A stretch of 56,093 bases of DNA, the filler included, from Sphacelaria rigidula (lineage: Eukaryota), in NCBI GenBank assembly GCA_964200075.2. It is 4 parts of 4 records of this genome, joined end to end, with 100 filler letters (N's around TTAATTAATTAA, not from the genome) between each part and the next. Parts side by side here need not be neighbours in the genome. Positions count along the whole stretch, not along the records: positions 14,052 to 27,999 come from CAXNAA020002561.1; 3 more parts are not named here. One strand, 5' to 3'. The notes beneath the pieces were generated by a model. It did no database searches. It had not been told where the DNA came from and saw only the letters and a list, made by a program, of their open reading frames with translations. Position numbers and translations under genes: made by a program. This document shows positions 1-56,093 of the stretch, piece by piece. The first letter of the stretch is position 1; each line of letters opens with the position of its first letter.

Positions 1-794
1 TATTGATTGGGAAGAAGGGGGGTGGAGTCTGTGCCGACAATACAGTCGCAGAGATGAATGACACGGACACCCACCCCTAAAAAAAAAAAAAAACGTTTTT
101 TATACCAAAGTCAGGTCAGATTATACCCCAGTTTGGCCATTTTTGGGAATTTTATGACCAAACACTCCGAAAGTTGGGCGAGAACGACTTTAGTGTGGAG
201 CATACCGGGGTGAGGGTATGTTCGAGGGCGGGGACCTTGAAAAGGGTGGTCAAATACGATGCCTATGCCTTTAAAAGGGCTTGGGACTTCCTGGCTGAGG
301 CCAAGGACGGTTGATAAAAACTTCTTTATTTCCAACACTTTTTTGCCCCTGGGAAAGGGGCGAAATACGGCCATTTCTTGGTCGACTAATTTGTTTGCGG
401 CCGTTCGGCCGCATGGATCAACAGCGTGCTGCAAAAAAAATGTTGTTTTACCTCAAAAAACGGCCAAGAAATAAAAAAAACATCGAAAATCAGATCGGAC
501 AACGGTAAGGGCTCGTCTAAACATAACCGACCAGACTTATTGGACAGAGGAAGTTTGTGGGCGCACCAGCCGGGGTCACACAGGAGGAAAGTCAACACAG
601 GAGCTTCTTTCTTCCTTGTTTTTTAGCACCCAATCTTCCTTCTGCAGTTTTTGCCTTTATTTTTAATCGTGAGAGAGGTTTAGCAGTCCCTTCCCCTCGT
701 CGACCGTTAAGTTGAATTTTTTGTACCCACGACAGCAATTTTGTGTACCCACGACATAGTCGCTCTCCACTATCAATCATATATGGCCGCTTCT

Positions 795-3024
795 TACTTA
801 GTCAGAACACGGACTCATCCTTTCACACGTGCCATTTGACCACGGCGAGTTGGGAACCGCGACCCTCCTGTCCAGCTTCAGCGCCATCTTCAGTGCTCTT
901 GCATCACACGGTTCTTGAAATGCGACGCGGTGTCACTAACCCAGACCTCCGGCGGACCCAACGCCTTGCACCACGCCAACAGATGCTGCACCGTCGCTGC
1001 AGCTGTACAAGATTCGGTGGGCTCCAACCATGCGAAATTGCACAGATCATCCATCATTACAAATATGTACTTGTACCCGTCGCCTTCATCCAGGCCGCTC
1101 TCGCCCAGCGGGCCACTTTCGCCAACGTACAGATAACCAAAATGCATCACCTCCCCGGGCCGTGTGCCATGCACTGTCTCTCCTAGTGACCGCGGGACCG
1201 TCCCACCCGCTTTCGAGTCCACACAATGCAAGCATTTCCTTACAAAATCTGTCACATGAGCTTCCATCTGAAAACAACAGTAATACTCTTGCAACCGCTG
1301 TAGTGTCGCCACAACACCCCGATGGCCCGCCTTCTTTATGTGAGCACACACCATCAAGCGTGGTTGTAGCTCTTTTGCTTGCAGCGGGATCAACAACACA
1401 TTCCGCCCTGCTGCGTGCACGCGAAATAAATCCTCACCGTCTTTCGAAACTCGCCCAACAGCTGCTGCAAAAGTGGGGGCTCCAGCAACCATTACTCCGA
1501 ACCCGCTTGAGCCTGCTCTTGGTCCTCACGAATAGCGTTCTTCGACGGCAGCGTTTCATCAGGCTGACCGCTCGAAAACACGACCGCAGCACGCACAGAC
1601 ACCGCCGGAATGTTTACCCACCTTGACACTAAATCTCCCCAGCAGTTGCGCTCACCAGCAGTGTGCCTGATGAAGTAATCGTGCTGCCCGAGCACAGCCT
1701 TTCATTGCTCGAGCCTCTGGGCAGCAGCCTTAGACACGGATGCAACGCAAGTTGAAAATGTATGCTAGGTTACGATGATCGGTGTAGAAGATACTCCAAC
1801 CTACGGAAAGTACTTACGATTTCATAGCCTTCCTTGTCCACCGTAGCCCACCGAACCTGCGCCCCAGGAAACCTTCCGCTGAGAAACCCCATCGGCTCAT
1901 GGCTCATGTCTTCCACTGCCAATGTACAACCCAGCTCATCCTCCGGCACCTGCGTAAGAAAACTTCCCCAGTGTAGATCAGATGCGTCTGGAAACATGAT
2001 CACCTGATACCCCTGCTTGGGAAATGACAAAGAGACAGCATGCACAACCAAATCTTGCGCCTCTTGCCACGCCAGAGCACGCCTGGACGTTCATGCCGAC
2101 TCCTCGATTGTCCGGTGTAACGCCACTCGCTTGGTACGGCGCACGTTTCTCTGCATGTGTTCCTCCAGTAATACCCGCAGCGGCTCCACCACCTTCGCCA
2201 AACGCGGCAGGGACGTTCTCAGCCAATTTACCGCCTGAAGGAACTGAATAAGCTCGCCTGCTGTGCGCGGGCGCCCAAGATTGGCCAGCCCGCTCAGTCT
2301 CTCGCGGTCATGAGCCACTTGACCAACTGAAAAGACCTTTCCGCACCACGTGATCTATGTGTCGTAGAACATGCACTTGTGCGCAGCCGCAAAAAGATCG
2401 ACATCCTCCAAACGGCCCAAAATCTCGTCCAGTGTACGCAACAGATCATCCTCATCTTTACCCCGCCACAAGATATCATCCACCCATACTTTAAACTGAA
2501 GTCCGGTCAATAATCCCGTCATGATGCCTTGAAAATACCCTGTCGCAATCAACACCCCTTGCGACACCCGTGTGTGGGTAAACAGACCTTCAGGAGTCGC
2601 GATCGCGAATACTTCTTGTGTATTGGCCGCCAACGGCATCTGCCAGTAACCCTGCAGCATATCAATCTTGCCAAAACACGCAGCGCCTAGCAGGTCGATC
2701 ATCTCCGCCTCGTGGTTAGGCATAACATTCGGACACTTCTCAATCTGCTTGTTTACCACGCGATAACACTCACCAGTCGCTGACCGCCCTTCTTCGGCGT
2801 TGCCATAGCTGCACTCGCCCACACTGCCTGTAAGCTGCGAAATACGAACCCAAGCGCCACCAGCGTCGCCATGCACCTCGCTAACCACGCGGCCTTTACA
2901 GGGAAATACTCCCTCGGGCTCGCCTTGACTGCTCTAGCCCCAGGTTTGAATTTCACCTTCAATAATCTACACGAACAGGCGGATCACCGCGCAGTGCTCG
3001 CCGAAAAGCGTTAACACGGCGCCT
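795..3024 (-). mobile_element. Degenerate Ty3/Gypsy pol, 3' part (RT - RNase H - integrase), host element G1
   Basis: Minus-strand ORF fragments in Gypsy order: RT (2355..2888, KIDMLQGYWQ, VWVDDIL), RNase H (1770..2051, FPDASDLHWG, DKEGY), integrase (890..1492, H-GH..CLHC zinc motif, VMMDDL, WVSDT). Frameshifts and stops; truncated near 795. Confidence 0.9.
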
Positions 3025-3036
3025 TGTAGACTGCGG

Positions 3037-3296
3037 TGTAGACTTTAGTCACCATTTTTACCTTAGGTTGGGGACATTGTAGACGTCGAGTTGCGGGTCT
3101 GATTGCCGGACTCTGTGATGGTGACCTCCAGGGCGAGAGAGCCCGGTTTTGCGACTCTGGTGGAGAGAAGCTATGGTCCTGTTTTTCTGTACTTTGCTGA
3201 GGGTTATTATGTGATTAACTAAAGCTGCTGAAGTCCATGTGCCCGTGATGGGAGGAGTCCACATGGCAATCTGATCTTGAGTGACAGAGGTCTATA
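3037..3296 (+). repeat. LTR family A, copy 1
   Basis: Aligns by eye with 5436-5695, 12792-13051 (reverse) and 13750-13951. Confidence 0.9.
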
Positions 3297-5435
3297 ATGA
3301 ACGTTCATTAAGTTCGCTGAAAGGCGGTAGGTCCGCTGAATAAGGAGTTGACACTTCAAGATAGGAAAGTCTGCAGGCCTGATCAGTTTTGCAGCAAACA
3401 AGGTCAGCTCAAGGCGTGTTAACGTCGCGAGGAGTTGGAGAAGTAGAGCCGAGGAGGTTCTGAGGCAGTGCTAGGGCGGGCTGTGGTATCGCTCGTGCGT
3501 GAAGTGCGGGGGGTTCATCGACAGCTTGAGAGCCCAAGTATCTGTGGAGGCAGATGATCTGTCGCATTGGTTTGGTGGTGAGAATATACCTTTTAGAGGC
3601 GTGTTGAGCTACACCATGGGGGTGCCAGGTGTAGCAAGACTGAAGGTGCGAGGAGGGAGTGTCCGAGAGGAAAGGATGCTCCACGCTGTGCACAGGGTTG
3701 TGGTTTTATTGCTGCTGTTTCTCAGGAGCGGGCTGGAGGACTACGAAGAAGGCATTATCTGAGGCGATTGCCGTTGTGGTGAGCTCCGAGTTGAATGCTG
3801 ATGTTGAGGAGCAAGTGCTGAGGTGATTGAGTGCTTGGTGAGAATGAGGAAACACATTATGACTGGTATTCGCGAATCGTTTTGAGAATGATTTCAGCTT
3901 GTTATTGTGTGATTTGTGGTCATGCTTGCGCATGAAACATAATTGTTGAGCGAGTATGATCGTATCGCGTGTGCAGGGTAAAACTCTGGCGTACACGTGG
4001 GTATTTGGGATGTGTGTGTTGCGCTGATCTGGTTGGCACGGACGATGCATGGTATTTGCTGCGAGGAAGGTGGCATGGCATGTGCTGAGTGAAATATTGG
4101 CATGCATGTGCGGATTTTCATATGCTGAGTGGAAATTTGGCAGGCATGTGCGAATTTTTGCTCGAGTGGTACTGATATGAATGGTATTTGGTGACGACCC
4201 AGGGTTGGGCAGTTTTCAATATACTGCTGTATGCTGAATGAAGTGAAGCTCGTATAATCTTGTTCGCGCAGGAACACAGTCTAATTATATTTGTGCGGTT
4301 TGCACGTACTGACTGCAGGATATATGGATTGCTGCTGTTAGCGTGAAAATGAGCAAAAACTACGAAATGCGTAGGCTTGTATCGACTGTAGGAGATGGTG
4401 ACACCTGCTGTTAGCGTGAAAATGAGCTGAAAGGTACGAAATGCGCAGGCTCGTCGTATGTGAGCAGGTATGACGCGAGTGCTTCCGATGGTTGAAGATA
4501 AAGACATTATGCGCGCATGCATCAATGATCTGTGACCGTGTCATGTTTTTGTGTGGATTGTCACGTGTTTGAACAAGCACGTGGTTGGTTTTTCGTTCAT
4601 GTCAGAAGGGCATGTGGATGATGCGTCCATTTGTTCGATGAACTGGTGCAAGTGGACTGCACGAGTGTCGAAAAATTCATTGATTCTACATTTTGGCTGA
4701 TGCACGGATGGGATATGACGGTCCAAGATCCAAACAAGATATAGAAATGTCTGGGATTGCTCCAACACAAGAGTTTGAGAACGAGATCACGAGGGGTGAT
4801 CAACGATGGCGGAGATCGAGGTCCGTTCGCCGTCCTTGGATCAGTATGCATGACTTGAAAAGCGGTTTAAGTCATGGCTTTCTTTTGATTGTTTTGACGA
4901 AATGATGGCAAGTTGAAGCACTGAAGCTTTGACGGCGGGGAGGCATGCGATGCATACGTTTTTTACGGTCTAGCGTGAGGATGGTGTATTATTTGGCTGT
5001 TATACTTCGTTGCGCAGGTGTGGAACGTACAAAGAATGAATTCTGAATGTTGGGAAGTACCTTGTCTCGGATGAGAGGGACAATGAGTCACGAATGCTCT
5101 GGGATTTGATGTTCGCTGATATTTCTGGTTTAGTGCCGATGAAGAATCAAGAGACTTGTTTTGGGCGAAGATTTGAAAAGTTGGCGATAGCAATAGCTTT
5201 GTTACTCGAAGTGGTGCAAGTAGGTTGATTGCATGTTCATGGTGAACGATATTTTCTTGGGATCTCTTGCGAGTTGTTTGGAAGTGGGGCAAGCTTGTAT
5301 GGAGCTGTTGTCAAAAGCAGCGGAAAATATTGCTGATCTTTGCGGGTAACGACGGTACTATCAGGCACCAATGATGTCTGAGTTTGTCAAGCTCTGATGT
5401 AACTCCTTATTGGTAGTAGAGAGCTATGGGGGTGC

Positions 5436-5695
5436 TGTAGACTCTAGTCACCATTGTTACCTAAGGCTGGGGACATAGGTACGTTGAGTTGCGGGTCTGA
5501 TTGCCGGACTGTGTGATGGGTGACCTGCAGGACGAGAGAGCCCGGTTTCGCTACTCTGGTGCAGAGAGGCTATGGTCCTGGTCTCCTGTACAATGCTGAG
5601 GATTAATATATGAATAAGTGAAGCCGCTGAAATCCATGTGCCCGTGATGGGAGGAGTCCACATGTCAATCTGATCTTGAGTGACAGAAGTCTGTA
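5436..5695 (+). repeat. LTR family A, copy 2
   Basis: 260-bp direct repeat of 3037-3296. Confidence 0.9.
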
Positions 5696-6413
5696 GCGGG
5701 CAACATTGTTACCGAGGTTGGGTACATGACTGCAGTGGAAAATATGCATAGCAGGCGTCAATAGTCTAGTTGATGGATAACGGGTCCGAAAGTATCATCA
5801 GTGACCTCCGTGATGTATGCTATTTGCCCACGACGTTCGCCGGTCACTTCCGATAACGAAGACTGTGCGTTTGTGAACAACAACTGTCTTGAAGTCTCCA
5901 AGCCCTAGTGAGGGAGGGAGCCCTTCGAGCAGTCTTGTGACCTTGTTCTGAGTCCAGGAGGGGAGAGGGTGCGTTTTGTAAAGTAGTCCGCCTATAGTAC
6001 ACGTAAAGGTGGATGATGAGCTGCAGGTTGGTGCAGGAGATTTGGATACTAGGTTTACGTTATGATATCAGGTCTGACTATGACCGCTTGACATTATATG
6101 TGTCCACGGAGGTGCAGCAGGTCTGTAGAGTAGTCCACCTCGAGTGCACCTACAGATGCATGAGGAGCTGCAGGTGGATCCATGGAGACGTGGATATGCA
6201 CTTCGCATCATGATATTAGGTCATGAGATATTATCTGGAGTATGACCATGACTGCTTGACAGTATATGTGTTCAAGAAGGTGCAAGGCTACTTCCGATAA
6301 AGAAGATTGCGTGTTTGTGAACAACAACTGTCTTGAAGTATCCAAGCCCTAGTGAGGGGGGAAGCCCTTGAAGCAGTCTTGTTACCTTGTTCTGAGTCCA
6401 GGAGGGGTCCATA
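5696..6413 (+). repeat. Rearranged 5' LTR of element B: LTR body (5696-~5960), two diverged ~150-bp tandem units (~6013-6290), duplicated LTR 3' half (~6290-6413)
   Basis: Both 5696-5960 and 6290-6413 align to 11556-11837. The GAGCTGCAGGT..TGCAGG / GCTTGACA.TATATGTGT unit occurs twice. Confidence 0.75.
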
Positions 6414-6719
6414 GTAAACGTTTATTCAGGGAACCCGCTGAATTCTGGCAAAAAATAAATTTCAGCTGCGGACAGTCTCTACAAAAACATTTTTTTATTG
6501 TACACAGACAGGTGTGCAGTCTGTAACGCGAGGCAGCTCGTTGCAGCTAGTTGACCGAAGGAATGGCTAGGTTTGCTGGAAGCATTGCGTGCAGCTAAGG
6601 AAGAATGGCAGCGCGTAGGAAAAGAGGTGGGAGCGATGCAGGCGATGAGGTGACGTGTCAATTTACTGAGCTTATGGCAGGTGGATCGCTAAAAGCAACG
6701 GAGTATGGACGGCATTTCA

Positions 6720-9255
6720 GCCAAGATGCCTCCAGACGTTTTTTTTAAACATAGGGATTACAAAGAGAGCGTACAACTAAGCAATAAGGGGAGGACAGTA
6801 CAGGCGGACAGTGGAGGCCGTGACAGAACTCGTGCCCAAGCACATTCGCGCGTGTTTATCACGTACAATATTTGACGGATCGGTACTCGATGATGAACAT
6901 CTAAAGAAGGCACTAGAAGACATGCACAATGTTGGAGTGATACAGAGATCGATCCTTCAGATGCTGCAGCAGGTGTGCGGAAGGCGTTGGCCGCTCGACA
7001 ACGAGCCGACTGCCATGGGTAGAATCGAGGGGTAGTAGGGGTGCCCTCGAAGATTTTTTCGCCAACATTGCGAGCATCGAGCGCGTGTTCCGCGAGGACG
7101 AGACTTTCAAAGCAGGACCCGCTCAAATAGTTACGCGGGAATTGCTCGCCGACATGTCCCCCCCTAAATTCAAGACAAAAGTGCTCAATATGCTGCAGAT
7201 GAAGGGGGGTGTGGAAAAAGTACCCTGGGATCGAGTATGATACGACTCGGGAAGCAGCAGAAGCATGGAAGACGGTAGAAGTAGCTGATAAGCAGCGCCA
7301 TCACCAGCCGCAGCTGAAACAGAAATGCGGCAGCGGGACCTCCGGATCTAAGCGCCAACCGAATGGAGAGCAAACGACGACCGCTGGCAGTGAGACTGCT
7401 AGTTCCGGGAAATCTAGGAAACAGGGCCCAAGCTATGCAGATTCTTTCTCATGTGGAGACAAGGGCCACCTCGTGAAGGATTGTAATCAGCAAAGCCAAG
7501 CTGCTGCTCCACAACATACTGCAGATGGGCAGTCGAGGGCCGGCGACACGCAGCAACAACAGCAGCAGCTGTCACAGGGCCCCGGACAGGTGCCTCGAGG
7601 AGGGAGCAAGAGTCCTGTCGCTACAAGGGCTGTATTTTCAACCGATGGAGGGAGTGCTGCCAGCAGTGGAGCGAAGTTGCCACCGGAACCAGTCGTTTCC
7701 ACTGGTGGCGTACAGCAGAACGTATCGGGGGAAACAAGGGAAACAGTCCCGCGCTGGACATCTGAGGCGATGTCGTCGTGGAGATCGCTGAAACCAGGTG
7801 AGGTATCAGGTTTTCAATCTGAGGGCATACGCGTAGAAAAAGAGGAAAGATGGTGTCTCGCCGACTTGTCTGTACCGAGTGCAGGGGCACAGACTGCTCG
7901 TCCGGTCAAGGCCATTTTAGAGTCGGGATCTGGAATCGCGACCATGTCAAAGGGTGTAGCGGCGAAATCACAAGCTATGGTTCCAGATGTTGGAGTGGTC
8001 ACACCGATGGTTGGTAAACAGCTGCTGAAACTGGCTAACGACAATGTTGAGCGAGTTAAGCAGAAAACTTGCCCTGTCCGAACCACTTTACACACCAGCT
8101 CGGGACCGGTTGTGCTGGATCCATGTTCATATGCGGTCATGCCGGGTACAGATGATGTGATAATAATCATGGGGAGCCCTGCGCTGGAGGCGCTGGGCAT
8201 TGACGTGTACAGTAAGTAGCTTAGGTGATTGTGCACGTGCAAGAAACACTTCGGTGCGAGGTGTAAAGGCGCCTGATTTTACGGACTGTCGGCGTGTCAG
8301 TACCGCGGTTGACGCCTTATAGCTACCAGGATGTCCGGCGGAGTCCGTTAATTCCTCAGTCGAGCGTTTGTTGCATGTTCCCGGAACAAGAGCTTGCTAA
8401 GATTGATGTTGCGCTGGACGAGGCAGTACAAGCCGCCGCGTATAACGGCACATCGGCAAGCGACATGAGCCAGATTTGTGAGCCTGTACGGAACAGAGCG
8501 AGCATTTTTGGGCAAGTGCTGCATGGTTATCCGCCTGCTCGCATCGAGCCCTTGAAGGTGAAATTCAAACCTATTGCTGTGGTGGCAAAGGCTCGGTGGA
8601 GAGCGTACTTTCCGGTCAGGATGGCGTGGTTGGCACGCTGCATCGCAACATTGGTGGCGCTCGGGCCTGTGTACTGCAGTTTGCAGATAGTGTGGGCAAG
8701 AGCGGCGATTGTAACGCCCGAGAAGTCCTGTTTTCGCTGGATGAGTGCATACAAGGCGGGGGAGGACGTTCCCCATCCCCACAAGGAGGTGGTGCATGGT
8801 GCTCGCCCAGGGAGGCGTTTCATTTCAATTTTCTCAGTGTAGGCGACAGTGATCCGCTGGGTGATAATGTCTTGGACGAAGGAGATCGGTTAAATAACAT
8901 ATTGGTAAGGGTGGATGACCCGAGCGACTTTGTGCGGTTGGAACCCGCGGAGTCTTTGCACGGCGGCGACGATGGTGGAGTATATGTTGACATGGTGCGA
9001 AGCGCTGGGGCCGCAGGAGGGATGGGTCAGCGATACGGCATCGCAATATTTGAATCGTTCGGTGATAGTACCCGAGAAGGCGCTGATGAATCGCGGACGA
9101 GTGGTGGCCAACTCGCGGTTGTCATATCGTGACCGTGGGCGAATGATGCGTGACATTGTTCGTACCTTGAAGGTAATGATGCAGGAAGGAAGACGCGATA
9201 CTGATGCCTGGGTGGGTTTGGTACCTGCCGTGCAGTGGGCATTGCACACTGTTTT
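6720..9255 (+). pseudogene. Ty3/Gypsy gag - protease - partial RT - partial integrase remnant (internally deleted)
   Basis: ORF 7209..8219 has a degenerate CCHC knuckle (SFSCGDKGHLVKDC) and protease-like AILESGSG. 8294..8760 matches the G1 RT N-terminus. 8790..9255 is integrase core (WVSDTAS..., WVGLVPAVQWALHT). Most of RT and RNase H are missing. Confidence 0.85.
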
Positions 9256-10612
9256 CGGGGCTGCTATGAAAGCTGTTGCTGTATCTATGATGCGAGGAGC
9301 GACGGTTCGAGTGGAAATGCTACTCTGCGGTGTGGACTAGAGATTGTAGCCGGAGAGTTTCTGTTTCTCAGGAGGAGCGCAGAAGAACTACAAGGAAGGT
9401 ATTACCTGAGGTGTTTACTGTTGTGGTGAGCGCCGAGTTGGGTACTGATTTTGAGCAGCAAGTGCTGAGGTGATGATGTGCTCGTTGAGAATGAGGAAAC
9501 ACATCATGACTGGTATTCGCAAATCGTTTTGAGAATGGTTCCAGCTTGTTATTGTGTGATTTGTGGTCATGGTCGCGCATGAAACATGGTTATTGAGCGA
9601 GTATGATCGTATCGCGTGTGCAGGGTGAAATTCTGGCGGACACCTGGATATTTGGGATGTGTGTGTTGTGCTGATCTGGCTGGCACGAACGATGCATGGT
9701 GTTTGCTGCGAGGAAGGTGGCATTGCATGTGCTGGGTTAAATGATGGCATGCATGTATGGAATGTTCGCTACATTATGTTAGAGCGCATGGTATCTGACG
9801 AAGAGTTAGGGTGAGGCAGTTTTCAATATACTACTGTATGCTGGATGAGGTGAACGTCGTATATTCCTGTTCACAGTTCTCTGTGTGCAGTTCGTGGGCA
9901 CTGACTGTAGGAGAGGGTGATTGCTGCTGTTGGGGTTAATGAGCAGTAACTAAGAAATGCGTAGGCCCGTATGTGCGCAAGGAAAACGCTAGTGTTTCTT
10001 GGGGTTGAAAGTAAATGATCTTTAGCTATGGAACGTCTTTTGAGGAAATTTTTTATTCCCGCCTGGAAGGATCATGTGGATGGAGTATCCGTTTGTCGAA
10101 GGGAGCGGTGAGGGTGAGCTGCAAGTCTGTTGGGACATGAACTGCATTTTATATCGCGGTTCATCGATCAATGGAATACGACGATCCTGAATCCAAGTTG
10201 GGATATCATATTTGGGCGCTTTCTTGGGTGTACTCGGTGAATCGAGTTTGAGAACGACATCACTACGGGTGATCAATGATGGCGGAGGTCGAGGTCCTTT
10301 CGCCGTTGTTAGATTGGTATGCATGACCTGAAAAGTGCTTCGAGTCATGGCTCTCTTTTCAGTATGCTTATGAGTTGAGTGGCGCAATGAAGAAGCCTTG
10401 AAGCTCTCACGAAGAAGAGGAGTGCGATGCATACGTTTTCACGGAGTTAAACAAGTAAGAGACCAGCTGCGCTCTAAACGTGTTGGATACTTATTTAATT
10501 CTAGTTTCAGGTATACTGCTTGGCTGTTGCACTCCGTTACGCAGGTATTGAAGGTACGAAAGAGCAATTTGTATGTTTAACGGTATGGTATGCGAGAGAC
10601 GAACTGTCACGA

Positions 10613-10642
10613 TGTTGTTGTTGTTGTTGTTGTCGTTGTTGT
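10613..10642. repeat. (TGT)n microsatellite
   Basis: About 10 TGT/TTG units visible directly. Confidence 0.9.
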
Positions 10643-10841
10643 CTTCACATTAAAAGCCGTTCCGATATCTGCGCGGTACATTGGTACTGGGCATCTTACG
10701 CGGACGCCTTCCGATGGCTTCAGAATTTGAAGTTCGTCGTTGAAGTTCGAGATTTTATGCGGGATTGGAGTCAGGAAACTTGTTTGAAAATTGGGCGCCA
10801 GCTATCGCTCCGTGACTCAAAGCGATGCAAATAGCGTGATT

Positions 10842-11384
10842 TGTGACGGTTTAGGAGACAACCAACTAGACTACTGATTATTCAGCGACTACTGACCAGT
10901 CCTCGCTGGATAATCAGTAGTCTAGTTGGTTGTCTCTTAAACCGTCACGAAAGTTAGTCGTGGGGGCTTGATCCCCGCCCCTTTCACTCCGAAGAGGGCG
11001 ACTCCCCTTGCCAGCGCTCTATCGACTGCCATCAAGAACCTCGAGTGTTGTCTCTTCTCACCGTAACCTTGAGTTACTCGTCTTCCCCACTGATTTCCAG
11101 AGTGTGTGCACTGGGGTCCCTAGCAGTCAACTCCAAACATAGCCACCAGGCTATACCCCACCCTTTTTCTTTGGGTCAATTTTTTTCAGAGCTCTTCTCT
11201 CCTCTTTTTTTCTTCAAAGAAGGTGCGTCCGACGGGAATCAAACCAGCGACTCAGTTTTGTGACGGTTTAAGAGACAACCAACTAGACTACCGACCAGTC
11301 GGTTCAAGAGATAACCAACTAGACTACTGACCAGTCAGCGCTGACTGGTCAGTAGTCTAGTTGGTTATCTCTTAAACCGTCACA
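10842..11384. mobile_element. 543-bp TRIM-like element with palindromic terminal repeats and 4-bp TSD (GATT)
   Basis: Repeats 10842-10949 and 11259-11384, each TGTGACGGTTTA...TAAACCGTCAC(G/A). GATT at 10838-10841 and 11385-11388. Host B sequence is continuous across it. Confidence 0.85.
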
Positions 11385-11555
11385 GATTGCGTGTTCATTG
11401 TGGACGTTTTGGATCCCTTGCGATTTGTTCGGAAATTGGACAAGCTTGTACGGCTGTTATGTGAAAATTGACGTTAGATTTCGATAACAATGGTGCCCGA
11501 GTTGATGAAGCTCTATATTGACTACTTGTTGGTAGGAAGCGAGCTTTGGGGGTGC

Positions 11556-11837
11556 TCTAGACTGCGGGCAACATTGTTACCGTGGTTAGGTACATGACTG
11601 CAGTGAATAAAATGCATAGCAGGCGTTTATAGTCTGGTCGACGGATAACCGGTTCGAGAGTATGATCAGTGGACTCCGTGTTGTATGCTGTTTGCACACG
11701 ACGTCCGCCGGTCACTTCCCATAACAAAGACTGTGTGACTGTGAACAGCAACTGTCTCGAAGTCTCCAAGCCCTAGTGAGGGAGAAAGCCCTTGGAGCAG
11801 TCTTGTGACCTTATTCTGAGTCCAGGAGGGCTCTATA
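11556..11837 (+). repeat. LTR family B, intact 3' copy
   Basis: TCTAGAC...CTCTATA, follows the G-rich PPT and aligns with 3025-3036 plus 5700-5960. Confidence 0.85.
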
Positions 11838-12791
11838 GTCCGACAACCTCCCGAAGCTTATCAACGCCGCTCGTCGACATACTCGCCGACATACCCTTGT
11901 CCGCGGCCGCCTGTAGCGCATGATCCAATGCAACACGGCGCTCTGCCAGCTCCTCCTCTGGAGTCATGTTCATCTCGGGACCTAGCAACATCAATCGCTC
12001 AACGGAGGGATTCACAGGCTCCTCTTGTCCACCTGGATCCTGAAACGCCTCAATCGTAATGCTCACACGCCTAGATTCTCGGAATTCAGGCGTATCCACA
12101 CCTCTCACCAACACGTTACTTGAGTGTGCGTATGCGTCCAGCCCACTATACACGTCAATGCCCATGGCCTCCAGCGTACCGCTGCCGATGATCACCACAT
12201 TATCAGCACCTGGCATGACCGCGTAATGACACGGATTCAACACCACCGGCCCCCAGCTGGTGTGCAGAGCGGTGCGCAATAGGCAAATCTCCGACTGCAT
12301 ACTCCGTGCATTACCATCAGCTAGTTTCAACGAGTGTGCACGAGCCATACTCGTGACAAGTGGCACATCAGGGAACACTGCTTGCAAGTGGGACGCCACT
12401 TTTCCAGACATGATAGTGATGCCAGCCCCGGAATCCAAAGCGGCAGTAACAGGGCAAACGTTCTTGGCTGCGGAACCAGGAACGGACAAGTCTGCCCGGC
12501 AGCATCGCTGCTTGCGGTCAACCACCACACCTTCAGGCTGTTAGTCTGCAACCTCAGCGGTGTGCAGACCCCGCCATACTGGCATTGTCTGAGACGTCCA
12601 CTCCTGAACCGGTCGCGACGGCAGTTGGGGTTGAGCTGCAGGAGCTGGAGCGGGTGGCTGGGGCGGCACCATGCTACTCAGACTACTACTAGCACCCCCT
12701 TGCGTTCCATCCCCAGAGAAAACAGCCCGTGTGGGAGCAGGACCTTTACTACCCCCTCGCTGACCATGGGCCAATTGCTGCTGCTGCTGCT
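11838..12791 (-). mobile_element. Degenerate Ty3/Gypsy gag C-terminus and aspartic protease, 5' part of G1
   Basis: ORF 11833..12528 has AALDSGA (DSG protease motif) and is clearly homologous to 7209..8219. Its end joins the RT N-terminus at 3024. Confidence 0.85.
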
Positions 12792-13749
12792 TTTGGACTT
12801 CTGTCACTCAAGATCAGATTGACATGTGGACTCCTCCCACGACGGCCACATGGACTTCAGCAGCTTCACTTATTCATGAATCAACCCTCAGCACTGTGCA
12901 GGAGAACAGGACCATAGCCTCTCTGCACCAGAGTAGCAAGCCCGGCTCTACTCATCATGGAGGTCACCCATCACACAGTCCGGCAATCAGACCCGCAACT
13001 CAACGTACCTATGTCCCCAGCCTCAGGTAACAATGGTGACTAGAGTCTACAGCACCCCCAAAGCTCTCTACTACCAACAAGTAGTTACATCAGAGCTTGA
13101 CAAACTCAGACATCATTGGTGCCTGATGGTACCGTCGTTTCCCGCAAAGATCATCAATCTTTTCCGCTGCTGTCGACAACAGCTCCATACAAGCTAGCCC
13201 TACTTCCGAACAACTCGCAAGAGATCCCAAGAAAATATCGTCCATCATGAACATGCAATCACCCTACTTGCACCACTTCGAGTAACAAAGCGACAGTCAG
13301 CGCTAACTTCTCAAATCTTCGCCCAAAACAGGTCTCTTGATTCTTCATCGGCACAAAACCGGAAATGTCAGCAAACGTCAAATTCCAGAGCATTCGTGAC
13401 TCATCGTCCCTCTCATCCGAGACAAGGTGCTTCTCAACACACAAAATTCACTCTTTGTACGTTAAACACCTGCGTAACGGAGTGCAACGGCCAAATGATA
13501 GATCATCCTCACGCTAGAAGGAAATGAGCACCCAAAACGTCTAAAACGCACCTGGCCTCTTGCTTCTGCAACACCGTAAAATACGTATGTGCAATCGCAT
13601 GCCTCCCCGCCGTCAGAGCTTCAATGCTTCAACTTGCCATCATTTCGTCAAGACAATCAAAGGAAAGCCATGACTCGAACCGCTATTTAAGTCATGCATA
13701 ATAATCCAACGACGGCGAACAGACCTCGACCTCCGCCATCATTGATCAC
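12792..13749 (-). mobile_element. Second family-A element (3' LTR 12792-13051 plus internal 3' region) inserted in G1 gag
   Basis: Reverse complement of the A LTR, PPT and internal ~4790-5435; inserted in the CAG (poly-Q) tract. Confidence 0.85.
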
Positions 13750-13951
13750 TGTAGACCAAGTCACACGATTGTTACCTAAGAATAGGGGCATTGTAGGTGG
13801 AGTTGCGGGTCTGATTGCCGAACTCTGTGATGGTGACCTCCATGGCGAGTAGAGCCGGGCTTCCTACTCTGGTGGAGAGAGGCTATGGTCTTGTTCTCCT
13901 GTACTATGCTGCGGGTGAATACATAAATAACTAAAGCTGCTGAAGTCCATG
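13750..13951 (+). repeat. LTR family A, copy 4 (truncated by contig end)
   Basis: Starts TGTAGAC and aligns to LTR A; interrupts the preceding A element. Confidence 0.85.
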
Positions 13952-14051
13952 NNNNNNNNNNNNNNNNNNNNNNNNNNNNNNNNNNNNNNNNNNNNTTAAT
14001 TAATTAANNNNNNNNNNNNNNNNNNNNNNNNNNNNNNNNNNNNNNNNNNNN
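13952..14051. other. Artificial contig spacer
   Basis: N44-TTAATTAATTAA-N44, exactly 100 nt, stops in all six frames. Confidence 0.98.
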
Positions 14052-16861
14052 TGTCGAGGTTTGGGCTACGACCTTTGGGGGTGATGCAATGACCCAAGAA
14101 CTCAATCTTCGTGGCGCCAATGCGGGATTTGGAGGGTGCGAGTTTCAAGTTGTGTTGTTCAAACCGATTGAAGAATGATGCCAACTGTTCGACGTGTTCG
14201 ACCGGTGTAGAATCGTGGCACACCGCATCATCAAGGTACATATGGCATTTGGGCAATCCATCAGTTACACGGAACATTACACGTTGAAACGCACCTGGAG
14301 CTCCGGCGGCACCTTGTGGTGTAACCAACCATTCGTACAAACCTGATAGCGTGCAAAACGCCGTCAGTTCAATGGAATTTGGATCCATCACGAGCGGGTG
14401 GTAGCCAGACTGCATGTCAAAGTTCGAAAATACTTTACCCCCGTCAAGAGAGTCAATAACTTCATCAGTCCGTGGAAGTGGCAGCCGGGTGATTGTGGTG
14501 ACAGCGTTCAATCGTTGATATTTTGCCATTCTTCTTACGGACGACTACTAAAGGTGAGGCCCACGGAGACGTCGAGTGCCGAATCAAATCGGCAGATAAG
14601 TAACCATCGAGAATTACCTGGATTTTATCCGCTAAGAGGGGGTTCGTACGGTACGGGCGCATAGCGATAGGAGGAGTGCCATCAGGAATCTTGATCTCAA
14701 ACGGTGTCGTGGTACATCGACCTAAATCCAAGGGTGCAGTAGAAAACCGTTCAGAGTATCTACTCAAGATGGATCTCAATCTATCGATTACAGTGGGTGT
14801 CCAACCATCGCCAGATCTATCAAAAACAATATGCCGTAAGTGAGGGGAAATGTCATCCCACAAGTATTGAAAACTGGCGCGTTGTTTTGGAGAAAATCTA
14901 TCCAGTAATACGGTTAGGGGTTGAGGTTCAGGCGCATCCGGTGGATTTGTCACCACCATGGGTTCAGACATGTGTAGCGGAGGGGGGGCCGTGGATTTCG
15001 GGGGGTCGGTCGGCGAGTTGTTGTTCGCCGGGGGGCACACATCTGACAGGGCGGTTCGTATGGGAGGCGCTCGAGCATAACCCAACAACTGACCGTTGAG
15101 TATATCGAAACATGCAGGGGACGTGAGGTAAATGGCCTGCCTCCCTTCGTGGACAAAGACTTCGGTCTGTTCAAACGGACCAACCTGTGCTTGGTCAGGT
15201 TTGAACAACTCGACCAGATAATATCCTGTGAGGGCGAGCGATCCATTGCGTCTCACGAGGTTCACTTGTATTAGTTGGGGTTCACAAGAAAGCGAGGTTA
15301 CCGGTTCACTAACGTAGTACAGACGGAAAGCATTACCTGTTTTCGTGGGATCATCCTCATAAGCATGAGCTCCCGAATCAGTGTCGAAGTGACCCAGAGA
15401 CAAATTTCCTGCTACTGAACGGTTCGGGACAGGTGTGTCCGTCGTATACGTATGTGTGGAAAAACGAAGCCAACTATCTCGACCCAACAAAACATCAAAA
15501 GGCATGGGACCGTCGGGCACTATTAGTGCCCATACGGACAACCGAGGAGTGGGAGTAGTATCCTGGTAGAATTGTACACTTAGTCTCACCGATTGATTGA
15601 ACGTAAGAGATGTGGAGGAACCAAGCCCACCAAAAACACGAGGGTGCACGGTGGACAGACGGTGCTTGTCCGCCGCGCCCGCGTTGATCATCTGTTGCCA
15701 GCAGCTGGCTGTAGTGAACGTTTGGGGTGAACCAGAGTCTGGTAGTCCAAGAGCTATCAAATGACAGCTTGCACGCGCTCCACTATGTAAACCTATCTTG
15801 GTCGTAAAAGAAGCATTATCCAGAGTTGCAATACCACTGACGAGATAAGGCCCGCATTCGGGGATGACATGTAACCCATCCCGCTTCGCGTTTTGAACAA
15901 AGGTGCTAAAATACATCCGTTGATGATCCTGTGGGACAAGCTTTTGGTCGGAAGGATGGTGCGTGCATGGAGTGTCAGTGGTTGTGCCTGAAAAATTGGC
16001 CTCATCAGTCGAGGGTTGAATCTCATATACTGCAACGGAGGGGCGATGCCGGAGAAGGGCAGTTGTCGTGGTTGGACCCGACAACTGATCTGTGCGTGGT
16101 GTTTCACCCTTATTGGCCAACAGAGGGGGAGAATCGTCAGTGTGAAAAGCGGGATCAATTACATTATCCAGCTTGGTCGGAACAGGGGACGATTCATCGT
16201 GGCGCGGTGTTGAGTTTGATACGCCAATCAACTCAATATTACCATCACTAGATAGGGCCAACATGGGAGGTTTTGGAGACCATTCGTCAGGACGCGGGGT
16301 TGGTAAAGCGGGACTGTTCAACCCGGCGTCTATTAAAGGGGCCAACGTGGGTGAGTTAGGAGACGAGTCGTCTTGCGTAACACTTTGTTTCCCTGGTGAC
16401 GAACACACGATTGAAGTGCCTTCATGACTAGGATGCAAACGTCCATGAGTTGGCGAAGTTTCTGTCCCTACAGACGGCAACGCTTTATCGCAAAGGGGTT
16501 CTAATGTAGTGCACGCGGGGTGGTCAGGGAGCAGTAACGATCTCTTCCAAATCTGGGGAGTACCGGCCTGTTCCACTCTAAGGTTTTCATCTGTCTGAGC
16601 CCACACGCAATCTCCTGCGTGGAGTTCACATGCGCTTGCTACATCAGGATGATCTACATGATCATCTGGAGGAGCTCGCCTCTGGTGACGCGTGTAGCGC
16701 ACGAAAGGGTCGGCGGCTCCAGGAGCTATTGAAATGAGTTCTTGGACAGTCGAACCTAGGTCACGCCCTTGGTGCACCACCTGAGTCGCTGTCACTTGAG
16801 GTTTCATTCCAACCCGCTGAGCGACGGCAAGCATGGGTTCTTTGCGGTTGCGACCTTTCAA
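14052..16861 (-). pseudogene. pol N-terminal part: long linker, aspartic protease, RT (frameshift near 14530)
   Basis: ORF 14465..16861 (LGLPDSGSPQTF, VLLGRD, SPWASPLVVVRKK); ORF 13996..14529 (FDMQSGYH, PQGAAGAPGAFQ, YLDD). Confidence 0.9.
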
Positions 16862-17499
16862 GGAATAATTACACTCATCAAATAAAAGGGAACCGGGTAC
16901 CGTAGTTTTTGCGGAACTCGGTAGGGTGTTTAGCCGGGCACTTGAGCAGTTGGGGGGTGCTCGAGTGTGAGGCTTCGAATTCTGTGTTCTCCGATGAACG
17001 GTCGAAGCAGCAGTGTCTATCGTACCAGAAGGTATTTCGACTCCTGATGCGTGAGAAACTGCACTACAGGACTTCCTCTTCTTTGAAGGGAGGGGATTCG
17101 ATTGAATGTGCTCAGTACTTGATGAATGTAAAGCTGGGTGATCAAATCAAGGGTTCAAACGTTGGGGTTGGTCACTGCTCAATTGATAGCCATGCAACGG
17201 TGCACGGGCTTCGACTGCCTTGGAACCCTTCAAGGCAGTGTCAGCATATTCAGGGATCCCACACCATATGGTTGAACCCGCGGTTCCCACCGCGGATTCG
17301 TGCGTGTGATGTGTGTGACCTGGCCGAGCGAAAAAAATGGTTGACATCAAATTGTTGGATACTTCTGCAGTAAATTACCGGTCATTGTTCATTTCTAATT
17401 GTGAGATTGTACCAACCAATGAGAAATGAACTACACAAGTACAAAATACACAGGCAGGTGGCGGGGCTTAGGTTTTGGGCTAAGCCACGCGTCCTGGGT

Positions 17500-18596
17500 T
17501 ACCCCACTGTATGCTATTTGGATCTCCGCAACTTGTAGAACATTCCCAAAAGGTTGTCAAGTTGTGAGGTGAGCATCAGTGTTGTGTGGGTACCGCCCTG
17601 GCGGGGTTCAGCCGCGGCACTAGGCCCATTCATGTGTAAACGTCTACCGTTTTGTGAATGGGTCAGTGCATGTGGTTGAAAGTGTGCCAGGTCAGGTGGG
17701 TCAGGTGGTGAATCAGCTGTCGCCTTGGGGGCGGAGCAGACGACCGTACGAACGCAGTTGTGATTGCCAGACTTGCCAACATAGTCCAAAATGAAGAGAA
17801 GCTTCGAAGTGTCTTTTTGTCAACAGCTTATAGTCTTGCTCCGCAATTTCCAGATCCTTCGTGGATTTGCGTATCGCGCGTTCTAGTTCGTTTTGTTCTG
17901 TTGGCTTTTTGGGGGGTGGACATCTACATTATCGGAGGCCTGAGCGGGCTCCTGGACCCTTGTAGATACCTGTAGGCGGGCAAATTCCAACTCTCTGTGC
18001 TCAAGTTCCATGTGGTGTGCCAGTTCGTTACTGCGGATCTGATCTCAGCACGCTGTCTGTTCAGCCTCTGAAACGTTGTACCAATGGCGCGGGGGAATGA
18101 AGGCTGGACGTTTTTGCCGAAGCCGGTCGTGTGTTTCGTCATTCGTGGGCAGGTATTGTTCCAATGTGGGGGACGTATCAAAAGCCAGAGTGGGGCGATC
18201 AGAGTATTCAGCACCGGTTTGGGTGCGGAGGTTATCGCCAGGAAAGGTCTTCATAACATCAGGGCTCACGTGGAGAGATGCCATCTGAAAAGGAAGCGTG
18301 GGAATACTGTCAGCGTTTTGGGTGGCTGCTTGGTGTGTAGTGGTATGTTCACTGAGGTAGGAGTGAGCATGGTGAGAGCTACGGTCCATATCGAAATCTT
18401 CAGTCAGATCTCTGGAAATACGTCCTGTAAAAACGCTATCGTCGTCGTCGAAACAGTCTGGTTTGTTGTTGTCAACCGTCTGACTACGCATGGTTTGGTC
18501 TGACTTGTACGGTAGCTCACCATTGTCTGTAGGGATCGCACCGTTGTTCGTGACATCGTGCTCCGATGAAGTCGAAGGGCGGTTGATATCAGACAT
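17500..18596 (-). pseudogene. Putative disrupted gag-like/ORF1 region
   Basis: ORF 18045..18596 from ATG, with in-frame read-through into a coiled-coil-like stretch (ELAHHMELEHRELEFARLQ). Sits upstream of pol; no diagnostic gag motif seen. Confidence 0.35.
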
Positions 18597-21500
18597 TTCT
18601 TGTACACCTGCGCAATTTGCGCCAAACCGGTAACGTAGAGATGCAGAGGTCGAAAGGTGGAAGTTTCGAAGCGGACTTGAGCATCGTTGTTGAGGACTGA
18701 GGCAGCGTGAACAAAAATAAAAAGGAACAGAGTGGCAGAGTACTGTCGACAGTCGATCGACATGCAGTTCCGCGCACTCCGCACATGCATGAGGTCTACC
18801 ACGTTGTCAATCAGGTGCAGACAAGAGAGAAAAAATATGCACGTCGAAGGCACACAACAAACCGTAGGTGCGTGTGTGTTGGAATAAATTGTAACAGCAA
18901 AAGACAAGAAAACGAAGGTTGTCACAAGCAACAGACATACAGTGTCTGTCACCAGCGCAACAGCGCAGTAACAAACCTGCTTGCCAAGAAGGAAGAGACG
19001 TGTGGGATGCAGCGAACAGCAACGTCAAACGCTCAGTTCTATTTTGAGAACACGTTGAGGCTGGAAAAACAAAATACCTACCGGATGCCGTGTTTCCAGA
19101 GGCAATACCAGCGCAGCTGGCGATACTTATTACGGTACCGCGTAGTTCGCTGAAAATAGCCGAGTCGGGGGTCAGTGACGTATCCTCGTGCAGGTAAGCA
19201 GTCAAAAAATGTACAAGCGCAACCGTAATACAAGTATGTAGTGCAGTACAACAGCAGCGTACAAAGCACCAGACAGAAAAAATGCTGTGTGGCACAGTAC
19301 AGTACATATGGTCTTCGCGTGGGGCAGCGGGGTGGTCGGCAGTGCAGTACGATGTTATTTTGTTCGTATCACATGAAGAAAATCCGAAACAGCGCTATAC
19401 CCGCGTCGTGTTCATATCTACAATGCAATATAGATGACTTCGTTCAGATAGTGCAGCAGTACCCAACGTATGCTACAGCACGGTACCTCACCGTCCGCAA
19501 GATATTACCCGCTGAGGTCATTTGTGATCCAAACGGTGCTGTACTGTTGTCAGTACTGCAATTCGGAACAATATTTCAACGGGAAAGGCACGTGGCCTTC
19601 TGAACAATCAAGTATGTACTGTAATGTGTGTTGGTGGGGCGGCAATCAAACTGTAGTGTACCCTGGTGCCGTGTGAAAGTGAAAAGAGTACAGAGTCGAG
19701 AGCTTGTGCATAAGTAACACGAGCCTCGCACCTTGCCGTGTGCAATCATGTTCGTTTACATGCAACATCTTTGGTCCGAGTCCATCATGTCGCATCGATA
19801 TAATTCGGTGCACATGGTGGATCAACGTTCCGTGTTTGGACAAAAGGAGTCGTATGTACAGCGGGCGGTGATTGAAATAGCCCGCGAACTCCCCACCTGC
19901 AAGCCTGAGTCGGCGTGTGTTGGGACAAACTTCCTTTGTACTGCCAAATTTGCGCCATCGATCAAGCATCGATGAAAGTATCGGACACTTCGTTGGAATG
20001 TTCCGTGTTGGCGAAAATAATTCATTGCCTGTACAGCGGGTTGAATTTGATACAGCCTGCGCCCGCTCTGTCTAACAACAGAGACCGGTAGTGGGGCACA
20101 CATCGGTCGACTCGGTGTTTCCCGAGCCGAGGAGGAATGCGGAGGGGTGTTGGATCGAAGGGGAGAATAAAGCGTTGTGGCTAGAGCGAGCGGGTTGAAA
20201 CAAAAGTAACTCGAGCGGCACAGATGCCAGGGGCAGTTGTGTGGAGGGATAGAGGAACGGGTGTACAAGATGTATGTAGTTGACGACACTGTTATTTCTT
20301 CGAACCGGGTACAACGGCACGAAAGAGGGTCCATCCGTCCCAAGGTTTTGACATGCCCCGTCAAGCTGGTCTGTGGATGGGGACGTGGTTTGTTGTGCAG
20401 CAAAGGATAGTTCGCGGACACGGGCGCGCCTCAAACGCCTGAGCGTACGCTCATCAATGATCGAGGCGGAACTGAGTATTTTGCGAGACGTTGTTGGCCT
20501 GTGGGCAAACCAGATAAAATCTGGCAGTAGCACGTGGGCAGCTGTCGTGAAAAAAACAACCCCTCACACCCACACGTGTACAATTATCAAGTGAAATCAA
20601 GGACTGAAATTACAAAGGATTCAAAAGAACAGACGTGAGCTTGTGTTCGGCGGATGCGTGCGCAGCAGCCGACTAAAGAGAAACCGTACAGCTTGGGATA
20701 ACAAGCTACCTCTGAAGCCCCACAATGTGGCGGTATAGGCAATACCGCAAGCAGGAAAGCCGTATACGCCGAACGCAAGCAAGCCACACCCTTGTGAGGT
20801 GTCTGCCGGCGGTCCTGGATTGACTTGTTACACTCAAACTGTAGGTTTCTCTCGCACAAGGCACTCGTCAACAGCAGACAGCTGTAATTGAAAGTAAGCA
20901 CCGAGCTCTTTCGATACAAGGAAACACCAATTGACACCAAGGGGTTATGATACACGTTACTCACTTCTTGAGAACGGCTTGCCAGCCACGAAGATGAGAC
21001 GCCGCGTAGAGCAGATGAAAAGATGGTGGTCCTTCTTGTGATTAGTTCTACGGTAAGTCCTTCTCAGGCAGGTGAGACGCAAGTGAGCATCGTAGGCGAT
21101 GCGGCACACGATTACCTTCAAAAGCTTCTAGCTACGTATACAATTTTGTCATATAAATACCACTCAGCGTGGCGCACTGTACCTTAAGCCAATCAAAGCT
21201 GTAGTAGCAGCAGGTACACGCGGCTAATCGGGTAAAATCCTGTATCTACCTTCAAGCCGCTGTGTCAACAATAAAAAGGATCCATATCCTGCCTCATACT
21301 AACACACATTCGACTAGAATCTTTCCATACCCGCTGGTCGTTTCTAGGGACCGTCTGCATATCCACATGGAACTAGTTTTAATTCAGACACTCAGACATT
21401 CACCATCACATTAGCCCACCCTGGATCGTTCAAGTGCAGTCCCTATTTAGAAGGGACGAACTTGCATCGAGCCACACCTCTCCCACACCACAGAAAAACT

Positions 21501-21759
21501 GAGACTCCATTTGAAGATCGAGTCCTCTTCAGTACGGGGAACGGGAAGGGGTGATCGACACAAAAAAATCAAGAAAATACGAACACAATCACAAAGCAAA
21601 GAGAATAAAAAAAAATCGAACCGATGCAATGATTCGGTGTCCTCATGTTCCGTGAGTTCTTCAGACGGGGTCATGGGAAATAAAAATAAAAAGTAAAGAA
21701 ATAAGATCCAAAATCAACAATCAAAGCATATACCATAAAATGCAGTGTCTCCAGAATTG

Positions 21760-23894
21760 TCGTAAGCATTTCCGTGATAGACACAGGAAATTAGAGACCA
21801 ATCATTGAAACGATTATCCTACCCTCCCATAAATATATAATGAATAAATAGTTCCCTCTTTCCCGAATGTCCGATTTGTTTAAGGTTATTGGTAGAAAAA
21901 CAAGCAAGCCCGCCAAGGCATTATATCACTTCGACAACTAAGTTCATGCTAATCACTCGTCCCTGTCAATCAGCAAAGCAAACAAGATACAGCCGAGTTC
22001 GTCGCGGAAATGGTAGTTTCCCGCGAAAACCATACGTTGGTAAAAAAGAACAAGTAGAATGATACGGACATATCAATCCGTTTGACGTGAGTTAATTGTC
22101 GGTACATGTTTGTGAGAACAACGACCTGCTTGGGACATCTGGTTGATGATCCAGTCGTACAGCATTTCTTTTTTCACACGACGATACGAAAACAACTGAC
22201 CGGTGTGTGAGGTCAGGTGCCCGTACACGTCAAAAGAAACGTGCTGGGCAATGCACAACCTTCGGGCCTACTACGTAGTTCCGGGGCGGATTACCTATCA
22301 CATTTCTGAACCACGACAAATACACAGGACAGAGAGGACCAATGCAGCCCACTCCTCACAATATTTGCCCGTTCGGACTAAAACGAGACTCGCCCGAACA
22401 CAAACTGGAGTAAAACCCATAGCCGGTCGTAACGTCACGTTACTTCGTCCAATAATCCCTGCTAAAAACAAAACATCACCCACCAATTTCGGGGGCGGGT
22501 AATTGTACGCAAAAACTGGTGAAAGTTACAGAAAAACATAGCGAGTGGCGCACTCTGAGCCTGTAGGCTGTACCAACGGTCGAGTATCGACATGGCGGAA
22601 CGGACACTTCCGAAAGAGCGATCTACCTTATCATGATACGTGATGGTCCTGTATGAGGAGACATTCGCAACCGATCTTACTGCGACTTCAATAACAATTC
22701 TTCAACACCACTATGTACGACGCGGGCAGTGGTGGCCTCGTTGTAACTAATAAATCACCAAAGTATAAATCATCGCGTCGCATTACCCGTGACCCTCCTA
22801 TAAAGAAGGTCGGTCACATGCGGCAGGACTCGCAAAAAAAGTAGGCCAAGTGTTCTAGACTCGAGGGTCAGGAACGTTAAAACACTGGTGGCGAAATTCC
22901 CGACATAGACGCAGAAACCAAAACGAAAATAAATACAAAACCAGGGGCACGCTGGGCAACAGCGAAAACGAAAATCCGCAACATAAGGCAGAAAAACAAC
23001 ACGTGGCAACCGTCCTTGTAAACGGGAGCAGTTATCGTGTGTATGAAGCAAGCAGGGCCAACCATTTTAGCCAAGAAGGTCAAAACATTTCAAGCAATCC
23101 ATGTCAATATAAAATCAACGGGGTACGCACACAAAAAGTGGACACGTCATTACCGATCCTGCTGGATGAAGCGGTATGCGTGTACGGAGCGTTTGGGCAC
23201 GGGCGCAATTATCCCAGACGGGGAGATCAGGTATATGCAGCGCTTGCTCCTAAAACTCTGAACCGAAAAGACAAAAATAAAAAAATAAAATAAAAAACCG
23301 ACAACATATGACACAAAAAGGCACGTCATCAACGGTCCCGAAGAGGGAGGCGGCATTTGCGTGCGGAGCGATTGAACAAAAGCGCAAGTATTCCAGACGT
23401 GGGCGTCAGGTATGGCTAGCGCTTGCTCCGTTAATTCTTCCATCAAAACAAACAAATCAAAAATGAAGACCATGTAATAACAAAGCAAGACAAGGTGTGC
23501 GTACAAGAACACAAAATGAAGACATAAATAACTCGTGGCAACTGTTCCGGTGGACGGAATAGTTGTGAAGGTACGGCGCGGAGGACGGAGGTTCAAGGTT
23601 CCAGACTCGGGGTCAGGAATGGAACGGTCGTCACTTGTACTTCGCCAGATGAACCCAGAAGTACCCAAGAAAAGCATCCATTGAAAACAAAAAATCGAAG
23701 ACAGAGCACGAGGCGAAAAGAAAAGAAGACAAAAACAAAAAAAGACAAAGACAACAAGTCAAAACAATTGGTGCAAAGGGAAAAAAAATCGAGACACAAA
23801 ATCAAGGCCAAAGCAACAAAAAACATACACAAAAAAATACAAAATATGAAGACAAAAGACCGAATACAAAATACGAAACAGACACTTTCTACGA
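21760..23894 (-). repeat. Putative single ~2.1-kb LTR
   Basis: On minus: G9 PPT then CTA/TCGTAG at 23894. Ends TTACGA at 21760, followed 6 nt later by TGGAGACACTGC (PBS-like). No second copy to confirm boundaries. Confidence 0.5.
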
Positions 23895-23910
23895 TAGCCC
23901 CCCCCCAAAA
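23895..23910 (-). promoter_or_regulatory. Polypurine tract (G9)
   Basis: TTTTGGGGGGGGGCTA on minus, downstream of the integrase; the same context recurs at 55160-55185. Confidence 0.6.
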
Positions 23911-24294
23911 CCAGCTAAAAATGTCATTATAAAAATGACCATACAACGCCTACTGTTCGGGTTCAGGCTGCATGAAGCGCCTCATATTGGCGATGTTGGC
24001 TAGAACAAACCCCAAGTGTGTGAATTCCCAGCTTCTCGTTGTGCTCGGCTTTTCTCATTCGATATACGTGAAGATTTCGCCTCCCAAAACCGTGCACTTT
24101 TTTGGGGGGGGCTATCGTAGAAAGTGTCAACACGATATCAACCACTACCAGTACGGGGCTAATCAGTACGAAAACAAATAAAGGGGGGAAGGAGGGGGAA
24201 CACATGGTTTTCCAACGACGCTGTAATGCAAGACAAGCGACTCGAACGCGGTACACTACGCAAGGTGAATGGAGAAGCAGACTCGGATGCGGCA

Positions 24295-26290
24295 TCATGA
24301 GTCATCTGCATCCCAAGCGGTGTCCGTGTTCCGTAGAACGGCTGTTTCGAGTTCGCCTTGGTCGTGTCTTTGGAGGCACCAGGATCCCCTCCGAGCTGGC
24401 GGCTCATCGGTGTAGTACGCATCATCCAAGCGAATCTTAAGGGGTCTTGGGTCATCAAGGAAACGGATAAAGTAGGAGTGGTCAGGTGCAGGATCGACCA
24501 AATGAATTTTTCCCGATCACCACAGTAAACCAAGGTCTTGTACCAAAAATACGCCCCTTTCGGCAATCGTTTTCCGTGAAAATACTGCATGTATTGTGAA
24601 CGCGAAAGAAGGCTATACCCTGTCACAACAAACCGCGCTGAGTGTTCACGTGCCAGTTCTCGAGTGGCAGCTCCCTTGCGCATCGACCGATATCTCTTAT
24701 TCAACGGGCGGTGTTGGACGGTGTCTCTTACCCAGTACAGCAATATTTTCCGACGAAAATGACGCAAATCAACCTCACGCTCCCATGTAACACGCATGAT
24801 ACCCTTCCAATGTGTTCGATACATTACCACTATCTTACCTCCACGACCACGAACCAGTTGATGACCCGAAATCCTATCTACCTCAACGCGTTCCAGGCGT
24901 GCGTCCGCATCCTCGACCGTCATATGATACGGCGGAGTTTTGATTGCATACTTGGTCAACACAACATACTTGCTAAGTCCTACCGGCAGTTGTTTGGGCA
25001 TGTCAGAGGAGTCATGAGCGGGGATACACGGTTTGCATCGTAGCATCGAGACGCGATTTTTCGGTTTCAAACCAGGTTCATCCGTGGGAAAATCTAAATA
25101 CAAAAGTTTCGCTCCCACCGGACTCTTGTCTGGTGCGGTAGCGCTCGGACCAACAGCTAAAATTTCCCAAGGACCAGTCCAATTCAAGGATAGCTCCGCC
25201 TTCAATACTTTATCCAAAGATGATAGTTTCGAGCTAGCCCCTTGATTGATGGTCTTCACATCGTTATACATCCATGCCCATTGGCCTACCTTCCACACCG
25301 GGCGGTTATGCACCACATCATCCAACATCGAGTTGCCCTGGCCACCTTGGCCAAATTGATTTGGTTCTGTTCTCGTACCACTTCATATGCAAGACGAAGG
25401 CGATTGCTAACCGACAAATGATACTCTGCAACATCACGATCCAGACTCTGATGTCCACCTGTACTTTTTGCGTTCGAATACCATTAAAGATAACCGAGTC
25501 ATGCGTCCCATATGAATTTCAATCGGCGACAACCCCGTAGCGGCATTAACTGAATTGTTGTAGTTCATCTGGACAAGGGGGTGCAGGTCCCAGTCCATCT
25601 GTCTCTCATTTGCTACAGCAGCAAGCATCTGCGCCATCGTATGGTTCACTCGTTCCGTTCCACCATTGGTAGAAGGATGACATGAACTAATGAAAATGCG
25701 ATGGGCACCCAAAAGATCACTGACGGCGGCAAAAAGTTTGCCCGAAAAATGCGGGCCGTTGTCAGATAATAAGTATTTGGGCACACCCCATAGTGGGATG
25801 TACATGTAGACAAGAATGTTGGCGGTACCTTCCGCGGTATAACTACTGGGGGGGACGGCGTGCATCACCACATGTCGATTAAATCTATCCGTAAATAACA
25901 AAATATCTTTATTACCACTATCCATCAGGGGCAAAGGACCAAAATCGTCCCACGAAATCACCTCACCAGGCCCGTTTGGGAGTGGCATGGAAACAATCGG
26001 CCAACGAACTGTTTGACGAGAAGTTTTTCGTGCCTTACACGAGAGACAACGCCTCACCCACCAACGGCAACATTGATCCATACAAATCCACCAACAAATA
26101 CGTTCCAACAACTGGAAGGTCCTAATGGCACCTATATGAGTCGATGCCTGTGAAAGGCATTCGTGTGGAACCCATGGGCGCAGTAGCATCGGGACATAGA
26201 TGCGGACGGGTTCATCACCTAGCAAGCGGGAATGTCGACTTGTAGGCTTCCCCCTGGGGAGGGCTGCTGTGGGCCGGCGAACTAACAGAA
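24295..26290 (-). pseudogene. Integrase with C-terminal chromodomain-like and Tudor-like domains (frameshifted)
   Basis: ORF 25434..26225 (THIG..CLSC, WDDFGP, LSDNGP, NGGTERVN); ORF 24159..25328 (WTGPWEI GPY/F motif; EVDRISGHQ..YRTHWKG..TWERE chromo-like). Confidence 0.85.
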
Positions 26291-27999
26291 CTATACCATC
26301 ATCATTCGTAGCATACCTTTCGTTGAAAGTTCAGTAACTTCATCCTGGGTAGGCGCTTTGAGATTCCCGACTTGCAAAAGGAATTCAGTTTCTGAGAATG
26401 GACATGGACAACCTTTCGATAGATAATGGATAGCTGATTTACAAGCAGGTTCTGCCTGTTGTTCCCGGGCCCAATCGGCGTGGGAGAAGAGAGTCAAACG
26501 TACATTGAATATACCATCTGTTGAAGCGTCTACTTCGTGTTGGGTCGGTTCGGGGCGGGGTTGGCACAAAGTGATGATTTCGGAATCAAGGGTGAGCCCA
26601 CCAGTTGGTGTACTCTCAGACGGGACGTTAACTGCTACTCCTGCGTCGAATAGCGTGGAGGGTGTTGTGGTGGTGTTTGCAATATCATCACCACTGGAGG
26701 GGGGCACAGCCGTGGTTTCGGCTATGGTTGGCAGGGGCGGCACGGTCGGGGTCGATTTCCTCGGGGGCTTGCGTCGCGGAGGCTGCGGGGGCGCAAGGAA
26801 ACTATCGTGGACCGGGGTGGGGGCAGGGGGGGGAAGGTCAGGACCGGATACGGCTAATTTGGTGGCCGTTTCGGCGGTCCGCCGTCCACGTGTCCTACTC
26901 GAAATCAAATCTCGACCTTCAGCTGGTAAGACGGAGTCAGCAAAGGACGGTTCTACAACTGCTGCGAAAACCATGCGCTGACCAGTTGCACGAAAATAAT
27001 CATAGCCAACAGTATTCGTAGATAGTCCATTCCATACTGAGTACAACGATTGAGGTTGCAAGCTGCCTAGAACTGATGCGTGGTCTGTGGTCGTCAGCCT
27101 ACCCATGCCTAAAGCCGGCGTTTCTCTCAGTGAAAGTGGTGTGTGGAGACCTGTATGTGCATTCCTGCTGATGAAATATACAACGTCTTCGGTGGGATAG
27201 GTGATACGTCCCATGGCAGATTCATCGATAGGTCGAGCTGGTGTGGGCAAGCGTGACAGGAAGTCGGCGTTTGCATTCTGGGGACCTGTGCGGTACTTCA
27301 GTTGAAAGTTGTAAGACGACAGGATTTCGAACCAGCGTTGGACCCTAGCGTTGTGTTCCGCCATTTTGGCAAGGCTTTTAAAGAGTTGTGATCAGTATGA
27401 ATCAAAAACGGGATGTCATACAAATACCGACGCAGACGTCGCACGCCCCAAACAACTGCGCCGGCCTCTTGTTCCATGACAGACCAATTCTGTTCATTCG
27501 GAAAAGTGGTGCGACTCAGACAAACAATGGGACGAACAGTACCATCGACTCGCTCTTGTTCTAATGTGCAGCCAAACCCAATTTTGGAAAAATCTGTGTA
27601 GAGCCGAAAAGGGCGGGAACCCTGCTCCGCGGCCGACCAGTCGGGGACGACGAGAATCTGCGTGCGCGAAAGGGTGTCCAGGAGGCGGCAGACGGTTTTT
27701 TCCATTTCCAATGTGAACACAAATTTCACCCTGTTTTTGAGGAGGGTGATGAGGGGTTCTAGCTTTTGGGCAAGGTTTGGCAAGTACTGTCTGTAGTAGC
27801 TTAGACCTCCCAACAAGGAACGCAATCGAGAAATGTCCCGTGGCATGGGCATATCGGAGAGTGCGGCGACCTTGTCGAGGTTTGGGCTACGACCTTTGGG
27901 GGTGATGCAATGACCCAAGAACTCAATCTTCGTGGCGCCAATGCGGGATTTGGAGGGTGCGAGTTTCAAGTTGTGTTGTTCAAACCGATTGAAGAATGA
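26291..27999 (-). pseudogene. RT C-terminus, RNase H and long Pro-rich RH-IN linker (frameshifted)
   Basis: ORF 27298..27969 (IEFLGH, LYTDFS, EQEAGAVVW, HTDH); ORF 26291..27364 (RVQRW..NANADFLSR). Confidence 0.9.
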
Positions 28000-28099
28000 N
28001 NNNNNNNNNNNNNNNNNNNNNNNNNNNNNNNNNNNNNNNNNNNTTAATTAATTAANNNNNNNNNNNNNNNNNNNNNNNNNNNNNNNNNNNNNNNNNNNN
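28000..28099. other. Artificial contig spacer
   Basis: N44-TTAATTAATTAA-N44. Confidence 0.98.
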
Positions 28100-28214
28100 A
28101 AGGCAAGCAACAAATGAGTACGACCCCCCCCCCCCCTTGGCTCCGGTGTTTTTTTGCGGTCACCAGAATGGTAGTCGAGCTAGATCATATTTTGCGGGGG
28201 GGGGAAGCCTCGAT

Positions 28215-28563
28215 TCCGCGCATAGGTAAATCATGCTACGTCGTGTTTATATGGTGAGACACCCTTGAGGCAGACAACCCGTGGCCATCTCTAGAAGTGG
28301 CGATACCAGAAAAAATTATCAACATATTCGAGGCTGCCATCTGTGCGAAAGATATTAAGTACGCTTCGGTCCGAACAATCTTAGCAGGATACAGCTCACC
28401 CTCCACGTGCCTTGCCAAAATATATATCACCGCGCTTCGCGCTTGGTAACTGATTGCGAGCCTGGCCCGGCGAAAGTACGGCGTGCTCCGTCCCGGCTTT
28501 TCACCGATGTGAGATCAATGGCCATATGGATACGGCCTGCAAGATCATGAATACACCCCCCCC
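28215..28563 (+). repeat. Dispersed ~350-bp repeat ending GATCATGARTACA-poly(C)
   Basis: Aligns in reverse with ~35575-35920 and partly with 42148-42218. Confidence 0.7.
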
Positions 28564-28622
28564 TCTTGACCCCGGCCTTCGATGAACAAACCCACGAAAT
28601 ACTGGGTACTTTCAACGCCTAC

Positions 28623-31600
28623 CTCGTCGGCTGTTCAAGTTCCGTGTAGGCTTTACCGATGCGGTAGCACGCCTGGCCTAGGGCGGTCTTGTCACCCGCC
28701 GCCCTCGCTGCCCCTAGGCTCTTCACCCAGTACTCGATAGATCCGTGGTAGTCACCGGAGGACTCTCGCTCCTCCGCGAACTTGCGGTACACCTGACGAG
28801 TGTGAGTATGACATTTTGCTGTGCATATCCACGCACGTGGCTTTACGGCGAACCTGACGATTGATAGTTTGCCGTTGTTGTAGTCGTGTGTAGGCATATG
28901 ATACTCCTACCCGTTGCTGCTGCAAATGACGTATACACGTATACTATGTTAACTACAGCGCTCTACCTGATGCGAGAGACCTACCTGATTATTTTGGTTG
29001 GTTTGCACCGTGTGCAGGTACGCGCACATAGATTACGCCCTCCCAAATAATTGATTTCCAACTTCGGACAAAGCTCATTTTTCATTAAAAAAACAGCATT
29101 GTTCGGTGACAAATGCTCCCGTTTCTCAACAAACTATCCTAGTGTGCCCAGCCCGAATGTCCCGAGGGCGGCGAACGTTCATCATGTATCCATGAATCAA
29201 ACCCTCGACGATAGAACTGCGTGTTTGCGCACCTTGATCAGCTCATCATTGGCGATATTTTGCTCTTCATCAACATCCACAGCCTGAGCCAGCTCATGAT
29301 GTCTCTCGTGGAAGCTAGTCGCGGTTACGACATCTCCCTGTTGGCGGAAGGACATCACGTGCAACAGCGCGCAGATAGCAACATAGTGGGTTGGGAATTT
29401 CAACACAGCATTCTCCTGCGATTCGTTCTGTACTTCAGACGCGGGAGTAGCGAAGGCCAGATGTGTGTACCCAGCCTCGACGACAGTTCCTATACTCCGC
29501 ATCATGCCAGAAGAAAAGTTCAAGCAAAGGAGAACGGTATTACTGCAGGCTTTGCGATCTAAACTTCCAAAGCCCGAGCAGAACGTGTGAAGATACGCTG
29601 GATCAACCTCGCATTTGGGTGCCTGAACCCTACATCTCATGGCCTCGGGGGTCACGTGCTGTATTCAAGCCCACCATTTTGTCGTAGACCAATCCTAGGC
29701 GGTGGTTGGCGCTCATCTCCCCGCCCCTGTCGTTGGTAAGACGACTTATCTCCAGACACTTCTCGTGGAAGTAAACGCCAGTCTTGGGGTCGTTCATATG
29801 TTGGTAGTACTGTGCAAGACTGTAAACGGACGTGGAAAAATCACCAACACAGATGAAATTCAAAATTCGCAGTCTGTGGACGACAGAAACAAGTCTGAGG
29901 GAAACGTACGCGACAGATAATTCACTACACCGAGGGAACCACTCCGTATCTCGCACGTTTTCATCATTGCTACACCCGCTGACAATGTGCGCGCCAGTGT
30001 AAGAGCGCGGGAGATGAAGCACGCACGTACTGCTTTTGATGCTGCATGTGTGTTTCGTACTGTCTCGTGAGAGGAAAACGCAACAACGGTACGTAGCACA
30101 TCAGAGATAACTTTTTGCGCGGCGATTGCGGCAAGTATCAGGCATCACTGAAGAACGCTTGGTCAAGACCAGCGCGATTACAAGCTTAGCGCACGGTTTT
30201 CAGACAACAGGTGACGACTCGGGAGTTAACGTTACGGAGTACCTGGATGCCGTGCAATGTCGTGATAACCCGATACTTCCCCGTATCGAGGGTCGGCAAC
30301 AAGTATGGCAATGACGCTCCGGACAATTTCTCGGTGCGCCATATCAAAATCACAGACCGGGAGGGCAGAGCCGTAGGAACAGCAGCTGTCGTCCCCCATA
30401 GAGGGAAGGAAAAGTATGTCTAGCGCTCCCTCTGGCGCAAAAACTAGATGATCTCTGTACCAGATATTTCGTTGATTTCCTCTTCTAGGAGCTTCGAATA
30501 GCCGCAGAAGATCCGTATTCCATGAGTATGCAACGCGAGACATGACCACATCATACACAACGCGCATAATAGGCATACCTGTTATACGACTTGTAGACAG
30601 ACGGAGTGTCGCCTCGTCGGCGCGCACTTTCGGCCGCCACGAGGTTGTCTCTGATGAAAACCATCTCTCGAGCGGGTACGCTAATCTCTCCGGCGTCTTC
30701 CGTTGGATCGGCGATGTCTGGTGAATGTATGAGTAGTGGTTACCTTGAAGGAACAAGACTCTGGCAGGATTTTGTACTTATGCGAGGCCTGCGGCCGACG
30801 CCGAAGCGCTCAGCCAGAGAGATCTCAGGCAGGACAGTGTACTTGTCAACGATAGTAATTGAGGATGAGAAAGTGTAAAAAAGCGAATGACTTCCAGCAG
30901 CAGTCAGTCAAAGGGGGAGCGATATAGAAGTTGGAACGATGTGTTTCAGTTTCAACATTAGCGCTATACTCTAGTGATTTTCAGCTGACGGCGATTTTTG
31001 TCATTTGTTCGTAGCCGGCAATTTTCGTCAGTTTTTTTGCGTACCACCACTCATTCTAGTGAACGTGTGCTCTCGAAGTTCAGAGATGGCGAGATACTAG
31101 GGATTCGCTTCACATTCCGAAACGAAATGATATCTGCGCTCAATATTGGAAGACTACTGGGCTGAAGTGCAAGGGGGTGTTACTGGCCGATTTTTATCCG
31201 GAACGCATTTCTTTTCGATTCTAGCGCAATAAGCATGTAAAAATGAAATTGAAAAATGGTCTGTAAAATTACTCACGACGGCGATCGGGATGTTTCACCC
31301 TCTGTGCAGAGCGCGGTTGAGCAATCTTCGTTTTCGAGTACTTTTTTAAAGCTCGTTGTACAGTATCCTTCCTTGGCACTCGCAAGTGCTAGCGTCGATA
31401 GATATTGGGGGGGAAAGCAGGCCGTGCTCCGGACACAATCCTCAATTGGTGTGGTCAGGTTTTTACGCAGTGAGTAACTCGCTTATCAGGGGGTGTTATC
31501 AACCGTCAATTGTCGAAAAAACATAGGTTTGAGGGTCTGGCACAATAAACAGGTAAAAATTCCATAGAAAAGCATTTTTATTTGTTCACGAGAACGATCA

Positions 31601-32935
31601 GGATTGCTTCAATTGAGCAAAAATACAGAAGGTTTAGAACCTGGGGTTGGGTAGTCGCAGCACATCCCGAAAACCGGTCAGCCCGTGAGTCGTTCAATAT
31701 TGAGTGCGGAGATGGTTTGGTTCCGGAATGCGCAGTGGATGCCTAGTGTCTCCCGATCCCCGAATTTCGGGGTTAAACGTTCACTGGGATGAGCGGTGGC
31801 AAGCGAAAACAACTCTGAAAATTGTCGCCCACAAAAAAATTACAAAAATCCCCCATTCAGCTGAAAACTACTGTATCTTTACTGTACCACGAACGAGTTT
31901 GATACCAACAACTTCCAATAGGTAGCCAAAATGGCACAGCAGATGCTTCGAAGCACCTTGCGCCAACATGTCCGACATGTCCGACGCCGCACACTTCACC
32001 GGACAAGCACAAAACATGTTGTATAAATAGGGGTGGGGGGTCGTGAGGGGTGCTCGTTGCGCTCTGCCGAAAGAAAGGCACACGTCAGCCACGACGGCTG
32101 AAAAAACGCTTTGAAAACATATTTTCATCTGCCCATCTGTAACTGAGGGACAGGTACGTGCCGACCACACCTGTTAAGAAAGATCTGAAAGTCACGATCA
32201 CCTGCTGATCTCCGAATAAATCAGGAGAGGTAGTAGACTTGCACAATATGCACAAAACAAACTGCGGAACAGGGAATCTCAGGGGGGGAAACAAAATTTC
32301 GGGGGAAAGTGAAATCAGATGGCTTCAAACGGGGAAATCTCCGGGCATAAAAACGACAGTACTTGTACAACGGAGCTCGGGAGAAGAAGAAAAACAAGTG
32401 GTAACGGAGTTCTCAGGGCTCAAGGAGCAAAATGCTTCGAATTGAGCGCGAATAATCCTCGCATATATCTGTTCCTTTGGTGCAAGACCTATCGAGAGAA
32501 TCTGGCTCGCGGCGATACCCTACGAACGCTACTACGAGTGTACTCAACAGTGCCAGCAAGCAGCACGCACCATATCGCTTTTTGAAACAAGACACGGTGA
32601 CTCCGTGACAGGAAGTTCGCTTGCGACTCAGATTGTTCCCAGCTTCATGTTTCACCTTGTACGGGCTGTGGCCTGTGAGTAAGGTAGAAAAAATCAACGA
32701 AGGTCTGCACGTGCCCTCCGGCAAGAATGTCCTCGCAGATGCCCCGTCGGTTAACGCCCTGCAAATCGTGCTGCTGCTCGGCCGCCTGATTGCTCGACAC
32801 GCTTCCACCGCCACCTCCGCCGCCGTGCTCCGAGCTCCCCTCCTCGGTGGGCCCACGCCTCCGATGTAACAACCGGGACTTGCGCAGCGGGGCGCTCGTG
32901 CGAGCGGGTACGGTGGTTACTCCGACCGCTTGCAT
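28623..32935 (-). CDS. TTC29: Tetratricopeptide repeat protein 29-like, 5 exons (32656-32935, 30579-30717, 29675-29819, 29233-29337, 28623-28792), 3' end off contig
   Basis: GT-AG junctions with consistent phases (1,2,0,0,2). Peptide ICEDILAGGHVQTFVDFFYLTHR..FIRDNLVAAESARRRGDTPSVYKSY..GVYFHEKCLEISRL..ANHRLGLVY..FHERH..QACYRIGKAY resembles TTC29-family TPRs. Confidence 0.75.
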
Positions 32936-33439
32936 CTCGTCGATGGCCTACGCGGGTAGAGTGTGTATCGATCGAAGTGTATCGAGGTACTTGTTATGCT
33001 GTAAGTCTGCCGTGTGGAGAAGGACCGGCAAAAGCGAAAACGATGGCAACAGCGCAACCACCGCGACGGTAATATGGGTAGTAGACGCAACAAATATCGA
33101 GGAACGGCGGGGGCAACCGAGCGCGCGATGGTGGAGATTCTAGAGAATGAAGCAGCGTAGGAATGGTGGGTGATGAGCACTTCACCAACTCTTCCCTCAC
33201 GAGACTGTGACCTGGGACCTGGTTTGTTTCACTACTGTCGTGCTTAACCCTTATCCTGTAAAGGGGGATAAGCACGGCACACGGCCGGACAAGGGTAATG
33301 TTTTGCGTCGATTGTAGGCCCGTCTGCTCAGCCAGGACAGATATATGTGAAACGCGTGTGTATGATGCTACCTCTAGAGGTCTCCTCTCCTTCGGTAAAA
33401 GGACGACAAACAGCGAGTCGTGGTGTTGTTGATGAGGCG

Positions 33440-35215
33440 GGGGAGGGGGTGGCGTGCTTATTTGTTGCTTGCCTTAGCCGTTTGACCATTGACCACGCAT
33501 CCCTTTCGAGACGGGCCACCGTTCCTACTCCTAATAGAGACACCTCCAACATTTAGGTGCCCCTTACGTTTCTTCCATACCCTACACAAAAACCTTTCAC
33601 ATATCTTATCGCCGTCCTCTTTCGCTGCCTGTGGCCACCATCTATCTCCTAGTATAGCCATCGTTTTCTCCCTGCTGTATAATGCATCGAACAATTTCAT
33701 GCCGCGTCCTTCGTTCACGTCCCGCATTTCCCCCTCTAGCACGTCTCGTTCCTCCTTGTATAGTTCACATTCTGCCACTATATGACTTCTGCTCTATATT
33801 GCCTTGCCACAGGGGCAATTCTGTGCATCTACTTCCTCCTCCCCTCGACTACTGGCAAACCTCTTTCTTCTTTCTGGCAGATCCAGACCTAGCCCGAAAT
33901 CGCAGTTTCCAACATTTCGCCGCGTCCATGGGGTCATGCAGATATGTTTTCATTCCGATCCCCCCATATATCTCCAGATGTTCTTCCTCGTCTACTTTGC
34001 GTCTGAGCGCTCCTTTTCCCCTTATTTCTATCATGTCTCTTACTTTTGCCTTGTACCCCGCGCCTTTACATATGGACAGTATTTCGTCTTGCTTTCCTCG
34101 TACTTCCTTCCACACTTTCTCGGCTTCTGTATCTCACCTTATTCCAGCCTGCCCTATCGTACTTTTCCTCCACACAGCCCTATCAACTATAGCTGGCAAT
34201 CTCTTTCTCTGCATGTTCTTTACGCTATATTGTCATCGAAATTTTCGCATGTCTCTCTTAGCTTTAAGTGAGTACACTCCCAACTCTGCTCTCAATGCTG
34301 TATTACTCGTCGTTTTCGAGCATCCAAGTAGTTTCTTAGCTACTGCCATCTGTACTGTTTTCAGCTTCTTCACCGACTTCACGTTCCCCTCCCATACTCC
34401 TCCTGCATATTCCAGCTTTGGTACAATCACGTTCATCAGGATACATCTCTTAATCCTAGTATCTAGGTGCGAGTCTCTGAGGATCATGTCCATCCTACCC
34501 ATCTGTGTACTACCCTTTTCTATTACCTTGTTGATGTGTGCATCCCAAGAACAGTGTTTTGAGATCTTGACGCCGAGGTATGCATACTAGCCTACGGTCG
34601 GCAGTTCCTCGTCTCCCCACTTCAATTTGAACTCTACCAGATTTTTCTCATCTTCGTTACAGACGAGTACCGCGCATTCGTTAACGTTCGCTGTCACTCT
34701 CCATTTACTAGTGTATCCTCGCTCCTTGTCTATCTGTTCCTGAAATCCTTTTGCAGTTCCTGAAATCCCCGCAAAATCATCCGCGAACATCAACCTTGAT
34801 ACCATATCTCCACCCACCTTGACTCCTTGCTTTGCTGCTTCTACTGCGATTATCAGGTCATTAATAAATACCTTGAACAGAGTGGGTGATGATGTACATC
34901 CATGTGCAACTCCTTGTAAAATATCCAAATATTTCGATATTTCCTCGTCTAGCATCATGGCACTTTTGGCACATTATTTCATCTTCTCTACCATTCTCCA
35001 CATCTTTCCAATGATCCCGGTGTCCCACAACGTTTTCCACTACCCATTTCTCCATACTGTTGCGTCATAGACCTTTTGCACGTCCAGAAAAGAATAGTAC
35101 GTTGTCAGCCCGGTGTCTCTCCTACCCTGAATAATCCTCCCTAGTGTGTACACACGGTCTACGCAACTACGGTTTGGTCTAAATCCTGTTTGCCCCTCGC
35201 TGATTTTCTCCTTTT
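33440..35215 (-). mobile_element. 5'-truncated degenerate non-LTR retrotransposon (LINE) ORF2: RT plus C-terminal Cys-His motif
   Basis: QTGFRPNRSC..FLDVQK, GVAHGCTSSPTLF, LMFADDF, YLGV, CPCG..HIVAEC. The 3' tail GGCAAGCAACAAAT also occurs at 28100-28115. Confidence 0.9.
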
Positions 35216-35574
35216 TTAGCAGGCGCGGGGGGAGGGGGGGGGGGGGTGATCCTCACGTACGTCGCTGAAGATGGCTGCTTCAATAAAGGGGATCAATGTA
35301 CGGGTCAAATGTATGTAATATTCATGTTTGCAGGGCAACCCCGGGGCACCACTGTAGACATGGAGGGCATATGACATGTGGTAGTTTTCTCCACAAGATG
35401 CAGAAACTTGAGAGCTATCCCATCGTGGGGGGGGGGGGGGACCCGGGGGGGGGGAACCGGGGGGGGGGGGGACGAGGGATCTTGAGATGGGGGGGGTGTT
35501 GCCCTTGGANNNNNNNNNNGGGGGGGTGGCGGGGCGGGCGGGGGGGGGGGGGGGGGGGGGGGGGGGCAGCCGGG

Positions 35575-35920
35575 GGGGGGGTGTACTCATGATCTTGCAT
35601 GACGGAGTCATATGACCGTTGACCTCGCATCCCTACAAAGTCGGGACGGAGCACGCCATTTTTTCACCGGACCAGGCTCACGATCAATCACCAGGCGCGA
35701 AGCGCCGTGATGTGTTCGCCGAGTCGAATAAAGGCTGGGCTGCATCCTGCTAAGATCGTTCAGCCCGAAGCGCGCTGATTATCTTGCATATGGATGACCG
35801 CCTCCGATGAGTTGCTTCATTTCCTGGTATCGCCACTTCCAGGGACAGCCATGGGTTCCGGACTGTCTCATGGGCGTCTCACCGTTTCAATACTACGCAG
35901 TATGATTGTTCCCTTTGCGC
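35575..35920 (-). repeat. Dispersed ~350-bp repeat (same family as 28215-28563), next to a G-run cluster
   Basis: Reverse-complement similarity visible by eye. Confidence 0.7.
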
Positions 35921-38900
35921 GGAGGGGTTTGACATAGCCGTGTCACTGCTTTCACACCTACTCCTTACTCTGTATGGGGATATTTCGACGAAGTTCCAAT
36001 AATTGCTGCCCGACAATGGGCACTGGGTGGGACGTCACTTGAGGGAATAAAGACTACTTCGAACGCGCGGTCGCGATGTCGAAAGTCAGGGACATGTTGG
36101 TAGCTTCACGGTGCCTTAGCCCGCGAAAATGGAATCGGATGGAAGTGCGTTTCTTGCTGTACGTCACACCCGCAAATCCCCGTTATTCCGAGCGACAATT
36201 GACCGCTCGGGTGCAAATAGCCACAGATCAACCCGGGTCAACCACTGGAAGTGTGCGAAAAAAACGAGTTTATTTTCCGCCATGGGTCACAAGGCTACAT
36301 TCGTCGTATTCACTCGAACTATTTGATCGCGAGTCAGGGAACAGTCCAGACGGATGAGCCGCATGTTGTCGTCATCAGTAGATGGTGCTCGCGAATAGAG
36401 GGGAAGTTGCTCAGCCAGTACTGGGCGTTTGAACTGGTAATTCTGGTACTTTCTTCGTGATTGGCGGTTTTGTCAGAATGTTTCGCTTGCCACCGCTGAT
36501 CATATTGAGGATCTGAAAATACTTGTATCTGCCCCCTTTCCAACAAAAATAAAACATACACACTCAATACTGTGACACTTCCGGACGGAGGGTCATCGGG
36601 GGTCCTGCCACGTCTCAACCCAGATTCTGACTCAGCGATATTTTCGGTCGATCGAGCCTGTCCCGATCGTATTTGTGAAGAAAAGTACAGGATTGTTTCT
36701 AACAGTGTACCCAATGATTGCACGAGAGCCAAGTAACTGTGTTTCACGGTCAACAACACCCTCCTGATAACCGGGGTATCTACTCGTACCGCCCGATAAT
36801 ACCAAGTAACACAGACTTCGGCACTGAGGGCAGAAGACGACATATTTATTTTACCAAAACCTACCGACACCCGCACTTTTGAGTTATATCGCTAGAAACA
36901 AGCCTTCTGAACCATTGACAGTTAAGGCGCCCAGTACTATATGTAATTTTGATGGCAGTGAAGTTCAGTCGACGATGTTGCTCCGAAATGCGGCTCCGTA
37001 CTCAATTAAAAAAAAGCTACGTCATGTTGTGTTTGCCCTCGCGACATGTTCAACCTTGTGGCATTTACCCCTTCTATTACGATGGCCATTCCGCGATACG
37101 CGTACAATACAATAGTGATGCCCAGATCTACATTCATACTACGGTACCGTACAGAGTCGAAGGGTATGATACGATATTTTGTTCGGTAATATGACATACC
37201 CTGACTTTTTACAAAGTAAAATACTGTGTATGAAGACACCATACACCCACGGAGCAGGCAACACGCCTCCACCACGAATCCTAACTAAACATCGAAGCAC
37301 CACCACAACAGTATCATAGTGTACAGTTGCACAGGTAGCACCATAGCTCTGAATATCAAGATTTCGAGTGTGGAGTCAGGGGAGCGAGGCGTTGAGAATG
37401 AGCTGTGCGCGGATCATGCCCTGCACCTTAAGATCGTGCCGGTCCTCGGGTATCACGAACGGATGGGCACCCTTGCTGCGACGACGCGCCGCCCCCTTAT
37501 CTCGCGGCAGCTTGCCACCGGGCCTGGCTGGGAGTTCCCCAGATAAAACACGAGCTGTCATTTTTTCTTGATTTCTCCCACAACAAGCAGCCTTTGTGGG
37601 CTTACAGTTACGATATGCACGTGATCTTCAAGCCGGAAACACGGAACCAGCAGCCGTACACGTATGACCGCACTTGTTGTTTTGCTCTTAGTTTTTTCAA
37701 CGGTTTCATTCTACTGTTTTTCATTCTTCATACTAAATCACATTGAATCATAACCCGTTGGTCATCCAGCATACCTCGAGATGTCCTTGTTCAACCAAAC
37801 GGCTGGAAAATAAGCTACACAGCAGTAGGCCCTGGCCTATCAGGCATGCCTTACTTTTTGCCTAAGGGCCCCTTCTCAGAAAGGGGTTGCCTGAGACGGT
37901 GTTTGATCCCTGAGATGCCTCGTTTGCGCCAGGCAAACACTCAAGACATGAACACTCGACACTTATTGGGCGTCAGGCATGCCTGGGTTTTTGCGTGACC
38001 CCATTTTTTTTCGCCTGCGGCAGGCCTGATACATTAGCCTGAGGCACGCGTTCGGCGTGCATGATCGGCCAGGGCAACAGTTTGAACGGCGAGAGAAAAA
38101 TTGTGCGCTACTGTAAGTAAGGCTATGCAGCCTGTTGACTCATATCATATTCGTGTTTTTTTTTCTACCAGTGCTACTCGCAACGCGGGCGCATGTTGAA
38201 ATATTGCCCAACGCACTACGATTCCTCCGGATTTTTTGTCCACTATTAATATTTTCATCGCCCAGTGTATGTATGGTGCATGTGTCGGCCGTGCCTGACC
38301 ATCATGAATGATATCATGCTACCATGCCATCAGGCCATCATGTGGTGAGGAACATGCTCCTCTTACGGGTTAGCGTTGGAATCGGGCGTGGAATACTCCA
38401 TTATTGACCACCTTCCCACACGTCGGATAAATCATGATCTGTCCGAAATAACCAAAGAAGACTCTCGAATCTGTTGGTCCAAAAGCACAAGCGCGGAGTC
38501 AGAAAAGCCCAATCGTAACCTTTGCGCTACTCGGAGTGCTCGGGGTCCGGCGCTGTATGAAGCTGACATGGAAAAGGGGGGCCAACTGATCCGGATCATG
38601 ATCCGAATCAGTATACTGAGAAGAAGCTTTTTCAGACAGGCAATAATTCGTCCGACGTGTGCACTTTTCTAAGGGTCTTTCCTAGCGGGGAGTCCTTCGT
38701 ACGAATCTTGTCAGTGAAGTCAAACCTCGTCGAGTACCAAAGCCAGTTTCCCCACTGTTGCACCTCAAATAGCCCAGGGGGTGAAAGCGTCAGAGCCATC
38801 CTACGATAGGGGGGGGGGGTATTTGATTGTACGAAAAAAAAGGCTGATAAGTGTGTCAGATGACCTACAACACTCGCGATGCGCTTGTATTTGGTTCAAA

Positions 38901-41035
38901 ACGGTGTCAATCGGTATGAACGAGTGTTATAAATCTATTGTATAACAAGCTCGTTCGAGCAACCGTTGCTGATTTCAGCGACGATTCGCCTTGGAATTTC
39001 GTGCAAGAAGTGGCCCAAAATACCCCCCCCCCCGCCCCTTCGTAGGATGACTCGTCAAATAAATGTCAATTCTCAGAGGCAGTCCGTCCTGTCCAGCAAT
39101 ACACCAGATACAACCCACCGATGAGTGATGCCGCGATTGCTTCCCCCCCCCCCCACCCGGCCCCGAAACTGTCACGGAAAAAATGGCCATACAGCGCGCG
39201 ACAGCTCGTTTCAGACTTCATGAAGCCCCTATGGGCGACATTGGCGGAAATGACCCCAGGCATGGGAGTTCTCAGCTACTCGGGTGTGCTCGGCTTGTCA
39301 TCTTGGTTTACATGTAGATATTGCCTCCCCATATCATCCATTTTTCTTTATGTGTGTGAGGGGGGGAGGGGGGGGAGGGCAATCGTGGCATCACTCCGAT
39401 GCAATAATTCCGTGTGGTATATTTGTCTCGATGCTATCCTCGCACACCAACAAAAAACGCTGTTCAAAAACAATCACGTGGTGGAAAAGTTCAGTTCAGT
39501 CTGTATATACAGTGGACAACTTTCGTGAGCAATATCTAGCATTCAACACAGTTTATCCGTGCCCGCTGAAACGTAGCACTCTTTGTGACAACATTCGGCT
39601 CTGACATGCGACGAGATTATACATTCAACTTAGTGCCCGCTAGAAATGACACTAGAATCTTCCACTCTGGGGTGGTTAAATTTTGCTCCGACGCCTGACG
39701 AGATTGGCACTTCTGAAAAAACGCATGCTGAAAATGGTCGACAGTTTCTCAGGCAAAGTGCCAAGCAATTTTCTCCCCGTCATATGAGCAAACGGTAGTC
39801 CCACCGCAGCTTTGCTTGGTCGAGTTTTACACCTATCTCGCCGACGTCAACGACCCGAGCGCACGGTCACGCTCTGACGATGACCGCGAAAGCTTTGGCA
39901 AGGATGCGACAGCGATAACTTTCTCTCGTGAAGAACAAATACATCCAAATCGGAGTGATGACCATGCTACACAGATTTCATTTTGCAGCCGGTTTCGAGT
40001 CCATGTATTGCAACATCGAGAACTTTCAATCACTTAGATTTCATTGTGTGAACGCTCCTGCAAATCGAATACCGAAATAGCCACACACTCAAAATCTCTG
40101 CACTCATCAGGAGTAAAAAAGTAGGGCTGATGCCCAGCAAGTCTATTTGTAGCAGCCAGGCCCGAAAATTGCGAGCGGATTCCTCTTCGTACATGTTCCC
40201 AGGCGCTATCAGTACTGCTGCCGACGGCATTTACCCCGACAAGTCGACCCAGGCGGTGCTATCTTCCTGGCCGAACGAACCAAGCAGATTTGGTTGCACT
40301 GTCCCGATCAATCCCAAGCACCTACTGTTACATGAACAGGACAACAATTTCAGGGCTGTTAATCAAGAAGACGAAGTGGCGACACGTATCACACCCTTCT
40401 TTCGTCGGCGCCTGGAATATCAGGCCCCCTATTGTCTATGGAAAGGGTCGAAACAAGCGCGTCATCTTCGCAAGTTTGAGCACATGTATTCCATCGCCAG
40501 CCGAGCCTGAAGGGGAACCATTTGCAGGTAAAATCATACCGCACTCGTGCCTGTACCCATCCTGCAGGAATTACAACCCATCCATGGTGAACAATTTATC
40601 GTGATTTTCGTGACTACATCGCAATCTGGTCACAGCAATATCCCCGCACATGACTGCAGAACCCCTCAACCACCTTCCTCCGAGATTATCTACTAGAACC
40701 AACCAAGAGCCAGTGTACCTGTCGTCTATACCCCTCCCCCCCCTCCCCCCTCTCATGACACCTTACCCCTTTCACAGAAAAAAACAACGTTGAAAAAATG
40801 TTCCTCCTATTTCTCAACCATTCGATTTTCGACTAAAAAAGGGAACAAAACCGCGAGTCAAATATGACTGCACACGGCGACGCAACGCAGCATTCAGCGG
40901 TGAAAAACGTTTCATCGCCCGACAGCTTTTTTCGACATGAAACTTCCTTGGGAAAACATCAAACATACACTACATCCACTTGTCTGCCGAACTAGAAAAC
41001 AAAACCAAGGAAAAAACCATAAAAAGCAAACATAT

Positions 41036-41149
41036 TTAGTTGGCAGCGCGCAGTACGTCTACCACAGACTTGAAGGCGAACCACTCCGGTATGTCGTCAC
41101 CGCCGCGAAGCATCTGGCGGAACTTGGTGCCCGACAGCGATTTCTTTGT
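41036..41149 (-). CDS. sat: ATP sulfurylase (sulfate adenylyltransferase), terminal exon
   Basis: After a CAG acceptor: TKKSLSGTKFRQMLRGGDDIPEWFAFKSVVDVLRAAN-stop, the characteristic C-terminus (SGTxxRxxL..PxWF..V..L) of ATP sulfurylases. Upstream exons not found on this contig. Confidence 0.85.
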   Translation of the reverse strand, partial: TKKSLSGTKFRQMLRGGDDIPEWFAFKSVVDVLRAAN

Positions 41150-42047
41150 CTGGCGGCGTCCAAAAAGTGTGTATCGGGAGGGGGGAGGGGAGGGGCGGAC
41201 GAATAACGTCTCAAGACGTGTTCAATGTTTCAAAGCAAGGCTCTCGCTTGGCGTAGGCACCTTGATCAAAACACGTGCCTTTTTTTCGACACAGGGAAAC
41301 AGCGGGGCGGGATCCTCGCAAATGCATTGCCGTGACGGGTGAGGGGGGTCATCGCCTTGGCTGTCCCGACAGAGGAATGCATATTGCCACTACTACGAGA
41401 ATACCAGTACGTGTATATGCGCACTATTCTTCGACACTGCAGCTCGCATGATCGACGCGACGAGCATGGTGCATGAAGTTCCCCATCGCGTCATGAGAAC
41501 GTGATGTAGGATTATATATATATATATATATTGATGGCAGGCGAAAAGACAAACGAACTAAAAGTCGATGGTTGTGATTTCTGTCGTAGCACAGGGAAAG
41601 TCGAGGGTGTTCGTGTTGCTCACTGCCACGTACGATTCGCAGGCACCAAAATGCGGAAAGCTCTGCACTTACATCGTACGCGCAAAGTTACCGACCAGTT
41701 TCCTGCCCACGCGGTGGGGAATGAGGAGAGACAAAAGCAGCACCCGCGAGCGACAACGCTATGCTCCTTGTGCATATTACATGGCTCGACTGACCGCGTG
41801 GAACGCTGACACTCAGACGTTGGCAAAGCAAAGAACACTGCACTGTGTGGCCATGAAAGTTTCTCCCCTTTTCACATGTGCAATAAAACTGCTCTGAGGA
41901 CCGACGCCCGGATGGGCAGGGTGACTCGTGTACAGACTCGAGGTAGGGGACATTGTAGGCGGTTTGGTCGGTGAGGGACATTTTTGTTTTATTTCCCAAG
42001 TCCGACACGACCTGGGCGGTGGGGCACTCCCACCTTGGTGCCTACCC

Positions 42048-42147
42048 NNNNNNNNNNNNNNNNNNNNNNNNNNNNNNNNNNNNNNNNNNNNTTAATTAAT
42101 TAANNNNNNNNNNNNNNNNNNNNNNNNNNNNNNNNNNNNNNNNNNNN
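42048..42147. other. Artificial contig spacer
   Basis: N44-TTAATTAATTAA-N44. Confidence 0.98.
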
Positions 42148-43330
42148 CCGGCTTTGTAGGGATGCAAGGTCAACGGTCTTATGACTATAGCATGCATGAT
42201 CATGAGTACACCCCCCCCTACTCCCCAGGGATTCAGCCGTGGTCACATGATCAATGGTTATTCATCCAAAACGTTTCAGTTCAGGCAGGCACAGGCATGT
42301 AAAGTTGTGAAAGGCTGCACTGGATTTCCTCCACACTTGAAAGCGTCCCCACCCCCGTCCGGGCCCTTGCCCATTCTTGTACGTCTCACCGCGCCCAAAA
42401 TCTGCCAAATCACTGCAATAATCCCGAACGGAGAGGAGAAGAAGACCAGCGGGAGTACAACAGCAGCCAGTCGGTCCGGGGGGCACACCAGCAACAGTGC
42501 AATCGAAGGTCAACGTCAATACACAGCGGGGTGATTTAGTTACAAAGCAACAAGGACAGGGCAGAATGTCGAGGAAGGGCATGAGAGTGGGAGAGGGAAC
42601 GTTGGAGTAGCAAGCTTTGGTGTTGAGGTGATTTTGAGTTTGCAGCAAACGGAACACATTCTTCCTCTCCCTTCGGTTTCTGCATAGGGTATACCCACTC
42701 AATGTATGGCCATAAACGACAGCATAATCTCAAATACTTTCGAAGGGAGCATCAATCTCGCCGGCGAAAATGATCCAGGACACAAATACGATGTTTGTCA
42801 TGTTCATGTGACCTTCTGATACGTGGATAGTGTAGCAGCGTCCGTCGAACATTTCCTGTTGAAATATACACCAACACAAATCAAGCCGCATGCACTTTGT
42901 GGCCAAGAGTCACCGGAACAAACAGAAGAATCCTCAAGAGCGAACAGGAGAGAATCGCAGCAGTGATTGGTCGTTTTCGTCGCATTTGCTGCTTGGCTTG
43001 AGATCCAGCTTTGGTGATAGGATTGACGTGCCGCCCACAGCTGGAAACACTCGCTAGTGGGACCTCGATAAGTCAGGCGAGAGTGCGAAATCAAAGGAGG
43101 AGAAAATGAGCAAAAGTATGCCGCATAGGCGCCAGGCTAAGGATAGGTGACGATTCAAAGGAAACGCCCCACTGACACCTTGCCAAGCCATGCAACAAGC
43201 AGAAGGAAGGCCTGTGAAGTCCATCTCCATTGATACCTCAAAAGGAACAGGTGAAAGTCGGACACCAGTGACGATGCAGTACTCAGGCTACTCGCCGTGA
43301 CCCCAATACGCTGCCTCCAGAAGAACTCAC

Positions 43331-46300
43331 CAATGACGATCTTCAGTTTGGACAATGGTAGCTTCGACCACAGATCGATTATGCGATCGGTGACGCTGGT
43401 CCTCTTTCCCGCTTCCCCCGGCGCTTTACCATGTCTCGCGATCGCCGGCGCCCCGTCGTCGAGGTCTTTATTTTCTCCGGTCGGCGCAGTGGCAGCAATC
43501 CGGATTCTCCTGCGCGTGCTGTTGTTTTTCATGTCACCAACCGCTAGCGCGCGATTGTGACGTGGCTGTTCGTAATGTTGCTGCGAGGATTGCATCCCTC
43601 CCCTTGGTGAGACGATCCCTCCCCTTGGTGAGACGCCGACGATGCCGTTGATGCGTGTAGCCGTCGGTGAAGTTGGCAAACCTCTATTCCCCCTTTCCTC
43701 GCTGACGGGCTTGACAAGGTGTGATGGGACAGCGGTGCCGCCGTCCCGTTCGCTTTTGACGAAAGTCTTAACGGAAGACGGATCGTGGAACGCCCCTACT
43801 TCCCAAGAGGGCCGCTGCTCTTCCAAGGCGTGGCGTTTGTCGTTATTCGTGGCCGTCTCCCGCACCATAATAGAAAAACTGTCAACGCCGCCTCGGTGGG
43901 CACCGTCCCGACCTGATCATCATAGATGTACCGGCGATTACAAACAAGAAGGGCCAAGGAACACGAAGCAAAGAAAAACAATAACACTTCGTGCCTGTCC
44001 CACTTTACGGTTTTCTTTACTTTCCTCCAGTGAGTGCCCGTTTTATTTTATCTTGGGGTATATCACTAATGTGACCACGGCTGGCTCCGTGGGGGATCCG
44101 TTAATGTGCGACAACCCATCAATCAAGTAGTCGATTGCACACACACGTATGTATACACGTATCTAGCTTGTCTCTAGCGAGCGTAGATTGAGTGCGATAA
44201 ACTCATAAGCCGAACATGGACGATCGCGGCAGCTACGCGCGTAAAAAAAAGCGCTGAAGAGCAACTGAATGCTCGGCCTACCTCGCCCGACAGTCCCGAG
44301 TATCTCCCGAGTCCTTTGTTTGGTGGACCTCACGGCTCCTTGACCACCGACCTAATGGCGCAGTAAATAGAGCGCAGGTCGGGTACAACTTGTGCATCAA
44401 AACGGTAGCGCGTGGGGATAAGACGGGATTTGGTTAACGAGATGACTCGCTAAACGAGCACGCCTTAGAGGCTGCATACTCAAGAACACCGACGGTCCGG
44501 GTATCAGCATTCGGTGATGAGAGACCAGTAGAGCACATAAATGGTTGTGCACAGCATGCTTTTTTTCCAAGCAACGCGTGAAGTAGTTGCTATCTCGTCA
44601 ACCCCTTTAATGGTTTGATCGCTGCACGGCGAATAGACTCGCGCTTTGTTTCCGCGCAACATACACGACCACGGTGACGGCAAATGGAGCGTTTCATCGG
44701 TAATTTTGTTTCGATCGGGTACACAAGCATCCCCGAGTACTTGTTGGCTCACAAATGAGTCAGAAAATAGCATCAATGCTCGCTTGACAACCCACGTAGC
44801 GCACATACGCTCTCCAGACACAGCACCTTCCACGTTGTTAGACAAAGCACCGCTGAATTCTCCCATCTCATGTGCACGGTAGACATCATATAGTGCAAGA
44901 AGGTTGATCCGATGCGCCCGGGACCATCAAAACGTGACTTTCCCTCCTGCCTTGAGCGTGAATACTGAAACCCACAATTCTGTAAAATTGTTTCGTCTTA
45001 CCAGATATATCACCACAACAACCGTCAACATGAACGTGATGAGCGTCGCCAGCGCCGCCAGGGAGTACATGGCGCGCTTGAAATGGCCGGTGCACAGGTG
45101 ACACTCGTTGCCCACTCCTTGGCCGTACCCCGCAGAACAAACCGCGCAGTCTGAGAAAAGTGCAACGAAGGCTAAATTTAACCGGGGGTCAAAAGGTTTG
45201 ACGACCGTGCATACTCCACCGACAAATGGATCTGACCCACTCTGCGCCAGCACAAAGTTGTCTACCTCCCAGTCGTCACAAGAAACCATTTGAGCACGGC
45301 ATTGTGGAGTACCGTCACTGATTCCTCGCAACACAACAATACTCCGAGGGGAGGATTGTTTCTGGAAGTATTGATACGTGCATATCTTCGTGCGTTTGTT
45401 GTGCTGTGGGAGTCAGACGTGAATACATTGTTTTGAAATTAAAAATGTATCATGTCTTCTCGCATTGAAAAACACTAACGCGACTTGGCATCTTGGAAAC
45501 CGTTGGTGCACCCTCCAACGACTCATATCTCATCATAGCGGTGACTTACATGGTCCTTTATAACCGCGGCTGCAGTATTCATTCACATCCTCCACGTTTG
45601 ACCCACCCTTGCAAGCAGCCTGATAAATGACCATACACGGGAAGGGTGAGAGAGAGGGGGGGAAAGCAGCGAGCGTGACCGCAAGACTGGGAGCCTCGGC
45701 CACTGGACAAAAGTAGTACACAACCTCGGAGTCGCAATTCGGTCAAGGAATGCATTGTTTCTTCACAATCAGATTTGTATCCATCGTAGCTCGTGACACT
45801 CTCGTCTCCTCCTCATTCTCTGAGCACGCGTCGTCCTCTTCCATCATGACCATTGATCCTCAACCTGTAGCTAGGTATTTTTGCTTTTGACCCACATATC
45901 GTACACGAGTGCTTCTTGTCACATACGACGTACGTCCTCACATAGTTAAAGCACTCCCGGATCGAAGTATCGCTCAGGTTGGCCCGCCAGTAGCCCGCAG
46001 TAACTGGTAAGGTCTTGGTCGACACTCCAGGGACAGAGCAGATCAATCCCTGGAAGTTGCAAAGTGAAAACAAGTGACGAGTGAATGACCTGATCGAACG
46101 TGTGAACCCCAACGAAGAGGAGGGGTACGGCCACTTCCGAAATACTCTAAGAATCGTCTCCGGCCGAAAATGCGGACCAAGGCGAATTCTCCGCCGCATG
46201 GACCACCGGTCAGGATTGAAATTTGGGGTTCGACGGTGAATCGTCTCGACGTATAACCTGGTGCAGCCGTCAGCACCAGCCGTCACATATCCAATATAAA

Positions 46301-49300
46301 TCGCAAAAATGCACAAATGTCCCAGAAGCAACGTACACTTGACCTCGATCGAATTATTTGCGGTGGAAATATCTCTCATGGTCTCCCGCTTTCCTGCTTG
46401 ATCTCACCTCGTCCCCGTTCATGTCGGCATCGGTGCACAGCTGACAATACGTGGAATTCCAGAACTTCCCAGCCGGGCAATGGAAGTAAGTCACGGTCAT
46501 GCTTACTTCTGCGAACGATGCCCTCTGCGAGGATTCGCGGTCTGCAGAGATACCCATGCCGTCGACACCAAATGTGATGTTTGTTGTTCCGTCAAAGTCG
46601 TCGCTTGGGCTGTTCGTCACCCGAAGGTTGATGCTGTTGTCCAGAAGGCAAAAACGCCACCGTCGTGGGATGAACAAAGGTGGTTCAAGTATTCTTCAGC
46701 AAAATTTGGACATACTATTGAAAACGGGTAGACCGCACTTTGGAGGTTCGCGGCTCATTCCAAGTTCAGCTGACATTGATTGTAATTGCGTCAAAATGTA
46801 TACGCATTATGTGAATGACCCTACCGCAACTTTGAACTGATCTGACTCCGTAGTGCGAACGGTGCTGATCGTGCAATATCGTAGGAAGCACCTTTTGTTC
46901 TGCACAGCTGATTTCGTAATTGCAGCGGCCGGTGTTGCTATAGCCGCACATGACAACCACCTAGTCGGGCGTGAAGGCATGACGGCGTTGGACGCACTCT
47001 TCAACCTCTCTCACACGAAGGAAACCACGACCAGTATAATGTTTTGACCGACGAAAGGTTCCTGTTCTAACCTCTGCCCGGGGAGGAGCAAGCCTGTCGA
47101 AGGAAATATAGTCCAGGGAGCCGAGGTGCCTGACGAAAGTGCGGATACGTTCCACACAACACCCGTTCCGTCCATCCGATTGCTGGTGCTGGAGTTAGTG
47201 CTGGTTGTTTGAAAATGATCGGACAGCAGCTCAAGAAGCAGGTCACCCTCTAAAACATGGGGCGGAAACGTGATCTCCGGAGATGTGACTACGCTGAGCG
47301 ATAGGCGGCCAGCCTGGTTGTCAAGACACGTCTGTTAGCGAGCGGGGCAGCAGGGTGCAAAATTTCGTCGGGAGGCACTTTACTGAGAGAGTGGGTAAGA
47401 TGGAGTAGCGACAGTACATGAAGACTTTCGCGGTTGGTATGGCCCAGGTGCCGTTTGCTCATGAAGAAAGTAATGAAGCAACAACATGGTCTTGAGTGAG
47501 GTGACTACCGAAGGAAGATTTCAATATGCCAGATTTCTCCCCATGTTCGGGTCTCGGAGGCATGAGGAAGACATACATCACCGGTGGTTTTGGGGTCTAC
47601 CAAGCTGTCTACCACCGTGTGCGAACGCCCGAAGAAGGCTGCCTCAAACGCCATCTGTACATTGCACTGACATTGGCACAACTGCTTCCTCTTCATTGAA
47701 CTCTTAATGACACCCCACGAAGGACCTCGGGGGTATGGTATGGCTGGCAGATTTTTCTCCATTGGATTGACTCGGGCAACTATGGATCAGTGGTCAGCTA
47801 TGATATGTTGACGTGAAACAATTTCATTCCCCCTAAATCACCTTAACGTAGTTCAGGAACTGCAGTTTTCGGGGGTTCATCCTTCTCGAAATCGGAACCT
47901 GGAACATCTAAGCGAGTATTCGCATTGAGCCGAGCTCACCTCTTCGCCCGACACGCGGGAGTAACACTGACAGTAGACCCCCACGTCTCCGACCGCGCAC
48001 GCCGATCCTTCGCTGCAGGGCGGGGGCATCGTTTTCCCGTCGGCCACACCGCCATCGCATGTGAAGTCGACGTTTGCCAAGCTGTCCGCTGTCGGAGTGG
48101 TCCCGAACTCATCAGCTGCGGCAATAAACCGCGCAACTGCAGCAGTTGCACACATCAACGAAAACCAACTTGAACCAAGATGCAGACGGAACGTTCAACC
48201 GACTCCTCGATGGCGAACGTTCGGAGTTCCTATTTTCAAGGAATCATGCGCACATGAAACTCAAGCGTCGACAATAGCCTTTGGGTTGGCATGTGCATCA
48301 ACTGAACGTGTCTGCTTCGCCGTCAAAGGGTTTGGATCACTGGTTAGAGGCGAAGTCTGATAACCAAACATGACCAAAAGTGCAAGAAAATGAATAAGGA
48401 ACCAGTCAACCTACTGGAGCGATGCTCTCATCGAAGTAGTAAGACTCACAGTTCATATCGCCGAGCAGGGCGTTGCGTACGGTGGTTGAATTTGTCCCCT
48501 CAGCCTGTACCAGGACTGATGCCGAGCTTGCACTGAAGTCGCAGTTGTCTAGGACAAGATTGCCTTCGCTAAAGACCATGACCTGCCACCACAAATACAA
48601 GGCACAACGCGGTGTCTTCAAAAACTCAAAACGTTTCCCTTAGACCGGACCGACTGATTCAGCTCACTTCCTTCGTGCCAGAATGTTCCTTATGGCATGG
48701 GAGGTGACTATACAATGCGCTGGCTTGGCTATGAAACATCACTCCACCGTGTACTATCGCCATGATTAAGCTTTATCACAACATCGTACGACATTCCAAG
48801 AAAAACATAACGCCGGAAGAGTGTGCCCAACACGAGATTGTGCACCATGAATCCAACGAGAACATTACACGGCACGAACGCGCTTCGAACTTGGCTCCCA
48901 CTCGGCGTAGAGTTGTTATCAATCAATCTCCGCGGCAAAATAAGGCATATGCGCTTTCGACCGGGCGTACCGTAAACCGGCCAAACCATGGTCCTTGGAC
49001 AGGGCAAAGAGTAACCCGCAAAGCATCGAATCGGTCGAAACATGATCAAAGTTGGGAGTTTAGTCCCCCATCAGCGCCGATTCCCAGGGGTTAATACTGA
49101 TTCATTTGCGCACCTGATCGTCAAACCCCGAGAACGACGTGGACTCCGCTTCGAAAGTGGAATTGCCGTCTATTTGCACCGCTGTTACGCTGGTGGAAGT
49201 CGCAGAATGGTGGAACTCCACCTGCAGGAAGTGAGTCGAAAGCGATGCAGAGAGCGAAAGAAATCCGACGGTTTCACTAATGCCAATGTATCCCTGCGAT

Positions 49301-52300
49301 CAACTCTGGGGTCCACGAAAATTGAGTTCCTTGCGTGTTTAAACTGACAACATCAGTGGGTAGGACGGGGGTACCGTGGTTCCATATTTGCCAACTCCCC
49401 CTCCGAAAAGTCATCGTGCGTTTCGGAGGGGACACAGAAAAGTAGCCGTCACCGTGTGTGTTCACCCTACGTAGAATTATTCGAGACTACTTGCGTAGGT
49501 TGAGTTCGTATGTTTACCTCACGAGTATCTACGCTCATTCTATCGAGGCTCATGCCCCAGTATTAAAGGAGATGAGCACCTGGTCCTCTCGAAGCCTCCG
49601 AGGTTCACCTGGTACATTCGAATGGTGCTTGCAATCATGGATACAGCGATTGATCGAGACCGCCCGTTGTCGTACAGAGTCGCTCCTCGTAGCGTCATGT
49701 TCGTGCCATCCACGGCATAGCTGGGTCAGGGGGCAACCGATACAACAAGACATCAGAAGCACGTCGGTCGTTCGTGTTGATTACAACACCTCAAGATCTC
49801 CGCACGAGCATAGCACAGCTAGATTCTTGCGCAGGTCAAGTTACAACCTCGCATTAATAATGATTCGCGCGAAAGAAGACCATCCTGAAAAACGGTCACG
49901 ACTTTCAATGCCAGCGGTAACCATCAACGTCCGACTTTTGGAGCGACAACTCGACACAGCTATTCATCTAGACCGTACATGGCGGAACCGATGTTCGCGT
50001 TGTTGTTCTCCAGATCGCACTCCCAGCTCACGTTCGCTTCCAGCGCGTAGACGGCCCCACCGTCCCTGGCCTGGTGGCCAAATATCGTGGACCCCTTGCA
50101 GGACGTGAGACCTGCTCCTTCTTTGTAAATGAACCCTCCAAAATCTGCTTGGTTGTATCTGAATGTTCCATTAGATATCTGTCGGTACGAATTCCGACAA
50201 GCGGGGAAAATCGTCAGGGTTATCAACGGGAGTGCAAAGGGTACACGAGTGTTGCGTCGTTTGTGCGTCAGTCGAAGGAGTTGTGAATATTGTGCGAAGT
50301 TCAAACTACTTGTCGAGGGACATTCGCCACGGCGAAATGTTTTCGCGCGTGCGTTACGCAATACAGGTACATACCGTAGGGCAGATACACCGAGCCGCTC
50401 GTTTCAACGACGGTTATACATGATATTCAGTGATTTGTCCCCGATTCTCTCATCATATCGGGTCGACCACTTACATCACTTCCTCAAAAAAAGTCAAACA
50501 TTACCTCCTACTTGAAAAGCATGGTACAGACAGCTTTCGAAAATGCAGAATGGATCGTGGGACCAGCAGCTTTAGAACTATTCGGGCACTAGATACAATG
50601 CGTTCCAGAGGATTCACCTCTTGTATCATTTCGTCCGAGAAGTTGCGGAACCTATTCCGCTCTTTTATTCAACATAGATATAGCAGGGTGCCCCTCCGCA
50701 ACCCTCAGTACCCTCAGGCTTCCATACACAGGAAGAGGCTATTCCACCAATATATGGGGAGCACGAATGCCTCACTCTGGGCAAACATCCGACATGACGG
50801 CACGATGCAAAGAATCGCCCCGTTTGTGATATTCCCTGCGGCACGTGAATCCCTTGTTTCCAAGTTCATTCTTCTGCCTTTCGGTTCCCTCTGTGCGTAG
50901 TAGATCATCAATTTCATCATCAGCATATATTTTCGACAAACACGAGGGACTCAAGTACCTCCAATCAACTTCTCGAAGCGTGCTCTCACCTTCAGGTGAG
51001 CGTCCTCTTCAACCGAGACCACTCCTCCCTCATTCGCAGCGTTTCTTTCGAATATCCCCCCCTCAATGAACATCGTCGAGTTCATGGTAACGAAAAGTAC
51101 CCCACCTTCACTTCCTCCATCATTACCCTGGAACGTGCCGCCTTGAATCGTAAAGTTGCCTTCGCCCCCGGAAACCAACACACCTCCTCGATCCTCGGCC
51201 ACATTATGGAGAAATTGGCCACCCGTGACAAGTACGTGACCCTTCGAATACAGAACCCCGCCGGTCTGCATGACATCGGGTGAATTTGACGGCATCTCGG
51301 TTTTACAATATGCCGCAGTAGAAAATAGCCATTCCATGTCACTTCAAACGGCATCGACTGATCTAGTCATCAAGGGGCACACAGAGCACCACCTCATGGT
51401 CTGGTCAGTCAGCCTGCTCTGAGCTCTGGAGAGGTTCGTTTGGTCGGTAGTGTTTCCCTCGACACCTCAACCCATTTTCCTTCATCAATCCACTTTCATT
51501 CTCGGCCCACCCGATATTGTGACTTGTTCGTGTTATGATAATGTGTTCCATACCAACTCATGTGTATCAAGTGTCAATGCTTCGTTTGAAAAAGGCAACC
51601 CCACAACCTCACCCCCATGACACGTGTCACTTCTCCCCCCGACCTCTCGCACCGTACCCTCACCTCAAAGCTGTAGTTATCGATGAACTTGCCTCCCTCG
51701 ATGACAATTCTTGTGTTGCTGGTCGCCCTGAACACCGCACCATACGTGCTGCAGCGACTCCCCGCAAAACGATTGGTGTCACCGACGACTCTGATTTCAG
51801 AGTACGTGTTGCTATAGATGACGCCTCCACTTTCCTGATGAGCCTGATTACTCTCGAATGTCGAGCTGCGGAGAACGACTGCCCCGCCGGGTTCCTCCCA
51901 ATCATCGCCCGACGCCAGCCTGATTGCTCCGCCCTTTTAATTGGGGTCCCAGGGGATGGGGGAAAGGGGTGTGTGGGAAGCTAAGCGGAAGGAAGAGCGA
52001 CTGTGGGCGAAGCGGTGCTGCTACTGCTATGACAACGAATCATTCCCAACTGTGAAAATCTGGAGCTCAGCGGAACAACAGAGTGCGCTAAATTTACATA
52101 GACTTCGCGGGACACTCTCAACGTGAGTAGGAACACGTACCAGTGGAAACCGGCGTTTTCTCGAAATTGTTTGATTCGCAACAAGATGCATTCCCAATAG
52201 GATTAAAAAAACCGTTTGGACGTCAACGGATGACCAAATCTGCCGTGAGCGTGCAGATACTGTGGTACACTACGACATTATCAATAATAAGGAACACGTA

Positions 52301-53939
52301 GCCATCCGCTACCCAGGGGGCCCATACCTGTTTCGCCGCCGAGCATCCTCGCACGGTTGTGTTCATCAAAACCAACGTGCTGCCCTCGCCCACACTGAAG
52401 GCGCCACCTTCGCCTTGGTCATCTTTGACGTTGATTTCTCCCGCGGTGCTGTTAACGATCACACAATCGTGGAACTCTACATATGACGGGTCGTCGGCGT
52501 TCCTGACGTGAGCCGTGCCACCAGCATGTGCCGCGTGGTTCAAGACGAAGGTGGAATTGATGACGCTGCAAGGCCCTGCGCCTTCGAAGTCTCGGTGGCA
52601 ACCGCCAAGCACTAACGCACCACCCTCACCTACAGGTGTGCCGTTCATGTTGACGTTCGTTCCAAAAAAAGGTGGCACCAATAAATGAGCAAAAACTCGT
52701 ATAATTTAGTTGCAGTTGTGAGGGGATGTACGCTAAGGATGAGGTATGGGAAACAAAATTTACGTCGGCATTTCCAGAGGTGCGTGATTGGTTCATGTGC
52801 GCCTTCGCTCGCTCACCTTCTGCGGTACCCCTGCTGCCGACCGAGTTGTTGTAAAATGTTGAATTGAGCACGGTGATATTTCCGACGTCCTGAACCAAGG
52901 CGCCACCCTTCGCGCCGGCAAAACCGTCCTCAAACAGGCAATTGTCGACAAGAATAGCCGTGTTTTTCACCTGCTCGCGAGAGCACAGAGAAGTGACATG
53001 TCACTATGGCATCACCCCACCGTTTCGGGCACGACAGCGACAACCGAATAGTCTTGTGGATTTATTGTTATCAACAGCAACACTTCACTGCAATGAACGG
53101 ACCGAGCGTTGGTTCGCCACGTCACCGTGTGCGTATCTTGCACACCAGGTATGTACGTTCCACGTTCGACGCTACAACAAAGATGAAACTCAAAGCTCAC
53201 TTTGCAGCGCATTCCCCAGCGCTCAGGTAACACGTATACCACCCCAACTGAATATCACCTCGATTCCGCCACCCGCTCCAACCGCACTCTCAATGACAGG
53301 CTGTGCCGTGATTCCGGCAGAGCATCGCCTGAACACCGTATCCTGCACAATCACGCGAGACTCACTCGCTCGTATTGCGCCACCCGACTCCTCCGCAAAG
53401 TTGTCCTCAAATACACACCGTTTGACTGTCAAGGTAGCACCATTAGCGTGTACGCCTCCACCGTGCGTCTCTTCATTCCCCACCGAGCTCGACGCGTTAC
53501 CTCCGCGAACGGCAATGCCGTCCAGAACCAATTCACCGTTCTCAACAACGAAGATAGGACCGAACGCTGTCTCGGCCACCGCAGCTGAATCAATCGCATC
53601 CGTATCGGGACTACTGTCGCTGTCGCCGCCACTGCTTGTGGTGACAGATTCAATCCTGCTGCTACTGTTGCTGTAGCTTCCGACGATAGTGACGGAGGTT
53701 CCGTGCCCGATGTGAATGGAATCCGTCATACTCACTGCACCAATCCAGGTAGCCGTGAACGAGCCGTTCTCGCAATCGAAAATGGACGGCAGGTCCAATC
53801 CGGAGGAGATAGCAGAGGGTGTGATCAATAGTTCGGAGTCTTGTGGCCCACATGTTTCCGCAACTACGGTATTCACAAGCAGGAGACCGACCACAAGATG
53901 CGTCACGAGAGCGGTGACGTAGCAGGCAATGGATTTGGC
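43331..53939 (-). CDS. Polymorphic membrane protein (Pmp/POMP)-like pectin-lyase-fold beta-helix membrane protein, multi-exon, partial
   Basis: Phase-consistent exons 53259-53939, 52817-52970, 52328-52629, 51664-51933, 50990-51265, 49979-50178. Further exons near 49114-49221, 48450-48581, 47940-48113, 46430-46640, 45941-46049, 45550-45619, 45001-45149, 43331-43890. Hydrophobic N-terminus, repeated GGA(I/L/V) and FxxN motifs, Cys-rich GYWR/CxxGYxGPxC region, TM helix, KLKIVI. Start and 3' end uncertain. Confidence 0.85.
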
Positions 53940-55064
53940 CTGCGAAATGAACGTGTGTAAAGGCGGAAATGGCCGCCAAGCGGATGTCTTTCGGCGCTCT
54001 CGTTCGGCACAACCATACCGCATCGATGGCGGCGGCAGAGTTGGCATATGTTCTGGTCTGTAAAGTCGCTCCACTGGAACTTCTTGATGCCGTCGGATAA
54101 AGCGACGTGGGACCCAACAAGGGAGAATATCGGAGCGCCTGTGCCTACTGTGTGACGATCTCCACCGGATTCCAGCAACAGTCAAGAGAGCCCGTCCTCG
54201 TAAATGAAGCCGATACGGGTAAGCCTGTAACCTGCTTTTCCAGATCAAGCGAAGGATGGATAGAACAGTAGACAATGATAGACTGTGTGGCGGAAATTCC
54301 GATGGTCACCACTTGCAGTTCGACAGGTCTCCTGGTGACATGTGGAACATTCGCACAACGTGAAACGTTGTGATGACGTCTTGTCTGAAACAGGGTAGTT
54401 GTGTGAGACGGGGCGCACCGACAGCGTACGAGAAAGTCGCTGGTGAAGCTCCGTAGGACACTCAAAATACACGAGCCCATCATAAAGTCTACAGGTTCAT
54501 TATGAAATACTAGTCAAGCGATGCGTCTCTGTGTCCGAACATTGCCGCTCATCGTTGACACTGACTCTCGTGAGCTCCCGAAGTGAGCTACCCCCTGAGA
54601 GTGTGCTCGCCGATGCTGTGACAAAAAATGACGCGGGCATTGTGAAGCTCGCAACCGTGTTACTCTGCTTAGCACATGTACCACCATCGCCGCGTCTTCA
54701 CGCGCTACAGGGTAAACAATGCCACATCGTCCCGGTTGTTACGAAAACCTGATGCGACCATCGGGTGCATGGAACACAACGAGTCCGATGCCCTGTACAA
54801 GTTTCGAGGTTCGAGACGGCATGAGCACCAGCATGAGACACGCAATGCAAATAAATCCACGATATCACAGTGATGACCGTTTGATTTACTGCACCATGTC
54901 GCGCTTGTCACGCAGACTGAGCGAAACACTGAAGGGGAGGGGGGATAAGTGCTGGATTTCACAGGTTGTATACCGCATGAACCACGCGGGCCTGCTTGTC
55001 TTAGACGTGTGCCCAGCGAGTGTAATGTAATAGTATTAGTCAAACGCTCCCTGTTCTATGAGAT

Positions 55065-55380
55065 TTTTCCAACATGACTGACACTTTCTGAGACGCTTCA
55101 TGTAGCCTGACACCAAAAATTAAGCGCTGTATGACCCTCTTCTTCGAGACAGTCTTGGGCTGGTTTCGGGGGGCGGCTATCGTAGAAGAACTCGACTGCA
55201 ATTCCAGCGAAGAGGTACACGGAATTCGGATCAGAGACAGCATTGTTGAGAAAATTTACATAACAAATCATCAAATGCGCTCAACAGCTGGCATGAAATC
55301 CCACACGGGTACCATATGCTCGGCGTAAATATTATCGCGATCAGTTGTTCGATTGTTGTACATGAATAATTTTGTTACGA
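55065..55380 (+). mobile_element. 3' end fragment (3' UTR motif, PPT, short LTR) related to the contig-2 Gypsy
   Basis: TGAGACGCTTCATGTAGCCTGA..GCGCTGTATG..GCTGGTTTCGGGGGGCGGCTATCGTAGAA matches the reverse of 23885-24000. Putative LTR 55180-55380 reads TCGTAG...TTACGA. Confidence 0.6.
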
Positions 55381-56093
55381 GTGGTAATCCACGGTTGACG
55401 CTCGTGGCAGCAGTGCCGCAGGTATCAACACCACGGGTCTTGCACGCGTGGAGGTTTTGAAAAACAAATACCGAGAGCAAACAGTGACCCTGACGTTAAC
55501 CATCATTTATGAGTATTAGCAGATGTGGACTTCAAACCTCAAGACAAGGTGATAAATCGGAGGCGTGCAAAACTCCGGAAAGTGTCCGGGCTGTTCGAGG
55601 ACACTTTATCGACCGTACACCACAGACCATGTTTCTTCTTTTAATTGGATACGCTTGATCCAAACTACATCCTTGACACGAAGAAATCGTGCGTTAAGAT
55701 AACGCCCTCCGTATTCAGACGCCACATACACCTGCATGCAGCTGACACATGTCAGGATTAAACCCATTTTTCGGGTGATTTCCAAGCTTGCCCTTAAGAC
55801 CCCACAAAAAAAGAGTATTTTCCCGATTTTTTCCGCTGGGCGCGGGACTTGCCCTGAAAAAGGTTACCCTCAATTGAATTCAAGCAAATGGAAAATAAGC
55901 ACAGACAGAGGGAACTGGGGAAAAAACGTCGAAGGGGATATCTAAGCAGATAACTACGTAGCCACTACGGAAGAAAAAAGTAAGCGTGACCGTTAGGGAT
56001 GTTAATCGGAGGGAGGGGGGGGGGGGGGGGGGGGGCGGAGCCCGCCCAAAGGCGCGCGACCACGATAACCCCAATGCCAGGGGGGTCGCGAAA

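Follow-up and report, generated by a model that had tools for sequence, protein, structure and literature searches.

Long terminal inverted repeats (TIRs) with an internally repeated structure are reportedly found in foldback-type elements such as Galileo/P, the Tm1 Mutator/foldback elements and MULEs with multiple long TIRs. These families generate target-site duplications (TSDs) of 7-11 bp and have other termini than the element described here. On the side of the retroelements, Cassandra elements carry 5S-derived promoters. Among DNA transposons with TSDs of 4 bp, Ginger1 and Ginger2 are characterized by TGTNR termini and by TIRs of 40-270 or 50-180 bp (PMC2836005). Ginger1 has TSDs of 4 bp and Ginger2 TSDs of 4-5 bp, against 3-6 bp in LTR elements (PMC10045372). 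A MITE derived from Ginger2, Ginger2_NA of Bombyx mori and Rhodnius prolixus, is described as an element of 531-651 bp with a 4-bp TSD and a 16-nt TIR starting TGTTACGGT (PMC3845634). Sola2 elements have a 4-bp AT-rich TSD (AWWT) and TIRs of 12-21 bp (PMC3627910).

The window, i.e., the whole stretch of 56,093 nt that was analysed, is of eukaryotic origin and contains many transposable elements. TpA is depleted to an ordinary extent (observed/expected ratio of 0.69), and the dinoflagellate spliced-leader motif gave no match. It is composed of four pieces of ~13.95 kb joined by linkers (N44-TTAATTAATTAA-N44 at 13952-14051, 28000-28099 and 42048-42147), so that features located in different pieces are not physically linked. 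The element studied here lies in piece one (1-13951). The sequence that hosts it is itself a repeat, present three times in this piece (3037-6415, 9291-11839 and, in inverted orientation, 13011-13749) with 75-88% identity, the direct copies being spaced by ~5.5-5.9 kb. Within this repeat, positions 10842-11384 correspond to a discrete insertion of 543 bp, in which two palindromic end modules (hairpins A and B) surround 309 non-coding bp. The features of the element, and the corresponding empty sites in two paralogues of the flanking repeat (P1 and P2), are the following:

10838-10841, no strand: left TSD copy, GATT, seen in the sequence, single in the empty paralogues, and with 4 shared letters at a joint in run contigs
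10842-10949, no strand: hairpin A, the left palindromic module, 108 bp, starting with TGTGA; 55-nt arms that are 91% complementary; fold z-score of -16.5
10950-11258, no strand: internal region, 309 bp, recurring in the runs along with the arms; no reading frame of 60 aa or more noted in it
10950-10985, plus strand: left subterminal module, inverted counterpart of 11222-11258, from inverted-repeat and alignment searches
11222-11258, minus strand: right subterminal module, with a T-arm-like and acceptor-like string, from a motif scan and run contigs
11259-11384, no strand: hairpin B, the right palindromic module, 126 bp, with inverted arms; fold z-score of -14.2
11385-11388, no strand: right TSD copy, GATT, from the sequence, the run-contig joint and the empty paralogues
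5227-5230, plus strand: empty site in P1, from alignments, with an exact 15-mer at 5226; 11385-11458 corresponds to 5227-5309 at 77%
13257-13260, minus strand: empty site in P2, the inverted copy, with the 15-mer at 13261; 11385-11458 corresponds to 13260-13178 at 77%

The tetranucleotide GATT flanks the whole 543-bp element on both sides. In the alignments, P1 (~4771-5962, plus strand) and P2 (~13749-13011, minus strand), both older copies of the flanking repeat located in the same window, contain a single GATT and lack the element, and both read ...TGATTGCATGTTCAT... through the insertion point. Moreover, contigs from four public runs join 10837 directly to 11385, skipping 547 positions, 4 letters being assignable to both flanks (2, 2, 1 and 1 contigs in X1, X3, X4 and X6, respectively). 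The empty paralogues and this joint in the four runs indicate that the GATT duplication is not a chance match and that 10842-11384 is a single insertion for which 4 bp of target were duplicated, in the context GTGATTGC at this one site. Both the boundaries and the GATT duplication proposed in the first-pass annotation are therefore borne out, as is its description of a small mobile element, the insertion being discrete and non-coding. Hairpin A is flanked by GATT and AAAG and hairpin B by GTTT and GATT; since no 4-bp duplication surrounds either of them individually, the unit has moved as a whole.

Both end modules are strongly structured. The DNA folds have energies of -50.8 kcal/mol for hairpin A and -48.6 kcal/mol for hairpin B, and in each case none of 200 shuffled sequences folded as well. 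Hairpin A ends on its inner side with ...GTCACG in this copy, position 10949 being an A in most contigs of the family (G>A in 115 contigs of X1). Hairpin B is more complex, with an outer arm (11259-11300), an extra copy of the arm (11300-11339) and a closing arm (11340-11384) that ends with ...GTCACA. It contains a 40-nt palindrome at 98% (11300-11379), and the additional outer arm at 11259-11300 pairs at 95% with 11343-11384. The extra arm is missing in other copies, in which run contigs join 11300 to 11339 via three letters. Near-palindromic terminal repeats of 108 and 126 bp, as first annotated, are thus present, with arms longer than the 35-40 bp then proposed. Aligned with each other, the two modules are 74.8% identical as direct repeats (127 gapped columns) and 72.1% identical as inverted repeats (154 columns), so that the ends are indeed both direct and inverted repeats, as had been claimed. 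The termini of the element read TGTGA...TCACA, with terminal inverted arms of 62 nt at 82%. A search for the 10-nt terminus across the window gave five matches, four corresponding to the element's own arms and one at chance level. Because palindromic end modules are direct and inverted repeats at once, other features must decide whether they are LTRs or TIRs.

Inverted symmetry extends past the hairpins. Positions 10914-10960 and 11248-11294 form inverted arms of 47 nt that are 91% complementary. The first 26-28 nt inside the hairpins reach an inverted local score of 11, which was attained by 9 of 2000 shuffles and by 26 of 1953 random segments of the window, and when positions 10949, 11253 and 11255 are given the letters found in most of the family, the first 11 inner positions become identical on both sides. 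The symmetry, which past the hairpins is seen in the inverted sense only, reaches ~150 nt from the ends; this inner portion is short and only ~70% identical in this copy. Symmetry beyond the hairpins would be expected of TIRs and not of LTRs and, judged from the sequence, fits long terminal inverted repeats. The left subterminal module holds a small T-arm-like hairpin and a B-box-like motif with two mismatches (10965-10975). Further inside, the plus strand is pyrimidine-rich at 11160-11220.

The element belongs to a large family. Contigs with at least 80% likeness to a 951-base stretch number 9007 of 7,725,350 in X1, 7142 of 5,464,531 in X3, 5171 of 4,333,584 in X4 and 167 of 295,880 in X6. 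The copy described here is the one full copy available, blastn having detected no second copy in the 56-kb window, and the structure of the family is reconstructed from short run contigs. Contigs of other copies, 10-18% different from this one, link the inner arm of hairpin A to the internal part (10914-11210 and 10919-11139), and others link the internal part to the margin of hairpin B (11067-11252 and 11089-11261); the internal span 10995-11226 is likewise covered by a contig at 80-90% likeness. In X1, the summed word depth is 1.7e5-1.3e6 over 10896-11375, versus ~60 for an exact-match contig of the flank (11431-11590). This contrast suggests the presence of thousands of copies, word depth being distinct from copy number and unable to rank the parts of the element. 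The element seems to rank with the most abundant repeats of the apparently algal host genome. The labels of runs X3, X11 and X14 point to an alga, the runs that contain the stretch being labelled with a coded organism name or as algae, marine or unspecified metagenome. Run X6, whose identification as RNA is a guess, includes a 79-nt contig with a depth of 445.7 at 11088-11166; neither this contig nor the 167 contigs of X6 demonstrate transcription. Upstream of the element, a (GTT)n microsatellite is located within ~10613-10713, followed by ~70 bases (10640-10713) with a summed depth similar to that of the element (1.4e6 in X1). Other copies of this segment, which is absent from P1 and P2, diverge after 10713 into an A-rich run, and it could represent part of another highly abundant repeat.

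The reading that best fits these data is that of a foldback-like, non-autonomous TIR MITE of the integrase-type (Ginger1/Ginger2) kind, to which we assign a probability of roughly one in two. The main rival is a TRIM, and the inverted symmetry, the missing primer-binding site (PBS) and the missing polypurine tract (PPT; see below) favour the TIR element. The small size, the absence of coding sequence, the TIRs and TSD, the many copies and the sharp boundaries are those generally found in MITEs. The TGTGA termini, a TIR length falling within 40-270 bp and the 4-bp TSD are those listed for Ginger elements (PMC2836005, PMC10045372). Compared without gaps to the published Ginger2_NA TIR, the terminus agrees at eight of the first nine positions and at 11 of 16 overall, a count that is a lead rather than a test. 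The duplicated GATT fits neither the CCGG/CCGT preference of Ginger1 nor the RTATAY/TATA preference of Ginger2, and one site cannot define a preference.

If the element is of this kind, each end would be a TIR of ~120-150 nt, combining a palindromic module, whose outermost ~50 nt recur in inverted form, with a short subterminal module bearing T-arm-like and B-box-like motifs. The element would be moved as DNA by an enzyme acting in trans, the product of an autonomous relative at another genomic location. This enzyme would recognize the TGTGA... termini and join the 3′ ...CA ends with a 4-bp stagger, producing the GATT duplication. Cut-and-paste transposition at the DNA level and the class of the enzyme are both presumed. 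TGTGA...TCACA ends together with a 4-bp duplication are a hallmark of retroviral-integrase-like DDE enzymes. With the long TIRs and the TGTNR form of the termini also considered, the candidate would be such a transposase of Ginger type, Ginger2 being the closest. Against this assignment, TG...CA ends and 4-bp duplications are equally produced by the integrases of LTR retroelements, for instance in the ant PbTRIM family. The element would therefore be comparable to a Ginger-type MITE in the way it works, by an analogy that stops short of an established membership of the family.

The 56-kb window yielded neither an autonomous partner nor a transposase for the element. All the integrase-domain ORFs of the window adjoin RT or RNase H domains and correspond to gypsy-like retroelements, and 28 further ORFs have no Pfam hit. 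The arm motif gave no hit in viral contigs and metagenome contigs. In piece one, a degenerate gypsy-like pol on the minus strand (890-2933) comprises an RVT_1 (RT) domain at 2355-2933 and Integrase_H2C2 and rve domains at 890-1525. Piece two encodes a gypsy-like RNase H ORF (27298-28047) and an integrase ORF (25434-26330), as well as an 893-aa ORF for which the Atlas search returned only weak retroelement-like leads (up to 0.84). The first and last 127 bases of this piece are 100% identical (14052-14178 and 27873-27999), as is typical of repeats that were assembled as circles.

The explanation that survives best besides the preferred one, and which we nevertheless regard as unlikely, is the one implied by the original label, a TRIM-like non-autonomous LTR retroelement in which the palindromic modules would be LTRs and the machinery of resident LTR retrotransposons would carry out reverse transcription and integration. 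The size of 543 bp, the terminal repeats of 108 and 126 bp with TG...CA ends, the short TSD and the lack of coding capacity all agree with it. Moreover, the ant PbTRIM family has 4-bp TSDs (PMC3532108), and gypsy-like elements with an integrase are present in the window. The repeats, of the form TGTGAC...GTCAC(G/A), agree with the terminal direct repeats of TRIMs (about 100-250 bp, TG...CA), yet they are equally inverted repeats, and GATT falls in the range of short TSDs (4-5 bp) found in TRIMs. The sequences next to the repeats, in which both PBS and PPT are missing, speak against the label. Whichever orientation is considered, 12-13 nt separate the repeat from the first TGG, after which no complement of a tRNA 3′ end is seen; an unusual primer is conceivable. 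No PPT adjoins the 3′ repeat, the last 20 nt containing 9 purines on the plus strand and 8 on the minus strand; only in the minus orientation is there a purine-rich stretch, at a distance of ~22 nt. In addition, the inverted symmetry runs past the repeats, and internal ends that are inverted repeats of each other are not predicted by a PBS/PPT pair. No LTR-like sequence with the 10-nt terminus occurs elsewhere in the window. Finally, the two putative LTRs are only 74.8% alike and structurally different although the TSD is intact; this is a weak argument against LTRs, since palindromes rearrange easily. Keyword searches of the open-access literature retrieved no description of TRIMs or MITEs that have hairpin ends and tRNA-like modules, a result that is not proof of absence.

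A combination of both mechanisms seems improbable to us. In such an integrase-mobilized hybrid, the palindromic ends would serve as LTR-like direct repeats and as TIRs, and could be moved either way by enzymes acting on TGTGA...CA ends. The subterminal modules would act as degenerate tRNA-derived Pol III promoters facing inward from the two ends, and convergent transcripts across the 309-bp core could be a source of dsRNA or hairpin small RNAs. The element would then be a tRNA counterpart of the 5S-bearing Cassandra built on a DNA-transposon chassis.

Still less credible is a tRNA-derived Pol III retroposon (SINE-like), or a Cassandra-like element with a tRNA promoter, in which transcription from A- and B-box-like motifs would drive the spread. 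The observation in its favour is a pair of such motifs on the minus strand. The A-box-like motif (11290-11280), located inside the inner arm of hairpin B, has two mismatches with the consensus. The B-box-like motif (11245-11235), 45 nt downstream, i.e., at tRNA spacing, has one mismatch with the box B consensus and becomes a full match with the G found at 11241 in most family contigs (A>G in 103 contigs of X1). An acceptor-like string comes after it, and the left end presents a weaker mirror image of this layout on the plus strand (10918/10965). The tRNA-like strings reported previously are thus present as written, with a likeness at the level of motifs only.

This likeness was not recovered by tRNA models. 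ARAGORN detected no tRNA in the element with default settings; when relaxed to 85-80% it produced only models with 'introns' of 256 and 311 nt, at settings that gave 55 and 103 hits window-wide. The Rfam covariance models detected no tRNA at E<=10 on 801, 95 or 151 bases, the shorter stretches corresponding to a laxer threshold. The RNA folds of the three tRNA-like segments are no better than those of shuffled sequences (z-scores of +0.83, -0.08 and -0.35). A pair of A and B boxes of the same quality is found once elsewhere in the window by chance (8895/8936). In comparisons with known genes, a degenerate T-arm/acceptor motif retrieved 120 loci of bacterial tRNA-Val(GAC) and tRNA-Arg genes, and the minus-strand layout is collinear with bacterial tRNA-Val/Arg, a resemblance that is independent in its 5′ part only, the genes having been picked with the 3′ motif. 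An alignment score of 24 to bacterial tRNAs (the null maximum being 16 among 1954 random segments) was discounted as circular for the 3′ half. The T-arm/acceptor motif itself gave no hit in collections of prokaryote genome contigs and metagenome contigs. Nor are SINEs characterized by precise TIR ends or by a duplication fixed at 4 bp, and an A-rich or simple-repeat tail is absent at both ends.

The proposal of a tRNA-derived analogue of Cassandra is accordingly not sustained, there being no covariance-model similarity to tRNA and no fold better than shuffles. Nor is that of an element encoding its own primer-like RNA, which rested on one stretch read on both strands and hence complementary by construction. 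The T-arm-like part of the first tRNA-like segment (11040-10953, minus strand) is the near-palindromic counterpart of the left-end module of the plus strand, and complementarity to this module explains the string. The subterminal module may have a remote origin in a tRNA. The tRNA likeness is weak and is not needed to explain the structure of the element, and the element adds little to the question of Pol III or tRNA involvement.

The last alternative, two independent ~100-bp palindromic MITEs bracketing an unrelated repeat, would be suggested by each hairpin alone resembling a complete tiny MITE with TGTGAC...GTCAC(A/G) ends and by the arm sequences having the highest summed depths, and it is largely refuted by the single 4-bp duplication around the whole unit and around neither hairpin, by the empty paralogues and run contigs that miss all 543 bp at once, and by the other copies, in which the arm is joined to the same internal sequence rather than to unrelated spacers, as well as by inner junctions that are mutually inverted.

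Several other element classes were set aside. A retrozyme or hammerhead has no support from Rfam, in which no ribozyme matched at E<=10; the Rfam matches of miRNA type (mir-341 with 39.2 bits versus a gathering score of 90, and others) are generic matches to long hairpins. Elements of the Helitron2 type with hairpins at both ends (PMC3627910) are excluded by the TIRs and by the fixed 4-bp duplication. GingerRoot and IS3EU have 6-bp TSDs and TA...TA ends, and IS481EU is found in parabasalids only (PMC10045372).

The correct class of the element matters for annotation, since it is apparently among the most abundant repeats of the host genome: LTR finders would call it a TRIM and MITE finders a MITE, the evidence favouring the latter. 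If the Ginger-type assignment is true, integrase-like DNA transposons and a large burst of MITEs would have occurred in a lineage outside those covered in the Ginger papers compared. Breaks in assemblies, rearrangements and hairpin small RNAs are likely to arise from palindromic ends as stable as these. The value of the observation would lie mainly in genome annotation and in the range of integrase-like DNA transposons.

Compared with known systems, the element resembles TRIMs in overall size, in its terminal repeats of the 100-200 bp TG...CA kind, and in its short TSD, non-coding nature and high copy number; it differs from them by the lack of an adjoining PBS and PPT, by its palindromic repeats and by an inverted symmetry that continues into the internal region. 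In contrast to a Cassandra-type layout, its A-box-like motif lies inside the repeat and its B-box-like motif outside. With Sola2, it has in common a 4-bp duplication and the organization of a TIR DNA transposon, whereas the Sola2 TIRs are short, GATT does not fit AWWT, and TGT...ACA termini are not among the features described in the Sola2 passages compared. The long, internally repeated TIRs that fold back around a short unrelated middle are those of foldback transposons and of MITEs with multiple TIRs, but the 4-bp duplication and the TGT...ACA termini distinguish the element from the Galileo/P, Tm1 and MULE-type families mentioned above. The MITEs derived from Ginger2/TDD are similar in being non-coding and ~0.5 kb long, with TGTNR-type termini and a 4-bp duplication. 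The element departs from Ginger elements by its GATT target and by TIRs that are internally palindromic, so that each end is a hairpin, and its host is apparently an alga, whereas those in the Ginger papers compared are animals, Dictyostelium and a fungus.

What the first reader, a model, noticed from the sequence alone, without database searches (positions are those of the whole stretch)
14052..27999. Whole contig closes into a 13,821-bp circle that is one giant Gypsy element with a single LTR
Seen: the first 127 bp equal the last 127 bp exactly, and the break falls mid-RT, so PR-RT-RH-IN-chromo is continuous across the junction. No host gene or second LTR is visible. Known: a 127-bp terminal overlap is what de Bruijn assemblers run at k=127 leave on cyclic paths, and one-LTR circles are a normal LTR-retrotransposon by-product. 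Inference: this is an abundant extrachromosomal one-LTR circle or a head-to-tail tandem array. Pol carries several frameshifts, so a circle would need trans-mobilisation or LTR-LTR excision.
Basis: partly seen in the sequence, partly recalled or inferred. Interest (0 to 1): 0.8.

Follow-up and report, generated by a model that had tools for sequence, protein, structure and literature searches.

The report
Tandem Gypsy copy mimicking a circle
The contig does close on itself, but it is a decayed retrotransposon copy carrying a small DNA-transposon insertion and found at low depth in other samples, so it is most likely a chromosomal head-to-tail repeat folded into one unit by the assembler, not an abundant free DNA circle.

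Summary
Confirmed: the contig (G000:C2561, 13,948 bp) has an exact 127-bp terminal repeat in late RT, giving a 13,821-bp unit with one LTR. Wrong: the LTR position. The LTR is w20726-21410 (685 bp, TG..CA, PBS-like motif on one side, PPT-position motif on the other). The copy is dead: at least six frame changes in pol, private changes spread evenly over codon positions, and a 3.4-4.2% terminal branch like its sister copies, so it is no family consensus. The PPT-LTR-PBS junction is a family habit: 13 of 96 PPT junctions show it, and C7495 holds two different units around one LTR. Three of four TSD-matched LTR pairs lack a 127-bp identical run, so LTR collapse is unlikely. Near-exact pieces of both halves occur in three samples of two studies at about 1-2x single-junction depth (weak, contig-based). 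Best reading (0.68): a chromosomal shared-LTR tandem of near-identical units of a chromodomain Gypsy element of a probable brown alga, likely from unequal LTR-LTR crossover. Free circle 0.06. No raw reads were available. Known structure in a new host group.

The parts
14052..14178 (.). 127-bp terminal repeat, copy 1 (assembler k-mer overlap, late RT)
   Evidence: exact only in C2561 among 40 scored of 235 candidates
27873..27999 (.). 127-bp terminal repeat, copy 2
14053..14544 (-). Reverse transcriptase core (YLDD motif); frame change near 14530 separates it from the upstream Pol part
   Evidence: PF00078 E 1.9e-21; tblastn frames
14465..17146 (-). N-terminal Pol ORF (893 aa) with a predicted aspartic protease (D-S-G motif, about w15437-15796)
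   Evidence: ORF; 40-42% identity to Pol proteins P0006 and P0016; no Pfam protease hit
17147..20701 (-). 5' leader and probable decayed gag region; w19928-20574 is a subfamily-specific block
   Evidence: family-wide homology; sense ORFs up to 371 aa in sister copies; no Pfam hit in C2561; gag identity is inferred from position
20702..20722 (-). PBS-like motif (begins TGG in element sense, 3 nt after the LTR end)
   Evidence: 101 matches in G000, 0 for the reversed control; no matching tRNA gene found
20726..21410 (-). The single LTR, 685 bp, TG...CA, shared between a 3' region and a 5' leader
   Evidence: copies leave into unrelated flanks exactly at these ends; 4-bp TSDs at sister copies
21411..21421 (-). 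PPT-position motif (GGGTGGGCTAA in element sense, imperfectly purine-rich)
   Evidence: LTR-PPT junction pattern has 96 matches in G000, 0 for the control
21422..23880 (-).
   Evidence: contiguous with pol in family copies; longest stop-free frame 226 aa or less in 29 aligned copies
23881..24128 (.). 248-bp MITE with 30-bp terminal inverted repeats and AACA target-site duplication, inserted in this copy
   Evidence: 3245 candidates in G000; 4-bp TSD in 18 of 20 loci; absent at this site in the 29 non-self loci
24159..25382 (-). Integrase C-terminal part with a chromodomain-like segment (about w24732-24884)
   Evidence: PF00385 E 0.00089, 19.6 bits, below the 25.1 cut-off; weak PDB matches to Polycomb and MPP8 chromodomains, E 0.04-0.07; 46% identity to P0006
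25434..26330 (-). Integrase zinc finger and core
   Evidence: PF17921, PF00665; 113 homologues, best 59% identity; those carrying a species name are Ectocarpus sp.
26291..27391 (-). Pro/Thr-rich linker between RNase H and integrase
   Evidence: 28% identity to the same linker in P0006 and P0016
27298..27999 (-). RT C-terminus and RNase H, in frame with w14053-14544 across the junction
   Evidence: PF17917, PF17919

Best explanation
C2561 is one decayed, MITE-carrying copy of a 14.3-kb chromodomain-type Gypsy retrotransposon that most likely sits in the chromosome as two or a few near-identical head-to-tail units sharing one LTR (LTR-internal-LTR-internal-LTR), which a k=127 assembler likely folded into a single loop. 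Shown: the anatomy, the true LTR, the decay, the MITE, and the frequent shared-LTR junction in this family. Inferred: (1) the element inserted as a normal two-LTR copy with a 4-bp TSD, decayed and gained the MITE; (2) unequal crossover between its 3' and 5' LTRs on sister chromatids or homologues then duplicated the internal region, the reciprocal product being a solo LTR; (3) the assembler cut the resulting loop at a graph node in conserved RT. The host is inferred to be a brown alga.
For: PPT-LTR-PBS junctions are common in the family. They occur at 13 of 96 PPT junctions genome-wide, 12 of 95 without this contig. Among fetched loci with enough flank they are 6 of 28 PPT-anchored and 4 of 24 PBS-anchored, this contig included. 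C7495 holds two 3' regions only 87% identical around one LTR, a tandem that cannot be a collapse of one copy. C3406 is a second whole permuted unit, with ends 161/164 identical. Solo LTRs with 4-bp TSDs exist (C5211, C17999). C2561 is a single aged lineage: terminal branch 0.034-0.042, mean distance to 18 copies 7.6-7.7%, like theirs, and private changes fall 15:23:16 on codon positions 1:2:3. Both ends carry an allele that 23 of 26 other sequences lack, and no other scored contig has the exact 127-mer, so the two ends come from one lineage. TSD-matched LTR pairs are 95.5, 96.3, 96.7 and 99.0% identical, with longest identical runs of 85, 102, 111 and 326 bp; the 326-bp case (C7933) was assembled correctly. 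No near-identical solo partner turned up for the shared LTRs of C2561 (best 93-94%) or C7061 (best 90-91%). Weak support: long near-exact pieces from both sides of the LTR and the MITE junction occur in samples S1, S2 and S3 at even depth, at 1.9x, 1.3x and 1.0x the median depth of single structural junctions, as a polymorphic dimer would give.
Against: No raw or long reads were available, so no molecule spanning two units was seen. The entry and exit flanks of the array were not found. The held assembly stops near 5.45 kb (last contig 5,451 bp), so they may simply be missing. C7933 shows that a copy at most 92% identical to its relatives can still have 99% identical LTRs, so age alone does not exclude an LTR collapse. 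The depth ratios rest on hand-picked contig pieces, and the tool warns against reading them as copy number; other copies' pieces in X1 also lay at 112-122, which would put C2561 near one copy. C3406's end difference (3 of 164) is matched by 1 of 35 independent sequences, so it does not prove recent duplication. How an assembler would pass through the shared LTR of a mere dimer is not demonstrated.
Confidence: 0.68

Rival explanations
1. A single two-LTR chromosomal copy whose LTRs share an identical stretch of 127 bp or more (young insertion or gene conversion) was misjoined by the assembler into a loop plus an apparent solo LTR.
For: C7933 has LTRs 99.0% identical with a 326-bp identical run although it is at most 92.4% like any fetched copy. 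Depth in S3 is about 1x, and in S1 it can be read as 1x if other copies' pieces are the baseline. Contigs under about 5.45 kb are not held.
Against: Three of four TSD-matched LTR pairs have no 127-bp run, and the fourth was resolved correctly. No contig has C2561's LTR termini exactly. The longest exact LTR match to another contig is 117 bp. None of the 15 shared LTRs with a scored alignment had a run of 127 bp with another fetched LTR over the 600 bp compared (maximum 114).
Confidence: 0.13
2. Two independent old copies lie in tandem around one LTR, as in C7495. The contig is the 3' half of one plus the 5' half of the other, and it closes only because both share one identical 127-mer in RT.
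For: Heterologous tandems exist (C7495, 87%). Unrelated copies sometimes share 127 bp or more with C2561 (167 and 135 bp at w25027). The junction lies in a conserved stretch (other copies 96-99%).
Against: Both ends carry a minority allele (3 of 26 other sequences). None of 38 other scored copies has the exact 127-mer, and the outer halves that should carry it were not found. The trees of the two halves were star-like and could not test this.
Confidence: 0.1
3. A real extrachromosomal one-LTR circle, made by LTR-LTR excision or by trans-acting RT, abundant enough to assemble.
For: The exact k-length closure and the single LTR with PPT and PBS on either side are what a one-LTR circle would look like. 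Active LTR elements make abundant circles in Drosophila (bioRxiv 10.1101/2022.09.25.509424, abstract and opening text).
Against: The copy cannot encode its own Pol and has decayed neutrally. No replication gene is seen. All scored family copies are 94% or less identical over long stretches, so no young helper was seen among them, though young copies could be collapsed into unheld short contigs. Its marker junctions recur at low depth in samples of two studies, as an inherited locus would.
Confidence: 0.06
4. A consensus of many dispersed family copies collapsed into one cycle.
For: The family is large (about 100 PBS and 96 PPT junctions).
Against: A consensus would sit at the centre of the star; C2561 has an ordinary terminal branch, a MITE that the other loci lack at this site and unique LTR termini.
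Confidence: 0.02

Closest known systems
Tandem LTR-retrotransposon structures with shared internal LTRs (rice and other plants, PMC11899658; Drosophila, PMC5932611 Fig. 1A)
   Same: Alternating LTR and internal region with one LTR between units; Gypsy superfamily; possibly polymorphic in unit number between individuals; proposed origin by illegitimate LTR-LTR recombination or by tandem products of retrotransposition.
   Different: Here the host is a probable brown alga, the array is seen only as a collapsed short-read loop without flanks or TSD, and the share of element ends that are shared LTRs (about 13-20%) looks high. Rice Nipponbare gave 28 clear tandems; the denominators are not comparable.
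Ectocarpus chromodomain-containing Metaviridae (Ty3/Gypsy) lineages, including ECR-1 and Gypsy-12_Ec32 (PMC12477816, PMC11541908)
   Same: PR-RT-RH-IN order with a C-terminal chromodomain-like segment; 4-bp TSD as for ECR-1; integrase 50-60% identical to Ectocarpus-labelled proteins.
   Different: About 14.3 kb against 6.6 kb for ECR-1, with a 2.5-kb non-coding 3' region and a long leader. Related Ectocarpus proteins often carry PF08719 (NADAR, name recalled), which was not detected in C2561. Lineage assignment among the four Ectocarpus Gypsy lineages was not tested.
One-LTR extrachromosomal circles of LTR retrotransposons (HMS-Beagle, bioRxiv 10.1101/2022.09.25.509424)
   Same: Identical sequence topology: PPT-LTR-PBS closed on itself.
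   Different: Those arise from active elements in de-repressed cells; this copy is defective, MITE-interrupted and apparently shared between samples.

Membership tests
Ty3/Gypsy LTR retrotransposon (Metaviridae) | Pol domain order PR-RT-RH-IN | tested here: met
   RT, RH and IN by Pfam in this order across the junction; PR by motif and homology only
Ty3/Gypsy LTR retrotransposon (Metaviridae) | LTR with TG...CA termini and a short TSD at integrated copies | tested here: met
   w20726-21410; 4-bp TSDs at C7933, three cross-contig LTR pairs and two solo LTRs
Ty3/Gypsy LTR retrotransposon (Metaviridae) | PBS complementary to a tRNA 3' end, and a PPT | tested here: inconclusive
   Conserved motifs at both positions; one pattern search for the priming tRNA gene found nothing
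Ty3/Gypsy LTR retrotransposon (Metaviridae) | gag gene | tested here: inconclusive
   No Pfam hit upstream of pol; decayed sense ORFs at the expected place
Ectocarpus-type chromodomain Gypsy lineages | Chromodomain fused C-terminal to integrase | tested here: inconclusive
   PF00385 E 0.00089 but below the cut-off; weak matches to solved chromodomains
Ectocarpus-type chromodomain Gypsy lineages | RT phylogeny places it in one of the described lineages | not tested
   Only an integrase homologue search was run; the curated Ectocarpus families were not fetched
Tandem LTR-RT with shared LTR | Internal region - LTR - internal region junction | tested here: met
   PPT and PBS motifs on either side of one LTR in C2561 and 12 other contigs
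Tandem LTR-RT with shared LTR | Array begins and ends with an LTR and is flanked by a TSD | not testable with these tools
   Flanks not in the held assembly; no long reads
Extrachromosomal one-LTR circle | Physically circular, exonuclease-resistant DNA | not testable with these tools
   Needs bench work or raw reads; only assembled contigs were served
   About 1-2x single-junction depth in three samples, contig-based, and those may not be the source; leans against

The most novel reading that the evidence does not exclude
This brown-algal Gypsy family builds head-to-tail shared-LTR arrays at an unusually high rate (about one element end in six) because it re-integrates one-LTR circles or concatemers and mobilises even dead, MITE-carrying copies in trans; C2561 is such a circle or its freshly integrated concatemer.
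Probability: 0.15. Interest if true: 0.7.

Novelty: new member of a known kind. Interest (0 to 1): 0.3.

Why it matters
As a circle it would have been striking; as a collapsed tandem it is a known structure and a caution: a k-length terminal overlap with one LTR does not show an extrachromosomal circle. What is worth keeping is the family-level result. About 13-20% of this family's element ends are shared LTRs between two internal regions, in a probable brown alga. A search for 'brown algae' + 'tandem' + 'LTR retrotransposon' + 'solo LTR' found no paper. The passages returned for 'tandem' in the two Ectocarpus papers (12 of 21 places shown) concerned satellites and simple repeats. If long reads confirm the rate, the family offers many independent events for deciding between unequal crossover and tandem insertion, a question left open in PMC11899658.

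Tried and rejected
Collapsed family consensus: rejected. The argument that an aged copy must have diverged LTRs: weakened by C7933 and kept only as a tendency. Trees of the two halves, to detect a chimera: star-like and uninformative. Search for the priming tRNA gene: no match, genome incomplete. Pfam for protease, gag and any extra ORF in the leader and 3' region: no hits. A single-copy depth baseline from a host gene in the same runs was not obtained, so structural junction depths were used instead. Depth handling: junction rows with zero depth in a run were dropped (22, 15 and 8 values kept for X1, X2, X4, from tables that were themselves cut), and only long pieces with at most 2 differences were used (5, 3 and 3); short exact pieces of high depth were left out as shared by many copies. 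No RNA holder was listed; X6 is only guessed to be RNA and was not used as evidence. No loose end fell exactly at either LTR terminus; with short contigs this says nothing. Two look-ups in earlier findings returned nothing. A literature search for circular-contig artefacts of LTR elements listed nothing relevant by title. The count of 16 shared among 99 LTR copies is not used as a rate, because shared-LTR contigs had been fetched on purpose. The 30 loci per set are the first exact matches by contig number, so they lean to long contigs.
Full report
Observation. The window is four contigs of about 13.95 kb joined by N44-TTAATTAATTAA-N44 linkers. The finding is the whole of G000:C2561. Its first and last 127 bases are identical and the overlap is no longer, giving a 13,821-bp unit; the three neighbouring contigs have no such overlap. 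On the minus strand Pfam finds RT at w14053-14544, RNase H at w27298-27999, the integrase zinc finger and core at w25437-26330, and a weak chromodomain. The 42 codons of the overlap are read in the same frame at both ends. Against two related Pol proteins the reading frame changes at least six times, near w14530, 27380, 26315, 25465, 25340 and 24500. The integrase has 113 homologues, the best at 59% identity, and those carrying a species name are Ectocarpus sp.. Three of the 13 listed runs are algal metagenomes. I infer a brown-algal host. That k=127 de Bruijn assemblers leave a k-length overlap on cyclic paths is my own knowledge, not tested here.

The LTR. None of the 29 non-self loci from a search with w21000-24400 leaves the element at 21760, and most continue into pol, skipping only w23881-24128. 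That skipped piece is a 248-bp MITE with 30-bp inverted ends, about 3245 candidate copies and a 4-bp TSD in 18 of 20 loci, AACA here. Family copies leave into unrelated DNA at w21410 and at w20726, which defines a 685-bp LTR with TG..CA ends. A PBS-like motif lies on one side and a PPT-position motif on the other. Sister copies have 4-bp TSDs. The linear element without the MITE is about 14.3 kb.

What kind of copy. The family is large and old: best long matches are 83-94%. In two RT/RH segments from 18 other contigs the tree is a star, and C2561 has a terminal branch of 0.034-0.042 and a mean distance of 7.6-7.7%, like any other copy. Its private changes fall 15, 23 and 16 on codon positions 1, 2 and 3, as in neutral decay. 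It is therefore one dead lineage, not a family consensus. Its LTR termini are matched exactly only by itself, and its closest other LTR is 93-94%. Both ends of the contig carry an allele that 23 of 26 other sequences lack, and none of 38 other scored copies has the exact 127-mer. It does share 167 and 135 identical bases with two other contigs at w25027, so it was probably not an isolated, unbranched cycle in the graph.

Is the PPT-LTR-PBS junction real? It is common in the family. Genome-wide patterns gave 96 LTR-PPT junctions and 101 PBS motifs (100 listed), and 13 of the 96 have a PBS 618-851 bp away across the LTR, 12 of 95 without this contig. By alignment, 6 of 28 PPT-anchored and 4 of 24 PBS-anchored loci with enough flank are shared, this contig included. 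C7495 holds two 3' regions 87% identical around one such LTR, which cannot be a collapse of one copy. C3406 is a second complete permuted unit, with ends 161/164 identical, although 1 of 35 independent sequences is as close. A misjoin at k=127 needs an identical run of 127 bp between an element's LTRs. Four TSD-matched pairs are 95.5, 96.3, 96.7 and 99.0% identical, with runs of 85, 102, 111 and 326 bp, and the last (C7933) was assembled correctly. A second shared LTR (C7061) also has no close partner (best 90-91%). Against this, C7933 shows that a copy at most 92.4% like its relatives can have 99% identical LTRs, and contigs under about 5.45 kb are not held, so a collapse cannot be excluded.

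Other samples. Only assembled contigs were served, and no run held more than 0.40 of the words. Long near-exact pieces were found on both sides of the LTR and across the right MITE junction. In X1 they lay at depth 121-139 (five pieces), in X3 at 44-48, in X2 at 41-46 and in X4 at 14-29. The median depth of single structural junctions in the same runs is 69, 33 and 16 for X1, X2 and X4, giving ratios of 1.9, 1.3 and 1.0. This fits an inherited locus of one to two units and does not fit an abundant circle. It is weak: the pieces were hand-picked, the tool warns that contig depth is not copy number, other copies' pieces in X1 lay at 112-122, and X1/X3 may or may not be the source sample.

Mechanism. 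Most likely (0.68) the element inserted as a normal two-LTR copy, decayed, gained the MITE, and was then duplicated head to tail by unequal crossover between its LTRs; the assembler folded the near-identical units into one loop and cut it in conserved RT. The steps after 'decayed and gained the MITE' are inferred. Rivals: a misjoined single copy (0.13), two independent neighbours closing by a chance shared 127-mer (0.10), a free circle (0.06), a family consensus (0.02).

Comparison with what is known. Tandem LTR-RT arrays sharing internal LTRs are described in rice and other plants, mostly Gypsy and polymorphic between accessions, with origin by illegitimate recombination or tandem insertion left open (PMC11899658; abstract and sections 10 and 13 read). 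Ectopic LTR recombination giving shared LTRs is drawn in PMC5932611 (one passage). Ectocarpus has several chromodomain-bearing Gypsy lineages unrelated to chromoviruses (PMC12477816, passages). One of them, ECR-1, is 6.6 kb with 4-bp TSDs (PMC11541908, passages). Abundant circles come from active elements in Drosophila (bioRxiv 10.1101/2022.09.25.509424, abstract and opening text). Intra-element gene conversion, which could keep LTRs alike, is the subject of PMC5751070 and PMC7251063 (search listing only). One search for tandem LTR elements in brown algae found no paper. No supplements were read.

Verdict. The closure is real in the assembly, the LTR was misplaced, and 'abundant circle' is not supported. 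This is a new member of a known kind, a shared-LTR tandem of a dead Gypsy copy. The point of residual interest is the high share of shared-LTR junctions in the family. Interest 0.3.

Noticed in passing
window 23881-24128 and G000-wide: Abundant 248-bp MITE family (about 3245 candidates, 87-93% identity among the best 40) with 30-bp TIRs GACAC...GTGTC and a non-specific 4-bp TSD; similar MITEs lie in or beside other copies of this Gypsy family (C3820, C581, C14930, C6695). Superfamily not assigned.
   Followed up: partly
G000:C7933 (L268 899-7510): Internally deleted 6.6-kb derivative with both LTRs 99.0% identical and a perfect GAAC TSD, yet at most 92.4% like any fetched copy: recent trans-mobilisation or LTR gene conversion.
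   Followed up: partly
G000:C7495, C3406, C7061, C21498, C18417, C26753, C24984, C13709, C19429, C7381, C16059, C21204, C3062, C5739, C13109: Further contigs with one LTR between a 3' region and a 5' leader; their LTRs are 70-95% like their nearest fetched LTR, suggesting many independent origins.
   Followed up: partly
window 1-13951 (G000:C2560): Nest of fragments of a different Gypsy family on both strands (RT w2358-2933, integrase w893-1525, weak zinc knuckle w7203-8219, weak protease w11836-12540), with long direct and inverted repeats and near-perfect hairpins at w10840-10951 and w11259-11384.
   Followed up: no
window 29630-30100 and 35510-35519: Exon-like ORF with a weak TPR match (E 0.0065), and an N10 gap inside a poly-G tract in the third contig.
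   Followed up: no
window 52223-54305: Exon-like ORFs resembling polymorphic-membrane-protein repeat genes (Chlam_PMP E 0.12, weak).
   Followed up: no
window 19928-20574: Leader block found only in a small subfamily (C22821, C24984, C26753, C7495, C27089, C2561); four of these six show a shared-LTR junction.
   Followed up: partly
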